DNA of 64,000 nucleotides from the NCBI GenBank assembly GCA_902763555.1, contig CACWSI010000001.1:7215-71214 (forward strand), in the 5' to 3' direction. Positions 1 through 64,000 of the stretch are shown piece by piece. This DNA comes from an uncultured Erysipelotrichaceae bacterium. Its GTDB lineage: Bacteria > Bacillota_I > Bacilli_A > RFN20 > CAG-826. The first letter of the stretch is position 1, and every line of letters starts with the position of its first letter. A program made the position numbers and the translations under genes. Below the pieces are notes generated by a model that was given only the letters and a program-made list of their open reading frames with translations, did not search any database and was not told the DNA's origin.

Positions 1-2
1 CC

Positions 3-446
3 AATAACAATACAGAAATCAATGATGGTGGTGGCAATAATAACAACAACGGTGGTAAAGTGTCATTCAATATTACTTCTACAACCTGCTATGAAGAAAC
101 TAGCGCCGATCGTGTTGATGGCTATCAATTCGAACCGAATAAAGACTATATTCAATATAGATTTATCAGACATGGTGATGCCTATTATGTTGAATGGATT
201 GAACATGGCACATGGACATTTGATGCTTCGACAGGTTTCGTAAATGCTGTCTGTACCACATATGAGACATGGGACGACTATACAAACTCATGGAACAATC
301 ATACTTATTCAGAAGGCGCTTCTAACGCTCAAAAGAATTTTAAAGTTGTTAACGATACCACATTGTATTGGAATGGCAATAGTCAGTTTGCTATCAAAAA
401 GGTCAGTAGCTTCACCCATCCAATCGTTAAATATAACGGTCAATAA
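3..446 (+). CDS. 3' end of a larger ORF entering from upstream of the window (hypothetical Asn/Gly-rich protein)
   Basis: Frame 3 is open from base 3 (NNNTEINDGGGNNNNNGG...) into the listed 60..446 ORF, whose first codon is GTG. Stop TAA at 444-446 is followed by a hairpin terminator. Confidence 0.6.
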   Translation, partial: NNNTEINDGGGNNNNNGGKVSFNITSTTCYEETSADRVDGYQFEPNKDYIQYRFIRHGDAYYVEWIEHGTWTFDASTGFVNAVCTTYETWDDYTNSWNNHTYSEGASNAQKNFKVVNDTTLYWNGNSQFAIKKVSSFTHPIVKYNGQ

Positions 447-463
447 AAACTTTTTAAAATAAC

Positions 464-486
464 GGCACTAAAAAGTGCCTCTTTTT
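464..486 (+). terminator. Rho-independent terminator
   Basis: GGCACT-aaaa-AGTGCC stem-loop followed by TCTTTTT. Confidence 0.75.
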
Positions 487-588
487 GTTGCGCTATTCTT
501 ATTAAAATAGGATTATATATGTGCGCTTATAATTTTTTAGCAATTATCATTAATTAATACGTCTAATAAGTGAAAGGAATTACAAACC

Positions 589-915
589 ATGAATAAAAAA
601 GAAAGTAATATTCAAATAGCATTTATATTATCAATTGTCGCTCAAGGCATTTTACTCTTATTCATTATCGTTCCAGGATATATCTCTATTCCTGGTGATA
701 CCATAACAAGATTAATTGTGGCCTTAGCGTATTTCCCTGCTCCATTGATTTTAGGCATCATCTCCGCAAGTATGAATAAAGTCACTTCATTAGAGGATGT
801 AGGCACTAAATTTAAAGTCTATCGTATAGTTGCTAAAGTTTTTTCAACAATCGCTATCGTTTTAGGCGCTGTGTTAACATTTGTCTTCTTAATTGTTTAT
901 ACATTCCATTTTTAA
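589..915 (+). CDS. small hypothetical membrane protein (about 3 TM helices)
   Basis: ORF with SD-like GAAAGGAA upstream and three long hydrophobic stretches. No recognisable family. Confidence 0.6.
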   Translation: MNKKESNIQIAFILSIVAQGILLLFIIVPGYISIPGDTITRLIVALAYFPAPLILGIISASMNKVTSLEDVGTKFKVYRIVAKVFSTIAIVLGAVLTFVFLIVYTFHF

Positions 916-943
916 AAATTATTAATAAATAAATATGCACAAG

Positions 944-978
944 GCAGTCTTTGTTATCAAAACAAGACTGCTTTTTTT
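944..978 (+). terminator. Rho-independent terminator
   Basis: GCAGTCTTTGTT / AACAAGACTGC stem with a 1-nt bulge, followed by TTTTTTT. Confidence 0.8.
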
Positions 979-1075
979 GCGATTTTAACTTATAAAATAA
1001 AAATTTTATAAATATCTTTTGCTTTGCCTCGCGCATACGTGTATTCTTTTAACTGTTGAAGAAAGGAAACGGAGT

Positions 1076-3646
1076 ATGAAAAAATCTATCAAAACCGTGT
1101 TACTAAGCTTAGCATTGGTGGGCACTCTTGCAGGTTGTGACTTTGATCAAAACTCAACAAGTAGTAGTGCATCTGCTAATAGTAGTGACACATCCCTTAC
1201 ATCATCTTCTAGTTCAAGTGAAACTAGCTTACCAAGCTCTAGCTCAATTTCTAGTTCAAGTGAATCTAGCTCAGTAGTTACAAAAACTGACATCGTTTTA
1301 ACCGCTGAAAAAACAAATCTAGATGTCAATGAGAGTGTGACAATTACCTCTAACGTCGAAGGCGTGACTTACTCAACAGTAGAAGGCGCTTCCGTCAACG
1401 CTGGTGTTTTCAGTGCCACTAAGGAGGGCACATTTGTTGTGACCGCCCATAAAGATGGCGATTATAACGATGGTACAATTACCTTCACTGTGACATTTGC
1501 AAAGACCGCTAACAAAGTTAAGGCTATCTTAAAAACAATGAAAGAAGGCCAAAACTTCACAGTGACCGCTAATAACTTATTAGGCGTTAATAAAATCTAT
1601 AGAACAGAAAACTATTTCTTTGATGCCCAAAGTAATGAAGGCCAAGCCTTGTTTACTAACATCATTCCAAATACACAGTTCGATAAAGTTGCTCACTATA
1701 TCAAACTAGTGAATAACGAACTCATCATCGGTAACGATATCGTTTATCAAAATAGTAATGGTGAAGGCGTCATCGCCACTGACTTATATGATACCGATGG
1801 CTTACACTATGTTGATGTTGATGCCTTAACATTTGAAGAAAACAATGGTGTTTTCTATACCGCAGATAACAATACAATCGTTGCGATGTCCGCGATCGTT
1901 GGTTCTGAATATGTCTTATATGCTGATAAAATCGAATTCAGCTTTGATAAGAACTTCGATTTAAATGCTAGAATCATTTACATTGATCCAGAAACAAACA
2001 AAATCGATGAAACAAGCACTAATGCTTTTGGTTACATCAAATTCTCTGACATTGGTAAAACAGTGGCCCCAGTCGTGGATGACGCTGTTAAAAATGTCAC
2101 TGTCAGTGAAACAGGTATGAGTGAAGAAGTTGCTTCTTCCTTCATGCTTACTAAAGCCCACCTCAAAGCCACAATTAAACAATTCATCGGTGAAACAGTT
2201 ACTGTTTTAGGTACAAGTGAATATCACTTCGATGAAAAATATTTAATCGAAGATAAAGTGGTGAGAGGTACAACCATCCATAACTTCTATGAAAAAGATG
2301 ACCAAGGCAACGCTAACTATGTTGGCATTGGTCCAGATAACAAACTTGTTAGAACAAATTATGGAGAATGGGATTCATTTACTTTCCCGTTTGCCACTTT
2401 AACATTAAGTGATTTCAGACAAACAAGTGCACACACATATTCTTATATGAGTTATAACTCCAATGCTGTTGCTAAATATTTAGCGTGGGCTAACATTGGT
2501 GATAACGTTCTTGCTTATATCACCGCTAAAGAAGAAAACGGTAAAATCGCTTCCTTCACCTGTGAAACAGCTAACCAACTCAATAACATCGGTACAGATG
2601 ATGCCCCAGTTTATAAATATGGTAAATACGTCTTTGAAATTGAAGTCTTACCATATGAAACAATTGTGGCTCCAGCCCCATTTGAAGCGGACGCTGATAC
2701 AACAAGAGTTAAAGCTTATATGGATGAATTAACTGAAAGTGGTGCTAATTACACATTAATGATTGGCGATCACTCTTCACCAAGTGACTTAATTACAATC
2801 AAAGTCACAGAAAAAACTATCTTAATTAAGAATTACAAAAATAAAGAAACAACCTATAAGGGCTATCATGTCTTAGATGATGGTGTGATTGAGTTCTCCG
2901 CCACTAATAATGGTCAAGCAACAACAGATGACACATCTGACGATACCGCTACCGCTAAACTCATAAAAGATGTTGAAATGGCAGAAGGTCAAACATTAGC
3001 GTCATTATTAGGCCTTAATATTGCTCCAGAAACACTTAAATTTGACGAAGATGGCAACATCATCTTCAAAGATGGTGTTTTAAATGGTGGTAAAGGCTTA
3101 TTCAATGACTTCTATTGGAAAGATAGCGCTATGGATGGCACAATCAAATTCACCATTTATGGTGATCACATCAGTTCCATCAACTTCAAATATGCCGATG
3201 GTTCTACAACTGCTCAATATGCTCAACTCTTTATGTATGGCACAACTGGCTTAACATCTAACTTTGAAAAAGATTTAGTTGCTAAATTAGCCACAATTAA
3301 AGATGCTCCACATCCAACATCATGGGCAGAAGAATCACCTGCAGCTTATGAAAAAATGGTGACCCTATTAGGTGAAGAATTAGCCGCTATTATTCCTTAC
3401 ATCTATGATGAAACTGTTAGTGGTTTCTTCGATGGTGGTACACTCAGTTCTAGCACAACATTAAGAATCAAATTAACAGATAATAAAACACTTTCAGATG
3501 CATATCGTAGTGCTTTAACACAAGCATGCGTTGATGCTGGCTTTACCAAAGCATCTAACATCAGTGCAAAACTCACTGTTGGTGGCAAAATATTAACTGT
3601 TGGCACTTTAGCCTCACAAGTAAGCATCATTTATAAGAACGCTTAA
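1076..3646 (+). CDS. large surface lipoprotein with Ser-rich linker and a Big_2-like Ig domain
   Basis: Internal ATG at 1076 preceded by GAAAGGAAACGGAG. Signal peptide plus lipobox MKKSIKTVLLSLALVGTLAGC, then a Ser/Thr tract. The segment TDIVLTAEKTNLDVNESVTITSNVEGVTYS...TFVVTAHKDGDYNDGTITFTV looks like a bacterial Ig-like group 2 domain. Confidence 0.8.
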   Translation: MKKSIKTVLLSLALVGTLAGCDFDQNSTSSSASANSSDTSLTSSSSSSETSLPSSSSISSSSESSSVVTKTDIVLTAEKTNLDVNESVTITSNVEGVTYSTVEGASVNAGVFSATKEGTFVVTAHKDGDYNDGTITFTVTFAKTANKVKAILKTMKEGQNFTVTANNLLGVNKIYRTENYFFDAQSNEGQALFTNIIPNTQFDKVAHYIKLVNNELIIGNDIVYQNSNGEGVIATDLYDTDGLHYVDVDALTFEENNGVFYTADNNTIVAMSAIVGSEYVLYADKIEFSFDKNFDLNARIIYIDPETNKIDETSTNAFGYIKFSDIGKTVAPVVDDAVKNVTVSETGMSEEVASSFMLTKAHLKATIKQFIGETVTVLGTSEYHFDEKYLIEDKVVRGTTIHNFYEKDDQGNANYVGIGPDNKLVRTNYGEWDSFTFPFATLTLSDFRQTSAHTYSYMSYNSNAVAKYLAWANIGDNVLAYITAKEENGKIASFTCETANQLNNIGTDDAPVYKYGKYVFEIEVLPYETIVAPAPFEADADTTRVKAYMDELTESGANYTLMIGDHSSPSDLITIKVTEKTILIKNYKNKETTYKGYHVLDDGVIEFSATNNGQATTDDTSDDTATAKLIKDVEMAEGQTLASLLGLNIAPETLKFDEDGNIIFKDGVLNGGKGLFNDFYWKDSAMDGTIKFTIYGDHISSINFKYADGSTTAQYAQLFMYGTTGLTSNFEKDLVAKLATIKDAPHPTSWAEESPAAYEKMVTLLGEELAAIIPYIYDETVSGFFDGGTLSSSTTLRIKLTDNKTLSDAYRSALTQACVDAGFTKASNISAKLTVGGKILTVGTLASQVSIIYKNA

Positions 3647-3647
3647 T

Positions 3648-4850
3648 ATGAAGAAACTATTGCCATTAATTTCATTATTAGTACTTACTGCTTGCTCAAA
3701 TCCAGTTTTGAGCAGCAGTGGTAATAGTGGTTTATCTTCATCTAGTGAAGTTACTTCTAGTGTTACTAGTTCGTCCTCTAGTGAATCTACTTCAAGTGAA
3801 GTGTCTAGCTCCAGTAGTAGTGTCTCTAGTTCATCTAGTTCTTCTAGTAGTAGTAGTTCTATAGAAGAACCACCTACACCTAGCGAATTGTTTGATGCAT
3901 TTCATGAAAAACTAGGCTTAAAGAATTCCACTTTGATTGATGAAAACTACATCGAACAAAAGTTCATTGAAGGTAATATTCTAACCAATCATTACTTTGG
4001 CAAATTCGCAGAACAAGGTGATGATGGGTATTGCAAATATCTTGATCAAGGCCTATATCACTTCAATTTCATTGAGGATGGTATTGAAATTGATAGATGT
4101 AAGACAGTTAATAACGACATTGATATGTGCGAATTCTTCTATACCACATATGATTTGAAAGACTTCAAATCTAAATGGAAGAAGACCGCTGATGACCTCA
4201 TCTATACATCCACTGAAAAAGAAATCAGTGTCCTTATCGCGGAACTAGATGGACAAGGCATTTTAGCGGAAGGCAGTGACTCATTCACAAGCAAATTAAC
4301 TCTTGCTAGTGATGGCAAGTCTGCTAAATATGAAACAACTGCTATTTCTAATGACTTTGGTACATTCCAAATGAGTTTCACTGTTAAGGATTTAGGAACA
4401 ACAACACATGATAGTGTGACTTCATATTTAGCGAATGCTCCTAGATTAGAAGTTACTAATGAATTCCCTAGTGAAGTTAAAACCGCTATCAATAGCATGT
4501 TTGCTATAGACATTAATGCGCCTACAGGCACAAGCTATGCTCACGATAGTTATGTGAGTTATAACAATGACAAAATAGTTCAACAAATCTTCTATGAAGA
4601 CTTCCTCGCAGGAGACCAGGTTAGTAACTATCGTTCATATTTAGAATCTATTGGCTTTACGTTATCTGATATCACAACTGAAAAAGATGATTTAAAGAAA
4701 TTAGGCTATGTGAGATACTACTATGAAAAAGTAGTGGGTTCAGAGACGTTATTCGTTGAATTATTTTTTGTTCCAAAGATTCAACTAGATACCTTTGAGC
4801 AAACACTATACCCTAATGGCGTCTTGCATTTAAAATTCATTAGACCATAA
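3648..4850 (+). CDS. lipoprotein with long poly-Ser linker
   Basis: MKKLLPLISLLVLTAC lipobox, then about 55 aa of almost pure Ser/Thr/Glu/Val. The start lies 1 nt after the upstream stop, so the two genes form an operon. Confidence 0.8.
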   Translation: MKKLLPLISLLVLTACSNPVLSSSGNSGLSSSSEVTSSVTSSSSSESTSSEVSSSSSSVSSSSSSSSSSSSIEEPPTPSELFDAFHEKLGLKNSTLIDENYIEQKFIEGNILTNHYFGKFAEQGDDGYCKYLDQGLYHFNFIEDGIEIDRCKTVNNDIDMCEFFYTTYDLKDFKSKWKKTADDLIYTSTEKEISVLIAELDGQGILAEGSDSFTSKLTLASDGKSAKYETTAISNDFGTFQMSFTVKDLGTTTHDSVTSYLANAPRLEVTNEFPSEVKTAINSMFAIDINAPTGTSYAHDSYVSYNNDKIVQQIFYEDFLAGDQVSNYRSYLESIGFTLSDITTEKDDLKKLGYVRYYYEKVVGSETLFVELFFVPKIQLDTFEQTLYPNGVLHLKFIRP

Positions 4851-4857
4851 AACAATA

Positions 4858-4882
4858 ACGGGGTTACAAAATCCCGTTTTTT
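4858..4882 (+). terminator. Rho-independent terminator
   Basis: ACGGG ... CCCGT hairpin followed by TTTTTT. Confidence 0.7.
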
Positions 4883-5001
4883 GTTACATATTAGTCAAGA
4901 AATTTTTAAAAAATATTTCTCACTTTTCATCGATACTTTTTTAGCGTTTTTCCCACGTACGTATATATGCGAGAAAAAAGCGCGCTATACTAAAAGTACA
5001 A

Positions 5002-7290
5002 ATGGGAACTCTATCTAAAATTTGGAATGGTTTTTTAAACATTTTTGGTTTACGCAAAAACTCCAAATATGTAAAGAACTATTTAAATGAAGCCAATATG
5101 CGATCTGGCGTTTTTATGTCGTTCGTTATTTTTGTTTTGGAAGTCTGGCTTGTCATTAGACAAATGAAGGACTATGCAATTCCTAGAATTATTGCTCCAA
5201 AATCGAACGAAGTTGGCTTGTTACCTTTTGAGATACTTTACAAGTACACTTCTGTATATTTTGTTTTGATGTTTTTTGGTATCGCAATGTTTGTTTATTC
5301 TTTGCAATACTTGAGTAAAAAGAAATCATTGAGCAAAATGATTATTCCGATCGTTGCGGCGAGTTTTTCTTTAGCTGTCTGCTGTTTTTTACCTCTTGAG
5401 TTTAAACAGGGAATACAAAACATAAGATTCTCAGGCACTTTGGATACCACAGCGATTTATAGTATTTTAAGGCTTGTTTTCTATGGAGCTATTTTCTTGT
5501 TTGATATAGGCATTATCTATTCTTCTATCTATCGCTATAAAGGTGGCAAGAGAGAGTCTATTAGCTCGGTTTTAGTTATTTCTTTGTTCGCTTTTGTCTG
5601 TCTAACCTTTGGTGTTATGGTTTCATATAGTGATTTCACTTCTTCTACCATCTACACTGGAATACAGGTTGGCATTAATGAAAAAACTGGTGATCCAATA
5701 ATTAAGGATGTCTTGGGAAACGATAAATATAACAAACAGATTATTTGCTTCTTGATGTTCACGATTTACATTGGCTGTTTGTTAATTTGGAATCCAATGA
5801 TTTCCATTGGTATTTTAGGTACCTTATTCTTGGGCTTTTTCTTCCTTCTTGATCATGTCGCATCTTTAGGTGGAAGAGTTGTTACGGATGGCGATAAAAT
5901 CAACTATATTACCTTCTATATTTCATTAGCGATGGTTGCTATGTCTATTTATAGTCAACGTTTGTCTGAGGCCAAGAAAGATGAAGAACTAGAAGAATTA
6001 GCCACTAAAGATACAATCACTGGTTTATTATCTTTTGAATATTTCACTTTACAAGTTAGAGAAAAAATCGCTCAATATAAAATTGAACGCGGTAATAGTG
6101 TCTATTTATTTATTAACATCACAAACTTCAAAGTCTATAACGACCAAAAAGGTTTCAAGAAAGGTAATGAATTCTTAAAGACAGTTGGTCAGATTATCTC
6201 TGATGTCTTTAATGAAAATTCATTAATTACCCGTCAATCTGACGACCACTTCGTTGTTTTCACCATTAACTTAAAAGTCCAAGATAAAATCTTCGAAGTG
6301 GCTAGACGAGTGGAAGAACAAGATCCAGAAATTAAACCTAGTATTAAAGTTGGTGCAGCGGAAGTTTATGACCCAAGAGAAGATCCTCACTATGCAGTTG
6401 AAAAAGCGCGCTATGCATATGCGGAACTTAAGCGTATGCCTACTACAAAAATCATCCTCTTCTACGATGATAAGATGCACGACAACTATTTGATGAATCA
6501 ATACATTGTTACTCATATTGATGAAGCCATTAAAAATGGCTACTTAAAAGCCTACTATCAACCAGTTGTTTGGTCTAAAGGTAGAACACTATGCGGTGTT
6601 GAAGCTTTAGCGAGATGGGTTGATCCTAAGTATGGTTTCCTTTCTCCTGCTAAATTTATTCCAGTATTAGAAAACAACCAACTTATCTATAAACTAGATA
6701 AAGAAATCTTAAGAATCGTCTGTGCTGACATTCGTCATAATATGGATAAGGGTTTACCAGTCCTCCCAGTCTCTATTAACTTCTCTAGAGCGGACTTTGG
6801 TGTTATCGATATCGTAGAAGTCGTTAATGAGATTGTTGATCAATATCAAGTTCCACATGAATTATTACACGTTGAAATCACTGAAAGTGCTTTAACTAAC
6901 GAAGTTGATTTATTAAAGAACACAATTAATAGATTGCACGCTAAAGGATTTGCCACTTGGCTTGATGACTTTGGTAGTGGTTATTCTTCATTCAATGTCT
7001 TAAAAGACTTTGACTTTGATGTTTTAAAACTTGATATGGCTTTCCTTGTGGGATTTAACGGCAATGAAAAAGCTAAAGCTTTAATTAAATCAGTTATTTC
7101 TCTTGCGGACCAAATTGGCATGAAGACACTTTGTGAAGGTGTTGAAACCGATGAACAAGCGAAGTTCTTAGAAGAAGCAAGCTGTGGCCGTTTACAAGGC
7201 TATTTATACGGTAAGCCTCTTTCTTATGATGAATTATTAGAAAAGATTCAAAAGGGCGAATATAACATTTCCAAAGAAAAGCTTTATTAA
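5002..7290 (+). CDS. polytopic membrane protein with degenerate GGDEF domain and intact EAL domain (probable c-di-GMP phosphodiesterase)
   Basis: About 310 aa of multi-TM N-terminus. GGDEF-like block DTITGL...NITNFKVYNDQKGFKKGNEFL...RQSDDHF, with RxGGDEF replaced by RQSDDHF. EAL motifs are intact: VEALARW, SINFS, EITES, DDFGSGYSS, KLD, EGVET, QGY. Confidence 0.85.
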   Translation: MGTLSKIWNGFLNIFGLRKNSKYVKNYLNEANMRSGVFMSFVIFVLEVWLVIRQMKDYAIPRIIAPKSNEVGLLPFEILYKYTSVYFVLMFFGIAMFVYSLQYLSKKKSLSKMIIPIVAASFSLAVCCFLPLEFKQGIQNIRFSGTLDTTAIYSILRLVFYGAIFLFDIGIIYSSIYRYKGGKRESISSVLVISLFAFVCLTFGVMVSYSDFTSSTIYTGIQVGINEKTGDPIIKDVLGNDKYNKQIICFLMFTIYIGCLLIWNPMISIGILGTLFLGFFFLLDHVASLGGRVVTDGDKINYITFYISLAMVAMSIYSQRLSEAKKDEELEELATKDTITGLLSFEYFTLQVREKIAQYKIERGNSVYLFINITNFKVYNDQKGFKKGNEFLKTVGQIISDVFNENSLITRQSDDHFVVFTINLKVQDKIFEVARRVEEQDPEIKPSIKVGAAEVYDPREDPHYAVEKARYAYAELKRMPTTKIILFYDDKMHDNYLMNQYIVTHIDEAIKNGYLKAYYQPVVWSKGRTLCGVEALARWVDPKYGFLSPAKFIPVLENNQLIYKLDKEILRIVCADIRHNMDKGLPVLPVSINFSRADFGVIDIVEVVNEIVDQYQVPHELLHVEITESALTNEVDLLKNTINRLHAKGFATWLDDFGSGYSSFNVLKDFDFDVLKLDMAFLVGFNGNEKAKALIKSVISLADQIGMKTLCEGVETDEQAKFLEEASCGRLQGYLYGKPLSYDELLEKIQKGEYNISKEKLY

Positions 7291-7404
7291 AAACGGCCAT
7301 TAAGGTCGTCTTAAATATTATTTCATTAATAGATGAAATACTTTATAATATTCATGCGTTAATAAATATTATTGATATTTAAAAAGCGAAAGGAATTATT
7401 TACT

Positions 7405-7908
7405 ATGCAACAAGTAAGCATTAGAAATAAGTGGATTTCTTTAAGAGGTGGTTCCTACGTTAAGGACATGGACGAAAGAGATGTCTTTTATGTGAAAGGC
7501 AAATTCTGGACTGTCACTAGAAAGAAATTTGTCCAAGATATGGAAGGTAACTTGCTATACACAGTCAGAAACAAATTCTGGTGGTTCTTTGTGAGAAAAG
7601 CCATGGTCTATGATAAAGATGGTAACCAAGTAGCGTTCATTAGAAAGAAATTCTGGTCTGTCCATGACCGTTATTTCGTTCAATCTTCATTAGGTAATTT
7701 AGAAATTACTGGAAATATTTTAGGATTCGATTATCATATTATCCTTGACGGTAAAGAAATCGGACATGTTGCAAGGAAGATTTCTTTAAGAGATTCGTTC
7801 GTCTTATCTTTAGAAGATGGCTATGACTTATCGTTCTTCGTGGCCTTTGTGATCGCAATCGATAACATCACAGACCAAGCTAGACAAGACGCGTCAAGCA
7901 GTTATTAG
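7405..7908 (+). CDS. LURP-one-related / Tubby C-terminal-like (YxjI-type, scramblase-fold) protein
   Basis: ATG at 7405 preceded by AAAGGAA; the listed TTG at 7372 has no SD. Repeated beta-strand pattern KFWTVTRKKF / NKFWWFFVRK / KKFWSVHDRY and a C-terminal hydrophobic helix FFVAFVIAIDNI are typical of the LOR/DUF567 family. Confidence 0.7.
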   Translation: MQQVSIRNKWISLRGGSYVKDMDERDVFYVKGKFWTVTRKKFVQDMEGNLLYTVRNKFWWFFVRKAMVYDKDGNQVAFIRKKFWSVHDRYFVQSSLGNLEITGNILGFDYHIILDGKEIGHVARKISLRDSFVLSLEDGYDLSFFVAFVIAIDNITDQARQDASSSY

Positions 7909-7912
7909 TATT

Positions 7913-8254
7913 ATGGCAAGAGTTAAACGTTATTGTGGTGGTTACATCCTCGAAATTAATGGGGATAAAATTCAAGAATACTGTGGCCGCTATCTATACC
8001 AAATTAGTAATGGTAGGGTACAGGAATACTGTGGCCCTTATCTTTACGAATTAAAAGGCGATAGAATCCAACGTTACTGTGGTAGTTATCTTTTAGAATT
8101 TGATGGTAGAAGAGTTAAACGTTATTGTGGTAACTATATTGCCGAAGTTGAAGGCAATAGAATCAAGCAATACTGTGGTCCATATCTCTATGAGATAGAA
8201 GGATTCCTCAGCAATGAGCAAATGATGGCGTTAATCGCAGTCTTATTTGCCTAA
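7913..8254 (+). CDS. repeat protein: six tandem 16-aa R[IV]xxYCGxY[IL]xExxGx units plus hydrophobic C-terminal tail
   Basis: Direct reading gives RVKRYCGGYILEINGD / KIQEYCGRYLYQISNG / RVQEYCGPYLYELKGD / RIQRYCGSYLLEFDGR / RVKRYCGNYIAEVEGN / RIKQYCGPYLYEIEGF, then LSNEQMMALIAVLFA. Confidence 0.7.
   Translation: MARVKRYCGGYILEINGDKIQEYCGRYLYQISNGRVQEYCGPYLYELKGDRIQRYCGSYLLEFDGRRVKRYCGNYIAEVEGNRIKQYCGPYLYEIEGFLSNEQMMALIAVLFA
7919..8206 (+). repeat. 6 x 48-nt in-frame tandem repeat (coding)
   Basis: TA(C/T)TGTGG recurs every 48 nt. It encodes the 16-aa YCG unit. Confidence 0.85.
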
Positions 8255-8265
8255 AAGGAATGATT

Positions 8266-8718
8266 ATGAACAAATACATGAAAATGGCTATTAACGAAGC
8301 CAAAAAAGGCATTAGAAACGGACATGGTGGTCCTTTCGGTGCAGTGATTGTTAAAAACGATGAGGTTGTCGGTAAAGGACATAACCAAGTTGTAAAGAAC
8401 AACGATCCAACTTGTCATGGTGAAATCATGGCAATCCATAAAGCCTGTAAGAAATTAGGCACTTTTGATTTAAGTGGTTGTGAAATCTACACAACCGGTG
8501 AACCATGCCCAATGTGTATGGCCGCGATCTTATGGGCCAACATTGAAAAGATTTATTATGGCTGCAATATCTTAGATACCGAAGAAATTGGTTTCAGAGA
8601 TAAGAAGTTCTATGAACAATTTGAAAATCGTGAACAATTAATTCACGAATTAGATCGTAAAGAATGCCTCAAATTATACGGGGAATACAAACGTATTAGT
8701 GATAAGGTTAATTATTAA
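8266..8718 (+). CDS. guaD: guanine deaminase (CDA-fold zinc deaminase, GuaD type)
   Basis: GGPFGAVIVKNDEVVGKGHNQV..DPTCHGEIMAI...GEPCPMCMAAILWA closely matches the B. subtilis GuaD pattern, including the HxE and PCxxC zinc motifs. ATG 8266 has better spacing to AAGGA (8255-8259) than ATG 8260. Confidence 0.85.
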   Translation: MNKYMKMAINEAKKGIRNGHGGPFGAVIVKNDEVVGKGHNQVVKNNDPTCHGEIMAIHKACKKLGTFDLSGCEIYTTGEPCPMCMAAILWANIEKIYYGCNILDTEEIGFRDKKFYEQFENREQLIHELDRKECLKLYGEYKRISDKVNY

Positions 8719-10214
8719 TGAAAAGATTTTTCGCCGACTTAGGTAAAGGCATTAAGTCTGTTTTTAAAGGCCCTGCTTCTAAAGACAACTTATTTGCATT
8801 AGATAATCGCGTACCGATTGGTAGTGCGGTTCCTTTCGGTTTGCAACATATTCTAGCGATGTTTGTCGCTAATATCACACCAATCATTATTGTCTTTGCG
8901 GCGATTGGTCTACTAGACAGTCAATTAGGCGTTCAAGCTTTATTAGGCGCTGTTTTTATGGCCGGTATCGGTGCGATTGCCCAATTATTAATTGGTGTGA
9001 GATTACCTGTTGTATTAGGTACATCATTTACTTTTGTACCAGTATTATTAACAATCGGTACAAGTACCGCAGCCGCTAGTGATCCAGTAACGGCTTATTA
9101 TACAATTTTGGGTTCCATTATATTTGGTGCCTTATTTGCGATAGTCTTCTCACTCTTTTATAGATGGTGGGGCAAGCTCATTAAACCAATCGTTCCAGCT
9201 ATCGTAGTGTTAGGTGTTGGCTTATCTTTATTAACCAGTGGTGCGAATAGTTTTTTAGGTGGCACAACGGTCATCACAAATATCATTAATACAGGGGAAA
9301 CTGGTACACCTGTCGCTTATTTTTGCTATATCATCGTTGCTTTAGCGACATTAATTACTTCATTATTATGGTCAATATTTATGACAGGCGTATGGAAGAA
9401 TCTTAACGTTGTCGTTGGTATTGTTGTGGGCTATGTTTTGAGCTGTTGTTTCCCTGGCATGATTAATTTTAACGGCCTTGCGATTACTGAATTTGTCGGC
9501 TCACACGGTGTGATTGATTATCCACATTTAATTAATCTAACAAGAATTAGATTTGAACTTGTGCCATGCATCTTGACTTCAGTCTGTTTTATTGCCACTA
9601 CGATAGAGGCTATCGGTAACACCGATACAACCGCGAAGATTGCTTTAGGAAGAAAAGCCACTGCTCGTGAAATTAATGGTGGTCTTATCATCTATGGTGC
9701 TAACAGTGCCATTGCTGCTTTATTTGGTGCTTTCCCATTAACAATTTATGCTCAAAACGTTGGTATTGTTTCACAAACTAAAGTCACAAACCGTTTCACT
9801 ATCTTCTTAGGCGCAGCATTCTTAGTCATTGCTAGCTTCTTCCCACCAATCGCTAATTTCTTATTCACCATCCCTGATGCTGTTATCGGTGGCTCGATGG
9901 TCATCTTATTTGGTTCCATTGCCATTATCGGCATGAAATCAATTTCAGAAATTGGCTGGAGTGATAAAAATATCACAATCACCGCTTTAAGTATTTGCCT
10001 TGGCTTTGGTATGACAATTGCGACAGTCACCGTTGGTGCTGGCACCGCTATGTCATTGGATCTCTTTAATAAACTAGGAGTCGGTTGGTTAGAAGATATG
10101 TTATCTAATAACGTACTCAATATGTTTATTATTGCCTTCATTCTTTCTTGGGTTCTCCCAGAAGATATGCAAATCCACTTATTCCATAAGAAAGAAGAGA
10201 ATCAATCAAACTAA
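8718..10214 (+). CDS. NCS2-family nucleobase (xanthine/uracil/purine) permease
   Basis: Polytopic protein with a FGLQHILAMFVANITPIII signature typical of the xanthine/uracil permease family. Start overlaps the guaD stop (TAATG). Confidence 0.85.
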   Translation: MKRFFADLGKGIKSVFKGPASKDNLFALDNRVPIGSAVPFGLQHILAMFVANITPIIIVFAAIGLLDSQLGVQALLGAVFMAGIGAIAQLLIGVRLPVVLGTSFTFVPVLLTIGTSTAAASDPVTAYYTILGSIIFGALFAIVFSLFYRWWGKLIKPIVPAIVVLGVGLSLLTSGANSFLGGTTVITNIINTGETGTPVAYFCYIIVALATLITSLLWSIFMTGVWKNLNVVVGIVVGYVLSCCFPGMINFNGLAITEFVGSHGVIDYPHLINLTRIRFELVPCILTSVCFIATTIEAIGNTDTTAKIALGRKATAREINGGLIIYGANSAIAALFGAFPLTIYAQNVGIVSQTKVTNRFTIFLGAAFLVIASFFPPIANFLFTIPDAVIGGSMVILFGSIAIIGMKSISEIGWSDKNITITALSICLGFGMTIATVTVGAGTAMSLDLFNKLGVGWLEDMLSNNVLNMFIIAFILSWVLPEDMQIHLFHKKEENQSN

Positions 10215-10225
10215 AATAAACAAAT

Positions 10226-10255
10226 GGACTAGGAATGTAACCTAGTCCTTTATTG
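10226..10255 (+). terminator. Rho-independent terminator
   Basis: GGACTAGG-aatgtaa-CCTAGTCC followed by TTTATT. Confidence 0.8.
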
Positions 10256-10281
10256 TAGTTTCTGACACCAAGTGTTATTAT
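10253..10281 (+). promoter_or_regulatory. sigma-70-type promoter giving a leaderless transcript
   Basis: TTGTAG, 17 nt, TGtTATTAT (extended -10). The hexamer ends 8 nt before the A of ATG 10289, and there is no SD. Confidence 0.55.
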
Positions 10282-10288
10282 CTTTGAT

Positions 10289-11380
10289 ATGAAAATTGGA
10301 ATTATTGGTGCGGGTGCTTCTGGCGCTTTCTTAGCAATTAGACTTAAGGAAAACAATCCTTCTTTTGATGTCACTTTAATTGAAAGAAACGATAAGATTC
10401 TTAAGAAAGTCTTAGTCACTGGTAACGGTAGATGCAACTACGCTAATATGGGTGACTTAGTAGGTAAATACAATAATGAGCTTGCTAATAAGTTACTTAA
10501 AGAATTCAAACCACAAGATATAGTGGCTATTTTTGATAAGTACGGCATTCATCCAACTTATCTAGATGAATTAGTATTCCCAACCTCAATGAGCGCTCAA
10601 ACAGTCGTTTTAATGCTTTCTAAGAAGATTGAAGAATTAGGCATTAAAGTCAAACTTAATGAAAATGTCATCGATTATCAAAAGAAAGATAACAAGTTCT
10701 ACGTCAAAACTAACGAAAATAAATATATCTTTGATAAGTTAGTAATTTCCGCTGGGGGATGTGCTTATCCACAGTTAGGAACAGATGGTACCTTGTTAAA
10801 TATCTTAAAAAAGAAAGGCTATAAGATTGAAACCTTATCACCTTCTTTAAGCCCAATTAAAACTAAAGAAAACACTAAAAAGATTTCAGGACAACGCGCT
10901 AAAGGTAGAGTCACATTATTGAATAATAATGAGGAAGTCTATAAAGAAGATGGAGAAATCTTATTTAAGGATGATGGTATAAGTGGCATTGTTATCTTAA
11001 ATATGTCCGCTAGAATCAATCGTCTAAATGATAAAAAGAATATCAAATTAGTGGTGGATCTAGCCCCTAATTCCAAAGCAATTAAACAAAATCAATATTA
11101 TGAATATGTCGCCCCAAAGATCGCGGAATATCTATTAGCGAATAATTTAGATATTCATCATCTAGTTTTCACATTCAAAGATTTCTATGAATATAAAATC
11201 GCTGAAGTGAGCCATGGTGGTCTTTCTTTAAGTGAAGTTAATGATTCATTAGAATCAAAGAAAGAAGAAGGTCTATATTTCACTGGTGAAGTGCTAGATA
11301 TAGATGGCATGTGTGGTGGTTATAACTTAATGTTTGCGTTCGCATCCGCTGAAAAAGTGAGTAAAGCTCTAGGAGAGTAG
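10289..11380 (+). CDS. HI0933/BaiN-like NAD(P)/FAD-dependent oxidoreductase
   Basis: N-terminal GxGxxG (IGIIGAGASGAF) and the family-typical VTGNGRCNYAN motif. Confidence 0.8.
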   Translation: MKIGIIGAGASGAFLAIRLKENNPSFDVTLIERNDKILKKVLVTGNGRCNYANMGDLVGKYNNELANKLLKEFKPQDIVAIFDKYGIHPTYLDELVFPTSMSAQTVVLMLSKKIEELGIKVKLNENVIDYQKKDNKFYVKTNENKYIFDKLVISAGGCAYPQLGTDGTLLNILKKKGYKIETLSPSLSPIKTKENTKKISGQRAKGRVTLLNNNEEVYKEDGEILFKDDGISGIVILNMSARINRLNDKKNIKLVVDLAPNSKAIKQNQYYEYVAPKIAEYLLANNLDIHHLVFTFKDFYEYKIAEVSHGGLSLSEVNDSLESKKEEGLYFTGEVLDIDGMCGGYNLMFAFASAEKVSKALGE

Positions 11381-11381
11381 T

Positions 11382-12098
11382 ATGTATCAACATGAATTTA
11401 TTATTTCTAATAACGATGTCGATTATCGTTTTACCTTAAAACCCGCTAATCTATATCGTTTATTTCAAGACGTTGCCTTAAAGGCAACAGAATCAGTGGG
11501 TTCTGATTCTATTTCATTATCTAAAAGAGGTATTGACTGGGTCATTACTAGAATGGATGTGGAAATCAAAAGATTACCACGCTGCAACGAAAAGATCACA
11601 GTGTGCACATATCCTGGTAAAGATATGGCAATGTTATATCCCCGTTTCTTCTTCATCAAAGATGAAAATAATAACGTCATTGTAAAAGCCTCATCTATTT
11701 GGGCATTAATAGACGCTAAAACAAGACGCGTTGTCGTTGATAAAGATGTCATTAATAAACTTCCACCTGAAACAAGTGAATATGAATTACCTTTACCAAG
11801 TAAAATCGTCGCTAGTGAAGACAATATCCAAATCGAAACAAGAAGAATTCACTATAGTGATTTAGACTTCAACTGTCATATGAATAATGTTCGTTATGTG
11901 GAATTACTAATGGATACTCATGACTTTGAATTCTATAAGACACATCGTCCAAGTTTCATTTCCTTAAATTACATTAAAGAAATCAAAGAAAACGAAACAG
12001 TCACTGTTTACAGTGATAGAAACAATCCAGAAACCATTGAAGTTAAAGTCGATGGTGGGACATCCTTTCTTGGAAAAGTAACATTTGTTCAAGAATAA
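11382..12098 (+). CDS. acyl-ACP thioesterase
   Basis: Double hot-dog pattern: N-terminal DVDYRFTLKPANLYRLFQDVA...GIDWVITRMDVEI, and second half YSDLDFNCHMNNVRY. Confidence 0.8.
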   Translation: MYQHEFIISNNDVDYRFTLKPANLYRLFQDVALKATESVGSDSISLSKRGIDWVITRMDVEIKRLPRCNEKITVCTYPGKDMAMLYPRFFFIKDENNNVIVKASSIWALIDAKTRRVVVDKDVINKLPPETSEYELPLPSKIVASEDNIQIETRRIHYSDLDFNCHMNNVRYVELLMDTHDFEFYKTHRPSFISLNYIKEIKENETVTVYSDRNNPETIEVKVDGGTSFLGKVTFVQE

Positions 12099-12101
12099 AA
12101 A

Positions 12102-12126
12102 AGAGCCAAGTGGCTCTTTGTTTTTA
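12102..12126. terminator. bidirectional Rho-independent terminator between convergent genes
   Basis: AGAGCC-aagt-GGCTCT flanked by an A-run and a T-run. Confidence 0.8.
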
Positions 12127-12130
12127 CCTA

Positions 12131-12991
12131 TTATTTAATGTGGTATTTCCAATAATCTGGAAGTTCAATTTCAGGTCTTTCATAAGTTAAAGACAAGGAT
12201 TCATACTTCGCGGCTTGTGAATTTGAAAGTGCTTGATATTCATAGCCCACTAAGAAGTTTCCAAAGAACTCCATTTTATATTTGATTTCACTCACAGCGA
12301 TATTGTTCATATTGATTGGGCTTTTCGCAACTGAAGTTGTTTCTAAGATTAAACTTCCTTTTCCTCTTGAAGCATATTTCACAGTGTGGTTGAAATTATC
12401 ATCTTCGATAAATTCAAAGAATTTATTGTAATCAGAGAAGCGATTATAATAATTGCCCATCGCTACTTCAATATAGCGCTTAAAGGATACTGACATACTA
12501 CCAGCGCTAAATGCTGTTTCTTTTTCCGTATATGCAATAGTGTAAAGTGCATCTAAATCTATATCATTCTTTGAGATAAATAAAACATTACCATAGTCAT
12601 TTGTTTGCTTATGTATTAAAAGGGTATCAAGTCTCGCTCCAATATTATTGTCACGTTCAGTAAAATAACGCTCAATATCATCAATGTTTTTATACTCGAT
12701 ATCATATGTGTCTACAGTGGTTCTTTTCTCTTTTTGATCATAAAAGTATTCTTTTGTTTGACCACGGAAAACAAAATCGCCTCTCTTCAAACATTTCTTA
12801 CTATCCCAACGATCATACTCAACGATTAAACCATCTGTTAAAGAACGAGCGGTTTCTTTATCGATATCATGAGCTTCTGGTATTTCAACAGGCACAAACG
12901 GTTTGATTGTTTGAAGAGCGTACTTAACTTTGTTAGAGCCACAAGACACTAATAGAAGAGAAGAAGCAAGCAATAACATTATTTTTTTCAT
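12131..12991 (-). CDS. hypothetical lipoprotein
   Basis: MKKIMLLLASSLLLVSCGS signal plus lipobox, with GAGGTG SD upstream. Confidence 0.75.
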   Translation of the reverse strand: MKKIMLLLASSLLLVSCGSNKVKYALQTIKPFVPVEIPEAHDIDKETARSLTDGLIVEYDRWDSKKCLKRGDFVFRGQTKEYFYDQKEKRTTVDTYDIEYKNIDDIERYFTERDNNIGARLDTLLIHKQTNDYGNVLFISKNDIDLDALYTIAYTEKETAFSAGSMSVSFKRYIEVAMGNYYNRFSDYNKFFEFIEDDNFNHTVKYASRGKGSLILETTSVAKSPINMNNIAVSEIKYKMEFFGNFLVGYEYQALSNSQAAKYESLSLTYERPEIELPDYWKYHIK

Positions 12992-13051
12992 AGGAGCACC
13001 TCATTCATTCAATAAGTGTAAGTAAATACGTAGTGTATATCAATATTTTTT

Positions 13052-13079
13052 AAAAAAAGAAGCGACATATTATCGCTTC
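13052..13079 (-). terminator. Rho-independent terminator of tyrS
   Basis: Minus strand reads GAAGCGA-taatatg-TCGCTTC followed by TTTTTTT. Confidence 0.8.
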
Positions 13080-13101
13080 TGTTTTTATTGGTTTTTAATA
13101 A

Positions 13102-14313
13102 TTACTTTAAGACAACCTTGTGGAAGGCTTTTTTACCTTTCTTGATTTTGATTGGTTCCGCTAAATCGGCTTTTGTGATTCTTAAGTTAACATCATTAAT
13201 CTTATTACCGTTAAGGGAAATACCACCTTGATCAATAAGTCTTCTAGCTTCACCTTTAGAAGCCGCTAATTTAGTTAAAACTAATAAATCTAATAAACCG
13301 ATATCGTTTTCAAGTTCGATTTCAGTGGTTGGCATATTAGCGTCATCACCTTCACCAGAGAATAATGCACGCGCAGCCTCCAAGGCTTTTCTTGCTTCTT
13401 CTTCACCGTGTACTAACTTAGTGATTTCGAAAGCTAAGATTTCTTTCTTTTCATTGATTCTTTCACCTGGCCATTTAGACATTTCTTCGATTTCTTCAAT
13501 TGGTAAGAAAGTAATCATCTTTAAACATTTATCGACATCAGCGTCGTTAACATTTCTCCAGTATTGGAAGAATTCATATGGAGATGTTTTATCTTTATCT
13601 AACCAAAGAGCACCGTTAACGGATTTACCCATTTTCTTACCTTCACTATTAGTTAATAGTGGAATAGTTAAGGCAAAGGCATCTTTACCCGTTTTCTTTC
13701 TGATAAGTTCAGTACCGGCGAGCATATTGCTCCATTGGTCATCGCCACCGAATTCCATATTGCAGCCGTAGTGTTCATGTAAGTAATAGAAGTCATAGGA
13801 CTGCATAATCATGTAGTTGAATTCTAAGAATGTTAAACCTTTTTCCATTCTTTGCTTATAGCATTCTGCGGTTAACATCTTGTTAACGGAGAAACAAGCA
13901 CCGACATCTCTTAAAAGTTCAACGTACTTTAAACCTTTTAACCAGTCAGCGTTATTCACGCAAATGGCCTTATCTTCACCAAATTCAATGAAGCGACCAA
14001 TTTGTTCTTTAAAACGTGCGCAGTTATGAGCGATTTGTTCTTCAGAAAGCATCGCTCTCATATCTGTACGACCACTTGGATCACCGACTAAACCAGTACC
14101 GCCACCTAAGACGACGATTGGTTTATTACCGGCTAATTGTAATCTCTTCATTAGGACTAAGGTCATAAAATGACCTGCATGGAGAGAATCCGCTGTTGGG
14201 TCAAAACCAATATAAAATCTTGCGCCACCGTTATTAATGAGTTCTTTAATTTCAGGTTCATCGGTAACTTGGGCAATTAAACCTCTTCTTTGTAATTCTT
14301 CGTAGATTTTCAT
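13102..14313 (-). CDS. tyrS: tyrosine--tRNA ligase
   Basis: HIGH-type motif (SLHAGH), KMSKS-type motif (KMGKS) and a C-terminal S4 domain (GEARRLIDQGGISLNG). A Tyr T-box lies upstream. Confidence 0.97.
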   Translation of the reverse strand: MKIYEELQRRGLIAQVTDEPEIKELINNGGARFYIGFDPTADSLHAGHFMTLVLMKRLQLAGNKPIVVLGGGTGLVGDPSGRTDMRAMLSEEQIAHNCARFKEQIGRFIEFGEDKAICVNNADWLKGLKYVELLRDVGACFSVNKMLTAECYKQRMEKGLTFLEFNYMIMQSYDFYYLHEHYGCNMEFGGDDQWSNMLAGTELIRKKTGKDAFALTIPLLTNSEGKKMGKSVNGALWLDKDKTSPYEFFQYWRNVNDADVDKCLKMITFLPIEEIEEMSKWPGERINEKKEILAFEITKLVHGEEEARKALEAARALFSGEGDDANMPTTEIELENDIGLLDLLVLTKLAASKGEARRLIDQGGISLNGNKINDVNLRITKADLAEPIKIKKGKKAFHKVVLK

Positions 14314-14333
14314 TTTGAATATCTCCTTTTAGT

Positions 14334-14598
14334 AAAAAACCTCTATTCCAAAAACGGAACAGAGGACGATTAATCGTGGTACCACCTCTATTTAGATAAC
14401 TCTCACAAGCTATCCCTTAGTGTGTCTTTGACACTTCGCTATTTCGGGCGAACCCGTCATTCCCTACTAAATGGTTCAGGAAGCAGCTCCAGAATGTATT
14501 CCCCCTAACTAGTCTATGGTCTTGCAGCAACCGGCCACTCTCTAGAAGACATCATTAAGCGTACTTGTTTCCTTCAACGCTTTACCCAGTAAGTATAT
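14334..14598 (-). promoter_or_regulatory. T-box riboswitch leader with Tyr (UAC) specifier
   Basis: All elements read on the minus strand. AGAGAG box (about 14536-14541). Specifier GAA-UAC-A, with the codon at 14496-14498. T-box AGAGGUGGUACCACG (about 14378-14392). Terminator CCUCUGUUCC-GUUUUU-GGAAUAGAGG plus U6 (14334-14365). Confidence 0.9.
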
Positions 14599-14604
14599 CA
14601 AAGC

Positions 14605-14633
14605 AGTATCTTAAAATAAAGATACATTGTGAA
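14605..14633 (-). promoter_or_regulatory. putative promoter of the T-box/tyrS transcript
   Basis: Minus strand TTCACA, 17 nt, GATACT, placed just upstream of the leader. Confidence 0.4.
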
Positions 14634-14640
14634 AGCATAA

Positions 14641-14669
14641 TTGATTATATATAAATTCTTATATAGAAT
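14641..14669 (+). promoter_or_regulatory. putative promoter of the plsC-like operon
   Basis: TTGATT, 17 nt, TAGAAT. The hexamer ends 15 nt before ATG 14684 and no SD lies between them. Confidence 0.45.
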
Positions 14670-14683
14670 ATAAAAGTTAAGAT

Positions 14684-15361
14684 ATGGACAAAAAGAAAAA
14701 CAAGCAGCAAAAAGTACCAAAAGCAAAATTGTTTTCATTCAAATACATCCTTTATGATTTAGTGAAATGGTTTGGTTTTTGGCAAACAATGATTTGGTAT
14801 CGTATCAAAAAGATCTACGATGGACCAGAAGCTAAAAAGAGAATCAAAGGTGGGGCATTCATATCTTCTAACCACGTTGGTTTCTCTGATCCATTTATCC
14901 TACTAACAGCGTTCTTATCAAGAAGATTACACTTCGTTTTCATGACTGAATTGATTAAGAATAAATTCACTGCTTGGATATATAAAAATGTCTTCTTATC
15001 TTATCCAATCGATAGAGAAAAACCATCTTTATCTACGATGAAGTTTTTAAGCCAATATGTCGCTAATGGACATGTCTTAGGTTTATTTCCAGAAGGTCAT
15101 ATTAAAAGAGATGGTGAAGTTGATGCCTTTAAAGGTGGCATTGTTTTAATGGCTTATCTATCTGGTAAACCTATCATCCCTATTTATCATCAAAAAAGAA
15201 CTAGTATCTGGCATATGACTAGACTAGTAATTGGTAAACCATTTGATGTTAAAGAAAAGATTGGTCCAGTAATGAATCAAGCTAAACTAAATGAAGTCGC
15301 TAATGAATTATATGAATATGAGTTACATCTCCAAGAGATGTGTGAGGCAGGTAAAAAATGA
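14684..15361 (+). CDS. lysophospholipid (1-acyl-sn-glycerol-3-phosphate) acyltransferase family protein
   Basis: HX4D motif (NHVGFSD) and FPEG motif. Confidence 0.85.
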   Translation: MDKKKNKQQKVPKAKLFSFKYILYDLVKWFGFWQTMIWYRIKKIYDGPEAKKRIKGGAFISSNHVGFSDPFILLTAFLSRRLHFVFMTELIKNKFTAWIYKNVFLSYPIDREKPSLSTMKFLSQYVANGHVLGLFPEGHIKRDGEVDAFKGGIVLMAYLSGKPIIPIYHQKRTSIWHMTRLVIGKPFDVKEKIGPVMNQAKLNEVANELYEYELHLQEMCEAGKK

Positions 15362-16647
15362 AAATCTTATTAAAAAATGCACGTATCCTGACAATGAAAA
15401 ATGATCAAATCATTGAAGGCAGTTTAGTGGTCAATAATAACCGCATTGCCTACATTGGTAATGATTATCAAAGCTATGGCCCTTTTGATCGTGAAATTGA
15501 TTGTAAGAAAAATCTTTTAATGCCTGGTTTTAAAAACGCTCACGCTCATAGTGCAATGGTCTTCCTTAGAGGTAAAGCGGATGATGAACGTCAACACGAA
15601 TGGTTGTTCAATACTTGTCTTCCTAGAGAAGAACATTTAATTCCTGAAGATGTTTACGCTCTTAATAAAGTGGCCTACCTAGAATATTTAACAAGTGGTA
15701 TCACTGCGATATTTGATTATTATTTCTTCATTCCAATGATGGCTAAAAGCGCTGAAGATTTTGGTATTCGTTCGCTTCTTTTAGGGACCTATGAACATGG
15801 TGTGACTTCTTTAGAACAAGAAGTTAATAATTATCGTAAATACAATGAAAATAAAGATAGCCTAGTTAGATTCTGCGTTGGTTTACATTCAGAATATACT
15901 GCTGATGAAAATAGAGTTGCTAAAACAAAAGAAGCAATTGAGATGACTCATAGTCCATTCTTTACTCACATTAGTGAAACTAAAGGCGAAGTAGAAGGAT
16001 GTATCCAAAGACACAATATGCCTCCTGCTAAATATTTATATGAAAATGGCTTATTTGCTTATGGTGGTGGCGGTTATCACTGTGTCCATCTCACTGATGA
16101 AGAAGCCAAAATCTTTAAAGATAACAATTTAACAATTGTGACATGTCCATGTAGTAACGCTAAATTAGCGTCAGGCATTGTCCCAATCACAAAATACTAT
16201 AACATGGGCATTAATATTGCGATTGGTACCGATGGTCCTGCTAGTAATAACGGTTTAGATATGTTTAAAGAAATGTATCTTTTAGCGTCTTTCAATAGAC
16301 TTCAAACTCAAGATAAAAAATTCATTCCTGCATTTGAATTCTTAAAGATGGCCACAGTCAACGGCGCTAAAGCGATGGGGCTTAAAGATGCTGATGTCTT
16401 AGATGTTAATAAACTCGCGGATATCATCATGATTGATTTATCAAAACCAAACATGCAGCCACTTAATAACATTGTCACTAACCTTGTCTATGCCGGAAGT
16501 AAAGATAATGTCATTATGACAATGATTAATGGCAAGATTCTTTATGAAAACGGTAAATTCAACATTAACGAAAGTATTGATGACATCTATAAAGCGGCAG
16601 ATGCTGCTAATGAGCGTTTAGAAAAAGCAGCAAAAAATGAATTATAA
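15358..16647 (+). CDS. metal-dependent amidohydrolase, MtaD-like (5-methylthioadenosine/S-adenosylhomocysteine deaminase family)
   Basis: FKNAHAHS metal-binding HxH, HISETKGE, HCVHLTDEE and GTDGPASNN motifs. Start overlaps the upstream stop (ATGA). Confidence 0.75.
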   Translation: MKILLKNARILTMKNDQIIEGSLVVNNNRIAYIGNDYQSYGPFDREIDCKKNLLMPGFKNAHAHSAMVFLRGKADDERQHEWLFNTCLPREEHLIPEDVYALNKVAYLEYLTSGITAIFDYYFFIPMMAKSAEDFGIRSLLLGTYEHGVTSLEQEVNNYRKYNENKDSLVRFCVGLHSEYTADENRVAKTKEAIEMTHSPFFTHISETKGEVEGCIQRHNMPPAKYLYENGLFAYGGGGYHCVHLTDEEAKIFKDNNLTIVTCPCSNAKLASGIVPITKYYNMGINIAIGTDGPASNNGLDMFKEMYLLASFNRLQTQDKKFIPAFEFLKMATVNGAKAMGLKDADVLDVNKLADIIMIDLSKPNMQPLNNIVTNLVYAGSKDNVIMTMINGKILYENGKFNINESIDDIYKAADAANERLEKAAKNEL

Positions 16648-16658
16648 ATACATTTTTG

Positions 16659-16667
16659 TGATAAGAT
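16659..16667 (+). promoter_or_regulatory. extended -10 element placed for a leaderless mRNA
   Basis: TGaTAAGAT. The hexamer ends 7 nt before the A of ATG 16674, with no SD. Confidence 0.45.
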
Positions 16668-16673
16668 AATTGT

Positions 16674-17741
16674 ATGGCATTAAAAAAGGGTTTTTGTACA
16701 CATTGTAAAGGCGATGAAGATTTACGTATCTTTGATGTTAACAAAGATGCGGAGGTTTGTTATTGCCCACATTGTATGGCGGCCATGCCTCCAAAAGAAG
16801 CTATCGCTAACTATAATGCTTTAATTGCTAACTATTTAAAGCATGCTTCAAAAGCCTTATTTGACTCCACGCAGTATTTAGAAGCATATCAAACATTTGC
16901 TCATATTATTGATCTTAATGAAACCATCAAAGTGGCACACTTTGGCCGTATCATTTCTATGGTGCATTTATCAACTTTAAGAAAGAGTAAAATTGAATTT
17001 GCTTTATCTCTTCACCGTCAAGAAGCACCTAAATGGTGTCACTACGCTGAAACAGTGGAAGAATATTATCATTTCTTATTACTCTTACTTGATGCTTTAG
17101 CGAGTTATGAAACACGTATCAAAAAGAGAATTACCACACATGGTATCTATTATGATATGGATTGCGTCATTCTTTATCTGCAAAGAATCAAAGAAATCAA
17201 AGACTACAAAGAATTCGTTGCTCAAGAAGCTAAATACTTTGTAGATAACGGCAAAGAACAATTCAAAGACATCATTGGTATGGTTGATGTGTCCATGCAT
17301 GCCTATGAAGAAGTCTATAACGATAAATATGTCACCGCGGATGGCTATACTTATCTATTCGCTGGTTTTGATAGCAATGGCTTACCATTAGTGAGCATCA
17401 AGGATTCTAATCCAAATGTTGACTTACGCCGTCATAAAATTGAACTATATCCTAAGGATAATAAAAAGAGCCCAATTAAGGATGAAATCTATCCTAATAA
17501 GCTCCCAATGTTCCGTTTATTTATGGCCTCTATCCCTGCCGCTTCATTCTTATTTACATTAGCGATCGTGGGTATTGTTTTCTCATTTATTATCACGAGC
17601 AGTGTCGCTAAAGCATTCATCCTCTTAGCCGCGGCATTAGCAATTCTTTCTGCCTTAGTGTTCTTTACCCTACACTTCACGTGGAAGAATGCACTTAAGA
17701 AGAAGTATTATAACGGAATGAATCCGTTTATTCTTAAATAA
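16674..17741 (+). CDS. hypothetical protein: N-terminal zinc ribbon, helical middle, two C-terminal TM helices
   Basis: CTHC...CPHC four-Cys ribbon in the first 35 aa and hydrophobic C-terminal helices. No family recognised. Confidence 0.6.
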   Translation: MALKKGFCTHCKGDEDLRIFDVNKDAEVCYCPHCMAAMPPKEAIANYNALIANYLKHASKALFDSTQYLEAYQTFAHIIDLNETIKVAHFGRIISMVHLSTLRKSKIEFALSLHRQEAPKWCHYAETVEEYYHFLLLLLDALASYETRIKKRITTHGIYYDMDCVILYLQRIKEIKDYKEFVAQEAKYFVDNGKEQFKDIIGMVDVSMHAYEEVYNDKYVTADGYTYLFAGFDSNGLPLVSIKDSNPNVDLRRHKIELYPKDNKKSPIKDEIYPNKLPMFRLFMASIPAASFLFTLAIVGIVFSFIITSSVAKAFILLAAALAILSALVFFTLHFTWKNALKKKYYNGMNPFILK

Positions 17742-18313
17742 GTTAATAACTTCTTAAGAGCTTTAGCACGGTGGCTGACCGTGTTTTTTTGTTCCTGGCC
17801 CATGGTGCCAAAGCACTCTTTAGTTTCATCACTAATAAAGATTGGATCATAGCCAAAACCACCTTCACCCATTTTTTCAGTGGCAATTGTGCCTTTAGCA
17901 ATGCCTTCAAAGATTAAAGGCTTATCTTCAACATTAAGTAAAACGATATCACAAACGAATTGTGCGCTTCTATCATCTTTATCTTTTAAGTCTTCTAAGA
18001 TTTGGGCAATAGCCTTATCATGTCCACCCATTTCAGAAGCATAACGCGCACTGAACATGCCTGGGCGGTTACCTAACGGAATGATTTCTAAACCAGAATC
18101 ATCCGCGATAATAGGAAAAGATGTGACTTTTTGCACAGCTTTAGCCTTAATAAGAGCATTTTCAGCATAAGTCTTACCGTTTTCTTCAACATCTTCAACT
18201 TTAAGTCCTAGGTCATTTAAACCATAGACAACGATTTTATGTGGTGAGAGTATTTGTCTCACTTCTTGTAATTTGTGTTTATTTGTGGTGGCTAATACAA
18301 TTTCGTAATTCAT
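17708..18313 (-). CDS. rdgB: non-canonical purine NTP pyrophosphatase (RdgB/HAM1 family)
   Basis: LATTNKHKLQEV start, DDSGLEI and GFGYDPIF motifs. Confidence 0.9.
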   Translation of the reverse strand: MNYEIVLATTNKHKLQEVRQILSPHKIVVYGLNDLGLKVEDVEENGKTYAENALIKAKAVQKVTSFPIIADDSGLEIIPLGNRPGMFSARYASEMGGHDKAIAQILEDLKDKDDRSAQFVCDIVLLNVEDKPLIFEGIAKGTIATEKMGEGGFGYDPIFISDETKECFGTMGQEQKNTVSHRAKALKKLLTYLRINGFIPL

Positions 18314-18364
18314 GAATGTATTATAACAAGTTTTTATTTATAATAAATATATGAGGTGATAAAT

Positions 18365-18787
18365 ATGTTTGACGTACCGTACGAAAAAATGGTTTGTGAT
18401 TCTGACCTTGGTGATGGTGGACTTTATTTCTATAACGAATATATGGAATGGGTCTTAAGAAATTCCAACAGTGGCTTCAAAATCTACTATAAAGATATTC
18501 AAGATGTAAAAATTATCTATACAAGGAAAAAGGTTGTGACTGTCTATATGAATAATGGTAGCCATAGAAACCTCTACCTTTATAAAGCGGACACTCTTAA
18601 GAAGCTCATCCATGAAGCCGTTGATAGAGTCAATGGTGTAGTTGATAATCAAGAAGTTCCTCAAGAACAACCTAAAGAAGAAAACGTTGATGATCTTACC
18701 AAGCTTGAAAGATTAGCGAAACTCCATGAATCAGGCGCTTTGAATGATGAAGAGTTCGCTCAAGCGAAAAAGAAGATCTTAGGTTAA
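18365..18787 (+). CDS. SHOCT-domain protein with N-terminal PH-like module
   Basis: ATG 18365 follows GAGGTGA. The C-terminal LTKLERLAKLHESGALNDEEFAQAKKKILG is a typical SHOCT motif. Confidence 0.7.
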   Translation: MFDVPYEKMVCDSDLGDGGLYFYNEYMEWVLRNSNSGFKIYYKDIQDVKIIYTRKKVVTVYMNNGSHRNLYLYKADTLKKLIHEAVDRVNGVVDNQEVPQEQPKEENVDDLTKLERLAKLHESGALNDEEFAQAKKKILG

Positions 18788-18792
18788 AAAGA

Positions 18793-18815
18793 CAGTGCAA
18801 AGCACTGCTTTTTAT
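18793..18815. terminator. bidirectional Rho-independent terminator
   Basis: CAGTGC-aaa-GCACTG flanked by A and T runs, shared by convergent genes. Confidence 0.8.
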
Positions 18816-19612
18816 TTGCTATTTTCAAACTCTTGCATACGGCAATAATAATTGAAATGTTTTTGTATTTCTTCTTTTGAATGCTGTTCTAAATATTCTT
18901 CAATTTCATCCGAATTATCGATAAAGAAGTCGTATGCGCTATTCAGTATATCCTCTTGATCATAGTCATCTGTTTCGTATACATCCTCGCCATCATCAAT
19001 TTTTGCTTGTATTGATTCGACTCTTCTATCTATTTGTTTTTCACTATGGTGGTTGTGGGGTTTAAAATCCAATGTTTCACAAGCATCAAAGTATTCTTCT
19101 TCCCAATCGTCCAAATCAAAAGTTTCAATTTCTTCTTCTGGATTGGCTATCGAAAACATCTGATTCTTTTCGATGACTGAATTGCAGTGCTTGCAAGTGT
19201 ACTTTATCTCTTTCTTCCCATAGCTATCTATTGTTGTTGTTTTAAAAATCTTAGCTCCACAGTTTGGACAGCTATATGAAGTTTGTTCTTCTGTTTCTTC
19301 GCTAGCATATCCAGAATCTTCCACTTCTTCTTTTTTACGCCATTTGTATACAGCAATAACAATTACTATTTCTATTGGAACAATAGCTAGGAGAATTAAT
19401 AGTGTGGCCCACCAGAGCCAATTTAAAAAGCCAAACACCATAGCACCAATGGTGGCGCATGCTAAAAATGTCACCCAAGCATAACTTTCGAAAAAATCAT
19501 CTAAATCCATGGTGAATTCTCTCATAACAATCCCCATATGAAGTATCGAAAAAACAACAGCTACAACAGCTACAACAATCCAATAAATTAAAATAGCGCT
19601 ACCAGTTAGCAT
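18812..19612 (-). CDS. hypothetical membrane protein with central zinc ribbon and acidic C-terminal domain
   Basis: Three or four N-terminal TM helices, then CPNCGAK...CKHCNS, then an Asp/Glu-rich tail. Confidence 0.6.
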   Translation of the reverse strand: MLTGSAILIYWIVVAVVAVVFSILHMGIVMREFTMDLDDFFESYAWVTFLACATIGAMVFGFLNWLWWATLLILLAIVPIEIVIVIAVYKWRKKEEVEDSGYASEETEEQTSYSCPNCGAKIFKTTTIDSYGKKEIKYTCKHCNSVIEKNQMFSIANPEEEIETFDLDDWEEEYFDACETLDFKPHNHHSEKQIDRRVESIQAKIDDGEDVYETDDYDQEDILNSAYDFFIDNSDEIEEYLEQHSKEEIQKHFNYYCRMQEFENSK

Positions 19613-19701
19613 AATTTGATAAAGTAATTCCCTTTTATGCTTAAATTCTATTATAAAAATATGAATTTGACTATTAGCAAAATATGCATGGTTTATAGAA
19701 A

Positions 19702-19728
19702 TAAAAAACAGCGTTTTGATACGCTGTT
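19702..19728 (-). terminator. Rho-independent terminator after tRNA-Gly
   Basis: Minus strand AACAGCGT-atcaaa-ACGCUGUU followed by UUUUU. Confidence 0.75.
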
Positions 19729-19737
19729 ATTATCATC

Positions 19738-19811
19738 TGGAGCAAGTGACGGGAATCGAACCCGCATAATCAGCTTGGAAGGCTGATGTTCTACCACTGA
19801 ACTACACTTGC
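19738..19811 (-). tRNA. tRNA-Gly (anticodon UCC), CCA encoded
   Basis: The reverse complement reads GCAAGTGTAGTTCAGTGGTAGAACATCAGCCTTCCAAGCTGATTATGCGGGTTCGATTCCCGTCACTTGCTCCA. It folds as a cloverleaf with anticodon loop CTTCCAA and a GGTTCGATTCC T-arm. Confidence 0.95.
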
Positions 19812-19823
19812 GTAGCGAGAATG

Positions 19824-19853
19824 ATTATATATCATCCTCACTTAACTTTTCAA
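19824..19853 (-). promoter_or_regulatory. putative tRNA-Gly promoter
   Basis: Minus strand TTGAAA, 18 nt, TATAAT. The -10 ends about 12 nt before the tRNA 5' end. Confidence 0.5.
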
Positions 19854-19857
19854 TAAA

Positions 19858-20160
19858 CTATTGATTAATGAAAGCTAATAATTGGTTTTTGTTTTGATAG
19901 CCCATTCTGACATCAACACGTTGACCGTTTTTAAAAAGCATAAGTGTTGGAACAGCTTGGATACCAAATTGTGCGGCTACCGCACCAACTTCATCAACAT
20001 CAACCTTTAAGATTAATGTATCAACTTCTTCACTTAATTGTTCTAAAACTGGTGAAAGCATCTTACATGGACCACACCAAGTCGCAAAGAAGTCCACTAA
20101 GACAGTACCTTCTTTGATTAGTTCATAGAATTCATCACGACTACTCACATGTTTTAACAT
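19858..20160 (-). CDS. trxA: thioredoxin
   Basis: WCGPC active site. The true start is the internal ATG at 20160, preceded by GGGAGGA; the listed 129-aa form would overlap the upstream gene. Confidence 0.93.
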   Translation of the reverse strand: MLKHVSSRDEFYELIKEGTVLVDFFATWCGPCKMLSPVLEQLSEEVDTLILKVDVDEVGAVAAQFGIQAVPTLMLFKNGQRVDVRMGYQNKNQLLAFINQ

Positions 20161-20173
20161 AGTTAATTCCTCC

Positions 20174-21058
20174 CTATATTGAGAATATGATCGCCGCGAT
20201 AGCAGCGATGATGGCCAAGTGTAATGGATAGTAGAGATAACTTCCATACTGGAACCATTTTTTATTATATCCGCGGGCTCCGCTATAAAGCAAAATAAAC
20301 GCTCCGCTAATAATTGAGATTAGTTGTACGTGATAGATGATGCGCACGTAGATATATTGCTCCATGATATTATTTACTAAGAAATAAAGAAGAGTTAATA
20401 CCGCTAAGATAAGCGCGGAAACGATATTAACAGCAATTTGCTCAGTACGTGTGCCTTTATATGTATCTGCATCAATACCAGAAGTATTGCTTTGGAATTT
20501 AAAGAATAATCTCACTAATAAATGCGCTAGATAGAATCCAATGATTAAAGCGATACCAAACCACCCATATTGTGTGCGTAAGAAATATGGGAACCATAAG
20601 ACTTCCCCGTAACAGCCACAATCATCAAATGTGGTGGCGATAAATGAGGCTATACCATATGCTAAAGGTAAGATTGCAAGTAGTTTGACATACCATCTTT
20701 TATTCATCAAACAATAGACTGCTAACACACCCAAAAGTAGGTCAAGAAAAATAACGCCTTCATAACGTAATCCAAGATTGAGTTCTGCTAAGAACGGAAT
20801 GGTTTCTGTGGCCACAATAATAAGCGATATAGCGCTAGCCATAATGCCTAGTCTTAAAGCGTATTTTTTAAAGTTTTTCGTATGTAATACACCTTCTGTG
20901 GCCATAAAACAGAAAAGTGGTAGGGCAAGTCGACCAATATAACGGCAAGGAGTGATATCAAACATCACACCAACGTGGTCAACAGTCATGGTTAAAATGG
21001 CAATTATCTTAAGCCAAAAACTACTTAGTAATAAAGGAAAACCACGTCTCTTATCCAT
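20174..21058 (-). CDS. TraX-family membrane protein
   Basis: N-terminal LKIIAILTMTVDHVG motif and a polytopic profile typical of the TraX family. Confidence 0.7.
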   Translation of the reverse strand: MDKRRGFPLLLSSFWLKIIAILTMTVDHVGVMFDITPCRYIGRLALPLFCFMATEGVLHTKNFKKYALRLGIMASAISLIIVATETIPFLAELNLGLRYEGVIFLDLLLGVLAVYCLMNKRWYVKLLAILPLAYGIASFIATTFDDCGCYGEVLWFPYFLRTQYGWFGIALIIGFYLAHLLVRLFFKFQSNTSGIDADTYKGTRTEQIAVNIVSALILAVLTLLYFLVNNIMEQYIYVRIIYHVQLISIISGAFILLYSGARGYNKKWFQYGSYLYYPLHLAIIAAIAAIIFSI

Positions 21059-21867
21059 TATCTAGCCACCATGATCATGATTATCGCAATTAAGTTATAG
21101 CACGCATGAGCGGTTATAGAACAAGCTGGACCACGTAGTTCATAGGCTAGTGTTAATAACAAACCTGATACCAAATAACTTGGTAAAGACCATAGCTCTT
21201 CAACGATGTTTTCAGCGTCAAAAGTGAAGTGAATCATCGCAAAGATAACCATGGTGAGAATAAGGGCTAAATACTTATTAATTCTTCTTAAAAATGAATA
21301 TAGACCAACACGGTATGTTAACTCTTCACAAATAGGGCCAACAATACCCATGATAAAAATGCCAATTAGAGGATAACTTTTTGCTATGGATTCAACACCT
21401 TGCTGATTAATATTATCAGCGGGTGTATGCCAGATAGATGTTAAAGCGTTAATCAAGACACCTGCGGCCATAAGAGTGATCGCAAAAGCAAGGCCATATA
21501 TGTAGTCGATACCGTTATTGAATTTGCTAAGGAATAGCTTTCTTCTACTGAGAAGTGGAACCGCTAATAAAGCGATGAGCATCGTGACATAAGTAAGAGT
21601 TAATAAAAGCGTGCTCTTGAACTGTGCGTCAGAGGAATCAATCATTCTAATAAAAAATGCATAAAAGAATTCAGTAAAGAGCATACCGGCATAAGCAAAA
21701 CCGATAATAAACATCGCTATTTGGCAAATTGGATGTAAAAATACGGCTCTTTTTGGCACTCTATTTAGCTTATATAATTCGTTACTATTATGGCACTCTG
21801 GACACTTTTGAAGTGTCGGATCGTGATAAGTCTCACAATTAGGGCATTTAATATCTTTAAATAACAT
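21058..21867 (-). CDS. CPBP-family intramembrane glutamic endopeptidase with N-terminal zinc ribbon
   Basis: CPNC...CPEC ribbon, plus the CPBP motifs EELTYR, FAMIHF and HACYN. Confidence 0.8.
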   Translation of the reverse strand: MLFKDIKCPNCETYHDPTLQKCPECHNSNELYKLNRVPKRAVFLHPICQIAMFIIGFAYAGMLFTEFFYAFFIRMIDSSDAQFKSTLLLTLTYVTMLIALLAVPLLSRRKLFLSKFNNGIDYIYGLAFAITLMAAGVLINALTSIWHTPADNINQQGVESIAKSYPLIGIFIMGIVGPICEELTYRVGLYSFLRRINKYLALILTMVIFAMIHFTFDAENIVEELWSLPSYLVSGLLLTLAYELRGPACSITAHACYNLIAIIMIMVAR

Positions 21868-21955
21868 TTACTTTCATTCCTAATGAAAAAATTATACACT
21901 AAAGACAGACGTAATTATAGCAATAACTTTCTTAAGTTATCGAAAATCTCTCCCT

Positions 21956-24900
21956 ATGCAAATAAATGTTCAACAAATTACTGCTTACTTCAACATCGCT
22001 CTAGTAGTGCTTTTTCTAGTCTTTATCGGTGGCACTCTTCTCGCGGCATTAAGGGGCTTTAGACGTGGTGTATGGAAATCCACTCATAATATGGTTTTCA
22101 TGCTCACTCTTATCATTATTGCGTTTGTCACTTTGGATCCTGTTTGTAAATTTGTTGAAGGATTCGACTTATCAAGATTTATCCACGGTTCCTTATTTAT
22201 TAGGCAACTTGATGATGGTGTAGAAACAATGGTGTACTACGTTCCAGTCACCACTGTGAAAGAAACCGCTGCGGAATTCGTTAAAGGTTTATATTTCGTC
22301 TATGATGTTTCTGCTTCATCAACTAGCTTAACTAACTTTGCTTTTGCAATCGCGGAATCCGCTATCAAGATTGTTTTATTTATCGTTGATATCATCTTAA
22401 TCCTTATCTTTGGTAATCTTTTCTCATTCATTACTTGGTATGCGATTGGTCAACATCTCATTCCAAAGTTTGTGAGAACCACAGTTAAAGTTAGATGGTT
22501 AGGCGCTATAGAAACAGCGGTTACTTTTGTGGTAACTACTGCCTTATTCTTCACACCTTTAACATCATTAGTTAATACACTCAATCAATCCTATCAAAAG
22601 AATAAACCAAATTCAGATAATGAAATCGTCATGAATGTTGGTAACTTTGTGGATGCTTATAATAACTCCTTATTCGCTAAAATCTTATTCAACTGGACTG
22701 CTGATGAAAACGGTATGACTTTTGATACCAAATTCTTCTCCACCTTTACCACAGGTATCAGTGAAGATGTGTCTATTAGTCTATTAAAAGAATTCTCTAA
22801 TGCTTCTAGCATTTTAGTAAACGCTATTTCTGGCATCACCAACGAAAGCGGCCAAGTTACTTATGATTACACTAAATTAATCACTAAAGAAATTGTCGAT
22901 TCAACGTTCTCTGCTTTAACTAAATCCGAACTCTTAACAACCATTCTTCCTTTAGCGGTTGATATTGTTTTAAATAGCAACATTCTTGAAGGCTATATTC
23001 CAACTCGTTTGTTAGACTTAAGCGATGTGGAATGGAAAAACGAACTCAGTAACGTCCAAGAAATGATTGATGCCTTATTCGATAGTGGTGTCATGGATTC
23101 AGTATTGGTCGCCGATGAAACAGGCCATCGAGAATTCCGCTCATTTGGTGGTCAAGATGTCGTCGACTTTATTGACGAAATCATTAATAAACCAAACTTT
23201 GATGAAGTACTTAATGTCTTTAGAACGCTCGATAATTCCAAACTCTTAGCCCGTGTTGTTCCTGCTCTTATCACCTATTTCAAGTCCGTAAACGACACTG
23301 ATGAAATGGAAAGATATTTACCATTATCTTGGGATGAAATTTGTGAATTGAAATGGGGCTATGAATGCTACGTCTTATTTGACTTCTTACATAAAACAGC
23401 AACTATTGACCGTGACTTCTTAAAAGCCGTCCTTATTAAAGCGGGTACATATATCCCAGAGGAAGGTCAAGAAGTTAAAAAACTTGAACAAATCATCTCC
23501 GAACACGCTGATGATTTCTGCGATTTAATCGTTGGTAAGATGAATACTGAGGGTGAACTTATTGATGTCGATAGTTCAGGACGTACTGTTGTCTTTAAAA
23601 ATGGCAAACGTCTGGAAGGTAAAAACTATTGCTTATTCGATATGATGCTCTTTGAAAAGGCCTTACCACGTATTCTTGACCAACTATTTGATTTACCAAT
23701 GATGGATCAATTCGATGGCAAGATTTCTAGTGAAGATATTTCTGATTTCGGCAAAGCCGTGCAAAAACTAAATATCGGTAAAGTCCTTGTTAACTATAAG
23801 AAAGAATTCCATTCAGTCTTAGATGTCATTGCCACACTAGGCAAAGACGTCCAATTAGTGGAAGCTTTTAGTGCGCCTAATGGTCTTAATTCTTTAATGG
23901 AAGAAGAAGGTAAAATCTTCACCATTGAAAGGGTTCATATCAATTACTTACAACAAGCCATCGCTAAGATGAGTAAATCCTCATTAATTTATTCTGCGAT
24001 TGTTCCAATCGTTAAATCATTTATCGCTGATCCAAGTGTCGCTGATAGTCTTAATGACTTTGGCATTAACACAGATGTCATTGTCAGTGCGATTAGTAAA
24101 GACATGAAGAAAGATGAACAACATCGTTCATTCTTTGGTGATTTAAGTACCTTACTTGATAGCTGGGATGATTTAGGCAGAATCTATAGTGTTGTTGAAT
24201 CCGGTAATAGTGATAACTTAATGGAACAATTCAAAGATGAAACTTTAGTGGATGCTTTCGTTAATATCTTAAGTGCTTTATTTACTAACCCAATTATTAA
24301 TCCAGAGCCAGAACCAGGCGATTGGTATGAAAAGAACGAAAACCTGTATGGTATTCTAGGATTTGTCTTTGATATGACTTCTAGCATTGGCTTAACTGTT
24401 ACTAGAGAAAGAATGAGAGAAGTTGAAACATATCATGGTTGGACTGGTGATAACGGTGAATTCCAAGCCATTGGTAATATCATTAAATACATTGCCACTC
24501 ACGATGTCTTAAAAGCTGCGGATATGTTCGCTAATGGCTTATCTAGAACATCTTTAACTAACTTAAAAGAAGAGGGCGAAGGAAAAGTTGGTCTACCAAA
24601 ACTCTTCGAACTCGTTAATGAATCATATATCTTTAAAACCTCATTAGGACCATTCCTAGATAACATGTTTGGTGATGCCTTAAGTGGTTTCTTGATTGAT
24701 ACTGGCACTAATGTCTCGTTCTCTAACATTTTAGACTGGGCGGAAGAAGGCCAAAACATCGCTAACTTACTAGGTTCTTTAATTAATCTCACTCCAGCGG
24801 ATGATAGTGAAGCTAAAGACTTCTTAACTAACTTTGATATTTCTACACTTCACGATATCGTCGAACTTAACTATATGCTCCACTCATTATCACATAGTGG

Positions 24901-27900
24901 TATTTATACCTATGTTGATGAAAACGGTATCAACCATTATCAATTTGGTGCTTGGTTCTATCAAAAGATTAGTGACGCAATGGTGAAGTTCACTGTAAAC
25001 GCTAATGAATACGATTTACTTGCTGATCCAAAACCAGGAGAAAATGCTTCTTGGAGTTGGAAAGACAGTTGGGGCATTAAGCCAGGTAATGCAAATGCAG
25101 ATCCATATTTTGAAGAATATGCCGCTAAATATAATCCAGATGGTACACAAGTCGATACCCATATGATTGCCTATCGTGACTTTGTATATCTTAATGGTAA
25201 ACCTAATACTGATGAATCAGTACCAACTGATTGGTGTGATTATACCAACTTCATAACTAAACAAGCGGCCTTCTTAACCGCTCATGAAGCGGACTTAACT
25301 GGTTCTTATGCCGTTAATGATTGGAACGCATATTTTGCGAGTGATGATTTCATCGCTGATTATAATGATGTCTTTGAAGTTGATGAAATATCTCGTGTCT
25401 GTAAGTTCTTATGTTACGCCTTACGCGTTATGGAAAAGAGAAGTTCTGGTCCAAATGCTGGTACACAGATTCCTTTAAATAAATTACCAATCCCAGTATT
25501 AGATGGCTTATTAACATCGATTAACGATACAAGCTGCTTACGTATTTGTTTATATAACTTCTACCGTGTCGCTGATGAAAACTTATTAACAGGTTATAGT
25601 GCATTTAACACTGCTTCTTCTTATAACATTTATATCGTGGACGGGGAATGTCCAATTATGGACTTCACTAATGGTCGTCCTAATAGACAAGCAGAAATTA
25701 ATAAATTAATGGGCTTCTACCGTGTTCTTGATGAGGCTAACAATAATGGTGTTATCAATGGTAGTGACTTTGATTATTCCAAGATGAATCAAGGTGACTT
25801 CTTAAATAAGATGAAAGAGGCCATTATTGACTTCAATAGTTCTTATGTCTTCCATCGTTCTGGCTCAGGTAGAGTTAATAGTTTAACTACCTTCCAAGGT
25901 TTATTTAATTCCATGCTTTCACAAAGCAGTGTGAAGGATGTCATCTATTTAGGTGAAAAATCCCCTAAAGACGCGAATGCCACAAATTACACAACTAAAG
26001 AAGGTAAGATTGAATATCTCGTCACATCCACCTTCTTAACTGATAAGCAAATTAATGATGGTGCTTATAACTTTAACGAACAAAGAAATAAACAAGTTAA
26101 TGAAATCAATACTCTCATGGACTGTGTCGATTCCTTATATTCCTTAAAGGACAGCGAAGGTCATGCGACAACCGCCATTAACCAAGCGGATATGAACAAT
26201 AACGATAATATCGATATTATTGAAACATTGTTCAATAGACTTAATAGTTCCAGCTTACTATATGACTGCTTACCTAACTCCATCTATAACATCTTTGTTG
26301 AAAACAATCAGTTAAGCATCAGTAATGGTGGTCAATCTGTTGAATTTAATAGAGTGGACCCATTCTATCATTATTACTTCAATGATACTGTCAAGAGAAG
26401 CAGTGTGGACTATACCGCTAGATACTTATCTACTGATATTTCTAGCATTATTTCCTTATTAACTGATTATCAAGAATTCAATAATCAACTTAACGGCAAA
26501 GAAATGTCTGATCCAACAGTCTTAAAGACCTTAACTGGTACTGGTGGTGCCTTAAAGAGTGTCCTTTATGACATGCATGATTCTAACTTATTCCATACTC
26601 CAGCGAGAAATATTGATGGTGCCTCTTATTACACCAATAAATTTGATAACGGTTATACCTTATTTGAAGAATTAGTTAGTAAGATTTGTTCATTCGTTAA
26701 ATTAGATGACTTTGCTTATGATAATACTTATGAACTTGATGTATCTACCTATGGTAGTGCTTCCGCTAAATTAACTGCTCGTATTAAAGAAATCACTAAA
26801 GCGGATGATACAGGTATATCCACTAATGTCTATCACACCGAACAAGGCTCAGCTTGGTATCAAGAAATTGATTCCATTATGAACCTTGCTAATACCGCTG
26901 CAGATATGGGTAATGGCTCATCTTTAGATGTCTCAAGTTTTGAACTCGATAAATTATCACCAACACAAATTAAGAATATGTTAACTGCAGTTAATAGTTC
27001 CGATATCCTTGCGGATGCTTTACCAAAATTCATCAAAGATGGTTTTGCCTCTATTAACTTAGGTACCTTAACTTCTTATAACGATGTCAACTATGCCTAT
27101 TATCGTTTAGGTCAAGTCGTTTATGGTGGGGCTACCGCTACATCTCCAGAAGGTAGTGAAATCGATAACATCTATCAAGTGATGAATATCCTTTATAACG
27201 AAGGTACTGAGACTTATCACACAAATATGAATAATATGACTGACTTTGCTAAAGGCACTGATGGTGAGGCTAAGGTCACTGGCTTATTGAAATTTATTTA
27301 TAAGTCACACATCTTTAACACTTCACAAAGTGGCACTTATAAACAATATAACGTTGTTGAAGGTCATAACGTCTCCGCTCAAGGTATTATGCTTTATAAC
27401 TCCTTAGGTACTGACTTATCCGCTTATATTGCTAGAGATGCAGATAAATTAACACCTGCTAAATCAGCCTTAGATAAGATTTCCACCTTATCAACAATCG
27501 TCCATATGGAAAACTATTTTGATAGTGAAAACGATATCACTTATCAAATCGAAGCCAAAGGCTTAAAGACACTCGTGGACTTAACAGATGGTCAAATCAA
27601 TGCTTCAACATTTAACGATAATAACGTTAATACTATTAAGTCCAAGAAAAGCTTAATCTTAGGTATCGTTGAAAGCGCTTATAACGCCACTAACGAAACT
27701 GATCCAAGCCTCTATAAGCGTTCCGCTATTACAAGTGAATTTATCTCAGGCTTATTTAATAACATCTTAGAAAATCAATATACCAAACTCGAAACTAAAC
27801 CAACTTATCAATATGTGACATTTAGCTTTGGTAATGATGATGCTTCAAGTTTAACTCTTGATGATTATAGTGAACTTAACATCATTGAAAGAAATGGTTT

Positions 27901-28240
27901 AGAAGGTATGCTTGACGCTCTTGATTATATCGGCGCTGGCGCCACACCAAGCTCCATGCAAGCAAACCGTGAACAAATTAGAATTAAGTTTGCGATGATG
28001 GGCGAAGAGCCAGGCAAGAATGCCCATATGGCCCAAGCCTTATATCTCACTGAGGCACATCAGTACCTAAAGGCTTTACGTAATCCTGCGATTACTAACG
28101 CTGGTGAACAATTTGTTCCAGTTGATGAAACAAGCAAGGATCCAAACGTTTCTAATAACATTTATAGCAATACTTTCTGCTTTAAAGAATACGGCGAAAG
28201 AATCGCTAACTTCCTTGATGGAGCGACAATCGTAATTTAA
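21956..28240 (+). CDS. giant (2094 aa) membrane-anchored hypothetical protein with CvpA-like N-terminal TM domain
   Basis: Uninterrupted 6.3-kb ORF. The first 200 aa or so hold four TM helices with the LAALRGFRRGVWK pattern seen in CvpA. The remaining 1900 aa or so are Asn/Asp/Ser-rich and predicted helical, with no family recognised. Confidence 0.75.
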   Translation: MQINVQQITAYFNIALVVLFLVFIGGTLLAALRGFRRGVWKSTHNMVFMLTLIIIAFVTLDPVCKFVEGFDLSRFIHGSLFIRQLDDGVETMVYYVPVTTVKETAAEFVKGLYFVYDVSASSTSLTNFAFAIAESAIKIVLFIVDIILILIFGNLFSFITWYAIGQHLIPKFVRTTVKVRWLGAIETAVTFVVTTALFFTPLTSLVNTLNQSYQKNKPNSDNEIVMNVGNFVDAYNNSLFAKILFNWTADENGMTFDTKFFSTFTTGISEDVSISLLKEFSNASSILVNAISGITNESGQVTYDYTKLITKEIVDSTFSALTKSELLTTILPLAVDIVLNSNILEGYIPTRLLDLSDVEWKNELSNVQEMIDALFDSGVMDSVLVADETGHREFRSFGGQDVVDFIDEIINKPNFDEVLNVFRTLDNSKLLARVVPALITYFKSVNDTDEMERYLPLSWDEICELKWGYECYVLFDFLHKTATIDRDFLKAVLIKAGTYIPEEGQEVKKLEQIISEHADDFCDLIVGKMNTEGELIDVDSSGRTVVFKNGKRLEGKNYCLFDMMLFEKALPRILDQLFDLPMMDQFDGKISSEDISDFGKAVQKLNIGKVLVNYKKEFHSVLDVIATLGKDVQLVEAFSAPNGLNSLMEEEGKIFTIERVHINYLQQAIAKMSKSSLIYSAIVPIVKSFIADPSVADSLNDFGINTDVIVSAISKDMKKDEQHRSFFGDLSTLLDSWDDLGRIYSVVESGNSDNLMEQFKDETLVDAFVNILSALFTNPIINPEPEPGDWYEKNENLYGILGFVFDMTSSIGLTVTRERMREVETYHGWTGDNGEFQAIGNIIKYIATHDVLKAADMFANGLSRTSLTNLKEEGEGKVGLPKLFELVNESYIFKTSLGPFLDNMFGDALSGFLIDTGTNVSFSNILDWAEEGQNIANLLGSLINLTPADDSEAKDFLTNFDISTLHDIVELNYMLHSLSHSGIYTYVDENGINHYQFGAWFYQKISDAMVKFTVNANEYDLLADPKPGENASWSWKDSWGIKPGNANADPYFEEYAAKYNPDGTQVDTHMIAYRDFVYLNGKPNTDESVPTDWCDYTNFITKQAAFLTAHEADLTGSYAVNDWNAYFASDDFIADYNDVFEVDEISRVCKFLCYALRVMEKRSSGPNAGTQIPLNKLPIPVLDGLLTSINDTSCLRICLYNFYRVADENLLTGYSAFNTASSYNIYIVDGECPIMDFTNGRPNRQAEINKLMGFYRVLDEANNNGVINGSDFDYSKMNQGDFLNKMKEAIIDFNSSYVFHRSGSGRVNSLTTFQGLFNSMLSQSSVKDVIYLGEKSPKDANATNYTTKEGKIEYLVTSTFLTDKQINDGAYNFNEQRNKQVNEINTLMDCVDSLYSLKDSEGHATTAINQADMNNNDNIDIIETLFNRLNSSSLLYDCLPNSIYNIFVENNQLSISNGGQSVEFNRVDPFYHYYFNDTVKRSSVDYTARYLSTDISSIISLLTDYQEFNNQLNGKEMSDPTVLKTLTGTGGALKSVLYDMHDSNLFHTPARNIDGASYYTNKFDNGYTLFEELVSKICSFVKLDDFAYDNTYELDVSTYGSASAKLTARIKEITKADDTGISTNVYHTEQGSAWYQEIDSIMNLANTAADMGNGSSLDVSSFELDKLSPTQIKNMLTAVNSSDILADALPKFIKDGFASINLGTLTSYNDVNYAYYRLGQVVYGGATATSPEGSEIDNIYQVMNILYNEGTETYHTNMNNMTDFAKGTDGEAKVTGLLKFIYKSHIFNTSQSGTYKQYNVVEGHNVSAQGIMLYNSLGTDLSAYIARDADKLTPAKSALDKISTLSTIVHMENYFDSENDITYQIEAKGLKTLVDLTDGQINASTFNDNNVNTIKSKKSLILGIVESAYNATNETDPSLYKRSAITSEFISGLFNNILENQYTKLETKPTYQYVTFSFGNDDASSLTLDDYSELNIIERNGLEGMLDALDYIGAGATPSSMQANREQIRIKFAMMGEEPGKNAHMAQALYLTEAHQYLKALRNPAITNAGEQFVPVDETSKDPNVSNNIYSNTFCFKEYGERIANFLDGATIVI

Positions 28241-28242
28241 TT

Positions 28243-28629
28243 ATGGCTAGCACTGTTAAGGAACAACACATTAATCAAATCGAAGTAATGAAAAGCAAAT
28301 TTATTGCCTATTTACTTCCCTTAGATAACGAAGAGAATTTTAAGCCAATCTTGGCCGCTCTTCGAAAAGAACACAAAAAAGCGCGTCATATCGTCTATGC
28401 GTATCGCGTCGGTATGAAAAGTAAATCTTGTGATGACGGGGAACCTAAAGGTACTGCTGGCCATCCATTATTAGACTTACTTTACAAAAAAGACATTAAC
28501 AATGTCGCCTTATTAGTGGTCAGGTATTTTGGAGGCACACTTCTTGGTGCTTCAAGATTACTTAGAACATATTTACAAGCGGGTGTTGATGTCATCAATA
28601 GTAGCGAGTTAATCGCTTTAGAAAGGTAA
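28243..28629 (+). CDS. YigZ/IMPACT-family N-terminal domain protein (UPF0029)
   Basis: KSKFIAYL...ARHIVYAYR...DDGEPKGTAGHPLL...VVRYFGGTLLGASRLLRTY matches the family pattern. Confidence 0.8.
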   Translation: MASTVKEQHINQIEVMKSKFIAYLLPLDNEENFKPILAALRKEHKKARHIVYAYRVGMKSKSCDDGEPKGTAGHPLLDLLYKKDINNVALLVVRYFGGTLLGASRLLRTYLQAGVDVINSSELIALER

Positions 28630-28636
28630 CAGCATT

Positions 28637-29452
28637 ATGGCAAATTGTGATGGTAACTGCGAACACTGTAGCGTTGAAGGCTGTGGTGAACGTATTGTTA
28701 AAAGCAAACCAAACGAATTTTCAAACATCAAAAGAATCATTGGTGTTTTATCTGGTAAAGGTGGGGTTGGTAAATCATTTGTCACCTCATCTATCGCCGC
28801 TTATTTAAATAGAAACGGTTTCAAAGTCGGTATCTTAGACGCTGATATTACAGGTCCAAGTATTCCTAAAGCCTTTGGTGTGAAGGAAAAAGCGTACGGC
28901 GAAAATGGATTAATTTATCCATGTAAAACCGCCGGTGGCATTGAAGTGATGAGTGCGAATCTTCTTTTAGAAGATGAAAAAGAACCAATCATCTGGAGAG
29001 GACCATTATTAGGAAATCTCGTTAAACAGTTCTTTGAACAAGTGATGTGGGGCGAATTAGATGTTTTATTAATCGATATGCCTCCAGGCACAGGAGACGT
29101 GGCTTTAACCACATTCCAAAGCCTACCAATCGATGATTTAATCATCGTCACTTCTCCACAAGACTTAGTCTCATTAATCGTCACTAAAGCCATCAAGATG
29201 GCGGAAATGATGAACATTCATGTTTTAGGTGTCGTGGAAAATATGTCATATCTAGTCTGTCCAAAATGTGCAGAAAAGATTCCATTATTTGGGGAATCCC
29301 ATTTAGAAGAATTCGCTAAAGAAATGAAATTTAATATTTTAGGTAAATTACCACTTAATAGTGATAACACCGCTTTAATGGATAAGGGTGAAATTGAAAA
29401 GATTTCCCTTCCAGAAATGCAAAGCATTATCGATGCAATTAAAGGAGAGTAA
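28637..29452 (+). CDS. Mrp/NBP35-family Fe-S cluster carrier ATPase
   Basis: Deviant Walker A SGKGGVGKS, a CPKC pair and an N-terminal Cys cluster CDGNCEHCSVEGC. Confidence 0.88.
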   Translation: MANCDGNCEHCSVEGCGERIVKSKPNEFSNIKRIIGVLSGKGGVGKSFVTSSIAAYLNRNGFKVGILDADITGPSIPKAFGVKEKAYGENGLIYPCKTAGGIEVMSANLLLEDEKEPIIWRGPLLGNLVKQFFEQVMWGELDVLLIDMPPGTGDVALTTFQSLPIDDLIIVTSPQDLVSLIVTKAIKMAEMMNIHVLGVVENMSYLVCPKCAEKIPLFGESHLEEFAKEMKFNILGKLPLNSDNTALMDKGEIEKISLPEMQSIIDAIKGE

Positions 29453-29454
29453 TT

Positions 29455-30705
29455 ATGTTAGAGTTAGATACACGTCGTAAAAAACTATTTGATCAAATGA
29501 AAGACAATAGTGTGGCTGTCTTCTTTTCTGGTGTTAGTAAAATCGCTAGTGAAGATGAAGCTTTACCATTTGTCGTTAATAAAAACTTCTTTTACCTTAC
29601 AGGTATTAAACAAGAACACAGTGCCCTTATGCTCATCAAAACATTAGGCGAAAGAAAAGCCTATTTGTTCATTGATCCATATAGTGAGCTTAAAGAAAAA
29701 TGGACCGGTAAACGTTTAACTCCAGAAGCCGCGAGTTTAATCAGTGGCCTCAAAAACGTTTATACATCCGATAATTTAGAAACTATGCTCAATTTAGCCA
29801 TTACTAAACAACAGTATGGTGAAATTGATTGTCTATATTTAGATTTAACTTCCCCAGAACAAAAACTTAAAGATGGGATGTTTATGAATGATTTAATGGT
29901 CAAGTTACAACTTGATTATCAAAAAGAAATCGTTGATAGCTATCCAATCTTAAGAGATTTAAGAATGGTTAAATCTTCGGAAGAAATTGAAAATATGGTC
30001 AAAGCCATTGAAAAGACCAATAATGGTATCGCTTATGCGATCAGCAAATTAAAAGTGGGTATGAAAGAACATGAACTCGCTGATTATTTTGAATTATATG
30101 GTCGTTTACACGATAGAAGTGGTTTAGCATTCGACACAATTATCGCTTCAGGTAAAAACGCAACATGCTTACATTATCCTTCTCAAAACGATACCGTGAG
30201 AGAAAATGACTTAATCTTATTTGACCTAGGCTATGAACATAACGGCTATAGTGCGGATATCTCTCGTACTTTCCCAGTGAATGGCAAGTTTGAAGGTGTA
30301 CAAGCTAAAATATATGAAGCTGTGTTAAACTGTAATAAAGCCGTTATTCAAATGATTAAACCAGGCTTAACCATTAAAGACTTACAAGAATTCGCTACCG
30401 AATACTTAAGAAAACAATGTATCAATTCTGGTTTAATGGATATGAATGATGATATCCGTAATTATTATTACCATAATGTCTCCCATCACCTTGGTTTAGA
30501 CACACATGATATCTCTTTAAGAGAAAAGCCATTACAAAATGGTAATGTCATCACTGTTGAACCAGGTTTATATTTCGCAAAATACGGTGTCGGTGTCCGT
30601 ATTGAAGATGATGTTTTAGTCAGTGATAATGGCTCCATCGTCTTAAGTAAAAACATCGTTAAAGAAATGGATGAAGTCGAAAGACTCATGGCCACAAGAG
30701 GTTAA
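29455..30705 (+). CDS. pepP: Xaa-Pro aminopeptidase (M24B)
   Basis: M24 metal-ligand context: FDLGYEHNGYSADISRT, HHLGLDTHD, VEPGLY, IEDDVLV. Confidence 0.85.
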   Translation: MLELDTRRKKLFDQMKDNSVAVFFSGVSKIASEDEALPFVVNKNFFYLTGIKQEHSALMLIKTLGERKAYLFIDPYSELKEKWTGKRLTPEAASLISGLKNVYTSDNLETMLNLAITKQQYGEIDCLYLDLTSPEQKLKDGMFMNDLMVKLQLDYQKEIVDSYPILRDLRMVKSSEEIENMVKAIEKTNNGIAYAISKLKVGMKEHELADYFELYGRLHDRSGLAFDTIIASGKNATCLHYPSQNDTVRENDLILFDLGYEHNGYSADISRTFPVNGKFEGVQAKIYEAVLNCNKAVIQMIKPGLTIKDLQEFATEYLRKQCINSGLMDMNDDIRNYYYHNVSHHLGLDTHDISLREKPLQNGNVITVEPGLYFAKYGVGVRIEDDVLVSDNGSIVLSKNIVKEMDEVERLMATRG

Positions 30706-30709
30706 AAAG

Positions 30710-32179
30710 ATGAAGTACATTTTAGCAATTGATCAAGGCACAACAAGTTCAAGAGCAATTCTTTTTGATAACACTGGTAAACCAATCCAAATTGCCCAAA
30801 GAGAAGTCACTTGTTTATTCCCACATTCTGGCTGGGTAGAAGCAGATGCATTAGCCATCTGGGTTTCAGTCATGGATGTCATTAATGAAGTCTTGATTAA
30901 AGCTAATATGACTATTGATGATGTCACAACCATTGGTTTAACTAACCAAAGAGAAACCACAGTAGTGTGGTCTAAAAAAACTGGTATGCCAGTCTATAAC
31001 GCGATTGTGTGGCAGTCCAGACAATCCGCAGATATTTGCGATAAGTTTTCTAAAGAAAAAGAACTCATTCACCAAAAAACTGGCTTAATTATTAATCCAT
31101 ATTTCTCCGCTTCTAAAGTGAGATTCATCTTAGACCATCTTGAAAATGGTCAAGAACGCGCTGAGTCTGGTGAATTATTATTTGGCACAATTGATTCGTG
31201 GATTATTTATAAATTAACAAGTGGTAAAGTTCACGCGACTGATGTCACTAATGCCTCTCGTACATTATTATTTAATATCAATGATATGAAGTGGGATGAA
31301 GAACTTTGCCAAATGTTTAATATCCCAATGTCAATGTTACCAGTCGTAAGACCAAGTGCTTATGACTATGGTCAAGCGACTTTCTTAAAGAGTGATGTTC
31401 ATATCACTGGTGTATTAGGTGACCAACAAGCCGCTTTATTTGGTCAAACATGTTTTGAAAGTGGTGAAAGTAAGAATACATATGGTACAGGATGCTTCCT
31501 TTTAGTTAATACCGGCGATAAACCAGTCTTCTCAAACAAAGGTTTGTTAACCACAGTGGCCTGGCAAATAGGTAACAAAGTAACCTATGCTTTAGAAGGT
31601 TCTGTCTTTATCGGTGGGGCAATTGTTCAATGGATTAGAGATGAAATGCAATTAATCGAACACGCTAGCGATAGTGAAAAGGTTGCCCAAATGAGCCATC
31701 GTTCACGTGTCTATATCGTGCCTGCTTTTACTGGCTTAGGCACACCATATTGGGATGATGACGCTAGAGGTGCGGTCTTTGGTTTAACAAGAGGCACTAA
31801 TAAAAGCCAATTTGTCAGAGCCTGTTTAGAAGCTATCGCCTATCAATGTAAAGATGTGATGGAAGTCATGCAAAAAGATGCTGAACAAAAAATCAGTGTT
31901 CTTAAAGTTGATGGTGGTGCTACAAAGAATAAATATCTTATGCAGTTCCAAAGCGATATCTTACATACCACAATTAAACTTCCTAAGTGTTTAGAAACAA
32001 CTGCTTTAGGCACAGCCTATATGGCGGGTTTACAATGTGGATATTATCCAAACTTAGAAAGTATTAAAAAGATTCATGAATACCAAGCCATTTATGAACC
32101 ACAAATGAGTAAAAAAGAAATCAGAGAATTATATAAAGGATGGAAGACGGCTATTAAAGCCACAAGAATGTTTAAGTAA
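30710..32179 (+). CDS. glpK: glycerol kinase
   Basis: MKYILAIDQGTTSSRAILFD start (internal ATG 30710 after AGAGGT), NQRETTVVW and FGTIDSWIIYKLT motifs. Confidence 0.96.
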   Translation: MKYILAIDQGTTSSRAILFDNTGKPIQIAQREVTCLFPHSGWVEADALAIWVSVMDVINEVLIKANMTIDDVTTIGLTNQRETTVVWSKKTGMPVYNAIVWQSRQSADICDKFSKEKELIHQKTGLIINPYFSASKVRFILDHLENGQERAESGELLFGTIDSWIIYKLTSGKVHATDVTNASRTLLFNINDMKWDEELCQMFNIPMSMLPVVRPSAYDYGQATFLKSDVHITGVLGDQQAALFGQTCFESGESKNTYGTGCFLLVNTGDKPVFSNKGLLTTVAWQIGNKVTYALEGSVFIGGAIVQWIRDEMQLIEHASDSEKVAQMSHRSRVYIVPAFTGLGTPYWDDDARGAVFGLTRGTNKSQFVRACLEAIAYQCKDVMEVMQKDAEQKISVLKVDGGATKNKYLMQFQSDILHTTIKLPKCLETTALGTAYMAGLQCGYYPNLESIKKIHEYQAIYEPQMSKKEIRELYKGWKTAIKATRMFK

Positions 32180-32188
32180 GGAATAAAA

Positions 32189-33322
32189 ATGGAAATTAAG
32201 AATATCTGGAGTAAAGAGCAAGTTACTAACTATCTAAAAGGTATTCAGGTCAACGTCGAACTTGATCCTGATTACATTTATGATGTTTATGAAATGGCCA
32301 ACGAATTCATCGGAATAGTGGACCAAGAAAATGTGCAAATAGAGGTTAAAGAGATCAATCAATTTGAACTCTTACTTTATTGCGTCGGTGAGTATTATTA
32401 TTCAATCTCTCATCTTAACGAAACAGAACTCGCTAGATTTAAAGCTAACGAAGAATATCCTTCCTCTATGGCGAGTGTGGCCGCTGATAAATATTTGTCC
32501 TTATCCATTTTTAACCATGTTGAAAAGAAACTTGGTAACCGTTTCCTTCCTCCAGCCTCTTCCTTAAATATTTATTTAAACTTCATGCTTAATATCGTTA
32601 AAGGCTATAAAAAGAATGATCCTCAATCATCTCTAATTAGTGACCTTCTTATGAAGTCATTAACGATATCTCGTTGTATCTTAGAGAATTTATTAAGTGG
32701 TTATGAAACAGAAGCCTTCTCTTCTTGGAGAACTCTTCACGAATGTGAATGCACTCTTATCTTATTAGATAAGTATGGTGCGCCACTCATCAATAAATAC
32801 TTAAGACATATGAATTTCGGTTTAGCGTTCAATGACACCATCCCAGATAAAGAACAACAAGACAAAATCTTCTATGAAATGAAAGAAGAAATGCGTGGAT
32901 ACGGTCTTAAGAGTAAAGACATCCGTAAATATATCGAATATGGTTGGTTATATCTTATCGCTGATAAAGATGATCCAAACTTCAAACTCAATTTCCGCGA
33001 TGGTTTAGAAAAACTCGCTGGTCTAGAAATGTATTCCAAACGATATGAATTATCCAGTGAAATCATTCATAGCACACCTCTTCTTATCTACTCCAACAAA
33101 GAATATTTCTATTACATGACTTTATTAAGTCTTTACGAAAGCTTCTTCCGTTTAGAAAAAGTCTTCGTTTCACTCTTCTCTAAACGTGTGAGTGAAGTAC
33201 AAATGAAACAATATGAAGAAATGCGTAAAGTCTATTACTCGCAGCTAGTTATCATTCATAAAAGAGAAATGGAAACATTTAAAAGATTCCAAACAAATAG
33301 AAATCAAAAAAGCTCCAATTAA
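32189..33322 (+). CDS. hypothetical cytoplasmic alpha-helical protein (weak DUF5677-like impression)
   Basis: Clean ORF with TAAGGAA SD and its own terminator. The only suggestive stretch is LLSGYETEAFSSWRTLHECECTLILL. Confidence 0.55.
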   Translation: MEIKNIWSKEQVTNYLKGIQVNVELDPDYIYDVYEMANEFIGIVDQENVQIEVKEINQFELLLYCVGEYYYSISHLNETELARFKANEEYPSSMASVAADKYLSLSIFNHVEKKLGNRFLPPASSLNIYLNFMLNIVKGYKKNDPQSSLISDLLMKSLTISRCILENLLSGYETEAFSSWRTLHECECTLILLDKYGAPLINKYLRHMNFGLAFNDTIPDKEQQDKIFYEMKEEMRGYGLKSKDIRKYIEYGWLYLIADKDDPNFKLNFRDGLEKLAGLEMYSKRYELSSEIIHSTPLLIYSNKEYFYYMTLLSLYESFFRLEKVFVSLFSKRVSEVQMKQYEEMRKVYYSQLVIIHKREMETFKRFQTNRNQKSSN

Positions 33323-33331
33323 GGAGCTTTT
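33307..33331. terminator. bidirectional terminator between convergent genes
   Basis: AAAAGCTCC-aattaa-GGAGCTTTT. The stop codon of the + gene sits in the loop. Confidence 0.7.
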
Positions 33332-33350
33332 AAATTACTTGTAATTTATT

Positions 33351-34994
33351 CTATTCATCTTGATAGCAAGAGCCACCGATGAATTCACGGATAATGGAAT
33401 TACATGGAACCCATTTATCACTTAAGTCATCGAAGAACTTAAGCATACGGATTAATCTTTCCGCCACTGGGAAGTATTCACTTTCAGTATCGATTTCTTC
33501 AAGCAATGGCATGGCATATTTCTTCATCACACTAAGCTCATAACTAGAGAATGAATTGAAGACATAGTTAGCACCTTCTTGAGAAGGATAAATCCATCTG
33601 AATTCACCTTTTCTAACACTTGGCCACATCTCTAAAGTAGAAATAGCGGAAGCGTTTCTGAATTGGTGGTCACGCACAATTCTTCTAAGAAGTCTTAAAT
33701 CGGTTAAGCTCATTGGGTTATGGTTATCGATATTGACTTGTGATTGTGGGGCAATAAAGATTTTGAATTTTTGGTGAGCAGGAATAGATGCTGTTAATCT
33801 TTCATTTAAGGCATGAATACCTTCAATGATAATTGGTTGATCTTGTGGAACGATTAACTTTCTGCCTTCTTTAGCACGGCAACCCGCTTTAAAGTCATAT
33901 CTTGGACATTCAACTTCTAAACCAGCGACTAAGTCCGCGAGGTTTTGGTTAAATAATTCGATATCTAAGGCATCAGCGCTTTCTAAGTCTGGCTTACCAT
34001 CTTCATCTAATGGCGCTTGTCCTCTTGGCAAGTAGTAGTCATCCATAGAAATACGGATAGGCTTAATACCTCTAGATAATAATTCAATTCTTAATCTATT
34101 AGCGAATGTGGTCTTACCAGAAGAAGAAGGACCAGCGATACAAATCAAACGAATGGATTCTTTTTCATCTTCAATCATTTGGCCTAATTCGCATAATTGA
34201 CGGTTGTGCCTTTGCTCACAAAGCGTGATAAATTCGACATCGCCGTCTTGTTCAATTCTTTGGTTAATACCAACGATAGTGTTACAACCTGTCGCTAAAG
34301 CCCATTGATGCGCTCTTTTTAAGGTCTTACCAAATGTTGGAGCGTCTTCAAATGGTGGGATTTCCCCGTTAAAATCAGGACGAGGATATTGAATGATAAT
34401 ACCTGGGTGATAATATTTGATAACCCATCTATTGATATAACCAGTGGATGGCACCATACGGTTATACATATAGTTACGATAATTACCACATGTATAAATA
34501 TGGGCGGTCTTCTCTGGACGATATTTCAAAATATCGACTTTATCTTGATAACCATCTTCGGTAAAGATTCTAGCAGCTTCTTCTTTGCTAACAATCTTTC
34601 TTTCTAATGGTAAATCTAAGGAAACGAGTCTATTCATTTCCGCGACTAATTCTTTGATCATAATACCAGAAGCACTTGTGCCTGGATTTAAGATTTGTAA
34701 GAAGATAGAACGGGAAACGTTATAAGCAAATCTAATTTCATAATGTGGATGGATATTGTGCATAGCCATGGCCACTAAGAAACGAAGAGATGATTCATAA
34801 ATTGGTTTAGCATCTCTATCTTTGCAGGTTAAAGGAATGATTTCAGAATCCTTATCAATTGTGTATGTGAGTTCACGGACACGGCCGTTAACATAAGCAC
34901 ATATAATGTTTTTGTCTTTGCCCACGACATCTAATACTGTAATTGGGGCATCATAAATTTTTTCTGTGTTATTAAAAACCACTTTAATTGGCAT
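33351..34994 (-). CDS. uridine/nucleoside kinase-family protein with N-terminal TGS/ThrRS-SAD-like extension
   Basis: P-loop IAGPSSSGKTTFANRL in the C-terminal PRK/uridine-kinase-like half. Start ATG 34994 is preceded by AGGAGGAA. Confidence 0.75.
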   Translation of the reverse strand: MPIKVVFNNTEKIYDAPITVLDVVGKDKNIICAYVNGRVRELTYTIDKDSEIIPLTCKDRDAKPIYESSLRFLVAMAMHNIHPHYEIRFAYNVSRSIFLQILNPGTSASGIMIKELVAEMNRLVSLDLPLERKIVSKEEAARIFTEDGYQDKVDILKYRPEKTAHIYTCGNYRNYMYNRMVPSTGYINRWVIKYYHPGIIIQYPRPDFNGEIPPFEDAPTFGKTLKRAHQWALATGCNTIVGINQRIEQDGDVEFITLCEQRHNRQLCELGQMIEDEKESIRLICIAGPSSSGKTTFANRLRIELLSRGIKPIRISMDDYYLPRGQAPLDEDGKPDLESADALDIELFNQNLADLVAGLEVECPRYDFKAGCRAKEGRKLIVPQDQPIIIEGIHALNERLTASIPAHQKFKIFIAPQSQVNIDNHNPMSLTDLRLLRRIVRDHQFRNASAISTLEMWPSVRKGEFRWIYPSQEGANYVFNSFSSYELSVMKKYAMPLLEEIDTESEYFPVAERLIRMLKFFDDLSDKWVPCNSIIREFIGGSCYQDE

Positions 34995-35163
34995 TGTATA
35001 GTTCCTCCTAAGAGTCAAGTCTTACATTCTAAACAAATGTCCAGACATTTTCAAGCAAATTAATTATAACGTTATTTCACTCGTAAAAGAATGAGTTTTT
35101 TCGATTTTTATATTTTTTAAATATATTATGTGATATAGTGATTATCGCTAGAAAGGATTGTAT

Positions 35164-35685
35164 ATGCAAAGATTACTCGTAGTCGTGGATTATCAAAACG
35201 ATTTCGTTGATGGTGCTTTAGGCTTTGAAGGGGCTGATAAGATTGCTCCTCGTATCGTGGAACTCATTAAAGAATTCCGTGCTAATAAAGACACCGTCGT
35301 TTTTACGTATGATACCCACCAAGAAGATTATTTAAAAACAACCGAAGGCCAATACTTACCTGCTCCTCACTGTTTAAAGGGCACTAAGGGTTGGGAATTA
35401 CATCCATCAATTAAAGACCTCGTAGAGGATTCCCTAGTGTTTGAAAAACCAGGATTTGGTAGCAAAGCCTTAGGCGATTACATTGCTAAAAATAACTTTG
35501 ACGAGATTTATCTCTGTGGCCTTGTTAGTGACATCTGTGTCTTTAGCAATGCTATTATCGCTAAAGCGGCAGCCTCAACGTATTGCAAAATCAAAATCGT
35601 AAGAGATGCAACTTCATCATTTGATTTAGATATGCAAGAAAAGGCTTTTGATGTTTTAAAACATCTCCACATGGAAATTATCTAA
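35164..35685 (+). CDS. isochorismatase-family cysteine hydrolase, nicotinamidase (PncA)-like
   Basis: VVVDYQNDF, an HC...KG segment and catalytic-Cys context CGLVSDICV. ATG 35164 follows GAAAGGA. Confidence 0.75.
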   Translation: MQRLLVVVDYQNDFVDGALGFEGADKIAPRIVELIKEFRANKDTVVFTYDTHQEDYLKTTEGQYLPAPHCLKGTKGWELHPSIKDLVEDSLVFEKPGFGSKALGDYIAKNNFDEIYLCGLVSDICVFSNAIIAKAAASTYCKIKIVRDATSSFDLDMQEKAFDVLKHLHMEII

Positions 35686-35728
35686 GCAATTATAAATCTT
35701 ATATAAATATATAAAGGAGAAACAACTT

Positions 35729-36934
35729 ATGAAAAACATGGTTTACATCCAATCCGGTGGACCAACCTCAGTCATTAACACATCATTATATGGTGCGATT
35801 AAAGAAGCAAAAAAACATCCAGATCTTATCGGTCACATCTATGGCTCTCAACACGGTGTTGAAGGCTTAATCGATGATGACTTAATCGATTTAGGTTTAG
35901 AAGACGATGAACAAATCGAACTTCTTCTTCAAACTCCAGGTAGTATCTTAGGTACCACAAGAAGAAAACTTCCAAAGGACATCCATACTCCTGAATACGC
36001 CGCGATTATTGAAAACATCAAAAAGCACAACATTGGTTATGTTTTCATCAATGGTGGTAACGACTCCATGGATACCTGCAATAAACTTGCTAAATTAGTC
36101 AAAGAATTAGGTATCGAAGATGTCAAAGTTATCGGTGTGCCAAAAACAATTGATAACGACTTAGCCTGCACAGACCACTCTTTAGGTTTCCCAAGTGCCG
36201 CTAAATTCGTTATAAACTCCGTTAACGCTTTCGCTATGGACGCTAACTGCTTCAAGAAAGGTAAAGTCCATATCGTCGAAATCATGGGTCGTGATGCCGG
36301 TTGGTTAACAGCTTCTGTTGACTTATTACCAGAACAAACAAGACCACACCTCATTTACTTACCAGAAATGAAGTTCGACTTAGAACAATTCTTAGTCGAT
36401 GTCCAAAGAGTTTATAAAGAAAAAGGCTTTGCCTTAGTCGCTATCTCTGAAGGTTTACAATTCGAAAGAGATATGACCAATGTCCGTGTTGACGGTTTCG
36501 GTCACGCTCAATTAGGTGGCGCTGCTGCGGAACTCTGCAGAATCGTTGAAAATAGATTAGACATCGGTACAAGAGCGGTGGAATTCTCCATCATCCAAAG
36601 AGCCTTCCCACAATATGTCTCTTTAGTCGACCGTAAAGAAGCTATTAAGACTGGTGAAAAAGCTGTTCAAGCCGCTTTAAAAGGTAAAACAGGCAAAATG
36701 ATCATCTTCGAAAGAGTTAGCCAAAACCCATACAAGATCAAATATAAACTCGCTCCATTAAGCAAAGTCGCTAATGCTGTCAGTCACGTCAAACCAGAAA
36801 TGATTGTTGACGCTACACGTATGAGCGATAGCTTCAGAGATTATTTACGTCCATTAGTCCAAGGCGAAGTTAAACTCGTTTATAAAGATGGCATCGCCCC
36901 AGTGAGTAACTTCAAACGTATCAAAGTTAAATAA
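35729..36934 (+). CDS. pfp: 6-phosphofructokinase, PPi-dependent type
   Basis: GGPTSVIN, GGNDSMDT (Asp where ATP-PFKs have Gly), PKTIDNDL (Lys where ATP-PFKs have Gly) and MGRDAGW. Confidence 0.85.
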   Translation: MKNMVYIQSGGPTSVINTSLYGAIKEAKKHPDLIGHIYGSQHGVEGLIDDDLIDLGLEDDEQIELLLQTPGSILGTTRRKLPKDIHTPEYAAIIENIKKHNIGYVFINGGNDSMDTCNKLAKLVKELGIEDVKVIGVPKTIDNDLACTDHSLGFPSAAKFVINSVNAFAMDANCFKKGKVHIVEIMGRDAGWLTASVDLLPEQTRPHLIYLPEMKFDLEQFLVDVQRVYKEKGFALVAISEGLQFERDMTNVRVDGFGHAQLGGAAAELCRIVENRLDIGTRAVEFSIIQRAFPQYVSLVDRKEAIKTGEKAVQAALKGKTGKMIIFERVSQNPYKIKYKLAPLSKVANAVSHVKPEMIVDATRMSDSFRDYLRPLVQGEVKLVYKDGIAPVSNFKRIKVK

Positions 36935-37320
36935 TGAAAAAATTCTTTAGCCAAACAATAGAAATAAAAGCCCTTATTATTTCAATAATCGCAACAGTCT
37001 TAGGCTTTCTAGGAACAATATTTCTATTTTGGCAACAAAGAGGAGATATCCCCTTCGGTGTATTAACTGGAGGGGGTATCATCATCCTTGGATGGTTAAT
37101 ACTTTACTTAAGTAAGAAACATGGCAAAGAGACCGCTAAACTCGATGTCTTTGTGATATTCCTTAGATTAACTCTATTGGTGATAAGCGCGGCGACATTC
37201 GCCATTTTGCGTTTACAGCTCAACTTATATATTATTTCGCCAATATCCTTAATTATCACTTACTTAGTAGTCTCGTTATTAACCCTTATCGCGCACATAG
37301 GAAAGGATAAAAATGCCTGA
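36934..37320 (+). CDS. atpI: AtpI-like small membrane protein
   Basis: Four TM helices, positioned immediately upstream of atpB. Confidence 0.5.
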   Translation: MKKFFSQTIEIKALIISIIATVLGFLGTIFLFWQQRGDIPFGVLTGGGIIILGWLILYLSKKHGKETAKLDVFVIFLRLTLLVISAATFAILRLQLNLYIISPISLIITYLVVSLLTLIAHIGKDKNA

Positions 37321-38074
37321 GGAAAATAACAACATTTTCAGTAATTTCTTCAAGATTAATATCGCTGGAGAACTAGTGTCTTCACTAATAGTCATTCTCA
37401 TTATAGTGATACTTTCTTTAATCGTGGGCATTTTAGCCGCTAGACAAAATCCACTTAAAAAGCCAAAAGGTCTTTTATTAATCGCTGAGATAGGTGTCAA
37501 TTTCTTTGATAACTTCGCTCGTGATTTAGTGGGTACAGCCTTACCTAACTTTGGTGGTTTTATCATGGGTGTAGCGATGTATTTATTCATCTCATTTATT
37601 TTTGGATTAACGGGTCTTCCTTCTCCAGTGACCTATATGGCGGTGCCATTATCTCTTGGTTTAGTGACTTTCTTATTAATCCATTACACATCCGCGAGAT
37701 ATACGAAGTGGCGTTATTTTAAACGCTACATCGATCCAATCCCAATCTTTTTACCAATTAACTTAATCTCGATGTGGGCGCCTTTACTCTCACTCACTTT
37801 ACGTTTATTTGGTAACGCTATCGCGGGTTGGGCATTATTATCCATCGTGGAGTATTCTTTAAGAGATTTATCAAGCACACTTTTCTCCTTCATTCAAAGC
37901 GAATGGAATCAAGTGCTCTTAGCCCCTCTTCCACTCGCGATACTTCACGCTTATTTTGATGTCTTTTCTGGTTTAATCCAGACATTCGTCTTCATTCTTT
38001 TGACTTCAATATTCATTGGTCAAGAGATCCCAGAAGATATAACTTTAAACACTATGGAAAGGAGGAAGAATTAA
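37313..38074 (+). CDS. atpB: F0F1 ATP synthase subunit a
   Basis: LTLRLFGNAIAG motif with the essential Arg; polytopic. Confidence 0.93.
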   Translation: MPEENNNIFSNFFKINIAGELVSSLIVILIIVILSLIVGILAARQNPLKKPKGLLLIAEIGVNFFDNFARDLVGTALPNFGGFIMGVAMYLFISFIFGLTGLPSPVTYMAVPLSLGLVTFLLIHYTSARYTKWRYFKRYIDPIPIFLPINLISMWAPLLSLTLRLFGNAIAGWALLSIVEYSLRDLSSTLFSFIQSEWNQVLLAPLPLAILHAYFDVFSGLIQTFVFILLTSIFIGQEIPEDITLNTMERRKN

Positions 38075-38298
38075 TGACCGGTTCATTAAACGTTTTAGCC
38101 GCTGCTATTGCCATCTTAGGTGTTATGCCTAGTGCTCTTGGTGAAGGTATGGTCTGTGCGCATGCATTAGACGGTATGTCACGTAACCCTGAAATGTACG
38201 GGAAACTCAGAACATCAATGATTCTCGCTTGTGCCCTTGTTGAAACCACAGCGATTTACTCATTGCTCATCAGCATTTTGATTTTATTTACAAAGTAA
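38074..38298 (+). CDS. atpE: F0F1 ATP synthase subunit c
   Basis: 74-aa hairpin with an RNPE loop and the carboxylate in ALVETTAIY. Confidence 0.93.
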   Translation: MTGSLNVLAAAIAILGVMPSALGEGMVCAHALDGMSRNPEMYGKLRTSMILACALVETTAIYSLLISILILFTK

Positions 38299-38314
38299 AA
38301 GGAGGTAAAAGAAT

Positions 38315-38857
38315 ATGTCATTGCCAGTATTTAACGCCATTGACGATATTATTGAACAGATGCAAACGATTCCTGGTAAATTAGTGCCAGATTGGTTTTC
38401 TCTTGTCATTCAATTATCTTCTTTTATCATCCTTTTACTTGTTGTATTCTTCGTGGCCTATAAGCCAGTGAAAAAGATGCTCCAAAAAAGAGCAGACTTT
38501 ATCCAAGAAGAAATCCAACAAGCACAAAAGAGTCACGCTGAAGCCGTGGAACAAACTAAAGAAGCCAAGAAAATTCTTAGCGATTCCAAAGCGGAAGCAA
38601 GCTTAATCATTGCTAACGCCACTAAAAAAGGTGAAGAAAAATATGAAGCAATGGTTTTAGAAGCTAAAGAAGAAGTTAAAGAGATGAAACTCGCCGCTCA
38701 AGATGATATTGAGCAAGCCCGAGTGGACGCTCTTAACGACATTAGAAATGAGATGGTTAACGTTGCGTTAAGCGCCTCAAAAGAAATCTTAAAACGCGAA
38801 GTTGATAACGAAGATAACGCTCGCCTCGCGGAAGATTTTATCAATCGTTTAAATTAA
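38315..38857 (+). CDS. atpF: F0F1 ATP synthase subunit b
   Basis: Single N-terminal TM helix plus a long charged coiled coil, in operon position. Confidence 0.88.
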   Translation: MSLPVFNAIDDIIEQMQTIPGKLVPDWFSLVIQLSSFIILLLVVFFVAYKPVKKMLQKRADFIQEEIQQAQKSHAEAVEQTKEAKKILSDSKAEASLIIANATKKGEEKYEAMVLEAKEEVKEMKLAAQDDIEQARVDALNDIRNEMVNVALSASKEILKREVDNEDNARLAEDFINRLN

Positions 38858-38865
38858 TTTAATCT

Positions 38866-39402
38866 ATGAATCAAATAGCCCAAACATACGCTGAAGCATT
38901 ATTCTCTTTAGGCTTAGAAGAAAAGAAACTCACTAAGCTACAAGGTGAAGGAAAAGCATTATCAGAAATCATTCATGATAATGAAGACTTTTTATTGCTT
39001 ATAGATTCACGCTTTATGAGTCGTGAAGAAAGACAAGATATTGCTTCTAAAATCTTGAAAGATTTTGATGAAGATATAGTTAACTTTGTGAAGGTATTAA
39101 TCGCTAATAACCGCACTAACTATATTAAAGATGTCTTAGAAGCGTTTAATTCCTTATGTAATGAATATAAGGGAGTGAAAGAAGGGCTTATCTATTCAGC
39201 GTTTCCTCTTAATAAAGAAACTATTAACAAAATCAAAAACAAAATCAGTCAAATCGAAGGAATGGATGTTGAACTTATCTCCCGTATTGATCCAAGTTTA
39301 ATTGGTGGGGTGAAAGTCGTCATCAATTCTCATGTCTATGATGGCTCAATTAAAAACCAACTTGAAAAAATGCAAATTGACCTTCTAGGAAAGGAGCTTT
39401 AA
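38866..39402 (+). CDS. atpH: F0F1 ATP synthase subunit delta
   Basis: OSCP-like YAEALFSL start and IGGVKV near the C-terminus, in operon position. Confidence 0.88.
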   Translation: MNQIAQTYAEALFSLGLEEKKLTKLQGEGKALSEIIHDNEDFLLLIDSRFMSREERQDIASKILKDFDEDIVNFVKVLIANNRTNYIKDVLEAFNSLCNEYKGVKEGLIYSAFPLNKETINKIKNKISQIEGMDVELISRIDPSLIGGVKVVINSHVYDGSIKNQLEKMQIDLLGKEL

Positions 39403-40911
<1,509 letters not shown>

Positions 40912-40917
40912 TAGTGT

Positions 40918-43563
<2,646 letters not shown>

Positions 43564-43574
43564 GAGGAACTATT

Positions 43575-44138
43575 ATGCATTCATGGCATGATGTAAAAAT
43601 CTCTAGAGTAACCCCAAGTGACTTTTTAGCGGTCATTGAAATATCTAAAGGTAGTAAAAATAAATATGAACTTGATAAAGAAACAGGTCATCTAATTTTA
43701 GACCGTGTTCTTTTCACCAGCACTCACTACCCACAAAATTATGGTTTTATTCCACGTACTTTCGCGGATGACTATGACCCACTTGATGTCTTAGTCCTTT
43801 GTAGTGAACCAATTATTCCAATGTCACTCGTAGAGTGCACACCAATTGGTGTTCTTATCATGACGGATAATGGTTTAAACGACGAAAAGATTATCGCTGT
43901 TGCTAAAAACGATCCATTCTATAACGGCTATAACGATATTAGTGAAATCCCTTCTCACATCATGGATGAAATCAAACACTTCTTTATGGTCTATAAATCC
44001 TTAGAAGGTAAAGATACTTCAGTAGAAGTATTTAAAGATAGAAAAGCCGCGGAAGAAATTATCCAACGTAGCTTAGATAAATATCATCACGATATCGAAC
44101 CACGTATTACCGCGGAAAGAAAAGCCAGAGGCTATTAA
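43575..44138 (+). CDS. ppa: inorganic pyrophosphatase, family I
   Basis: EISKGSKNKYELDK, YPQNYGFIP and DPLDVLVL motifs. Confidence 0.93.
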   Translation: MHSWHDVKISRVTPSDFLAVIEISKGSKNKYELDKETGHLILDRVLFTSTHYPQNYGFIPRTFADDYDPLDVLVLCSEPIIPMSLVECTPIGVLIMTDNGLNDEKIIAVAKNDPFYNGYNDISEIPSHIMDEIKHFFMVYKSLEGKDTSVEVFKDRKAAEEIIQRSLDKYHHDIEPRITAERKARGY

Positions 44139-44650
44139 TGCTTCATATCGTCTTATATCGTCCAGAAAAGCCGCAGAATACTGGTAACATTATGCGTACA
44201 TGTGTCGCTATTCACGCCACATTACACATCATTGGGCCAATTACTTTTTCTATTGACTCTAAAGACCTCAAAAGAGTGGGCATGGATTATATTGATGATT
44301 TAAAAATGCACTTTTATAAAGACTATGAAACTTTTGTAAAAGAAAATCCTAACGCTGATACATATTATGTGACTAGATACGCAAAAACTGTTTATTCAAC
44401 ATATGATTTATCTAATCCTTCCAGAAATATCTATTTAATGTTTGGAAGAGAATCAACTGGCATACCTCATGATATCTTAAAAATGCATGAAGATAGATTA
44501 ATGCGTATACCAATGGTCCCTGAAGCAAGAAGCCTAAATCTATCTAACTGTGTTGCTTTAGTGGCCTATGAAGTTCTTAGACAACAAAAATTCCCTGACT
44601 TAGCGACAGAGGAAGCGATTAAAGGACCAGATTTCTTATTTAAGGATTAA
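44138..44650 (+). CDS. trmL: tRNA (cytidine/uridine-34 2'-O)-methyltransferase TrmL (SpoU family)
   Basis: Near-colinear with E. coli TrmL: IVLYRPEKPQNTGNIMRTC ... MFGRESTGIP ... RIPMVPEARSLNLSNCVALVAYE. Confidence 0.9.
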   Translation: MLHIVLYRPEKPQNTGNIMRTCVAIHATLHIIGPITFSIDSKDLKRVGMDYIDDLKMHFYKDYETFVKENPNADTYYVTRYAKTVYSTYDLSNPSRNIYLMFGRESTGIPHDILKMHEDRLMRIPMVPEARSLNLSNCVALVAYEVLRQQKFPDLATEEAIKGPDFLFKD

Positions 44651-46020
44651 TAGTCTTGTTTATTAGAAAGTAATGCGATTGTTTCTTCTCTTACTTTATT
44701 CAAAGTAATCGTGGAATAGTTAAGTAAATTAGCCTCGCCTAAAGCGTGGCCTTTTTTAACATTCTTCATGTTGGTGATCATAATATCGCCCGCTGTTTTG
44801 TTAGAGAGGATTAAACAGAGTTCCGCGGCCACTAATTTAACTGCGTTACTTGGATTAGGATTATGAATAATAACATGAGCGCCATGATAATCCTTGATAT
44901 GTAAATACCAGTCCTCTTTATTAGCGATTTTAAAAGTTAATTCGTTATTGCTAGAAGCATTCTTACCAAAAGAAATCTTCACATTATCATAAATGATATA
45001 TGAGCATCTAATTGGTAATAATTTTTTCTTTAAATGCTGTTTAGGAAGTAGTTCTTGGCTTAAAGAGAATAATTCTTCATCATCCATATATTGAGAGCTC
45101 ACTAATAAGTAGGAAAGATATTCTTCCTCTTCTTTAGCTTTATTAATTTCTAATTCCGCCATCTCAATCGTGCGTTTGCTCTTTTTGTATTTCTTAAACA
45201 TCGCATTCGCGTTTTCAACGATGCTCTTAGATTCATCTAGTTTAATATTGTTATCTTTAAGATATTCATCTAATAATTCTTTATCAGATTGGAACGCTAA
45301 TAAGTAGTTACCATGATCAGCATCGTTTAGATGTTCTTTCGCGGATTCTATTTCACCTCTTAAAACAACGCTCTTTTTATCAAGTGATTTAATACGACTT
45401 TTAATATAACGATATAGTGGTGTGAACTTTTCTTTCTTATGCACTTGTAAGGCATTTTCATAATAATTCACAGCTTGTTTTTTAATATCTTGCAAAGAAG
45501 GAACTTCATTTTCTTCTTTTAATACACCTTTATTAGGATATTCATAACTTAAACCATTTAATATCGGTCTAGCGCTTGTCACACTTGCGTAATGTAAAGC
45601 ATGGATAATCTTGTCTTCTTCATTTACAAATAAGAGATTAGCTCTTTGAGGAATACATTCTAAATATAAATGAGTAACGACTTTCTCATAGTAGTCATTA
45701 GCCTTTTGAATAACGAATTCCACAATACGGTCATCATTATTCAAATTAACATCTACGATATAGGCATCCTTTAAGAATTTTCTTAAAGACTCATTTAAAT
45801 TACCCATAATCGTGGGTTCTACTTTTTTAACATTAATTAAGGCTAAAAATGGATGTTGATGATTAAGAGAAATAAGTAACTTTTCATCTTTAATCATTGA
45901 TAGTGTGCATAAGAAATCATGAGAGTTAATCACTGTAATGTTATTGATTCTACAACCAATGATTTTCCTTCTTAATTCATCAATGACTTTCTTAAATGCA
46001 GTGTAAGAATAGTAGTTCAT
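44647..46020 (-). CDS. rqcH: NFACT-family protein (FbpA/RqcH-like ribosome quality-control factor), short form
   Basis: N-terminal NFACT-N-like region, central coiled coil, and C-terminal NFACT-R/DUF814 motif WYLHIKDYHGAHVII. Confidence 0.7.
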   Translation of the reverse strand: MNYYSYTAFKKVIDELRRKIIGCRINNITVINSHDFLCTLSMIKDEKLLISLNHQHPFLALINVKKVEPTIMGNLNESLRKFLKDAYIVDVNLNNDDRIVEFVIQKANDYYEKVVTHLYLECIPQRANLLFVNEEDKIIHALHYASVTSARPILNGLSYEYPNKGVLKEENEVPSLQDIKKQAVNYYENALQVHKKEKFTPLYRYIKSRIKSLDKKSVVLRGEIESAKEHLNDADHGNYLLAFQSDKELLDEYLKDNNIKLDESKSIVENANAMFKKYKKSKRTIEMAELEINKAKEEEEYLSYLLVSSQYMDDEELFSLSQELLPKQHLKKKLLPIRCSYIIYDNVKISFGKNASSNNELTFKIANKEDWYLHIKDYHGAHVIIHNPNPSNAVKLVAAELCLILSNKTAGDIMITNMKNVKKGHALGEANLLNYSTITLNKVREETIALLSNKQDY

Positions 46021-46124
46021 ACCTACAGTTAGTTTAACAAATTAATTGACATTAAACATCGTCTTTTTATTTCTCCTTCAAAATAATATAAAGATGATAT
46101 ATCTTATTTATAAGGAGACCTAAT

Positions 46125-49100
46125 ATGTCATTTAGCTTTGCGAGCTATTGTTTTGACAAATACAAAAAGTTTTTGACTCATAATTACAAAGACTACTCCT
46201 TTAATATCGATTTAAAATTTGGAAAATTATATCTAACTAGAAAGCTATTTGCTCTTCCTGGCAAGTATCTTCCAATTGATTTATCTTTTAAATATATTGA
46301 AGCGCATACTACTTCTACACAGACTCTTCATCAAAAGACAGGGCTACCAATAGGTGTTAAAACCAATTATCATCTTTTCTTGGAATATAACACCACGTAC
46401 GGACAATATTGGTTAGAAGATGCTGACGGCTTTTTACATGTCTTCAAATTAGCGGATAACTCGACTACTCTTTATTTTGATAAAAAAGGCTCTGGCCTCA
46501 TGATGGAAATCTTGACCGGTGGTGGTTATAAAGTCTTTGATGATTATAAAAACTATCAAATATTTGATTCTAATGGCCGTTTAATTCTTATTCATCAGCA
46601 TATAGCGAATGACCATTATGCGGAATTAACCATTTCTTATATGGCTAACTATCCAGCGGACTCTCTTCGTATCTATTCAATTACTGATAACTACAACAAT
46701 ATAGTTTATTTTTCATATACCGCTAGTGGTGTACAAATCTCCTATAACAATAATGTTGTTGCCACTATATCTTATGATAACGATATGTATTTAACTGAAG
46801 TAACCAAGAATATTGGTGATAATCATATCATTACTGAGACTTTTGACTGCGACCCTTTGCTCCACACAATAACACTAGATGATGGTGAGACTTTTTCTTT
46901 AAATTACTATGATGATAAAGTTTCCTATCTTATCTCTTCGATTAATCATTGCCGTTATGCGTTTGATTATTCCCTTGGAGAGAACAAGGTAAGAGTTAAC
47001 GATTCAGGCGGCGTTAACACTTTTTATGACTTAAACCAAGAACAATCATATAATCGATTTTCATATGGTAATACAAACCTTAGCTATCAAACGCTTAGTT
47101 CAGAACATTTATCTTGTTTAGTTAAAGAAGCAAACGATGATGAAGTATTAGAGTTTGTTTTAGATAATAGTGGACAAACCCCGTCTTACATTTATGACAT
47201 GGCTTATTACGAAAACTATTATCAAACCCCGTCTAGTTCAAATGCTAACTTAGAATCAAAGAAAGCTTATTTGTTCTGTGCTAAGATAAGTGGCACAATG
47301 GCGGTGGATGATACTTTCACCATTGAGCTAAAAGATGATGATGGTAATTTATTGTCCCGTCTTATCTATGAAAGAGGAACCACCTTTTTAGCGGCCCCAA
47401 TTGGCATTAAAGAATCAACACAGCGAAGCTTTTACCTAAACTTTTTAAAACCATTTTCTAATTCCATGACTGTTTTTGAGGCTAAAATAGTCCCGCTTAT
47501 TGGTAGTTTTGAAATGTTTTGTTCAAATATCTCCACAGATGAACCAATTTTCTTCTATGGTGATACTCCATATTACCTATTAACTAGTGGAAAAGGTGTC
47601 TATTTAAATAACGGCAATACACTTTATGATTATCGTTTATCTATGAATGATTATCTTATTAATGAAAGATTACTCTATATCAGTGATACTTCCACCCATT
47701 ATTGGTTTAATGATCAAAAAGGACTCGCGGATAATATTTCATCTTTAAGCATCAAAGAAACACAATATATGAATATGCTTTTTTCTTCTAATCCAAAGTC
47801 TATTAAGCACAGCTATATGTATCCTGCTCCTGATGCATTGTTCTATAGAATTAGCGGTAAAGATGATTGCTCATTAAAAATCACTAAAATCTCCCATAAT
47901 AGTGCTTCTTTTCCAACTGGACACACAAATTACCACTATGAAGAAGAAACGACTGAATACTTAGCAACTACTTCTGGTCATGCCTCTATATATGATTATG
48001 ATGATAACTACCTACTTCAAAAAGTGACTAGTGACGATACAAACGAAAACTATTCTTATGATTCAAATGGCAATCTTATCGAAACTGAAACTAGCAATAA
48101 CTTAAATAACGACACAATTAGTGAGCAGTTTACCTACGATACAAAAGATAATGTCATTAGTGAATCAAAACTAGTGGGAGACACTGTTTTCACTTCAACA
48201 TATTCTTATGATTCAACCAATAAACATAGTGAGACAAATTATCCAAATTTATTAACTGAAACTCATTTCTTTGACTCTATAACAAAAGAAAGAGAAACAG
48301 GCATTAGATTTAGTAGTAGTGACTCCCTTTATATCGAACAAAATAATAATTACATCGCTGAAGACACTTATTCTTTATCAACTGATGGGAATACTCATCT
48401 TATTGGTTCATATCATGGTGAAGTCTGCGCAATAGAATATAACAATAACCAAACATTAGAAATTGAATATGTACCAAACATCCATCAAGACATCGTCATG
48501 AATTATAGTTATTGTTATCGCTTTGCTAATGGATATGAATATTATGATGAATACGATAATTTTAGAAGAATCATCTCTAGTGATGGTGTTACCTACGATT
48601 ACGATGATTATAATAATGTCACATCAATAACTGACCCATTCGTGCAAGAAATTGATCCAAATAACGATCCAGACATAACTTATGAATATGATTACTATGA
48701 CCAATTAGTGGCAACCTCTATTGCGTATAATAACTTATCAATGACCTATCAATACGATAAATATCATCGTTTAATAAGTACTTCTTCGTTGTACGATACT
48801 TCTTTTGAATACCATGATACCGAAGACATGGAAAAAGTTATCAAAAAGACTTTGATAGAAGATGGTTCAGAATCTTTAGTTATTGAAGATGAAGTCGATG
48901 CTTTTAAGCGCCTAACAAAAAGGTCTATTGGTATCAATAATAAATATTCCTATGTTCAATATGAGTATTATCATGGTGATTTAGATAATAGTAGAACTAA
49001 TAAACTCATTAAAAAAGCTTCCTACTATAATATCATCAATCATCTGCCTTTCTTGGAACGAATTGATGAATATGAATACGATAGTGTTGGTAACATTAAT

Positions 49101-50468
49101 AAAATCACAACGACTGTTGGTCAAACCACCCATACTATTAATTATTATTACGATAAATATTCAAGACTTATCAAAGAAGAAAACGAATGGTTCAATAAAG
49201 CTTATCAATATAGTTATGATGATAAAGGAAATATTATTAAGATTAGTAGTTCAGACTATCCTCAAACTGGTCCTATCTTTCCATTTAACCCATTTGTCAT
49301 TAATACGCATTTTTACGACAGCACCTATCCTGATAGATTAATTAGATTCGTGCTTGATAGTTTAGCATATGATAATTATGGTAACCCAATTACTTATGGT
49401 GATAAGACTTTAACTTGGACCAGAGGAACTTTGCTCTCGTCTATTACTGAAGGTAACAATACTATTTCCTTTAATTATGATGGCTTTAAAGAAAGAATAA
49501 GGAAAACCGTCAACAACACCGTTACTACCTATAAATACATTGATAATCGCTTATTAGTGGAAAATCGTAATGGATATGCAATCAGATACTACTATTCACA
49601 TGCTGGTGTCATTGGCTTTGAATATGACGATGATATCTATATTTATGAAAAGAATATCCAACAAGATGTTATAGCAATCAGAAACTCAAGCAATCAAATC
49701 GTTGCTAGATACATCTATGATGCATGGGGCAATCACAAAGTATTGAATCCTAATAATACTCAAAATACTAGTAGTAGTTTTATTGGTAACATCAATCCAA
49801 TTAGATATCGTTCCTATTATTATGATGCTGATTTAAAGATGTATTGGCTTACTTCTAGATACTATGATCCAAGAATTGCCAGATTCATTTCTCCTGATTC
49901 TTGGGAATATCTAAATTACAAAAAACTTCACAGCCTTAATCTTTATGCTTATAGCAAAAATAATCCAGTGATGTATTATGATCCGAGCGGGCATAGCATA
50001 ATAGCTTTATTTTTAGGCATAGTAGCCGTTTTATCAGCGGTTGCGCTTGCTATTGGAGTGTCGAATTATGGAAAGATACTATACGAAAAATCTCAATCAA
50101 ACTCAGATAGCGCCGACAAAAATCCGATATTGGATGCGTCTGATTCTAATAATTATCCGCAAACAAAGCAATTTGACAATAGATTCACGGTTCATTATTT
50201 GATAACTGCCGGTTCGGATAATGCCCATTACTCATTAAAAGTGTATGACTCTTGGCGGTACTCAAAAGAAGAGATTATTGAATTTTTAACTTATCTAGCT
50301 GATTTGTACCCATCGATAAACATTGACAGAATGATGAATGAATGGATCTGGCACAATATTGCGTATACTGAGGGAATTGGTATCTCATCCTCAAAGGACG
50401 TGGATGTTTATTTCAACGCCCCTGACAAATACTATTGGTTTATATTTGATTTTTTGAGGTTTTGGTGA
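46125..50468 (+). CDS. Rhs/YD-repeat polymorphic toxin with unrecognised 157-aa C-terminal tip
   Basis: Many YD repeats (YSYDSNGNLIE, FTYDTKDNVI, YEYDSVGNINKI, YSYDDKGNIIKI, AYDNYGNPITY). Canonical Rhs core end RYYDPRIARFISPDS...LYAYSKNNPVMYYDPSGH, with DPSGH at 49980-49994. AAGGAGA SD upstream. Confidence 0.92.
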   Translation: MSFSFASYCFDKYKKFLTHNYKDYSFNIDLKFGKLYLTRKLFALPGKYLPIDLSFKYIEAHTTSTQTLHQKTGLPIGVKTNYHLFLEYNTTYGQYWLEDADGFLHVFKLADNSTTLYFDKKGSGLMMEILTGGGYKVFDDYKNYQIFDSNGRLILIHQHIANDHYAELTISYMANYPADSLRIYSITDNYNNIVYFSYTASGVQISYNNNVVATISYDNDMYLTEVTKNIGDNHIITETFDCDPLLHTITLDDGETFSLNYYDDKVSYLISSINHCRYAFDYSLGENKVRVNDSGGVNTFYDLNQEQSYNRFSYGNTNLSYQTLSSEHLSCLVKEANDDEVLEFVLDNSGQTPSYIYDMAYYENYYQTPSSSNANLESKKAYLFCAKISGTMAVDDTFTIELKDDDGNLLSRLIYERGTTFLAAPIGIKESTQRSFYLNFLKPFSNSMTVFEAKIVPLIGSFEMFCSNISTDEPIFFYGDTPYYLLTSGKGVYLNNGNTLYDYRLSMNDYLINERLLYISDTSTHYWFNDQKGLADNISSLSIKETQYMNMLFSSNPKSIKHSYMYPAPDALFYRISGKDDCSLKITKISHNSASFPTGHTNYHYEEETTEYLATTSGHASIYDYDDNYLLQKVTSDDTNENYSYDSNGNLIETETSNNLNNDTISEQFTYDTKDNVISESKLVGDTVFTSTYSYDSTNKHSETNYPNLLTETHFFDSITKERETGIRFSSSDSLYIEQNNNYIAEDTYSLSTDGNTHLIGSYHGEVCAIEYNNNQTLEIEYVPNIHQDIVMNYSYCYRFANGYEYYDEYDNFRRIISSDGVTYDYDDYNNVTSITDPFVQEIDPNNDPDITYEYDYYDQLVATSIAYNNLSMTYQYDKYHRLISTSSLYDTSFEYHDTEDMEKVIKKTLIEDGSESLVIEDEVDAFKRLTKRSIGINNKYSYVQYEYYHGDLDNSRTNKLIKKASYYNIINHLPFLERIDEYEYDSVGNINKITTTVGQTTHTINYYYDKYSRLIKEENEWFNKAYQYSYDDKGNIIKISSSDYPQTGPIFPFNPFVINTHFYDSTYPDRLIRFVLDSLAYDNYGNPITYGDKTLTWTRGTLLSSITEGNNTISFNYDGFKERIRKTVNNTVTTYKYIDNRLLVENRNGYAIRYYYSHAGVIGFEYDDDIYIYEKNIQQDVIAIRNSSNQIVARYIYDAWGNHKVLNPNNTQNTSSSFIGNINPIRYRSYYYDADLKMYWLTSRYYDPRIARFISPDSWEYLNYKKLHSLNLYAYSKNNPVMYYDPSGHSIIALFLGIVAVLSAVALAIGVSNYGKILYEKSQSNSDSADKNPILDASDSNNYPQTKQFDNRFTVHYLITAGSDNAHYSLKVYDSWRYSKEEIIEFLTYLADLYPSINIDRMMNEWIWHNIAYTEGIGISSSKDVDVYFNAPDKYYWFIFDFLRFW

Positions 50469-51610
50469 TGAATACAAGGTTTAAAAGAGTGTTAACGATA
50501 TCAATTGTCTTATCGATAGTTTCGCTTTTTGTTTTTGTGTGCTGCTTCTATTTGATACCTACAAAGTATCACAAGGCATTTTTACTGAAACAAACTGACG
50601 TTGTTTTTCAAGCTGAAAACGGCAGCACTGTTTTTTCACTTAGAGGATCGGAATATCCCAGAAGTTATAATTTTGAAAAGAAAAATCATTTCGAGATGGT
50701 TTTGTTCGAAGTTGATGGCAATCGCATGAATTGTAATCAAATTACAAGCAACGAAGATTATATTTTTGCGGCACTTGAAAACGGCAAGGCTTATAATCCT
50801 ACGGGATATATAAATGTATATGATGTGGATTTAAATTTAATAAAAACAATAAACTTTGGTGAATATAATGAGGTTGCTGGGCTAGTTTCTAATGGTAATT
50901 GTTTGTATTATATCATTCGTAATTGGAAGAGTTCCAACTCTAGTCTTTACAAGTACTATATTGAAAGCGATAAGCATATTTTGCTAAAAGACGACTTAAA
51001 CGGAGCGAACTATTATAATGATGAAGACAGACATTTATTTTTTGACAGTTTAGGAAAATTACATATCTCGAGAGAAAAAACACAACTGATGTTGGCGCAT
51101 GATTCAGATGGCTATTATTGCATGACAGATGGCATTGTTTCAATAAAGCTGAAAAACAAAAAACTGACCATTTTTGATGGAACTGCCAAAAAAGTATTTG
51201 ATGCTAAATCTTGCGATTTACTTTATGATAAAGCCTATATCATTGGAGATAATCTTATTTTTGCAGCCTACCGCAATGTAAAAAAACAAAATTGTGCAAC
51301 ATTGCAAAATGAAAAAGGTTTTTGCTTATGCGGAATGAAGGAATCGTACTTATATTGCTATGATATGAAAAATATGCAATTGAACGTCAAACAAACCTTT
51401 AGAACAGGGACTTATTTAATTGATTATGATTTGAACAATGTAGAGTATTATTATGATGGCACCCTTTACATTAATGATACTTTGGTAAGGAAATGTGAAA
51501 CTATTGAAGCTAAAGAATATGTGCTTAAGCCACGTTTGAGCTTAGCAGATACTATTCCTTCGATTATTTATTACTTAAGTTTTTATAATGGTGCTATTTA
51601 TGGCATTTGA
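50468..51610 (+). CDS. membrane-anchored repeat (beta-propeller-like) protein; candidate cognate immunity protein
   Basis: ATG 50468 overlaps the Rhs stop (TGATG), with GAGG 8-9 nt upstream. N-terminal signal-anchor VLTISIVLSIVSLFVFVCCFYLI. Recurrent LYY/IFAA strand-like motifs. Confidence 0.6.
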   Translation: MNTRFKRVLTISIVLSIVSLFVFVCCFYLIPTKYHKAFLLKQTDVVFQAENGSTVFSLRGSEYPRSYNFEKKNHFEMVLFEVDGNRMNCNQITSNEDYIFAALENGKAYNPTGYINVYDVDLNLIKTINFGEYNEVAGLVSNGNCLYYIIRNWKSSNSSLYKYYIESDKHILLKDDLNGANYYNDEDRHLFFDSLGKLHISREKTQLMLAHDSDGYYCMTDGIVSIKLKNKKLTIFDGTAKKVFDAKSCDLLYDKAYIIGDNLIFAAYRNVKKQNCATLQNEKGFCLCGMKESYLYCYDMKNMQLNVKQTFRTGTYLIDYDLNNVEYYYDGTLYINDTLVRKCETIEAKEYVLKPRLSLADTIPSIIYYLSFYNGAIYGI

Positions 51611-51794
51611 TTTGTTGCGATAGCATTACACTGAGCCCATTTGCGAACAAATGTCTTAGATAAGCAGTGAAAACCGGCATACACTTAATATCATTGATTT
51701 AAGTTGTTAAATTATATAAGCGTGAGATTATTATGCTCCATCCTTTTTATATATACTTTTGACGCAAAGATGCATAGCGTAAGACAAAGAAATG

Positions 51795-51823
51795 TTGAAT
51801 ATCTTATTAATAACCATTAAAAT
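51795..51823 (+). promoter_or_regulatory. putative gmk operon promoter (near-leaderless)
   Basis: TTGAAT, 17 nt, TAAAAT. The hexamer ends 10 nt before the A of ATG 51833, with no SD. Confidence 0.5.
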
Positions 51824-51832
51824 GGTAAGCAC

Positions 51833-52405
51833 ATGAAAAAAGGGTTATTAATTATTCTTAGTGGTCCATCAGGTGTCGGAAAAGGCACTGTCAGAAAATA
51901 CATTATGAATCGTGAGTTATTCCCGATGGTATTTTCCGTGTCAATGACCACCAGAGAACCAAGGGCCACAGAGACCAATGGTGTGGAATATTACTTTGTT
52001 AGTAAAGAAGAATTCCAAAGAAATATTGATAACGATAATTTCCTTGAATGGGCGGAGTTCGTTGGTAACCGTTATGGCACTCCAAAAAGCATTGTTGAAG
52101 ATCTCCGTAATCAAGGTAAAAACGTCCTTCTTGAGATTGAAATCAATGGTGCGGAGCAAGTGCTTTCGAAGGTTAAAGATGATAGAGTCGTTTCCTTCTA
52201 TTTGAAACCGCCATCAATGAAACAACTTGAAGCACGTATTAGAAAGAGAAAATCTGAGACTGAAGAAGTCATCCAAAAGCGCCTTGCTAAAGCGGAAGCG
52301 GAAATGGCAAAAGCTAAGAATTATGATTTCGTTGTGATGAACGATCGTATTAATCGCGCTGGTGATGAAATCATAAAAATCCTTAAGGAATTTGATAAAG
52401 ATTGA
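51833..52405 (+). CDS. gmk: guanylate kinase
   Basis: P-loop GPSGVGKGT, TTREPR..E.NGVEYYFV. Confidence 0.95.
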   Translation: MKKGLLIILSGPSGVGKGTVRKYIMNRELFPMVFSVSMTTREPRATETNGVEYYFVSKEEFQRNIDNDNFLEWAEFVGNRYGTPKSIVEDLRNQGKNVLLEIEINGAEQVLSKVKDDRVVSFYLKPPSMKQLEARIRKRKSETEEVIQKRLAKAEAEMAKAKNYDFVVMNDRINRAGDEIIKILKEFDKD

Positions 52406-52419
52406 AGAGACGGTAGAAC

Positions 52420-54615
52420 ATGCAAATAGTGGAAGTTCTTATTGAATATGCCAAGAGTTCGTTAAACCGTCCTTTTTCTTACTGCTATAAAGGCAACAAA
52501 AAACTAGTTAAAGGTATTAGAGTTCTATTAGAATTCAATCACCGTGATTTAATTGGTTATGTAATAAACGTCACTGAAACTAATCTATCTTTAGAACAAT
52601 ATGAAGAAGAAAAAGGCTTCTCCATAAGTGAGATTAAAGATGTCATTGATGATGTCCCATTACTCAATGAAGAATTACTCTCTTTATTAGATGAAGTATC
52701 TTCTTATTATCTAGTCCCTAAAATCAGTGTTCTTCAATCGATGTTGCCTCCTTCTTTATCTCCAAGGAAGTCATCTTTAAAAGCCCCTAAGATTGCTTAT
52801 GACCAATATTTAGAAGTCATTGATGAAAGTGAAATAGACCTAACAAATAAACAAATTGAACTATTAAGGTTTATCAAACTTGAAGGCCGTGTTTTAAAGC
52901 GTGATATTAAGCAGGTTAGTATCATTGATAAGCTTTTAGAAAAGAATAGAATTCAAATCGTAAAAGAAGAAAAACGCAGGTTAAAAGTTCCTGACTATCA
53001 ATATCAAACTCCTCCTAAGCTCAGTGAAGACCAAAATAAAGTCATTGATGAGTTCAATAATTCAAACGATAGTGTCTATCTCTTAGAGGGTGTGACTGGT
53101 TCTGGTAAAACTGAAGTATATCTCAATCTATCTGAACAAGTTCTTAAAGAGGGTAAGTCTGTTTTAATGCTTGTTCCTGAAATATCTTTAACCCCAATGA
53201 TGGTGGAATATTTCCTTCATAGATTTTCTAATAACGTCGCAATTCTACATAGTGAACTTACCCCAGCGGAAAAATATGATGAATATCGCAAGATCGCTAA
53301 AGGGGACTGTAAGATTGTTGTGGGTGTTAGAAGTGCGATATTCGCTCCTTTAAAAAACATTGGTCTAATTATATTAGATGAGGAACATACTGAATCATAT
53401 AAACAAGATAATTTACCTTTCTATCACGCTAGAGAGGTGGCTATTATGCGTGGGAAATATAACCACGCTAAAGTACTCCTTGCTAGTGCTACTCCATCCT
53501 TAGAAAGTAGAGCAAGAGGACAAAAAGGTGTTTATCATATGCTTTATTTAACAAAGCGTATTAATAATCAAAAACTACCAACCACTAAAATAGTTAATAT
53601 GCTCGATTATCATAATATTGATCGAGATTCCTATATCTTCTCTCATGCCTTAAGAGATGAACTCCATAAGACCCTAGCGAAGTCTGAACAAGCTATCTTA
53701 CTTATCAATAGAAGAGGTTTTTCCACACATGTTACTTGCCGTAACTGTGGGCACGTCTTTAAGTGTCCAACATGTGGAATAGCACTAACCTACCATAAGA
53801 AAGATAATATGCTTAAATGTCATCACTGTGACTATGTTGAACCATTACCTGAAACATGTCCAGAATGTGGCTCTAAATATCTAATGAAAACAGGCTTTGG
53901 TACCGAAAAGATCCAAGAAGAAGTGGAACGTCTTTTCCCAAGCGCTAGAACATTAAGATTAGATAGTGATTCCGCAAAGAATAAGAGCAAAATCCCAGAA
54001 GTAATAGAGGCATTTAGAAAGAAAGAAGCTGATGTCTTAATCGGCACACAAATGATTGCTAAAGGCCATGATTTCCCAGATGTAACCTTAGTTGGTATCG
54101 TTTTAGCGGATATTGGTTTATCTATGCCTTCTTACCGTAGTAATGAAAGAGCCTTCCAACTTATTACGCAAGCAATAGGGCGTTCAGGAAGAAAAGAAAA
54201 GCCAGGTATGGCGATCATTCAAACATATTTACCAAGCCATTACGCAATTACATTCGCGGCGAGACAAGACTATGAACTTTTCTATCGTAAAGAGATGGAA
54301 ATGCGTAAACTACAATTTTATCCTCCATATGCTTATCTTGCGAGTGTCACAATACGTGGTAAAAACGAAGAAACAGTTATCGAAAATACGATTAGAATTG
54401 TTGATTTCTTAAACGATGAATTTTTAGATGATGGACAAATCTTAGGACCATCCACTCCATATATTCCATTTGATATGGGTCTACATGTTAGAGCTATTTT
54501 AATCAAATTTAAAAACCCTCAAAAAGCTCACGATATCCTTGTTAAAATGCAGGAATTATTTGCCTATAACAGTGCCTACGAATTATTGATTAATATCGAT
54601 CCTTACAATTTTTAA
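52420..54615 (+). CDS. priA: primosomal replication-restart helicase PriA
   Basis: Walker A GVTGSGKTEVY, DEEH box, and a Cys-rich insertion CRNCGHVFKCPTCGIALTYH...CHHCDY...CPECGS. Confidence 0.95.
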   Translation: MQIVEVLIEYAKSSLNRPFSYCYKGNKKLVKGIRVLLEFNHRDLIGYVINVTETNLSLEQYEEEKGFSISEIKDVIDDVPLLNEELLSLLDEVSSYYLVPKISVLQSMLPPSLSPRKSSLKAPKIAYDQYLEVIDESEIDLTNKQIELLRFIKLEGRVLKRDIKQVSIIDKLLEKNRIQIVKEEKRRLKVPDYQYQTPPKLSEDQNKVIDEFNNSNDSVYLLEGVTGSGKTEVYLNLSEQVLKEGKSVLMLVPEISLTPMMVEYFLHRFSNNVAILHSELTPAEKYDEYRKIAKGDCKIVVGVRSAIFAPLKNIGLIILDEEHTESYKQDNLPFYHAREVAIMRGKYNHAKVLLASATPSLESRARGQKGVYHMLYLTKRINNQKLPTTKIVNMLDYHNIDRDSYIFSHALRDELHKTLAKSEQAILLINRRGFSTHVTCRNCGHVFKCPTCGIALTYHKKDNMLKCHHCDYVEPLPETCPECGSKYLMKTGFGTEKIQEEVERLFPSARTLRLDSDSAKNKSKIPEVIEAFRKKEADVLIGTQMIAKGHDFPDVTLVGIVLADIGLSMPSYRSNERAFQLITQAIGRSGRKEKPGMAIIQTYLPSHYAITFAARQDYELFYRKEMEMRKLQFYPPYAYLASVTIRGKNEETVIENTIRIVDFLNDEFLDDGQILGPSTPYIPFDMGLHVRAILIKFKNPQKAHDILVKMQELFAYNSAYELLINIDPYNF

Positions 54616-54663
54616 TTCTAAAAATGTAATGTCTGTATTATACTAATTCATGAGGTATTTTAT

Positions 54664-55116
54664 ATGATTACTATTACCATTTACGGTTTAGATCAATTTG
54701 TAGTCGGTCGTTTATCTCGTGAAATGACTCCAAATTTAGCCAAGCTTTATGAGTTAAGCGAAGACGAAATTTTATTCGTGGCTCCAGAAAACATGGTCTT
54801 CCATAACGGAGTGGAACAAACTTCCTGGAATATCATCATTCATGTCCACGCTCCAAAGAAAGTCGCTGTCTTACAAGAGCAAGCAGCGCATTTAATTTTA
54901 GAAAGTATCGGCGATGTCGCGATTAATAAGATTCTTGAATTCTATTATTATTCGCAAGATGATCGCTACAGCAAATTTAATGACAATTATCCACGCTTTA
55001 TCGCAAGCGATAATTTAGTCGACGTTGCTAATGAGGATTATGAAGATATGGAAGAAGGAGATGGTGAGGATGAAATCTTCACTGGCGATATCTTCCGTGA
55101 TTTCAACAAGGACTAA
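54664..55116 (+). CDS. DUF1904-like small protein with acidic C-terminal tail
   Basis: The N-terminal 100 aa or so resemble the tautomerase-fold DUF1904 pattern (ITIYGL...LSREMTPNLAKLYELSEDEILF...). The tail is DEDYEDMEEGDGEDE. It occupies the slot where def-fmt usually sit. Confidence 0.5.
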   Translation: MITITIYGLDQFVVGRLSREMTPNLAKLYELSEDEILFVAPENMVFHNGVEQTSWNIIIHVHAPKKVAVLQEQAAHLILESIGDVAINKILEFYYYSQDDRYSKFNDNYPRFIASDNLVDVANEDYEDMEEGDGEDEIFTGDIFRDFNKD

Positions 55117-55137
55117 ACGTCAATAGGAGAAGTCAAT

Positions 55138-56397
55138 ATGACTCCACAAGTTTTAGCTAGGGACATCCTAAACAGAATCATTAACGAAAACACACCGTTT
55201 TCTCTTGCTTTAAAGCAAGCTTTCAAAAAGAACGAAGTTTCTAAGGAGGATAAAGCGAATATATCCGCAATGGTCGGATGTGTACTTCGCCATTATCTGG
55301 TCTTATCAAACGTGATAAGTAAACAATATCCTGCCTTAGATAGTGTGGGTGTGATTGCCTTAATGATTGCTTTTAGCAATGCCTTATTCATTAAGAAACT
55401 TGATCAAGAGGACTGCAACAAAGAGGCTCAACAATATCTCAAAGATGAAGATGTCAAAGTTCAAGACTTCATTGAACCATATCTCGCTGAAAAGAAACTT
55501 GTTCCAGAAAATATTGAAGTCGGTTCTTTTGAGTTCCTTAGCTACCGCTATAACACACCTGTGGACATCATTAAGATGTGGAGTAAACAGTTCGGTCATA
55601 TTGCGGTTTCTAAAGCCTTAAAGGCTAATAGCAAACCTGCTCCAGTTGTTTTAAGAATTGATAACAAAAAGATTGAAGATGAAGATTTCTTCAATAAATA
55701 CCCTGAATTCGAAAGAATTGAAGGTGTTAATGGCATGGCTTTATATAAAGGCGAAGGTAAATTTAAAAACCATGAAGTTAGTGAAAAAGCCCTTGCCACT
55801 CCATACGCTTTGGCGTTTAAAGAAATGTTAGATGAAGGTGATGTGGATCTTTTAAGAGGCTTAGCCATCTATACTGAATATCCAAATGACTTACTCATCG
55901 ACCTTCTTTCTAGAAAAGAAAGTATCAGTGGTGTGGAATTCATCGCTGGTAATTTAGCGACCGCTTCTAACGCTAGAAATTTCCTAAATAAGAACCAAGT
56001 GAGAGGCGTTAATGTCTATGAAGCACAAGCGTCTGCGATTATCACATGCTTGTCTAGACCTGTGCACACATTCGTGGTCATGCCTGATAGTTCTCGATTC
56101 AATCTCTTACAGCTCTTACCAGATTATTTCTTAAGATTTGATTTCAACAAACTCGATGAATTAATCGCCAATCAAAAACTTGCTTTAAAAGAAGCCGCTG
56201 AACAAGTGGAAGAAGATGGTTATCTTCTCTACTTAGTTGACACTCTTTCAAAGAAAGAAAGTATCAACATTATCAATGAATTCCTCGCTAATAATGAAAA
56301 CTTCACATTAGTGAGAGATAAACTATATTTCCCATATAAGAAATATGGTGGTTCCTATTATTTTGCAGCATTAAAAAAGGCCAAAAAGAATGATTAA
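55138..56397 (+). CDS. RsmB/Sun-like protein with degenerate methyltransferase motifs (probable pseudoenzyme)
   Basis: NusB-like N-terminus and colinear RsmB architecture in the conserved priA...rlmN slot. However, the CAAPGGKT site reads GLAIYTEYPNDL, DAPCS reads VMPDSS and YSTCS reads LVDTLS. Confidence 0.7.
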   Translation: MTPQVLARDILNRIINENTPFSLALKQAFKKNEVSKEDKANISAMVGCVLRHYLVLSNVISKQYPALDSVGVIALMIAFSNALFIKKLDQEDCNKEAQQYLKDEDVKVQDFIEPYLAEKKLVPENIEVGSFEFLSYRYNTPVDIIKMWSKQFGHIAVSKALKANSKPAPVVLRIDNKKIEDEDFFNKYPEFERIEGVNGMALYKGEGKFKNHEVSEKALATPYALAFKEMLDEGDVDLLRGLAIYTEYPNDLLIDLLSRKESISGVEFIAGNLATASNARNFLNKNQVRGVNVYEAQASAIITCLSRPVHTFVVMPDSSRFNLLQLLPDYFLRFDFNKLDELIANQKLALKEAAEQVEEDGYLLYLVDTLSKKESINIINEFLANNENFTLVRDKLYFPYKKYGGSYYFAALKKAKKND

Positions 56398-57445
56398 TCT
56401 TTACGGATTAGAAATGAATAAACTCATCAAGCTGATGGAGGAGGAAGGGCAAAAACCTTACCGCGCCACGCAACTTTACTCATGGATTTATGAAAAGAAA
56501 GCCGAAAGCTTTGATGAGATGAGTGACATTTCTAAATCATTCCGTAAAGTCTTAAAAGAAAAATACTGCTTAGACTTACCAACTGTTTACACTAAACAAG
56601 TTAGTAAAGATGGCACAATCAAATTACTCGTCGAACTTAAAGACAGCTATAAAGTCGAATGCGTTTTAATGCGCTACTCATATGGCTGCGCCGTGTGCGT
56701 ATCTAGCCAGGTGGGTTGTAATATGGGTTGTTCTTTCTGCTCTAGTGGTATCTTAGGTAAACAAAGAAACTTGGCCCCAGAAGAAATGATGGGACAAATC
56801 TTACTTATTAACAAACTTCTAAAAGAAGAAAACAAAGGTCAACATGTGACCCATGTCGTAGTCATGGGAACAGGTGAACCTTTTGATAACTATGATAACG
56901 TTTTAGATTTCATCAGAATCTTAAATCATCCAAAAGGTTTAGCCATAGGCGCTAGACATATCACCATCTCAACATGTGGTATCGTGGAAAACATTTATCG
57001 ATACGCTGATGAACATCTTCAAACTAATTTAGCCATCTCATTGCACGCACCTAATGATGAGCTAAGAAGTAGATTAATGAAAATTAACCGTGCTTATCCT
57101 TTGGATAAAGTTATGGAAGCGGTGCGTTATTATGAAAAAGAAACTAAGCGTAGAGTGACTTATGAATATCTTCTTTTAGAAGGTATTAATGACACTAAAG
57201 AGCACGCTCAACAGTTAATTAAGTTAATTAAAGGAACAATGGGCTATGTTAATCTCATCCCATATAATGAGACAAATAAATTCCCAGAATTCCATCGTTC
57301 TAGTGGTAACCGTGTCCATGCTTTCTTAGATTATTTAATGAAAGGTGGAGTTACCGCCACAATTAGAAAAGAATTTGGTAGTGACATTGACGCAGCATGC
57401 GGTCAATTAAAAGCCAAAGTAGAGGAGGAGAACAGAGATGAATAG
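56390..57445 (+). CDS. rlmN: 23S rRNA/tRNA A2503 C2-methyltransferase RlmN (radical SAM)
   Basis: CNMGCSFCSSG radical-SAM cluster, GEPFDNYDNV, and a C-terminal AACGQL. Confidence 0.95.
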   Translation: MINLYGLEMNKLIKLMEEEGQKPYRATQLYSWIYEKKAESFDEMSDISKSFRKVLKEKYCLDLPTVYTKQVSKDGTIKLLVELKDSYKVECVLMRYSYGCAVCVSSQVGCNMGCSFCSSGILGKQRNLAPEEMMGQILLINKLLKEENKGQHVTHVVVMGTGEPFDNYDNVLDFIRILNHPKGLAIGARHITISTCGIVENIYRYADEHLQTNLAISLHAPNDELRSRLMKINRAYPLDKVMEAVRYYEKETKRRVTYEYLLLEGINDTKEHAQQLIKLIKGTMGYVNLIPYNETNKFPEFHRSSGNRVHAFLDYLMKGGVTATIRKEFGSDIDAACGQLKAKVEEENRDE

Positions 57446-58193
57446 TCGTTATCTATCTGGTCGCTTCTCATATAAAACTGACATTGGAAGAATCCGCTTA
57501 AGTAATGAGGATCAAGCCGCTGCTATGATCAATGCTTCGGGTAATGTTTTACTCGTTGTTTGTGATGGTATGGGTGGTCAAAATAAAGGTGACCTTGCCT
57601 CTTCTTTAGCGATTAATACAATTACGACATCATTTAAAAGCCGTAAAGGCTTCCTAAACCGTTACTTTGCAAAACTCTGGGTTGGTCAAGTTATCCGTGA
57701 GGCTAATAAATCCATCTATGAACAATCACAAAGTAACAAGTCTTATCATGGTATGGGTACCACAATTACCTTATTGCTCATCATCAAAGATACTGCTATC
57801 TTAGGCCATGTTGGTGATTCTCGCTGTTACTTCTTAAGAAACAGACGTGAATTCACCCAAATGTCGGAAGACCAAACATATGTTGGCTACTTATTGAGAA
57901 CCGGACAAATCAATCAAGAAGAAGCTTTAACCCATCCAAAAAGGCACGTACTCATGAACGCTCTTGGCGTCTATCCAAGCGCAAGTGTGGATGTAAAAAG
58001 TTTCCCATACATGGGTGAAACAGTGCTTTTATGTAGTGATGGTTTATATAACAATGTGCCTACTAATGACATCGCCTCAGTTTTAAAAGGCGAAGACACA
58101 GTCGAACAGAAAGTCGACGAACTTATTGCCATTGGCAATAAAAATGGTGGTAGCGACAATATCGCCGTTGTCATTTGGGAGGCGCAAGAATAA
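57438..58193 (+). CDS. prpC: PP2C-family Ser/Thr phosphatase
   Basis: NEDQ, CDGMGG, GTT, DGL and GGSDNI motifs, positioned upstream of prkC. Confidence 0.92.
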   Translation: MNSRYLSGRFSYKTDIGRIRLSNEDQAAAMINASGNVLLVVCDGMGGQNKGDLASSLAINTITTSFKSRKGFLNRYFAKLWVGQVIREANKSIYEQSQSNKSYHGMGTTITLLLIIKDTAILGHVGDSRCYFLRNRREFTQMSEDQTYVGYLLRTGQINQEEALTHPKRHVLMNALGVYPSASVDVKSFPYMGETVLLCSDGLYNNVPTNDIASVLKGEDTVEQKVDELIAIGNKNGGSDNIAVVIWEAQE

Positions 58194-59080
58194 TGAGTAC
58201 AATAAAAATTGGCGCCCTCGTTGACGGGCGCTATCGTATCGAAGCACGAATTGGTCATGGTGGTATGGCGGAAGTCTATGAAGCCACAGACATTATTAAT
58301 AAACGTAAAGTTGCCATTAAGATGATTAGGGAAGACGTGATGAAGAATCCTATTAATCTTCGTCGTTTTCAAAATGAGGCCACAATTGCCTCCAGTTTAA
58401 ATCACCCTAATATCGTGAAGGTTTTTAACCATGGCACAATTGAAGGTCGTCCATATATCGCTAACGAGTATGTGCGCGGTCAAAGCATGAAAGATATGCT
58501 CGATTTTAGAACATCTATTCCAATCGCTGAAGCGGTTAGTTATATGCTACAACTAACATCTGCTCTTTTTTATGCCCATCAACATAACATCATTCACCGT
58601 GATATCAAACCACAAAACATCTATGTTATGCCTGATGGCACGATTAAATTAGGTGACTTTGGTATTGCTCAAGCGGGTGGCGTGGATGATAGTTTTACAA
58701 AAACTAGTGAAATCGTGGGCTCTGTCCATTACTTAGCCCCTGAAATATCTCAAGGTAAACCAGCCTCTATTCAATCAGATATCTATGCCGCTGGTGTCAC
58801 CTTCTATGAATTATTAACTGGTCATGTTCCATTTGATAAAGATACCCCAGTTAATGTCGCAGTCGCACATGTTAAGGAGAAATTCCCTCCTGTGAAAAAA
58901 TATGTACCAAACTGCCCTAAAGAAATTGAAAAGATTATCGCTAATGCGACAAAAAAACGCTTAGGCGACCGTTATAAAGGAGCGGATGAATTCTATGATG
59001 ACTTATTAGAAATAAGTAAACATCCAGAACTCTTAAAAGAAAAGAAACCGCTCATCTCGAGGATTTTTGGGTTTAAATAA
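58193..59080 (+). CDS. prkC: Hanks-type Ser/Thr protein kinase, catalytic domain only (no TM helix, no PASTA)
   Basis: GHGGMAEVY...VAIK, HRDIKPQN, DFG and APE motifs. ATG 58193 overlaps the prpC stop (TAATG) and follows GGGAGG. The protein ends about 25 aa after the kinase core. Confidence 0.9.
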   Translation: MSTIKIGALVDGRYRIEARIGHGGMAEVYEATDIINKRKVAIKMIREDVMKNPINLRRFQNEATIASSLNHPNIVKVFNHGTIEGRPYIANEYVRGQSMKDMLDFRTSIPIAEAVSYMLQLTSALFYAHQHNIIHRDIKPQNIYVMPDGTIKLGDFGIAQAGGVDDSFTKTSEIVGSVHYLAPEISQGKPASIQSDIYAAGVTFYELLTGHVPFDKDTPVNVAVAHVKEKFPPVKKYVPNCPKEIEKIIANATKKRLGDRYKGADEFYDDLLEISKHPELLKEKKPLISRIFGFK

Positions 59081-59946
59081 TGAAGGGATTAATTGTCGCT
59101 ATTACATGTGGTCTCTACGCTATTGAAGCGGAAGGGGTCATCTATAAATGTAAGCCACGTGGTATTTTCCGTAACCAAGGAATTAAACCAGTCGTGGGAG
59201 ATAATATCGAATTTGATCCTAATGAATTAGTGATAGAAAACGTCTATCCTCGTTCATCATTTTTAAAAAGACCACTAATCGCTAACATATCTCAAATCAT
59301 CTTAGTGTTCTCTCTTAAAGAACCTGATTTTTCCTACCTTTTAGCGTTTAAATATCTAACCTACGCTAATATGCATAATATCAAGGCAAAATTAGTCATT
59401 ACTAAGATTGATAAAGAGCATGATGAAAAGCTCATAAATGAGATTAAAGAAACATTTAAAAGCATCAATATTGAAACCTATTTTATCTCCAATAAAACCA
59501 AAGAAGGACTCGAAGAAGTGAAGGCTTTATTCAAAGATGAAGTGAGCTGTATTATGGGTCAAACTGGTGTTGGTAAATCTTCTTTAATAAACGCTATTGA
59601 TAGCAATTATGAAAGAGCCATTGGTGAATATTCTATGGCCTTAGGAAGAGGTAAACACCAAACAAAAGAAGTCATCCTTTTGCCATATCAAGGTGGCTAT
59701 ATTGCCGACACTCCAGGATTCTCATCTTTAGAACTAAATCTCTATAAAGAGGACCTAGCAGCCTTCTATCCTGGCTTTACCAATTTATATAATAAATGTT
59801 ATTTTGCGGATTGCTTGCATTTAAGCGAAAATAGGTGTTTAGTAAAAGAGAAGGTTCATAACGGTGAGATTTCTAATCTCGCCTATGAATGCTATAAAAA
59901 GTTATCAGAAGAAGCAATTTTTAAAAAAGAGAGGTATTCAAAATGA
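59080..59946 (+). CDS. rsgA: ribosome small-subunit-dependent GTPase A
   Basis: Circularly permuted GTPase: TKID ... GQTGVGKSSLIN ... DTPGF, plus the zinc motif CYFADCLHLSENRC. Confidence 0.93.
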   Translation: MKGLIVAITCGLYAIEAEGVIYKCKPRGIFRNQGIKPVVGDNIEFDPNELVIENVYPRSSFLKRPLIANISQIILVFSLKEPDFSYLLAFKYLTYANMHNIKAKLVITKIDKEHDEKLINEIKETFKSINIETYFISNKTKEGLEEVKALFKDEVSCIMGQTGVGKSSLINAIDSNYERAIGEYSMALGRGKHQTKEVILLPYQGGYIADTPGFSSLELNLYKEDLAAFYPGFTNLYNKCYFADCLHLSENRCLVKEKVHNGEISNLAYECYKKLSEEAIFKKERYSK

Positions 59947-60602
59947 AAAGTATGATCGTTTCCCCATCCATTCTAGTGTGTGATTACTTACACTTAGAAG
60001 ATGAATTAAAAAAGATTAAGGATGCTGGATGCACATGGATCCATTTAGATGTTATGGACGGTCACTTTGTTCCGAATATTTCTTTCGGTAATATCTTCTT
60101 TGAAAAATTGTTTAAAGAAATCGACTTTGTAAAGGATGTTCACCTCATGGTGGAAGACCCAATGAGTTTCGTTAAAAAGTTCGCTAAAACAGGCGCTGAC
60201 TATTTAACCTTCCATTACGAAGCATGTAAAGATGATGATGAAGTCGATGCAGTCATCGATGAAATCCATAAATATAAAATGAAAGCTGGTCTTTCTATTA
60301 AACCAGGAACCCCAATTGAAAAGGTCTATCCATTCTTAGAAAAACTTGATCTTGTGCTCGTCATGAGTGTTGAACCTGGGGCGGGTGGTCAAAAGTTCAT
60401 CCCAGAAACATTAGATAGAATTAGCGCTCTTATCGATGAAATCGTGGAAACAAGAAGTCACGCTTTAATTTCTGTCGATGGTGGTATTAACGATATCACT
60501 GGTAAAGACTGCTTAAATATTGGCGCTGATGTCTTAGTTGCTGGTAACTACTTATTCAGCGCAGACAACTTTAAAGAAAGGTACGATAGCTTATTCCATT
60601 AA
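59943..60602 (+). CDS. rpe: ribulose-phosphate 3-epimerase
   Basis: SPSIL..D, HLDVMDGHFVPNISFG, MSVEPGAGGQKF and VDGGIN motifs. Confidence 0.95.
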   Translation: MKSMIVSPSILVCDYLHLEDELKKIKDAGCTWIHLDVMDGHFVPNISFGNIFFEKLFKEIDFVKDVHLMVEDPMSFVKKFAKTGADYLTFHYEACKDDDEVDAVIDEIHKYKMKAGLSIKPGTPIEKVYPFLEKLDLVLVMSVEPGAGGQKFIPETLDRISALIDEIVETRSHALISVDGGINDITGKDCLNIGADVLVAGNYLFSADNFKERYDSLFH

Positions 60603-60603
60603 T

Positions 60604-61284
60604 ATGGGCTTTATTTCCCTTGCAATATTCTTAGCTAGCTTGTCCCTCTTTGTGGGAGGATATTTTCTTTCCTCCGCTTTTTACTATAAAAAACACGATG
60701 TGAAATATTCTTTTAAGAGAATGTTTCCGTATGAATTTAATTATCCAAATTCTTTCAAAAGAAACATATATGGAAATATCGCTTTAGTCTTATCAATGCT
60801 AGGCGTGATTGTCTTTTATATTTATAAGATGAGTAATATTAATTCTAATAGCATTACCATCTACGTCTTAGTGGCGCTTTCTATAATTACCGCTGCCTTA
60901 ATTGGATGCTTATTATTTATGCCATTACAATTCTTAAGAACACATATTATTGTTTCTACTTTAGCGATGACTCTTTCATTTGCGATGCCTGCTCTTAATG
61001 CCTTATTAGGCTATGAAGCATTTAGAATTCATGAAGTGGATACCGCTAAAGTATTAAGTGTTATTTCCATGGTCGTTGGTGCAATTTTAGCAGTAGTGAT
61101 GATAATATTTTTGTTTAATCCAAAAGCGACATATAAGATATATTTAGATAAAAGTGTTGATAAAGATGGTAACGAAGTAATGGCTAGACCTAAGTTTATC
61201 CCAATTGCCTTTAATGAGTGGTGGGCCATTATCACTTATATGCTATCTCCATTACCTTTAGTCATTTTAAGTTTTGTGAGCTAG
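60604..61284 (+). CDS. hypothetical polytopic membrane protein
   Basis: Internal ATG 60604, immediately after the rpe stop, removes an implausible overlap. Six or so hydrophobic helices. No family recognised. Confidence 0.6.
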   Translation: MGFISLAIFLASLSLFVGGYFLSSAFYYKKHDVKYSFKRMFPYEFNYPNSFKRNIYGNIALVLSMLGVIVFYIYKMSNINSNSITIYVLVALSIITAALIGCLLFMPLQFLRTHIIVSTLAMTLSFAMPALNALLGYEAFRIHEVDTAKVLSVISMVVGAILAVVMIIFLFNPKATYKIYLDKSVDKDGNEVMARPKFIPIAFNEWWAIITYMLSPLPLVILSFVS

Positions 61285-61352
61285 TATGAAAAGCATCGCT
61301 AATGTGATGCCACATCAAATCGTTGATGACTATGGAGTGGGTTTATATACAG

Positions 61353-62654
61353 TTAAAACCACTGATGGTGGTCAATCTTATGATGATGCTTATCTTTATT
61401 ACAGTGACCTCCTCCCCCACTCATAGAAGATGGGGGCTTCCCACTCAAGAACTCTAATGAATTCAGTATCAATGGGCTATCCCCGAGAGTCCCTCGGTTA
61501 AGGATATTTATTAACAAGATAAGGACCATTCTTATTCCTTCTTTTTTGATATTAATCGCCGCATTATAGTCACGGTCATGTCTAGTTCCACATTCTGGAC
61601 AAACCCAACTCCTTTGATTAAGAGTTAAATCGCTTTTTCGATAGTTACAGCATGAACATAATTGGCTAGAAGGGAAATACTTATCTACTTTAACCAGTTT
61701 CTTATTGAGCCAGTTTAGCTTATAGGATAGGTAATTAAGGAAAGTCCCATATCCTAAATCAAAAATAGTTATTCCGAACTTTAAATCAGTTTTCCTCTCA
61801 CTCATCTTTTTTAAATCTAGATTCTCCACAAAAACATAATCATAAGTGTTAGCGAGTTTTCTACTTACCTTATGAAGAAAATCTTTTCTCTGATTAGCAA
61901 TGTGTTCATGAAGATTCTTGATTCTCATTAATTGCTTTTGATAATGAGATGAATCTTTTTTCATGCGAGACAACTTTCTTTGTTCTTTGGCTAATTTAGT
62001 TAGAGAGTCTTGATAATAAGTAGGCATATCTAAATGGTTACCGTTACTATCAGCAAACAAATGGGCTAAAGAAAAATCTAATCCGATTGAATTATTAGGA
62101 TCAAGAGATTCCTTAATGTATTCTCCATAGTCTAAGTATTCTTCTTCCCCTAATAAGGAAACATAGTAATATTTACCTTTTCTAGAAACACTGACCATGG
62201 TGAATTTAAATGATTCTGGTAGACGACGATGAAACTTGATTTTAACTCTACCCACTTTGGGGATTTGGATATCATCCGCGACGAAACGAATAGAGTTATT
62301 TATATTCATGGTCGTATAACCATAATCATTCTTTTTCTTTTTAAATTTTGGGAATTCAGCATTATGTCTAAAGAAATTCATATAGGCATCAAATAAATGG
62401 ATAACTGTTTGTTGTAATGCAATTGAATCAACTTCTTTTAAATATGGGAATGTTTCTTTATATTCTGGAAGAAGCTTAATTAATTCATATTTATTAATCG
62501 TTCTATTCTTATCAGCTTTATATGATTCAATGCACATCGAAAGGAAGTCGTTATAAACCTGACGACAGCATCCTAAAGTCTTCTCAATTAGTTCTTTTTG
62601 AGAAGGATTAGGATAGATTCTAAAGCGATAGGATCTTTTAACTGTCTTAATCAT
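61353..62654 (-). CDS. tnpB: RNA-guided endonuclease TnpB (OrfB_IS605 + RuvC + zinc ribbon)
   Basis: MIKTVKRSYRFRIYPN start (ATG 62654 after AAAGGA). RuvC triad contexts IGLDFS, VFVENLD and RDYNAAINI. Zinc ribbon CSCC...CPECG. The low-complexity tail (...GGGGHCNKDKHHHKIDHHQWF) is probably read-through of the element end. Confidence 0.9.
   Translation of the reverse strand: MIKTVKRSYRFRIYPNPSQKELIEKTLGCCRQVYNDFLSMCIESYKADKNRTINKYELIKLLPEYKETFPYLKEVDSIALQQTVIHLFDAYMNFFRHNAEFPKFKKKKNDYGYTTMNINNSIRFVADDIQIPKVGRVKIKFHRRLPESFKFTMVSVSRKGKYYYVSLLGEEEYLDYGEYIKESLDPNNSIGLDFSLAHLFADSNGNHLDMPTYYQDSLTKLAKEQRKLSRMKKDSSHYQKQLMRIKNLHEHIANQRKDFLHKVSRKLANTYDYVFVENLDLKKMSERKTDLKFGITIFDLGYGTFLNYLSYKLNWLNKKLVKVDKYFPSSQLCSCCNYRKSDLTLNQRSWVCPECGTRHDRDYNAAINIKKEGIRMVLILLINILNRGTLGDSPLILNSLEFLSGKPPSSMSGGGGHCNKDKHHHKIDHHQWF
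61385..61600 (-). ncRNA. expected omega (right-end) guide RNA region of TnpB; boundaries approximate
   Basis: By analogy with characterised TnpB loci, the guide RNA overlaps the tnpB 3' end and right end. Local hairpins are visible: CCGAG-agtcc-CTCGG at 61483-61497, and CCCCCA...TGGGGG at 61414-61436. Confidence 0.3.
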
Positions 62655-62890
62655 ACTTATCCTTTCGAAATATAAGAAAAGGGAAATAAATGCTAAATGC
62701 ATCCATCTTCCCCTTATCCATATTTCCTACTATTATTATATCAACTTGTTGATATAACTACAATACTTTATTCACTATTAATAAAAAATTATACCTAATA
62801 GATTAACGAGATGGGACCGCTATGTATTATTAATTCACTCAAATTCATCCTCCACTTGCAGAAGATGGGGGTCTTCTTCGAGAATTCAAT

Positions 62891-62914
62891 AAAAAACGAC
62901 TCGTTTCTGAGTCG
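62891..62914 (-). terminator. Rho-independent terminator of rpmB
   Basis: Minus strand CGACUC-agaaac-GAGUCG followed by UUUUUU. It directly abuts the IS left end. Confidence 0.8.
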
Positions 62915-62942
62915 ATTTTTATATCTTGTCTTTTGCAAAAGA

Positions 62943-63137
62943 TTAGCGATCCTTATATTGTTTATTGAGGCTACGATATGCTCTTGTAGACATACGAATA
63001 CGCATTTCTTTGCCATCAACAACGACGGTACGAACTTGAAGATTGGTGTTCCATCTACGACGTGTAGCTCTTAAAGAGTGGGAACGGTTGTTACCGCTTA
63101 CTGGACCTTTTCCTAATACTGGACAAACTCTTGACAT
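62943..63137 (-). CDS. rpmB: 50S ribosomal protein L28
   Basis: MSRVCPVLGKGPVSGNNRSHSLRATRRRWNTNLQ is the canonical L28 N-terminus. Confidence 0.95.
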   Translation of the reverse strand: MSRVCPVLGKGPVSGNNRSHSLRATRRRWNTNLQVRTVVVDGKEMRIRMSTRAYRSLNKQYKDR

Positions 63138-63258
63138 ATCATCGTCCTCCTGATTTGTTGCCGATTAATATTATCATAAGATAAAAATCATAGCAACAAT
63201 AAATTTGTTTTTTAGTGTATCATTGAAAATCAAAATTTTCAGTTAATAAATCACTTAT

Positions 63259-63287
63259 AAAAAAGAGGCTAACAATAATTAACCTCT
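63259..63287 (-). terminator. Rho-independent terminator
   Basis: Minus strand AGAGGUUAA / UUAGCCUCU stem (one mismatch) followed by UUUUUU. Confidence 0.65.
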
Positions 63288-63294
63288 ATTTCAT

Positions 63295-63744
63295 CTACAT
63301 TTTGACGTTTGGATAACGTTTCTTAAATTCTTCTTTACTTAACAAATTATTGCACTTTTTAAGCATCGCTTGATAGATTTCTCCGTTTCTATCGAACGCT
63401 AGATATCTAACATGCCCCTTATTTGTGTAGAACACTAAGGTTCTTTTCTTCTCTGATTGTTCTTTATCGATATACACTACATCGTTGTAGTGGTAATAAG
63501 CTTCTTTAAACGCTCTTACTTGCACTAGATACTTGTTTTCAATAACGTAGAAATTACGCACTAAGGAGAGGACTAACATCCCAATACTAGTTAGAACATA
63601 TAGGATAATAATGAGTATTTGAATAACTCCCCATTTTTGGAAAAGGAAAAGAGTCATACATGATAGGAATAGACCTACCGCGAATAATAGGTCCATTATT
63701 ATAAAGATTAATATAGTTCTACGACGGTCTACTGGGACTTTCAT
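63295..63744 (-). CDS. hypothetical membrane protein (2 TM helices plus C-terminal PH-like domain)
   Basis: Two N-terminal hydrophobic helices, then a roughly 85-aa soluble domain. No family recognised with certainty. Confidence 0.55.
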   Translation of the reverse strand: MKVPVDRRRTILIFIIMDLLFAVGLFLSCMTLFLFQKWGVIQILIIILYVLTSIGMLVLSLVRNFYVIENKYLVQVRAFKEAYYHYNDVVYIDKEQSEKKRTLVFYTNKGHVRYLAFDRNGEIYQAMLKKCNNLLSKEEFKKRYPNVKM

Positions 63745-63805
63745 GCCGTTATTATAACAAGTTAGAATAAAGTATCAAAAATGTTTTTAAACTACGCGTG
63801 CGCAG

Positions 63806-63814
63806 TGTTATAAT
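63806..63814 (+). promoter_or_regulatory. extended -10 promoter element for glgC
   Basis: TGtTATAAT lies 25 nt upstream of ATG 63840, and AAAAGGAG SD follows. Confidence 0.5.
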
Positions 63815-63839
63815 TTAAGGGAACAAAAAGGAGCATATT

Positions 63840-64000
63840 ATGTCACATAATGTCGTAGCAATGATTCTTGCAGGCGGCAAGGGGACAAGATTAGGTCTTT
63901 TGACTAAAAAAATGGCAAAACCTGCTGTCTCTTTTGCGGCTAAATACAGAATTATTGATTTCCCTCTTAGTAACTGTGCTAACAGTGGAATCAATACAAT
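63840..64000 (+). CDS. glgC: glucose-1-phosphate adenylyltransferase, 5' part (runs off the window)
   Basis: [51 protein letters not shown] is the canonical GlgC N-terminus. Confidence 0.9.

Follow-up and report, generated by a model that had tools for sequence, protein, structure and literature searches.

WapA, a Gram-positive Rhs/YD-repeat protein of Bacillus subtilis (WapA/WapI) and Streptococcus suis, has a polymorphic C-terminal toxin with a downstream immunity gene and mediates contact-dependent inter-strain competition. It has wall-binding repeats as well as a Sec signal peptide, and those of its toxins that are known act in the cytoplasm as tRNases. The Rhs effectors of type VI secretion systems (T6SS) form a closed YD shell with a C-terminal aspartyl autoprotease, and the tip of one of them, Tse5, is hydrophobic and membrane-inserting. 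In the BC cocoon of Tc toxins (TcdB2-TccC3 and YenB-YenC2), a shell with an extra beta domain encapsulates a tip that is released autoproteolytically; the BC components are signal-less and are released through lysis. The Listeria LrhA/LrhI system has an immunity gene immediately 3' of the toxin gene, and orphan copies of this immunity gene are found in other strains (PMC10327511). LrhI consists of an N-terminal anchor and an extracellular globular part, and because it is anchored and outward-facing, its authors proposed an envelope target for LrhA, which is a predicted toxin only (PMC10327511). Full-length LrhA contains DUF6531 and, at its N-terminus, a helical targeting region, and it is accompanied by three small Lxp/WXG100 partner genes and an adjacent essC8; signal-less truncated variants that have no targeting domain, and whose targeting and export route are not known, have already been published (PMC10327511). 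For bacterial teneurin-like proteins (TLPs; ~2100-2240 aa), PMC13018210 has sections on the diversity of toxic functions at the C-terminus and on immunity proteins associated with TLPs.

The locus described here is a two-gene cassette within a 64-kb stretch of DNA (the window) from an uncultured rumen bacterium. The cassette is ordinary in kind and is without a recognisable export signal; it is probably a polymorphic toxin/immunity module that serves competition between closely related strains. Its tip and downstream gene are swapped as a single unit, and among conspecifics it is present, absent, or reduced to the partner gene. The cassette lies between rqcH (NFACT_N, E 2e-35; 44647..46020), which is divergent, and the downstream genes gmk (51833..52405) and priA (52420..54615). 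The first of its two genes encodes a 1,447-aa Rhs/YD-repeat protein without a signal peptide (46125..50468, forward strand). The intergenic region between rqcH and this gene (46021..46124) contains a Shine-Dalgarno sequence (AAGGAG, 46112-46117) located 7 nt 5' of the Rhs ATG. Reading of the sequence revealed no upstream in-frame start for the Rhs ORF; its N-terminus is therefore truly signal-less, and a signal peptide hidden behind an earlier start was ruled out. The Rhs stop (TGA, 50466-50468) and the partner ATG (50468-50470) have one A in common (TGATG), and a GAGG is present 5' of the partner ATG (50456-50459). Under table 11, coding density reaches 94% and 7 of 54 genes end in TGA; the host thus does not read its genome with code 4, and the Rhs stop is genuine. 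Read-through of this TGA under code 4 was ruled out by the same count and by the homologues, which stop at the same residue. An earlier note on this DNA had described a 1,447-aa YD-repeat ORF, a 157-aa tip, and the TGATG overlap, all of which our reading confirmed, and had placed the cassette between divergent rqcH and gmk-priA, in agreement with the gene positions given above.

That the protein belongs to the Rhs group, as had been proposed, was supported by significant hits to three profiles. The Rhs-associated core (aa 1198-1290, with DPSGH at its end; 49716..49994, forward strand) matched the full model (1-76) of TIGR03696 (Rhs_assc_core) with 61.4 bits (E 8.9e-17; cutoff, 32.5 bits), and scores above the cutoffs were also obtained for TIGR01643 (YD_repeat_2x; 28.1 bits; cutoff, 15.8) and Pfam RHS_repeat (PF05593; 24 bits; cutoff, 22). 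In the Rhs protein, RYYDPRIARFISPDS corresponds to aa 1245-1259 and NPVMYYDPSGH to aa 1280-1290, with the 157-aa tail beyond. The core is presumed to comprise an aspartyl autoprotease and its cleavage site. Six residues (D1248, R1253, D1258, D1286, G1289, and H1290) were invariant in 32 family members, across which YYDP (1246-1249) and YYDPSGH (1284-1290) were unchanged. The ~36 proteins of the family have 1433-1490 aa, are for the most part full length, and show identities from 92% down to 36%. Conservation was 0.5-0.9 in the shell and 0.17-0.37 in the tip; that of the first 50 residues (0.73) was among the highest. The N-terminal MS(F/Y)xF.. was kept in most members, and a few had short N-terminal extensions. 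A shell motif, FNIDLKFGKLYLTRKLFALPGKYLPIDLSFKY, starts at about residue 25, which means that a trafficking domain is absent.

Solved Rhs shells were matched by the family profile over positions ~600-1370. The best solved-structure matches were T6SS Rhs effectors, namely, those of Vibrio (8h8b, E 1.3e-29), Photorhabdus (Rhs1, 7q97, E 6.6e-18), Salmonella bongori (8qja, E 7.4e-13), and Pseudomonas aeruginosa (Tse5, 8cp6, E 1.3e-7). The protein shares with these effectors the closed YD shell and the (here putative) C-terminal autoprotease. Unlike them, it lacks a PAAR/prePAAR domain as well as a VgrG or Eag partner, an N-terminal autocleavage region was not identified, and its host belongs to Firmicute-type Bacilli; the window contains no T6SS genes. 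The Tc BC cocoon resembles it in being signal-less, in its extra beta domain, and in a tip that is here predicted to be encapsulated and autoproteolytically released; the matches were confined to the Rhs core (E 9.5e-7 to 1e-2). In contrast to Tc toxins, there is no TcA translocator, Pfam searches gave no match to SpvB or TcdB_toxin_mid, the inserted domain is a jelly-roll rather than the TcB beta-propeller gate, and the cassette includes an immunity-type partner, which insecticidal Tc toxins lack. Similarity to the YD shells of teneurin-like proteins (9pt5 and 9ifo, E 2e-14; PMC13018210) covered profile positions 978-1140 only, and those proteins are considerably longer. The protein differs from WapA at the N-terminus, where the hydropathy maximum (19-mer) was only 0.52 and neither a Sec signal peptide nor wall-binding repeats were found. 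LrhA/LrhI is similar in layout, with its immediately adjacent immunity gene, anchored and outward-facing immunity protein, and orphan immunity copies; the truncated LrhA variants also have no targeting domain. Compared with the published description of full-length LrhA, its targeting region, DUF6531, Lxp/WXG100 genes, and essC8 have no counterpart here.

An AlphaFold2 model of the Rhs protein (m81e49afc2062; mean pLDDT, 78.5) placed a jelly-roll beta-sandwich within the shell (aa ~341-471; 47145..47537, forward strand), where pLDDT exceeded 90, followed by a second beta-rich subdomain that extended to about residue 620. Foldseek searches of the PDB with the insert (E 5e-5 to 1e-3, probability ~1) returned Eph receptor ligand-binding domains, meprin MAM, CBM4, and Cry toxin domain III, as well as the TNF-like lectins BC2L-C and PLTL.

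The tip begins with the only hydrophobic segment of the Rhs protein, a helix (SIIALFLGIVAVLSAVALAIGVS, aa 1291-1313; 49995..50063, forward strand) whose 19-mer hydropathy on the Kyte-Doolittle scale is 2.97 at aa 1292. In the predicted structure, tip residues 2-39 form one long helix. A hydrophobic stretch was found at the head of the tips in all four tip classes of the family. The remainder of the tip, here of class A, is a small alpha/beta domain (aa 1314-1447; 50064..50465, forward strand; model pLDDT, 85.4) that contains the motif NEWIWHN and ends in an aromatic tail (YYWFIFDFLRFW). Four residues (L1391, E1406, H1410, and D1434) were invariant and four others (R1402, N1405, W1407, and W1409) nearly so in 14 class A tips. 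Searches with the class A tip found no family in Pfam or PHROG, no match of its profile among PDB sequences, and no match of its fold in the PDB (best E, 2.1); more broadly, no tip or partner class gave a significant hit in Pfam, NCBIfam, or PHROG. Two candidate assignments were rejected. RNase T2 scored 17.3 bits against a cutoff of 26, its CAS I-like His was not conserved in class A, and no PDB fold was matched; a LAS/M15 metallopeptidase, suggested by an "EW.WH" motif, was dropped because just one His is invariant. Between class A and classes B/C, homology was weak (hhalign probability, 42%). The tip domain also has short homologues that stand alone; a word-indexed homology search with the tip profile gave only two fragments, and an exhaustive search was required. 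The neighbour of the one stand-alone homologue examined (P0122) was unrelated to any partner family, and the domain alone may therefore not be toxic. The cassette adds an unclassified superfamily of predicted toxin domains, recognizable by an EW..HN motif, and several putative immunity families.

The second gene encodes a 380-aa protein (50468..51610, forward strand) that we presume to be the immunity protein, given its overlap with the Rhs stop and its co-variation with the tip. It was assigned to no family in Pfam, NCBIfam, or PHROG and matched no PDB entry, and a search of 5.8 billion proteins gave only three relatives. A membrane anchor close to the N-terminus (aa ~8-30) is followed by a beta-rich domain predicted to face outward; hydropathy reached 2.81 at the N-terminus and at most 0.92 in the remainder, and the outside topology was read from hydropathy together with the positively charged N-terminus. 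Two partner homologues (L006 and L089) have lipoboxes. From their sequences, class A, B, and C partners alike are predicted to be membrane-anchored and outward-facing. The outward-facing anchor, the helix that heads the tip, and the jelly-roll (lectin/CBM-like) insert had been overlooked in the earlier note.

The exchange of tips was revealed by comparison with conspecific strains. In blastn searches against two conspecific contigs (L002 and L008), identities were 94.5-96.9% over 36122-49994 and from 51833 onward, and there was no match between 49994 and 51833. Conspecific DNA identity thus ends at the H1290 codon and returns at the gmk ATG, which delimits an exchangeable module (49995..51832, forward strand) that comprises the tip and the partner gene and extends through the spacer as far as the start codon of gmk. 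At least four tip classes were found on shells 87-92% identical. Class A tips were paired with partners of 369-383 aa (in 4 of 4 loci), class B tips with partners of 292-328 aa, class C with a 234-aa partner, and class D with partners of 165 or 182 aa that have no membrane anchor; the pairing of four tip classes with four partner classes was without exception in the loci examined. In one species, the rqcH/gmk site was occupied by a class A cassette, a class B cassette, a second class B cassette (312-aa partner), or a class D cassette, and four sites were empty, with a 93-bp spacer. Rhs was deleted from further sites, and in L094 and L100 the Rhs leader plus the ATG or the first Rhs codons remained as a scar. 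One Rhs-deleted state retained a class B partner (97% identical), with a scar consisting of the ATG and the last ~17 tip codons, and another retained a class D partner (96% identical) along with the first ~27 Rhs codons. Judged from their sequences, these partner-only sites are in an orphan-immunity state, and retention of the partner alone is as selection for protection predicts.

These observations bear out part of what had been claimed for the locus. The downstream gene is of the immunity type, in that partner families co-vary with tip classes and orphan partners exist. Presence/absence and tip swapping were both seen at the rqcH-gmk site, with the break at codon 1290/1291; a universally conserved locus with an invariant C-terminus, which would have argued against polymorphism, was not what we found, as sites were swapped, empty, or partner-only. 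With four cassette versions from three tip classes plus empty sites and immunity-only scars, the rqcH/gmk site offers a clean natural case of Rhs cassette turnover at one chromosomal position in one rumen species. Cassette flanks differ between genera, and therefore just the two genes travel together.

The following mechanism would account for these features. The Rhs shell would enclose the C-terminal tip, and the core autoprotease would cut after DPSGH (H1290), freeing the hydrophobic helix and the ~130-aa domain within the shell. The jelly-roll insert may bind a ligand on the surface of the target cell. The leading helix could be a built-in element for membrane insertion or translocation; it heads all four unrelated tip classes, one of which has a cytoplasmic partner. 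Several members have lysine-rich flanks C-terminal to the helix, for which an "N-in, domain-out" orientation is not an obvious fit. Since the partner of class A is predicted to be membrane-anchored with its bulk outside, the class A domain would act on the outer side of the membrane or envelope of the target. Conservation of E1406, H1410, and D1434 suggests that the tip is a hydrolase; alternatively, it may perturb membranes. The signal-less Rhs protein might leave the producer through lysis, in vesicles, or by means of an exporter encoded elsewhere.

The question of export was examined further. The protein had been described as falling outside the known Rhs routes, and indeed no known Rhs trafficking domain was found: residues 1-625 gave no Pfam match above threshold and contained no PAAR/prePAAR or VgrG-binding domain, and neither DUF6531 nor a helical targeting domain was found in the protein. 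The earlier note had also tied the export puzzle to a wall-less host, a link that did not hold. Among 56 other Rhs proteins sampled from gut Clostridia and Bacilli species, 50 were without an N-terminal hydrophobic segment, and 38 had helix-led tips. Since signal-less, helix-led Rhs proteins are common in gut Firmicutes, the puzzle is real and not peculiar to wall-less hosts. What recurs in these bacteria is an architecture that combines a helix-led tip with the lack of a trafficking domain and, often, with a partner that is anchored and faces outward; its export route is undescribed. We tentatively raise the possibility, which we regard as rather less than even, that such "minimal" Rhs cages with a post-cleavage helix constitute an undescribed delivery class, widespread in gut Firmicutes including Mollicutes-like ones, that exits without T6SS, T7SS, Sec, or TcA (by lysis, vesicles, or membrane contact), docks through the lectin-like insert, and uses the helix to insert or carry the tip. 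If new, the route would extend the ways in which bacteria, possibly wall-less ones too, attack neighbours.

Less likely, the same toxin/immunity module could be an ordinary secreted Rhs effector whose dedicated exporter, either a T7SSb or a machine that reads the N-terminal ~25 residues, is encoded beyond the window. Our view was limited to 64 kb, the first 50 residues are highly conserved, and T7SSb-linked Rhs toxins exist in Listeria (PMC10327511). In the window, we found no T6SS, T7SS/LXG/WXG100, TpsB, or phage-tail genes among ORFs of ~110 aa or more (each ORF of ≥125 aa was read over 1-36000, and Pfam was used for the remainder), which agrees with the earlier report of a window without secretion genes; such genes may lie outside the 64 kb. 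However, a shell that starts near residue 25 leaves no space for an LXG-like or helical targeting domain, DUF6531 is absent, and in the loci with gene tables neither WXG100/Lxp-type genes nor essC were among the called genes that flank the cassette.

The strict co-variation of tip and partner would also be expected of a kin-recognition or adhesion pair, in which a polymorphic anchored ligand and its receptor distinguish self from non-self, as in Proteus IdsD/IdsE, and nothing would be killed. The class A tip-bearing protein and its partner are both predicted to be membrane-anchored, and the tip has no recognizable toxin fold. We nonetheless consider this improbable: a lone receptor would be useless to the Rhs-deleted strains that kept one, the class D partner is predicted to be cytoplasmic, as with nuclease-type toxins, and the tip carries invariant E, H, and D residues. 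More improbable still is a module that is never exported, either a toxin-antitoxin pair or a phage-defence suicide device in which the shell holds a membrane-active tip until triggered. Such a role would suit the missing export signal, a caged hydrophobic helix would fit a membrane-collapsing abortive response, and Salmonella Rhs elements have been reported to act as type II toxin-antitoxin modules (PMC7043789); yet the bulk of class A, B, and C partners is predicted to lie outside the membrane, the wrong side for a toxin within the cell, the lectin-like insert points to a ligand outside it, and no defence genes were found alongside the cassette. A weapon against eukaryotes (rumen protozoa, fungi, or host cells), to which the signal-less, lysis-released Tc BC components and the likeness of the jelly-roll to Cry domain III and lectins might point, is very improbable, as a TcA-like translocator, SpvB, and TcdB_mid are absent, similarity to TccC3/YenC2 does not extend beyond the core (profile positions 1243-1324), and orphan partners in conspecifics point to bacterium-versus-bacterium pressure.

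A toxin/immunity module for competition between related strains is the reading we prefer, and the window also bears on the cell envelope of its host. A mix of walled and wall-less species has been predicted in these orders (PMC10868615). A PrkC-like gene (301-aa ORF, 58175-59080) encodes a kinase domain alone; its counterpart in conspecific contigs (295 aa) matched kinase Pfam families only. Three lipobox proteins were detected in the window, and together with the PASTA-less PrkC-like gene they hint at a wall-less host.

The 1,447-amino-acid (aa) Rhs ORF of the window (46125-50468, + strand) and its downstream partner form a genuine Rhs polymorphic toxin/immunity cassette. The ORF follows a strong ribosome-binding site (AAGGAG, 46112-46117), and no earlier in-frame start is present upstream. 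The YD repeats and Rhs core described in the earlier note were confirmed by profile searches, in which the Rhs-associated core model TIGR03696 matched residues 1198 to 1290 with 61.4 bits (NCBIfam cutoff, 32.5) and YD-repeat models also exceeded their own cutoffs. Among solved cocoon structures, the Rhs family profile best matched 8h8b (E = 1.3e-29) and also matched 7q97; further matches were Salmonella bongori Rhs, Tse5, YenC2/TccC3, and bacterial teneurin-like proteins. As the same note had read, the ATG of the partner gene (50468-51610, + strand, 380 aa) overlaps the Rhs stop, sharing the A of TGA, and the cassette lies between a divergent rqcH upstream and gmk followed by priA downstream. 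The TGA stop is genuine, since coding density with table 11 is 94%, TGA ends 7 of the 54 genes, and Rhs homologs terminate at the same residue.

The decisive evidence came from a population comparison, which showed that the tip and partner form an exchangeable unit and that the cassette is polymorphic for presence and absence. The family comprises about 36 mostly full-length proteins (1,433 to 1,490 aa; identity of 92% down to 36%), with conservation of 0.5 to 0.9 in the shell and only 0.17 to 0.37 past residue 1300; its tips fall into four classes (A to D), and that of the window belongs to class A. Two conspecific contigs (L002 and L008) were 94.5 to 96.9% identical to the window over 36122-49994 and again from 51833; the intervening sequence showed no similarity, and its boundaries coincide with the H1290 codon and the gmk ATG. 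The states of the rqcH-gmk site were surveyed using contigs encoding an identical Gmk. Two contigs (L093 and L098) carry a second version of the class B cassette with a 312-aa partner, and in four (L095, L097, L099, and L101) the site is empty, with a 93-bp spacer. The Rhs gene is deleted from L100 and L102, where a 292-aa class B partner (97% identical) is kept beside a scar consisting of the ATG and the last ~17 tip codons. It is also deleted from L094 and L096, where ~27 N-terminal codons remain with a 165-aa nonmembrane ORF; in L103, which has a class D Rhs at this site, the downstream gene is 96% identical to that ORF. A relative with 44% identity (L090) also occupies the rqcH-gmk site. 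Other relatives lie at other sites, so only the Rhs and partner genes travel together. The locus is thus neither universal nor invariant at its C terminus, as the earlier note had anticipated for a polymorphic toxin; such exchange and loss, together with remnants that keep only the immunity gene, are characteristic of an antagonistic toxin/immunity system. In MAG RUG12224 (L010, 10001-14861), a class D cassette occupies a different insertion point in the same conserved gene neighborhood, beyond priA and one additional gene instead of ahead of gmk.

The sole hydrophobic segment of the Rhs protein (residues 1292 to 1310; Kyte-Doolittle score, 2.97) directly follows DPSGH, so the tip consists of a helix and a ~130-aa domain. 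Such a helix heads the tips of all four classes, which are marked by NEWxWHN (A), FEWECHN (B), EEWEIHN (C), and the basic GGEKGDKRRFR (D). Only an EW..HN...VD core is common to class A and classes B/C (hhalign E = 2.7e-4; probability, 42%); E1406, H1410, and D1434 are invariant in class A. The class A tip model is confident (pLDDT, 85.4) and matched no PDB fold (best E = 2.1); its sole BFVD match was an uncharacterized 114-aa protein from a crAss-like virus contig (Foldseek E = 7e-5). Pfam, PHROG, and PDB sequence searches with all tips and partners gave no significant match. Relatives of the class A domain numbered 159 in an exhaustive HMM search; some are part of other Rhs proteins (1,600 to 1,835 aa), and others are short proteins (100 to 220 aa). 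Stand-alone homologs (P0120, P0122, P0127, P0133, P0137, P0148, and L091 6001-6318) share the motifs SY[KR], EW..HN, and T[KR]DVD, some with their own signal or anchor; the gene neighboring P0122 shows no relation to the partner families.

Across genera, class A tips always occur with 369- to 383-aa partners and class B tips with 292- to 328-aa partners; the class C tip has an anchored 234-aa partner, and class D tips have cytoplasmic partners of 165 or 182 aa. The window partner has a positively charged N terminus, a single anchor (hydropathy, 2.81), and a hydrophilic remainder, from which its bulk should lie outside the membrane. Two partner homologs have lipoboxes.

Starting near residue 25 of the Rhs protein is a stretch conserved across the family, FNIDLKFGKLYLTRKLFALPGKYLPIDLSFKY; we read it as the first strands of the shell, which leaves no space for a trafficking domain. 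Hydropathy at the N terminus reaches a maximum of 0.52. A jelly-roll (residues ~341 to 471; AlphaFold2 pLDDT of >90 over the block) is inserted in the shell. Foldseek (E, 5e-5 to 1e-3) aligns it with Eph ligand-binding domains, MAM, TNF-like lectins, CBM4, and Cry domain III, and we read it as a candidate target-binding module. The jelly-roll, helix, and partner anchor extend the anatomy given in the earlier note. The cassette logic is textbook; the apparent novelties are the lack of a trafficking domain, a tip that is led by a helix and belongs to an unclassified superfamily, an anchored and probably outward-facing partner, and a lectin-like insert.

The shell would enclose the tip, and the Rhs core would cleave after H1290, by analogy with the Rhs literature. 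Among 56 other distinct Rhs proteins of gut Clostridia and Bacilli (loci L013 to L086, GTDB species genomes), a hydrophobic helix directly follows the core in 38. Because it also heads four tip classes that are unrelated to each other, including one whose partner is cytoplasmic, the helix probably belongs to delivery and not to any one toxin. Many genes downstream of the sampled Rhs proteins also begin with an anchor. If its partner faces outward, the class A domain would act on the outer side of the membrane or envelope, possibly as a hydrolase or by membrane perturbation; the same argument was used for Listeria LrhA/LrhI (PMC10327511).

No secretion genes were found in the 64-kb window, as noted earlier, among ORFs of at least 125 aa in 1-36000 and by Pfam searches of the remainder, but the export puzzle is not peculiar to this host: an N-terminal hydrophobic segment is present in only 6 of the 56 proteins and absent from 50, which makes export a general gap for this Gram-positive Rhs class. 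The host is an uncultured rumen bacterium (MAGs RGIG8901 and RGIG6850) using genetic code 11. Rhs relatives occur in entries named Mycoplasma sp. CAG:776, Acholeplasma sp. CAG:878, and "uncultured Tenericutes," and equally in entries named Christensenella, Acutalibacteraceae, and the cultured Pumilibacter muris, carriers that we take to be walled Clostridia. RFN20, RF39, and ML615J-28 are predicted to mix walled and wall-less species (PMC10868615). At 301 aa, the PrkC-like Ser/Thr kinase ORF adjoining PP2C (58175-59080, + strand) is too short to include a membrane segment or PASTA repeats; the corresponding 295-aa protein of conspecific contigs has kinase Pfam families only. Three lipobox proteins lack a Pfam family (1019-3646, +; 3648-4850, +; 12131-12991, -); the first two are large and adjacent, and in both the Cys is followed by a long Ser-rich linker. 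A reduced or absent wall would fit the kinase-only PrkC and the lipoproteins, but neither proves anything.

Other genes in the window include a 2,094-aa ORF (21956-28240, + strand) that has several hydrophobic segments at its N terminus and matches no Pfam family. It is flanked by a CPBP protease/TraX pair and an Impact_N gene, and the identical protein is encoded on at least three other contigs. A GGDEF-EAL protein for cyclic-di-GMP turnover (5002-7290, + strand; multipass membrane) is unexpected for an apparently small, reduced genome. A DUF5677 protein (E = 1.2e-9; 32189-33322, + strand) is encoded between glycerol kinase and a uridine-kinase-like gene. Of mobile-element genes, just one was seen, a TnpB-type gene (61353-62702, - strand) with OrfB_IS605, Cas12f1-like TNB, and HTH_OrfB_IS605 domains (E = 2e-24).

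Follow-up and report, generated by a model that had tools for sequence, protein, structure and literature searches.

What does an Rhs toxin do when its C-terminal tip opens with a membrane helix? Rhs toxins are widespread interbacterial weapons, and they are known mainly from T6SS effectors of Gram-negatives, whose cargo is soluble and enzymatic. The 64-kb stretch of DNA analysed here (the window) encodes an Rhs protein whose tip begins with a hydrophobic segment, and an initial annotation had read this tip either as a membrane-targeting or pore-forming effector, or as a tail anchor tethering the Rhs cage. We examined the Rhs protein, its tip, its neighbours and its relatives by sequence and predicted structure (Table 1).

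A signal-less Rhs protein with a predicted self-cleavage site

The Rhs open reading frame was taken from the earliest start codon possible downstream of the preceding stop. The shell begins ~25 aa from the N-terminus of the protein, where hydropathy and Pfam revealed no signal peptide, no hydrophobic stretch and no additional delivery domain. The protein carries YD/RHS repeats (24 bits in Pfam RHS_repeat, where the cutoff is 22; 28 bits in NCBIfam TIGR01643, where it is 15.8), followed by an Rhs-associated core that matches TIGR03696 over profile positions 1–76 of 76 with 61.4 bits (cutoff 32.5), the last position being H1290. The core closes with the PxxxxDPxG[LH] signature of Rhs polymorphic toxins, here NNPVMYYDPSGH, in which DPSGH corresponds to aa 1286–1290 (nt 49980–49994). 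Both Asp residues that are candidates for self-cleavage (SPD... and DPSGH) accompany the motif. We infer that the chain would be cut between H1290 and S1291; the translation reads ...NNPVMYYDPSGH before this junction and SIIALFLGIVAVLSAVALAIGVSNYGKILYEKSQSNSDSADKNPILDASDSNNYPQTKQFDNRFTVHYL...FLRFW, followed by the stop codon, after it. The tip had been assigned to positions 49995–50465, and since DPSGH occupies nt 49980–49994, these coordinates coincide exactly with the predicted cleaved fragment.

Pfam searches of the 26 other ORFs in the 64-kb window detected no secretion system or Rhs export route, and no LXG domain, WXG domain or T7SS gene was found in the window. A conserved N-terminal motif (M-x-F-x-F-A-G-R-Y-F-D-K...) and the holin genes that neighbour the tip at one locus (L020) may have a part in release. 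Scanning for promoters and terminators yielded nothing informative.

Table 1 Features of the Rhs locus, with positions in the window
Feature	Position	Strand	Basis
rqcH/NFACT, island flank	44647–46020	minus	
Strain-variable island between rqcH/NFACT and gmk	46021–51832	.	Sister-strain comparison
Rhs/YD-repeat protein, 1447 aa	46125–50468	+	ORF, translation, Pfam and NCBIfam matches
Rhs-associated core domain, aa 1198–1290, closing with autoproteolysis motif NNPVMYYDPSGH	49716–49994	+	TIGR03696
Hydrophobic helix SIIALFLGIVAVLSAVALAIGVS, aa 1291–1313, opening residues of predicted cleaved fragment	49995–50063	+	Kyte-Doolittle
Polar linker, ~32 aa (NYGKILYEKSQSNSDSADKNPILDASDSNNYP)	50064–50159	+	AF2 model, charge
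New alpha+beta tip domain, ~100 aa, aa 1346–1447	50160–50465	+	Profile search, alignment, AF2
Candidate cognate immunity protein, 380 aa	50468–51610	+	Downstream co-occurrence, homologues, AF2
gmk, other island flank	51833–52405		

The Rhs gene lies in a strain-variable island

Sister strains with an identical gmk differ at this site, which is either empty or occupied by a 165-aa gene, by an orphan 292-aa homologue of the candidate immunity protein, or by a different Rhs protein (1455 aa) with a 312-aa gene. An alternative tip with its own downstream gene occupies the same site at two loci (L004/L007), and another locus (L001) carries an orphan tip module. The cluster of the Rhs protein has two members, compared with over 100 in those of the flanking genes. 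The locus and its counterparts show the variable tip, adjoining candidate immunity gene and orphan modules by which Rhs polymorphic toxins are recognised. We found no direct repeat in the window gene that would lie behind N-terminus-to-tip deletion remnants (junction identities 19/54; longest shared word 10 nt).

A conserved tip domain without a recognised relative

A word-indexed search with the tip alone returned a single relative; the family surfaced only in an exhaustive profile search, which yielded 65 relatives (clusters), 40 of them below 1e-10. Almost all are Rhs C-termini of rumen and gut Bacillota. An alignment of 38 sequences shows three invariant residues, E1406 (nt 50340–50342), H1410 (nt 50352–50354) and D1434 (nt 50424–50426), and three that are near-invariant, S1376, N1405 and W1409. 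The family is defined by the motifs [YF][DNE]S[WYF], NEWxWH[NK]xAY and, at the extreme C-terminus, SVDVYF-x2-D, preceded by a hydrophobic helix after the Rhs cleavage motif; the window sequence, a founding member, has both the motifs and the helix, and ends in an aromatic tail, YYWFIFDFLRFW. The choice of EWIWHN as a target for mutagenesis in the initial annotation was a good one, given that its Glu and His are invariant family-wide. The 38 aligned sequences proved too diverse to yield a search pattern; a subset of eight led to two GTDB loci. Scans of genome contigs and metagenome contigs with a two-sequence alignment of the tip gave no matches, nor did a scan of IMG/VR. Where the domain stands alone, in distant homologues, it comes with Sec or lipoprotein signals; the housekeeping neighbourhood of one stand-alone homologue (P0109) offers no functional clue.

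The AF2 model of the tip is a compact fold predicted with confidence (pLDDT 88.1, pTM 0.80). Pfam gave no match above threshold and NCBIfam no match at all; no PDB chain scored below E 0.03 with either the single sequence (phmmer) or the profile, the only hits being chance ones to IF-3 and DnaK. A Foldseek search of the model against the PDB had a best E of 1.4, and a fold search of BFVD returned one match (E 1.5e-5), to an uncharacterised 114-aa protein. The description of the tip as an unrecognised domain of ~125 aa holds as far as recognition is concerned, but the folded part is shorter, at ~100 aa, and follows a linker of ~32 aa. We conclude that the tip probably represents a previously undescribed toxin-like domain. 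Since its fold has no match of known function, it is the three invariant polar residues, and only these, that suggest an enzyme. Comparison of the tip family with the alternative tip of the sister strains by hhalign (48%, E 1.8e-4) is no more than suggestive of homology between the two.

A hydrophobic helix opens the tip in most of the Rhs clade

The helix is the sole strongly hydrophobic segment of the Rhs protein. Its best 19-mer, starting at aa 1292, has a mean Kyte-Doolittle score of 2.97, whereas all remaining 19-mers of the 1447 residues score 1.6 or less; among control windows from the shells of ten related full-length Rhs proteins, 1 of 298 reached 1.6. This unique peak bears out the earlier assignment of a clear transmembrane helix directly after DPSGH. 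The polar linker described behind it is also there, although ten residues (SNYGKILYEK) between helix and linker had been left out of the quoted sequence. In the AF2 model, the linker is the lowest-confidence start of the chain and has no assigned secondary structure.

Across the tip family, 17 of 21 members have an uncharged span of 20–36 aa from fragment residue 1 or 2. Some of these hydrophobic spans are 31–36 aa long and may comprise two helices, in which case the topology would be altered. Averaged over the family, the 20 residues that follow the helix carry a net charge of −1.7, and this flank is acidic in 13 of 21 members and positive in three; the window's own linker is net neutral, not acidic. 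Small-xxx-small pairs are present in the window helix (A4-G8, A11-A15-A19 and A17-G21, fragment numbering), which contains only two Gly. Membrane-depolarising toxins of the TspA/EsxX type have a repeated GxxxG/A zipper in the membrane segment; among relatives, the helices of some (P0056 and P0076) are clearly Gly-rich and those of others are not.

The initial annotation regarded a tip led by a helix as unusual among Rhs proteins. We found the opposite: 79 of the 87 closest Rhs-core relatives (91%) have a hydrophobic helix right behind the cleavage motif, in front of at least 48 unrelated tip types. According to Pfam, these include Tox-REase-9 nuclease tips (P0128, P0190) and a TNT NADase tip (P0183). 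No signal peptide was detected in any of ten full-length Rhs proteins of the tip family, in which the helix is likewise the only hydrophobic segment. Because the helix is found irrespective of the tip, it is on its own no marker of a pore-former; and because it precedes REase and TNT tips, which act in the cytoplasm, it may be a general means of entry and not an anchor.

The downstream gene encodes a candidate immunity protein

The start of the next gene overlaps the Rhs stop codon (TGATG). Its product has an N-terminal membrane anchor (aa ~8–26, nt 50489–50545) with a flank charge of +3, followed by an all-beta, propeller-like, Cys-rich domain (11 Cys) that is predicted to be extracytoplasmic. 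A member of the same rare protein family is encoded directly downstream of the tip in all seven loci for which downstream sequence is available, distant tip members included; besides the window, homologues stand 3′ of the tip in L012, L013, L001, L017/L018, L020 and L022, and hhalign supports their homology (99%, E 6e-18). Each of the seven homologues combines a signal-anchor with a Cys-rich ectodomain; they share a positive N-terminal flank, a single helix and 9–13 Cys, three of which are invariant. The family is absent from Pfam and NCBIfam. An AF2 model built from a five-sequence alignment reached only moderate confidence (pLDDT 64), and its Foldseek matches were exclusively to propellers, at low TM-scores of 0.2–0.35. 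Orphan copies of the gene, retained by strains that have no such Rhs, occur at two loci (L019 and L011), and at L013 the Rhs gene has been deleted with the adjoining candidate immunity gene intact. We conclude that the tip and the downstream gene probably form a toxin–immunity pair, with the downstream product as the candidate immunity protein.

A model for the tip and its alternatives

We propose that the locus encodes a polymorphic Rhs toxin whose tip belongs to a new family, together with its immunity protein; the tip would be anchored by its helix and act at the outer face of the target membrane. We give this reading about an even chance. The Rhs shell would fold around its own C-terminus, and the core domain would cut the chain behind H1290. 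The freed 157-aa fragment would stay in the shell with its hydrophobic first 23 residues shielded, by analogy with Tse5, whose shell chaperones an integral-membrane toxin (PMC10684867). At the target cell, the helix would enter the cytoplasmic membrane, its very short N-terminus pointing inward, while the acidic linker and the alpha+beta domain of ~100 aa would stay on the outer side. There, the putative Glu/His/Asp site and the aromatic C-terminal tail would act on a membrane-proximal envelope component; hydrolysis of a lipid-linked substrate is our best guess for the activity. The producer would be protected by the signal-anchored, propeller-like ectodomain of the downstream protein binding the tip at the same face.

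The membrane-targeting part of the initial annotation fits best because the downstream protein is predicted to be membrane-anchored with a large extracytoplasmic domain, and transmembrane or secreted immunity proteins accompany surface-acting toxins (Zhang et al. 2012, PMC3482391). The acidic flank of most family members and the Sec or lipoprotein signals of distant homologues are in keeping with it, as are the precedents of Tse5 and of BiTLP, whose C-terminal domain has a predicted transmembrane region and permeabilises cells only when exported (PMC13018210). The tail-anchor part is not supported. A helix acting in the producer, either as an internal signal-anchor (tip exported, cage cytoplasmic) or as a tail anchor tethering the cage, would accord with the missing signal peptides of the family, with the helix as their only hydrophobic segment, and with an acidic post-helix flank that is compatible with a C-terminus-outside orientation. 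However, to display the cage on the surface, the producer would have to export 1290 N-terminal residues that have no signal; the DPxGH self-cleavage motif is intact and would sever any tether; and a toxin lodged in the producer membrane would have no way across two cell walls to a neighbour. To our knowledge, all solved Rhs and Tc structures place the tip inside the shell (see also PMC10684867). We therefore consider an anchor in the producer very unlikely.

A pore-forming or depolarising toxin, in which the helix oligomerises in the target membrane as the lethal element and the globular domain aids only binding or assembly, would match the several small-xxx-small pairs in the window helix, the Gly-zipper-like helices of relatives such as P0056 and P0076, the interfacial binding suggested by the aromatic tail, and the membrane-disrupting Rhs/YD cargo Tse5-CT and BiTLP-CTD (PMC9637101, PMC13018210). 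We nonetheless regard a pore as unlikely, as conservation sits in the globular domain and not in the helix sequence, and with only one helix to each fragment the case for a pore is weak. Known immunity proteins against pore-formers, such as TsaI and Tsi5, are typically polytopic membrane proteins, whereas the candidate here is a large ectodomain protein. It is less probable still that the helix serves as a generic translocation device carrying this particular domain across the target membrane to act in the cytoplasm: the occurrence of the helix before tips of every kind, including REase and TNT tips that must act there, speaks for such a role, but all seven immunity homologues are signal-anchored with Cys-rich ectodomains rather than cytoplasmic, and distant stand-alone homologues of the tip are secreted or lipoproteins. 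One further candidate was prompted by a Pfam Ribonuclease_T2 match (E 0.003–0.006, 17–18 bits): the tip would be a divergent nuclease of the RNase T2 type, FTVHYL corresponding to CAS I and NEWIWHN to CAS II. This match falls under the 26-bit Pfam cutoff and is seen in one family member out of 38. RNase T2 has conserved catalytic His residues in CAS I and CAS II, but most members have a Tyr in place of the CAS-I-like His, and Foldseek against the PDB, RNase T2 structures included, found no match. We attribute it to chance and rejected this identity as highly improbable.

Setting our preferred outer-face reading in the wider clade leads to a broader and, in our judgement, rather doubtful proposition: that throughout a large clade of Bacillota Rhs proteins with neither a signal peptide nor a known secretion domain, the helix directly behind the self-cleavage site serves generally for membrane entry, chaperoned by the cage, and lets surface-acting and cytoplasmic cargo alike insert into or cross the single Gram-positive membrane, the window tip being a new enzyme class that hits a lipid-linked envelope component from outside. 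If true, it would provide a handle on how Gram-positive Rhs toxins are delivered, and would account for cargo arriving at the target membrane, or passing through it, with no machine to inject it.

Relation to known systems

The Rhs toxin–immunity architecture is already known; the tip domain and the immunity family appear to be new, are described in no database, and are so far confined to rumen and gut Bacillota MAGs. The locus also adds that nearly all tips of this clade open with a membrane helix, yet the proteins have no recognisable export signal. The invariant Glu/His/Asp site offers mutagenesis a direct target in the search for an envelope-directed activity that may be new.

Tse5 (RhsP1) of Pseudomonas aeruginosa resembles the window protein in its Rhs shell, predicted C-terminal self-cleavage and hydrophobic ~150-aa fragment that would need the shell as chaperone (PMC9637101, PMC10684867), and both are proposed to act at the cytoplasmic membrane from its outer face. 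There is no detectable sequence or fold similarity between them, no PDB chain having been matched. Tse5 has a PAAR/T6SS N-terminus and is Gram-negative, whereas the window Rhs protein, from a Bacillota MAG, has no delivery domain; unlike Tse5, its tip combines one helix with a conserved globular E/H/D domain, and its candidate immunity is a single-anchor ectodomain protein.

The bacterial teneurin-like protein BiTLP of Bacillus inaquosorum shares a Gram-positive YD-shell, a hydrophobic C-terminal domain with a predicted transmembrane region and an immunity gene directly downstream; its C-terminal domain is self-cleaved and toxic only when exported (PMC13018210). Again, no PDB chain was matched by the window sequence. 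Among TLPs, 96% have an N-terminal TIP domain, and Gram-positive TLPs have Sec signals and wall-binding or S-layer domains, none of which is found in the window protein. WapA, other Gram-positive Rhs/YD toxins and T7SS-linked Rhs proteins share the YD repeats and Rhs core, a C-terminal toxin that varies and adjoins an immunity gene, orphan modules and strain variability (PMC3482391, PMC11217815). What sets the window Rhs protein apart from these is that it has neither a signal peptide nor an LXG or WXG domain, and that its tip and immunity families are not in Pfam or NCBIfam.

TelC/TipC (TelC being a lipid II phosphatase) and colicin M exemplify envelope-targeting toxins with membrane-anchored extracellular immunity. 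We found no sequence or fold similarity between these systems and the window pair; the likeness is one of analogy only: an outer-face toxin, a membrane-anchored extracytoplasmic immunity protein, and conserved acidic and His residues would be common to all of them.

An undescribed family of Rhs tips

TIGR03696, the Rhs-associated core domain, is matched over its whole length in the Rhs protein of the window, and the match ends at H1290 of NNPVMYYDPSGH. The stretch directly after H1290, SIIALFLGIVAVLSAVALAIGVS, is the only strongly hydrophobic one in the protein (KD 19-mer 2.97; none above 1.6 elsewhere), and is followed by a polar linker of ~32 aa and a final ~100 aa. The initial annotation had correctly placed a helix straight after the cleavage motif, and its coordinates for the tip, the C-terminal fragment past DPSGH, were right; the tip sequence that it quoted is correct apart from ten residues left out. 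It had also called the tip domain unrecognised, and indeed the tip has no match among Pfam, NCBIfam or PDB sequences, nor does its model match any PDB fold.

A word-indexed search returned one relative, a C-terminal Rhs module standing as an orphan on contig L001. When 1.84 billion cluster representatives were searched exhaustively with a profile, 65 related proteins were retrieved, 40 of them below 1e-10. The long matches, 1430-1835 aa in length, are Rhs proteins that carry the domain at their very C-terminal end; the short matches are either fragments or orphan modules. In a 38-sequence alignment, E1406, H1410 and D1434 (window numbering) are invariant, S1376, N1405 and W1409 are near-invariant, and an aromatic tail ends the protein. 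The AF2 model of the tip is confident and compact (alpha+beta; pLDDT 88, pTM 0.80), with elements in the order beta-beta-beta, alpha-alpha-alpha, beta, alpha, and with Glu and His separated by one turn of the second helix. Its sole fold match (Foldseek E 1.5e-5) is BFVD A0A8S5TJ15, an uncharacterised protein of 114 aa that carries a crAss-like virus label. We conclude that these tip domains form a genuine family not yet described.

Likeness to any solved cargo was tested and rejected, as was RNase T2 membership; the weak RNase T2 match, found in 1 of 38 members with the key His not conserved, is due to chance. Distant stand-alone homologues (E ~1e-4) keep the same motifs and carry signal or lipoprotein leaders. 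Small stand-alone proteins of the tip fold include P0108, P0109 and P0116. P0109 has an LTGC lipobox and sits among housekeeping genes, between GDPD and lepA; no immunity-like neighbour was found in its neighbourhood.

The tip is paired with a candidate immunity gene

The gene directly after the Rhs gene encodes a protein with an N-terminal helix that has a positive flank, followed by a domain that contains 11 Cys and lacks any further hydrophobic segment. A homologue follows the tip in every related locus with downstream sequence (L012, L017/L018, L001, L020, L022 and L013), and in L013 this gene, of 396 aa, is intact beside an Rhs gene cut down to a remnant. Even the most distant pair matches the profile of the family (99% probability, E 6e-18), and L019 carries an orphan copy. 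Such proteins are very rare: 5.8 billion sequences yielded 4 clusters. AF2 predicts the N-terminal helix and then an all-beta domain (pLDDT 64). All 50 top Foldseek matches listed are beta-propellers, and because their TM-scores are low (0.2-0.35) we call the predicted domain propeller-like only tentatively. From sequence, the Rhs tip and the downstream gene appear to behave as a toxin–immunity module.

The whole module occupies a strain-variable site between rqcH and gmk; the other contents of this site occur in sister strains with a gmk identical to that of the window. The 312-aa protein found there beside a different Rhs is anchored, and is 36% identical to the orphan 292-aa protein. The alternative tip of that Rhs is also helix-first, with the pattern xNSY...EWxxHN...D; its kinship with the tip family of the window is no more than suggested (hhalign 48%, E 1.8e-4). 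Downstream of a conserved 149-aa gene there is a second site of Rhs insertion.

Features of the window and of related loci in other contigs (L numbers)
Feature	Contig	Position	Strand	Description
GGDEF-EAL protein	window	5002-7290	+	762 aa
Large ORF	window	21956-28240	+	2094 aa
ATP synthase operon	window	37313-43563		
rqcH–gmk site (whole Rhs module)	window	46021-51832		
Rhs ORF	window	46125-50468	+	1447 aa, RHS/YD repeats
N-terminal Rhs motif	window	46125-46200		
Predicted cleaved fragment	window	49995-50465		aa 1291-1447
Candidate immunity gene	window	50468-51610	+	380 aa, start overlaps Rhs stop codon (TGATG)
rqcH–gmk site	L005, L006, L009, L010			empty
rqcH–gmk site	L002, L003, L008			165-aa cytoplasmic-looking gene
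rqcH–gmk site	L011			orphan 292-aa immunity homologue
rqcH–gmk site	L004, L007			different Rhs (1455 aa) + 312-aa gene
Second Rhs site	window	63745-63840		empty; NTP-transferase gene directly next
Second Rhs site	L004	19364-19550		1469-aa Rhs-size ORF
Second Rhs site	L009	13810-13986		58-aa N-terminal remnant
Second Rhs site	L010	12776-12952		58-aa N-terminal remnant
Second Rhs site	L013	5950-7363		remnant + immunity gene
N-terminus/tip remnant	L013	5950-6180		intact immunity gene adjoining
Stand-alone tip homologue	L015	5001-5627		
Holin-like genes	L020	810-1419		two small genes

In five database relatives (P0065, P0090, P0097, P0103 and P0104), 10-30 aa from the conserved Rhs N-terminus are joined in-frame to ~50-95 aa from the end of the tip domain, and the L013 remnant is of this kind. 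These fusions look as if almost the entire Rhs gene had been deleted repeatedly; no DNA microhomology accounting for them was found in the window gene.

The window (35% GC) is chromosomal DNA from the MAG of an uncultured 'Bacilli bacterium', and its nearest GTDB loci are in Bacilli/Erysipelotrichaceae MAGs from goat reticulum and rumen. Around the Rhs locus lie the GGDEF-EAL gene, the ATP synthase operon and, downstream, priA, rlmN, PP2C/Pkinase and rsgA; given such housekeeping neighbours, the setting is chromosomal, not mobile-element. The 2094-aa ORF, conserved across strains and belonging to a 51-member cluster annotated hypothetical protein, has no Pfam match at E <1e-5.

A leading helix is common among related Rhs proteins

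In 17 of 21 tip-family members, an uncharged hydrophobic span starts at the first or second residue of the predicted fragment; it is usually of 20-24 aa and occasionally of 31-36. With only the final 191 aa of the Rhs core as query, 711 matches fell below 1e-20; we analysed the best 120 of these and counted the 87 in which a cleavage motif could be recognised and the tip had 30 aa or more. A leading helix (KD 19-mer ≥1.6 within the first 45 residues of the tip) was present in 79 of the 87 (91%), as against 1 of 298 control windows in Rhs shells. The helix-led tips sort by sequence into at least 48 unrelated clusters. Some are annotated Tox-REase-9 (P0128, P0190) or TNT (P0183), domains whose site of action must be the cytoplasm. 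The helix alone is thus no marker of a pore-former, and the premise of the initial annotation, that a tip led by a helix stands apart, finds no support in this clade. It looks, rather, like a general feature of how the cargo of this clade meets membranes. Leading helices in P0117-P0235, the Rhs-core relatives from this search, are often Gly/Ala-rich, and many of these tips resemble multi-helix Gly-zipper membrane proteins.

All 10 full-length Rhs proteins of the tip family lack a signal peptide at the N-terminus. The closest of them instead begin alike, with a conserved motif of ~17 aa, M-x-[FYW]-x-F-[AI]-G-R-[YF]-[FY]-[DN]-K-x-[KR]-x-F-F (window, P0053, P0062, P0080, P0082), and the first strands of the shell come straight after it; this motif may serve as a plug or an anchor, or may be an export signal of an unrecognised kind. 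No secretion system genes are encoded in the 64-kb window. In L020, two co-oriented holin-like genes, one with a weak Phage_holin_5_2 match, lie directly upstream of the family Rhs P0070, a hint that release may depend on a holin in some members; the window Rhs has no genes of this kind at its flanks.

Discussion

In the best-supported reading, the Rhs shell would enclose and chaperone a self-cleaved fragment whose first residues form a membrane helix, as was found experimentally for Tse5 (PMC10684867). Upon delivery, the helix would enter the cytoplasmic membrane of the target with its short N-terminus inward, leaving outside the linker, mostly acidic in the family (mean net charge -1.7), and the globular domain, which, with its invariant Glu/His/Asp and aromatic tail, would act on something at the outer leaflet. 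An outer site of action for the tip is inferred mainly from the predicted signal-anchor and ectodomain of the candidate immunity protein; Zhang et al. applied the same logic to surface-acting toxins (PMC3482391). BiTLP agrees with such a site: its C-terminal domain, with a predicted transmembrane region, permeabilised E. coli only when exported (PMC13018210).

A serious rival is that the tip is purely a helix pore-former. However, conservation is concentrated in the globular domain rather than in the helix, and the candidate immunity protein is predicted to have a large globular ectodomain, which together favour an enzyme or ligand-binding toxin. The initial annotation also offered a tail anchor holding the cage, which is unlikely, since the first 1290 residues lack an export signal and the motif for self-cleavage is preserved.

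The module shows all the testable hallmarks of an Rhs polymorphic toxin system; what is new within this known type is the toxin family and the immunity family, an expected kind of polymorphic-toxin diversity. The clade-wide helix pattern bears on the delivery of Rhs toxins in Gram-positive bacteria. As a lead, helix-first cargo may be the rule in signal-less Bacillota Rhs proteins; this is not described in the literature searched, although an earlier report elsewhere is possible. In its working the module would be most like Tse5 and BiTLP, while homologous to neither. Unlike them, the window Rhs is without any delivery domain, its tip joins one anchor helix to a conserved globular domain, and its candidate immunity protein is predicted to be membrane-anchored and propeller-like.
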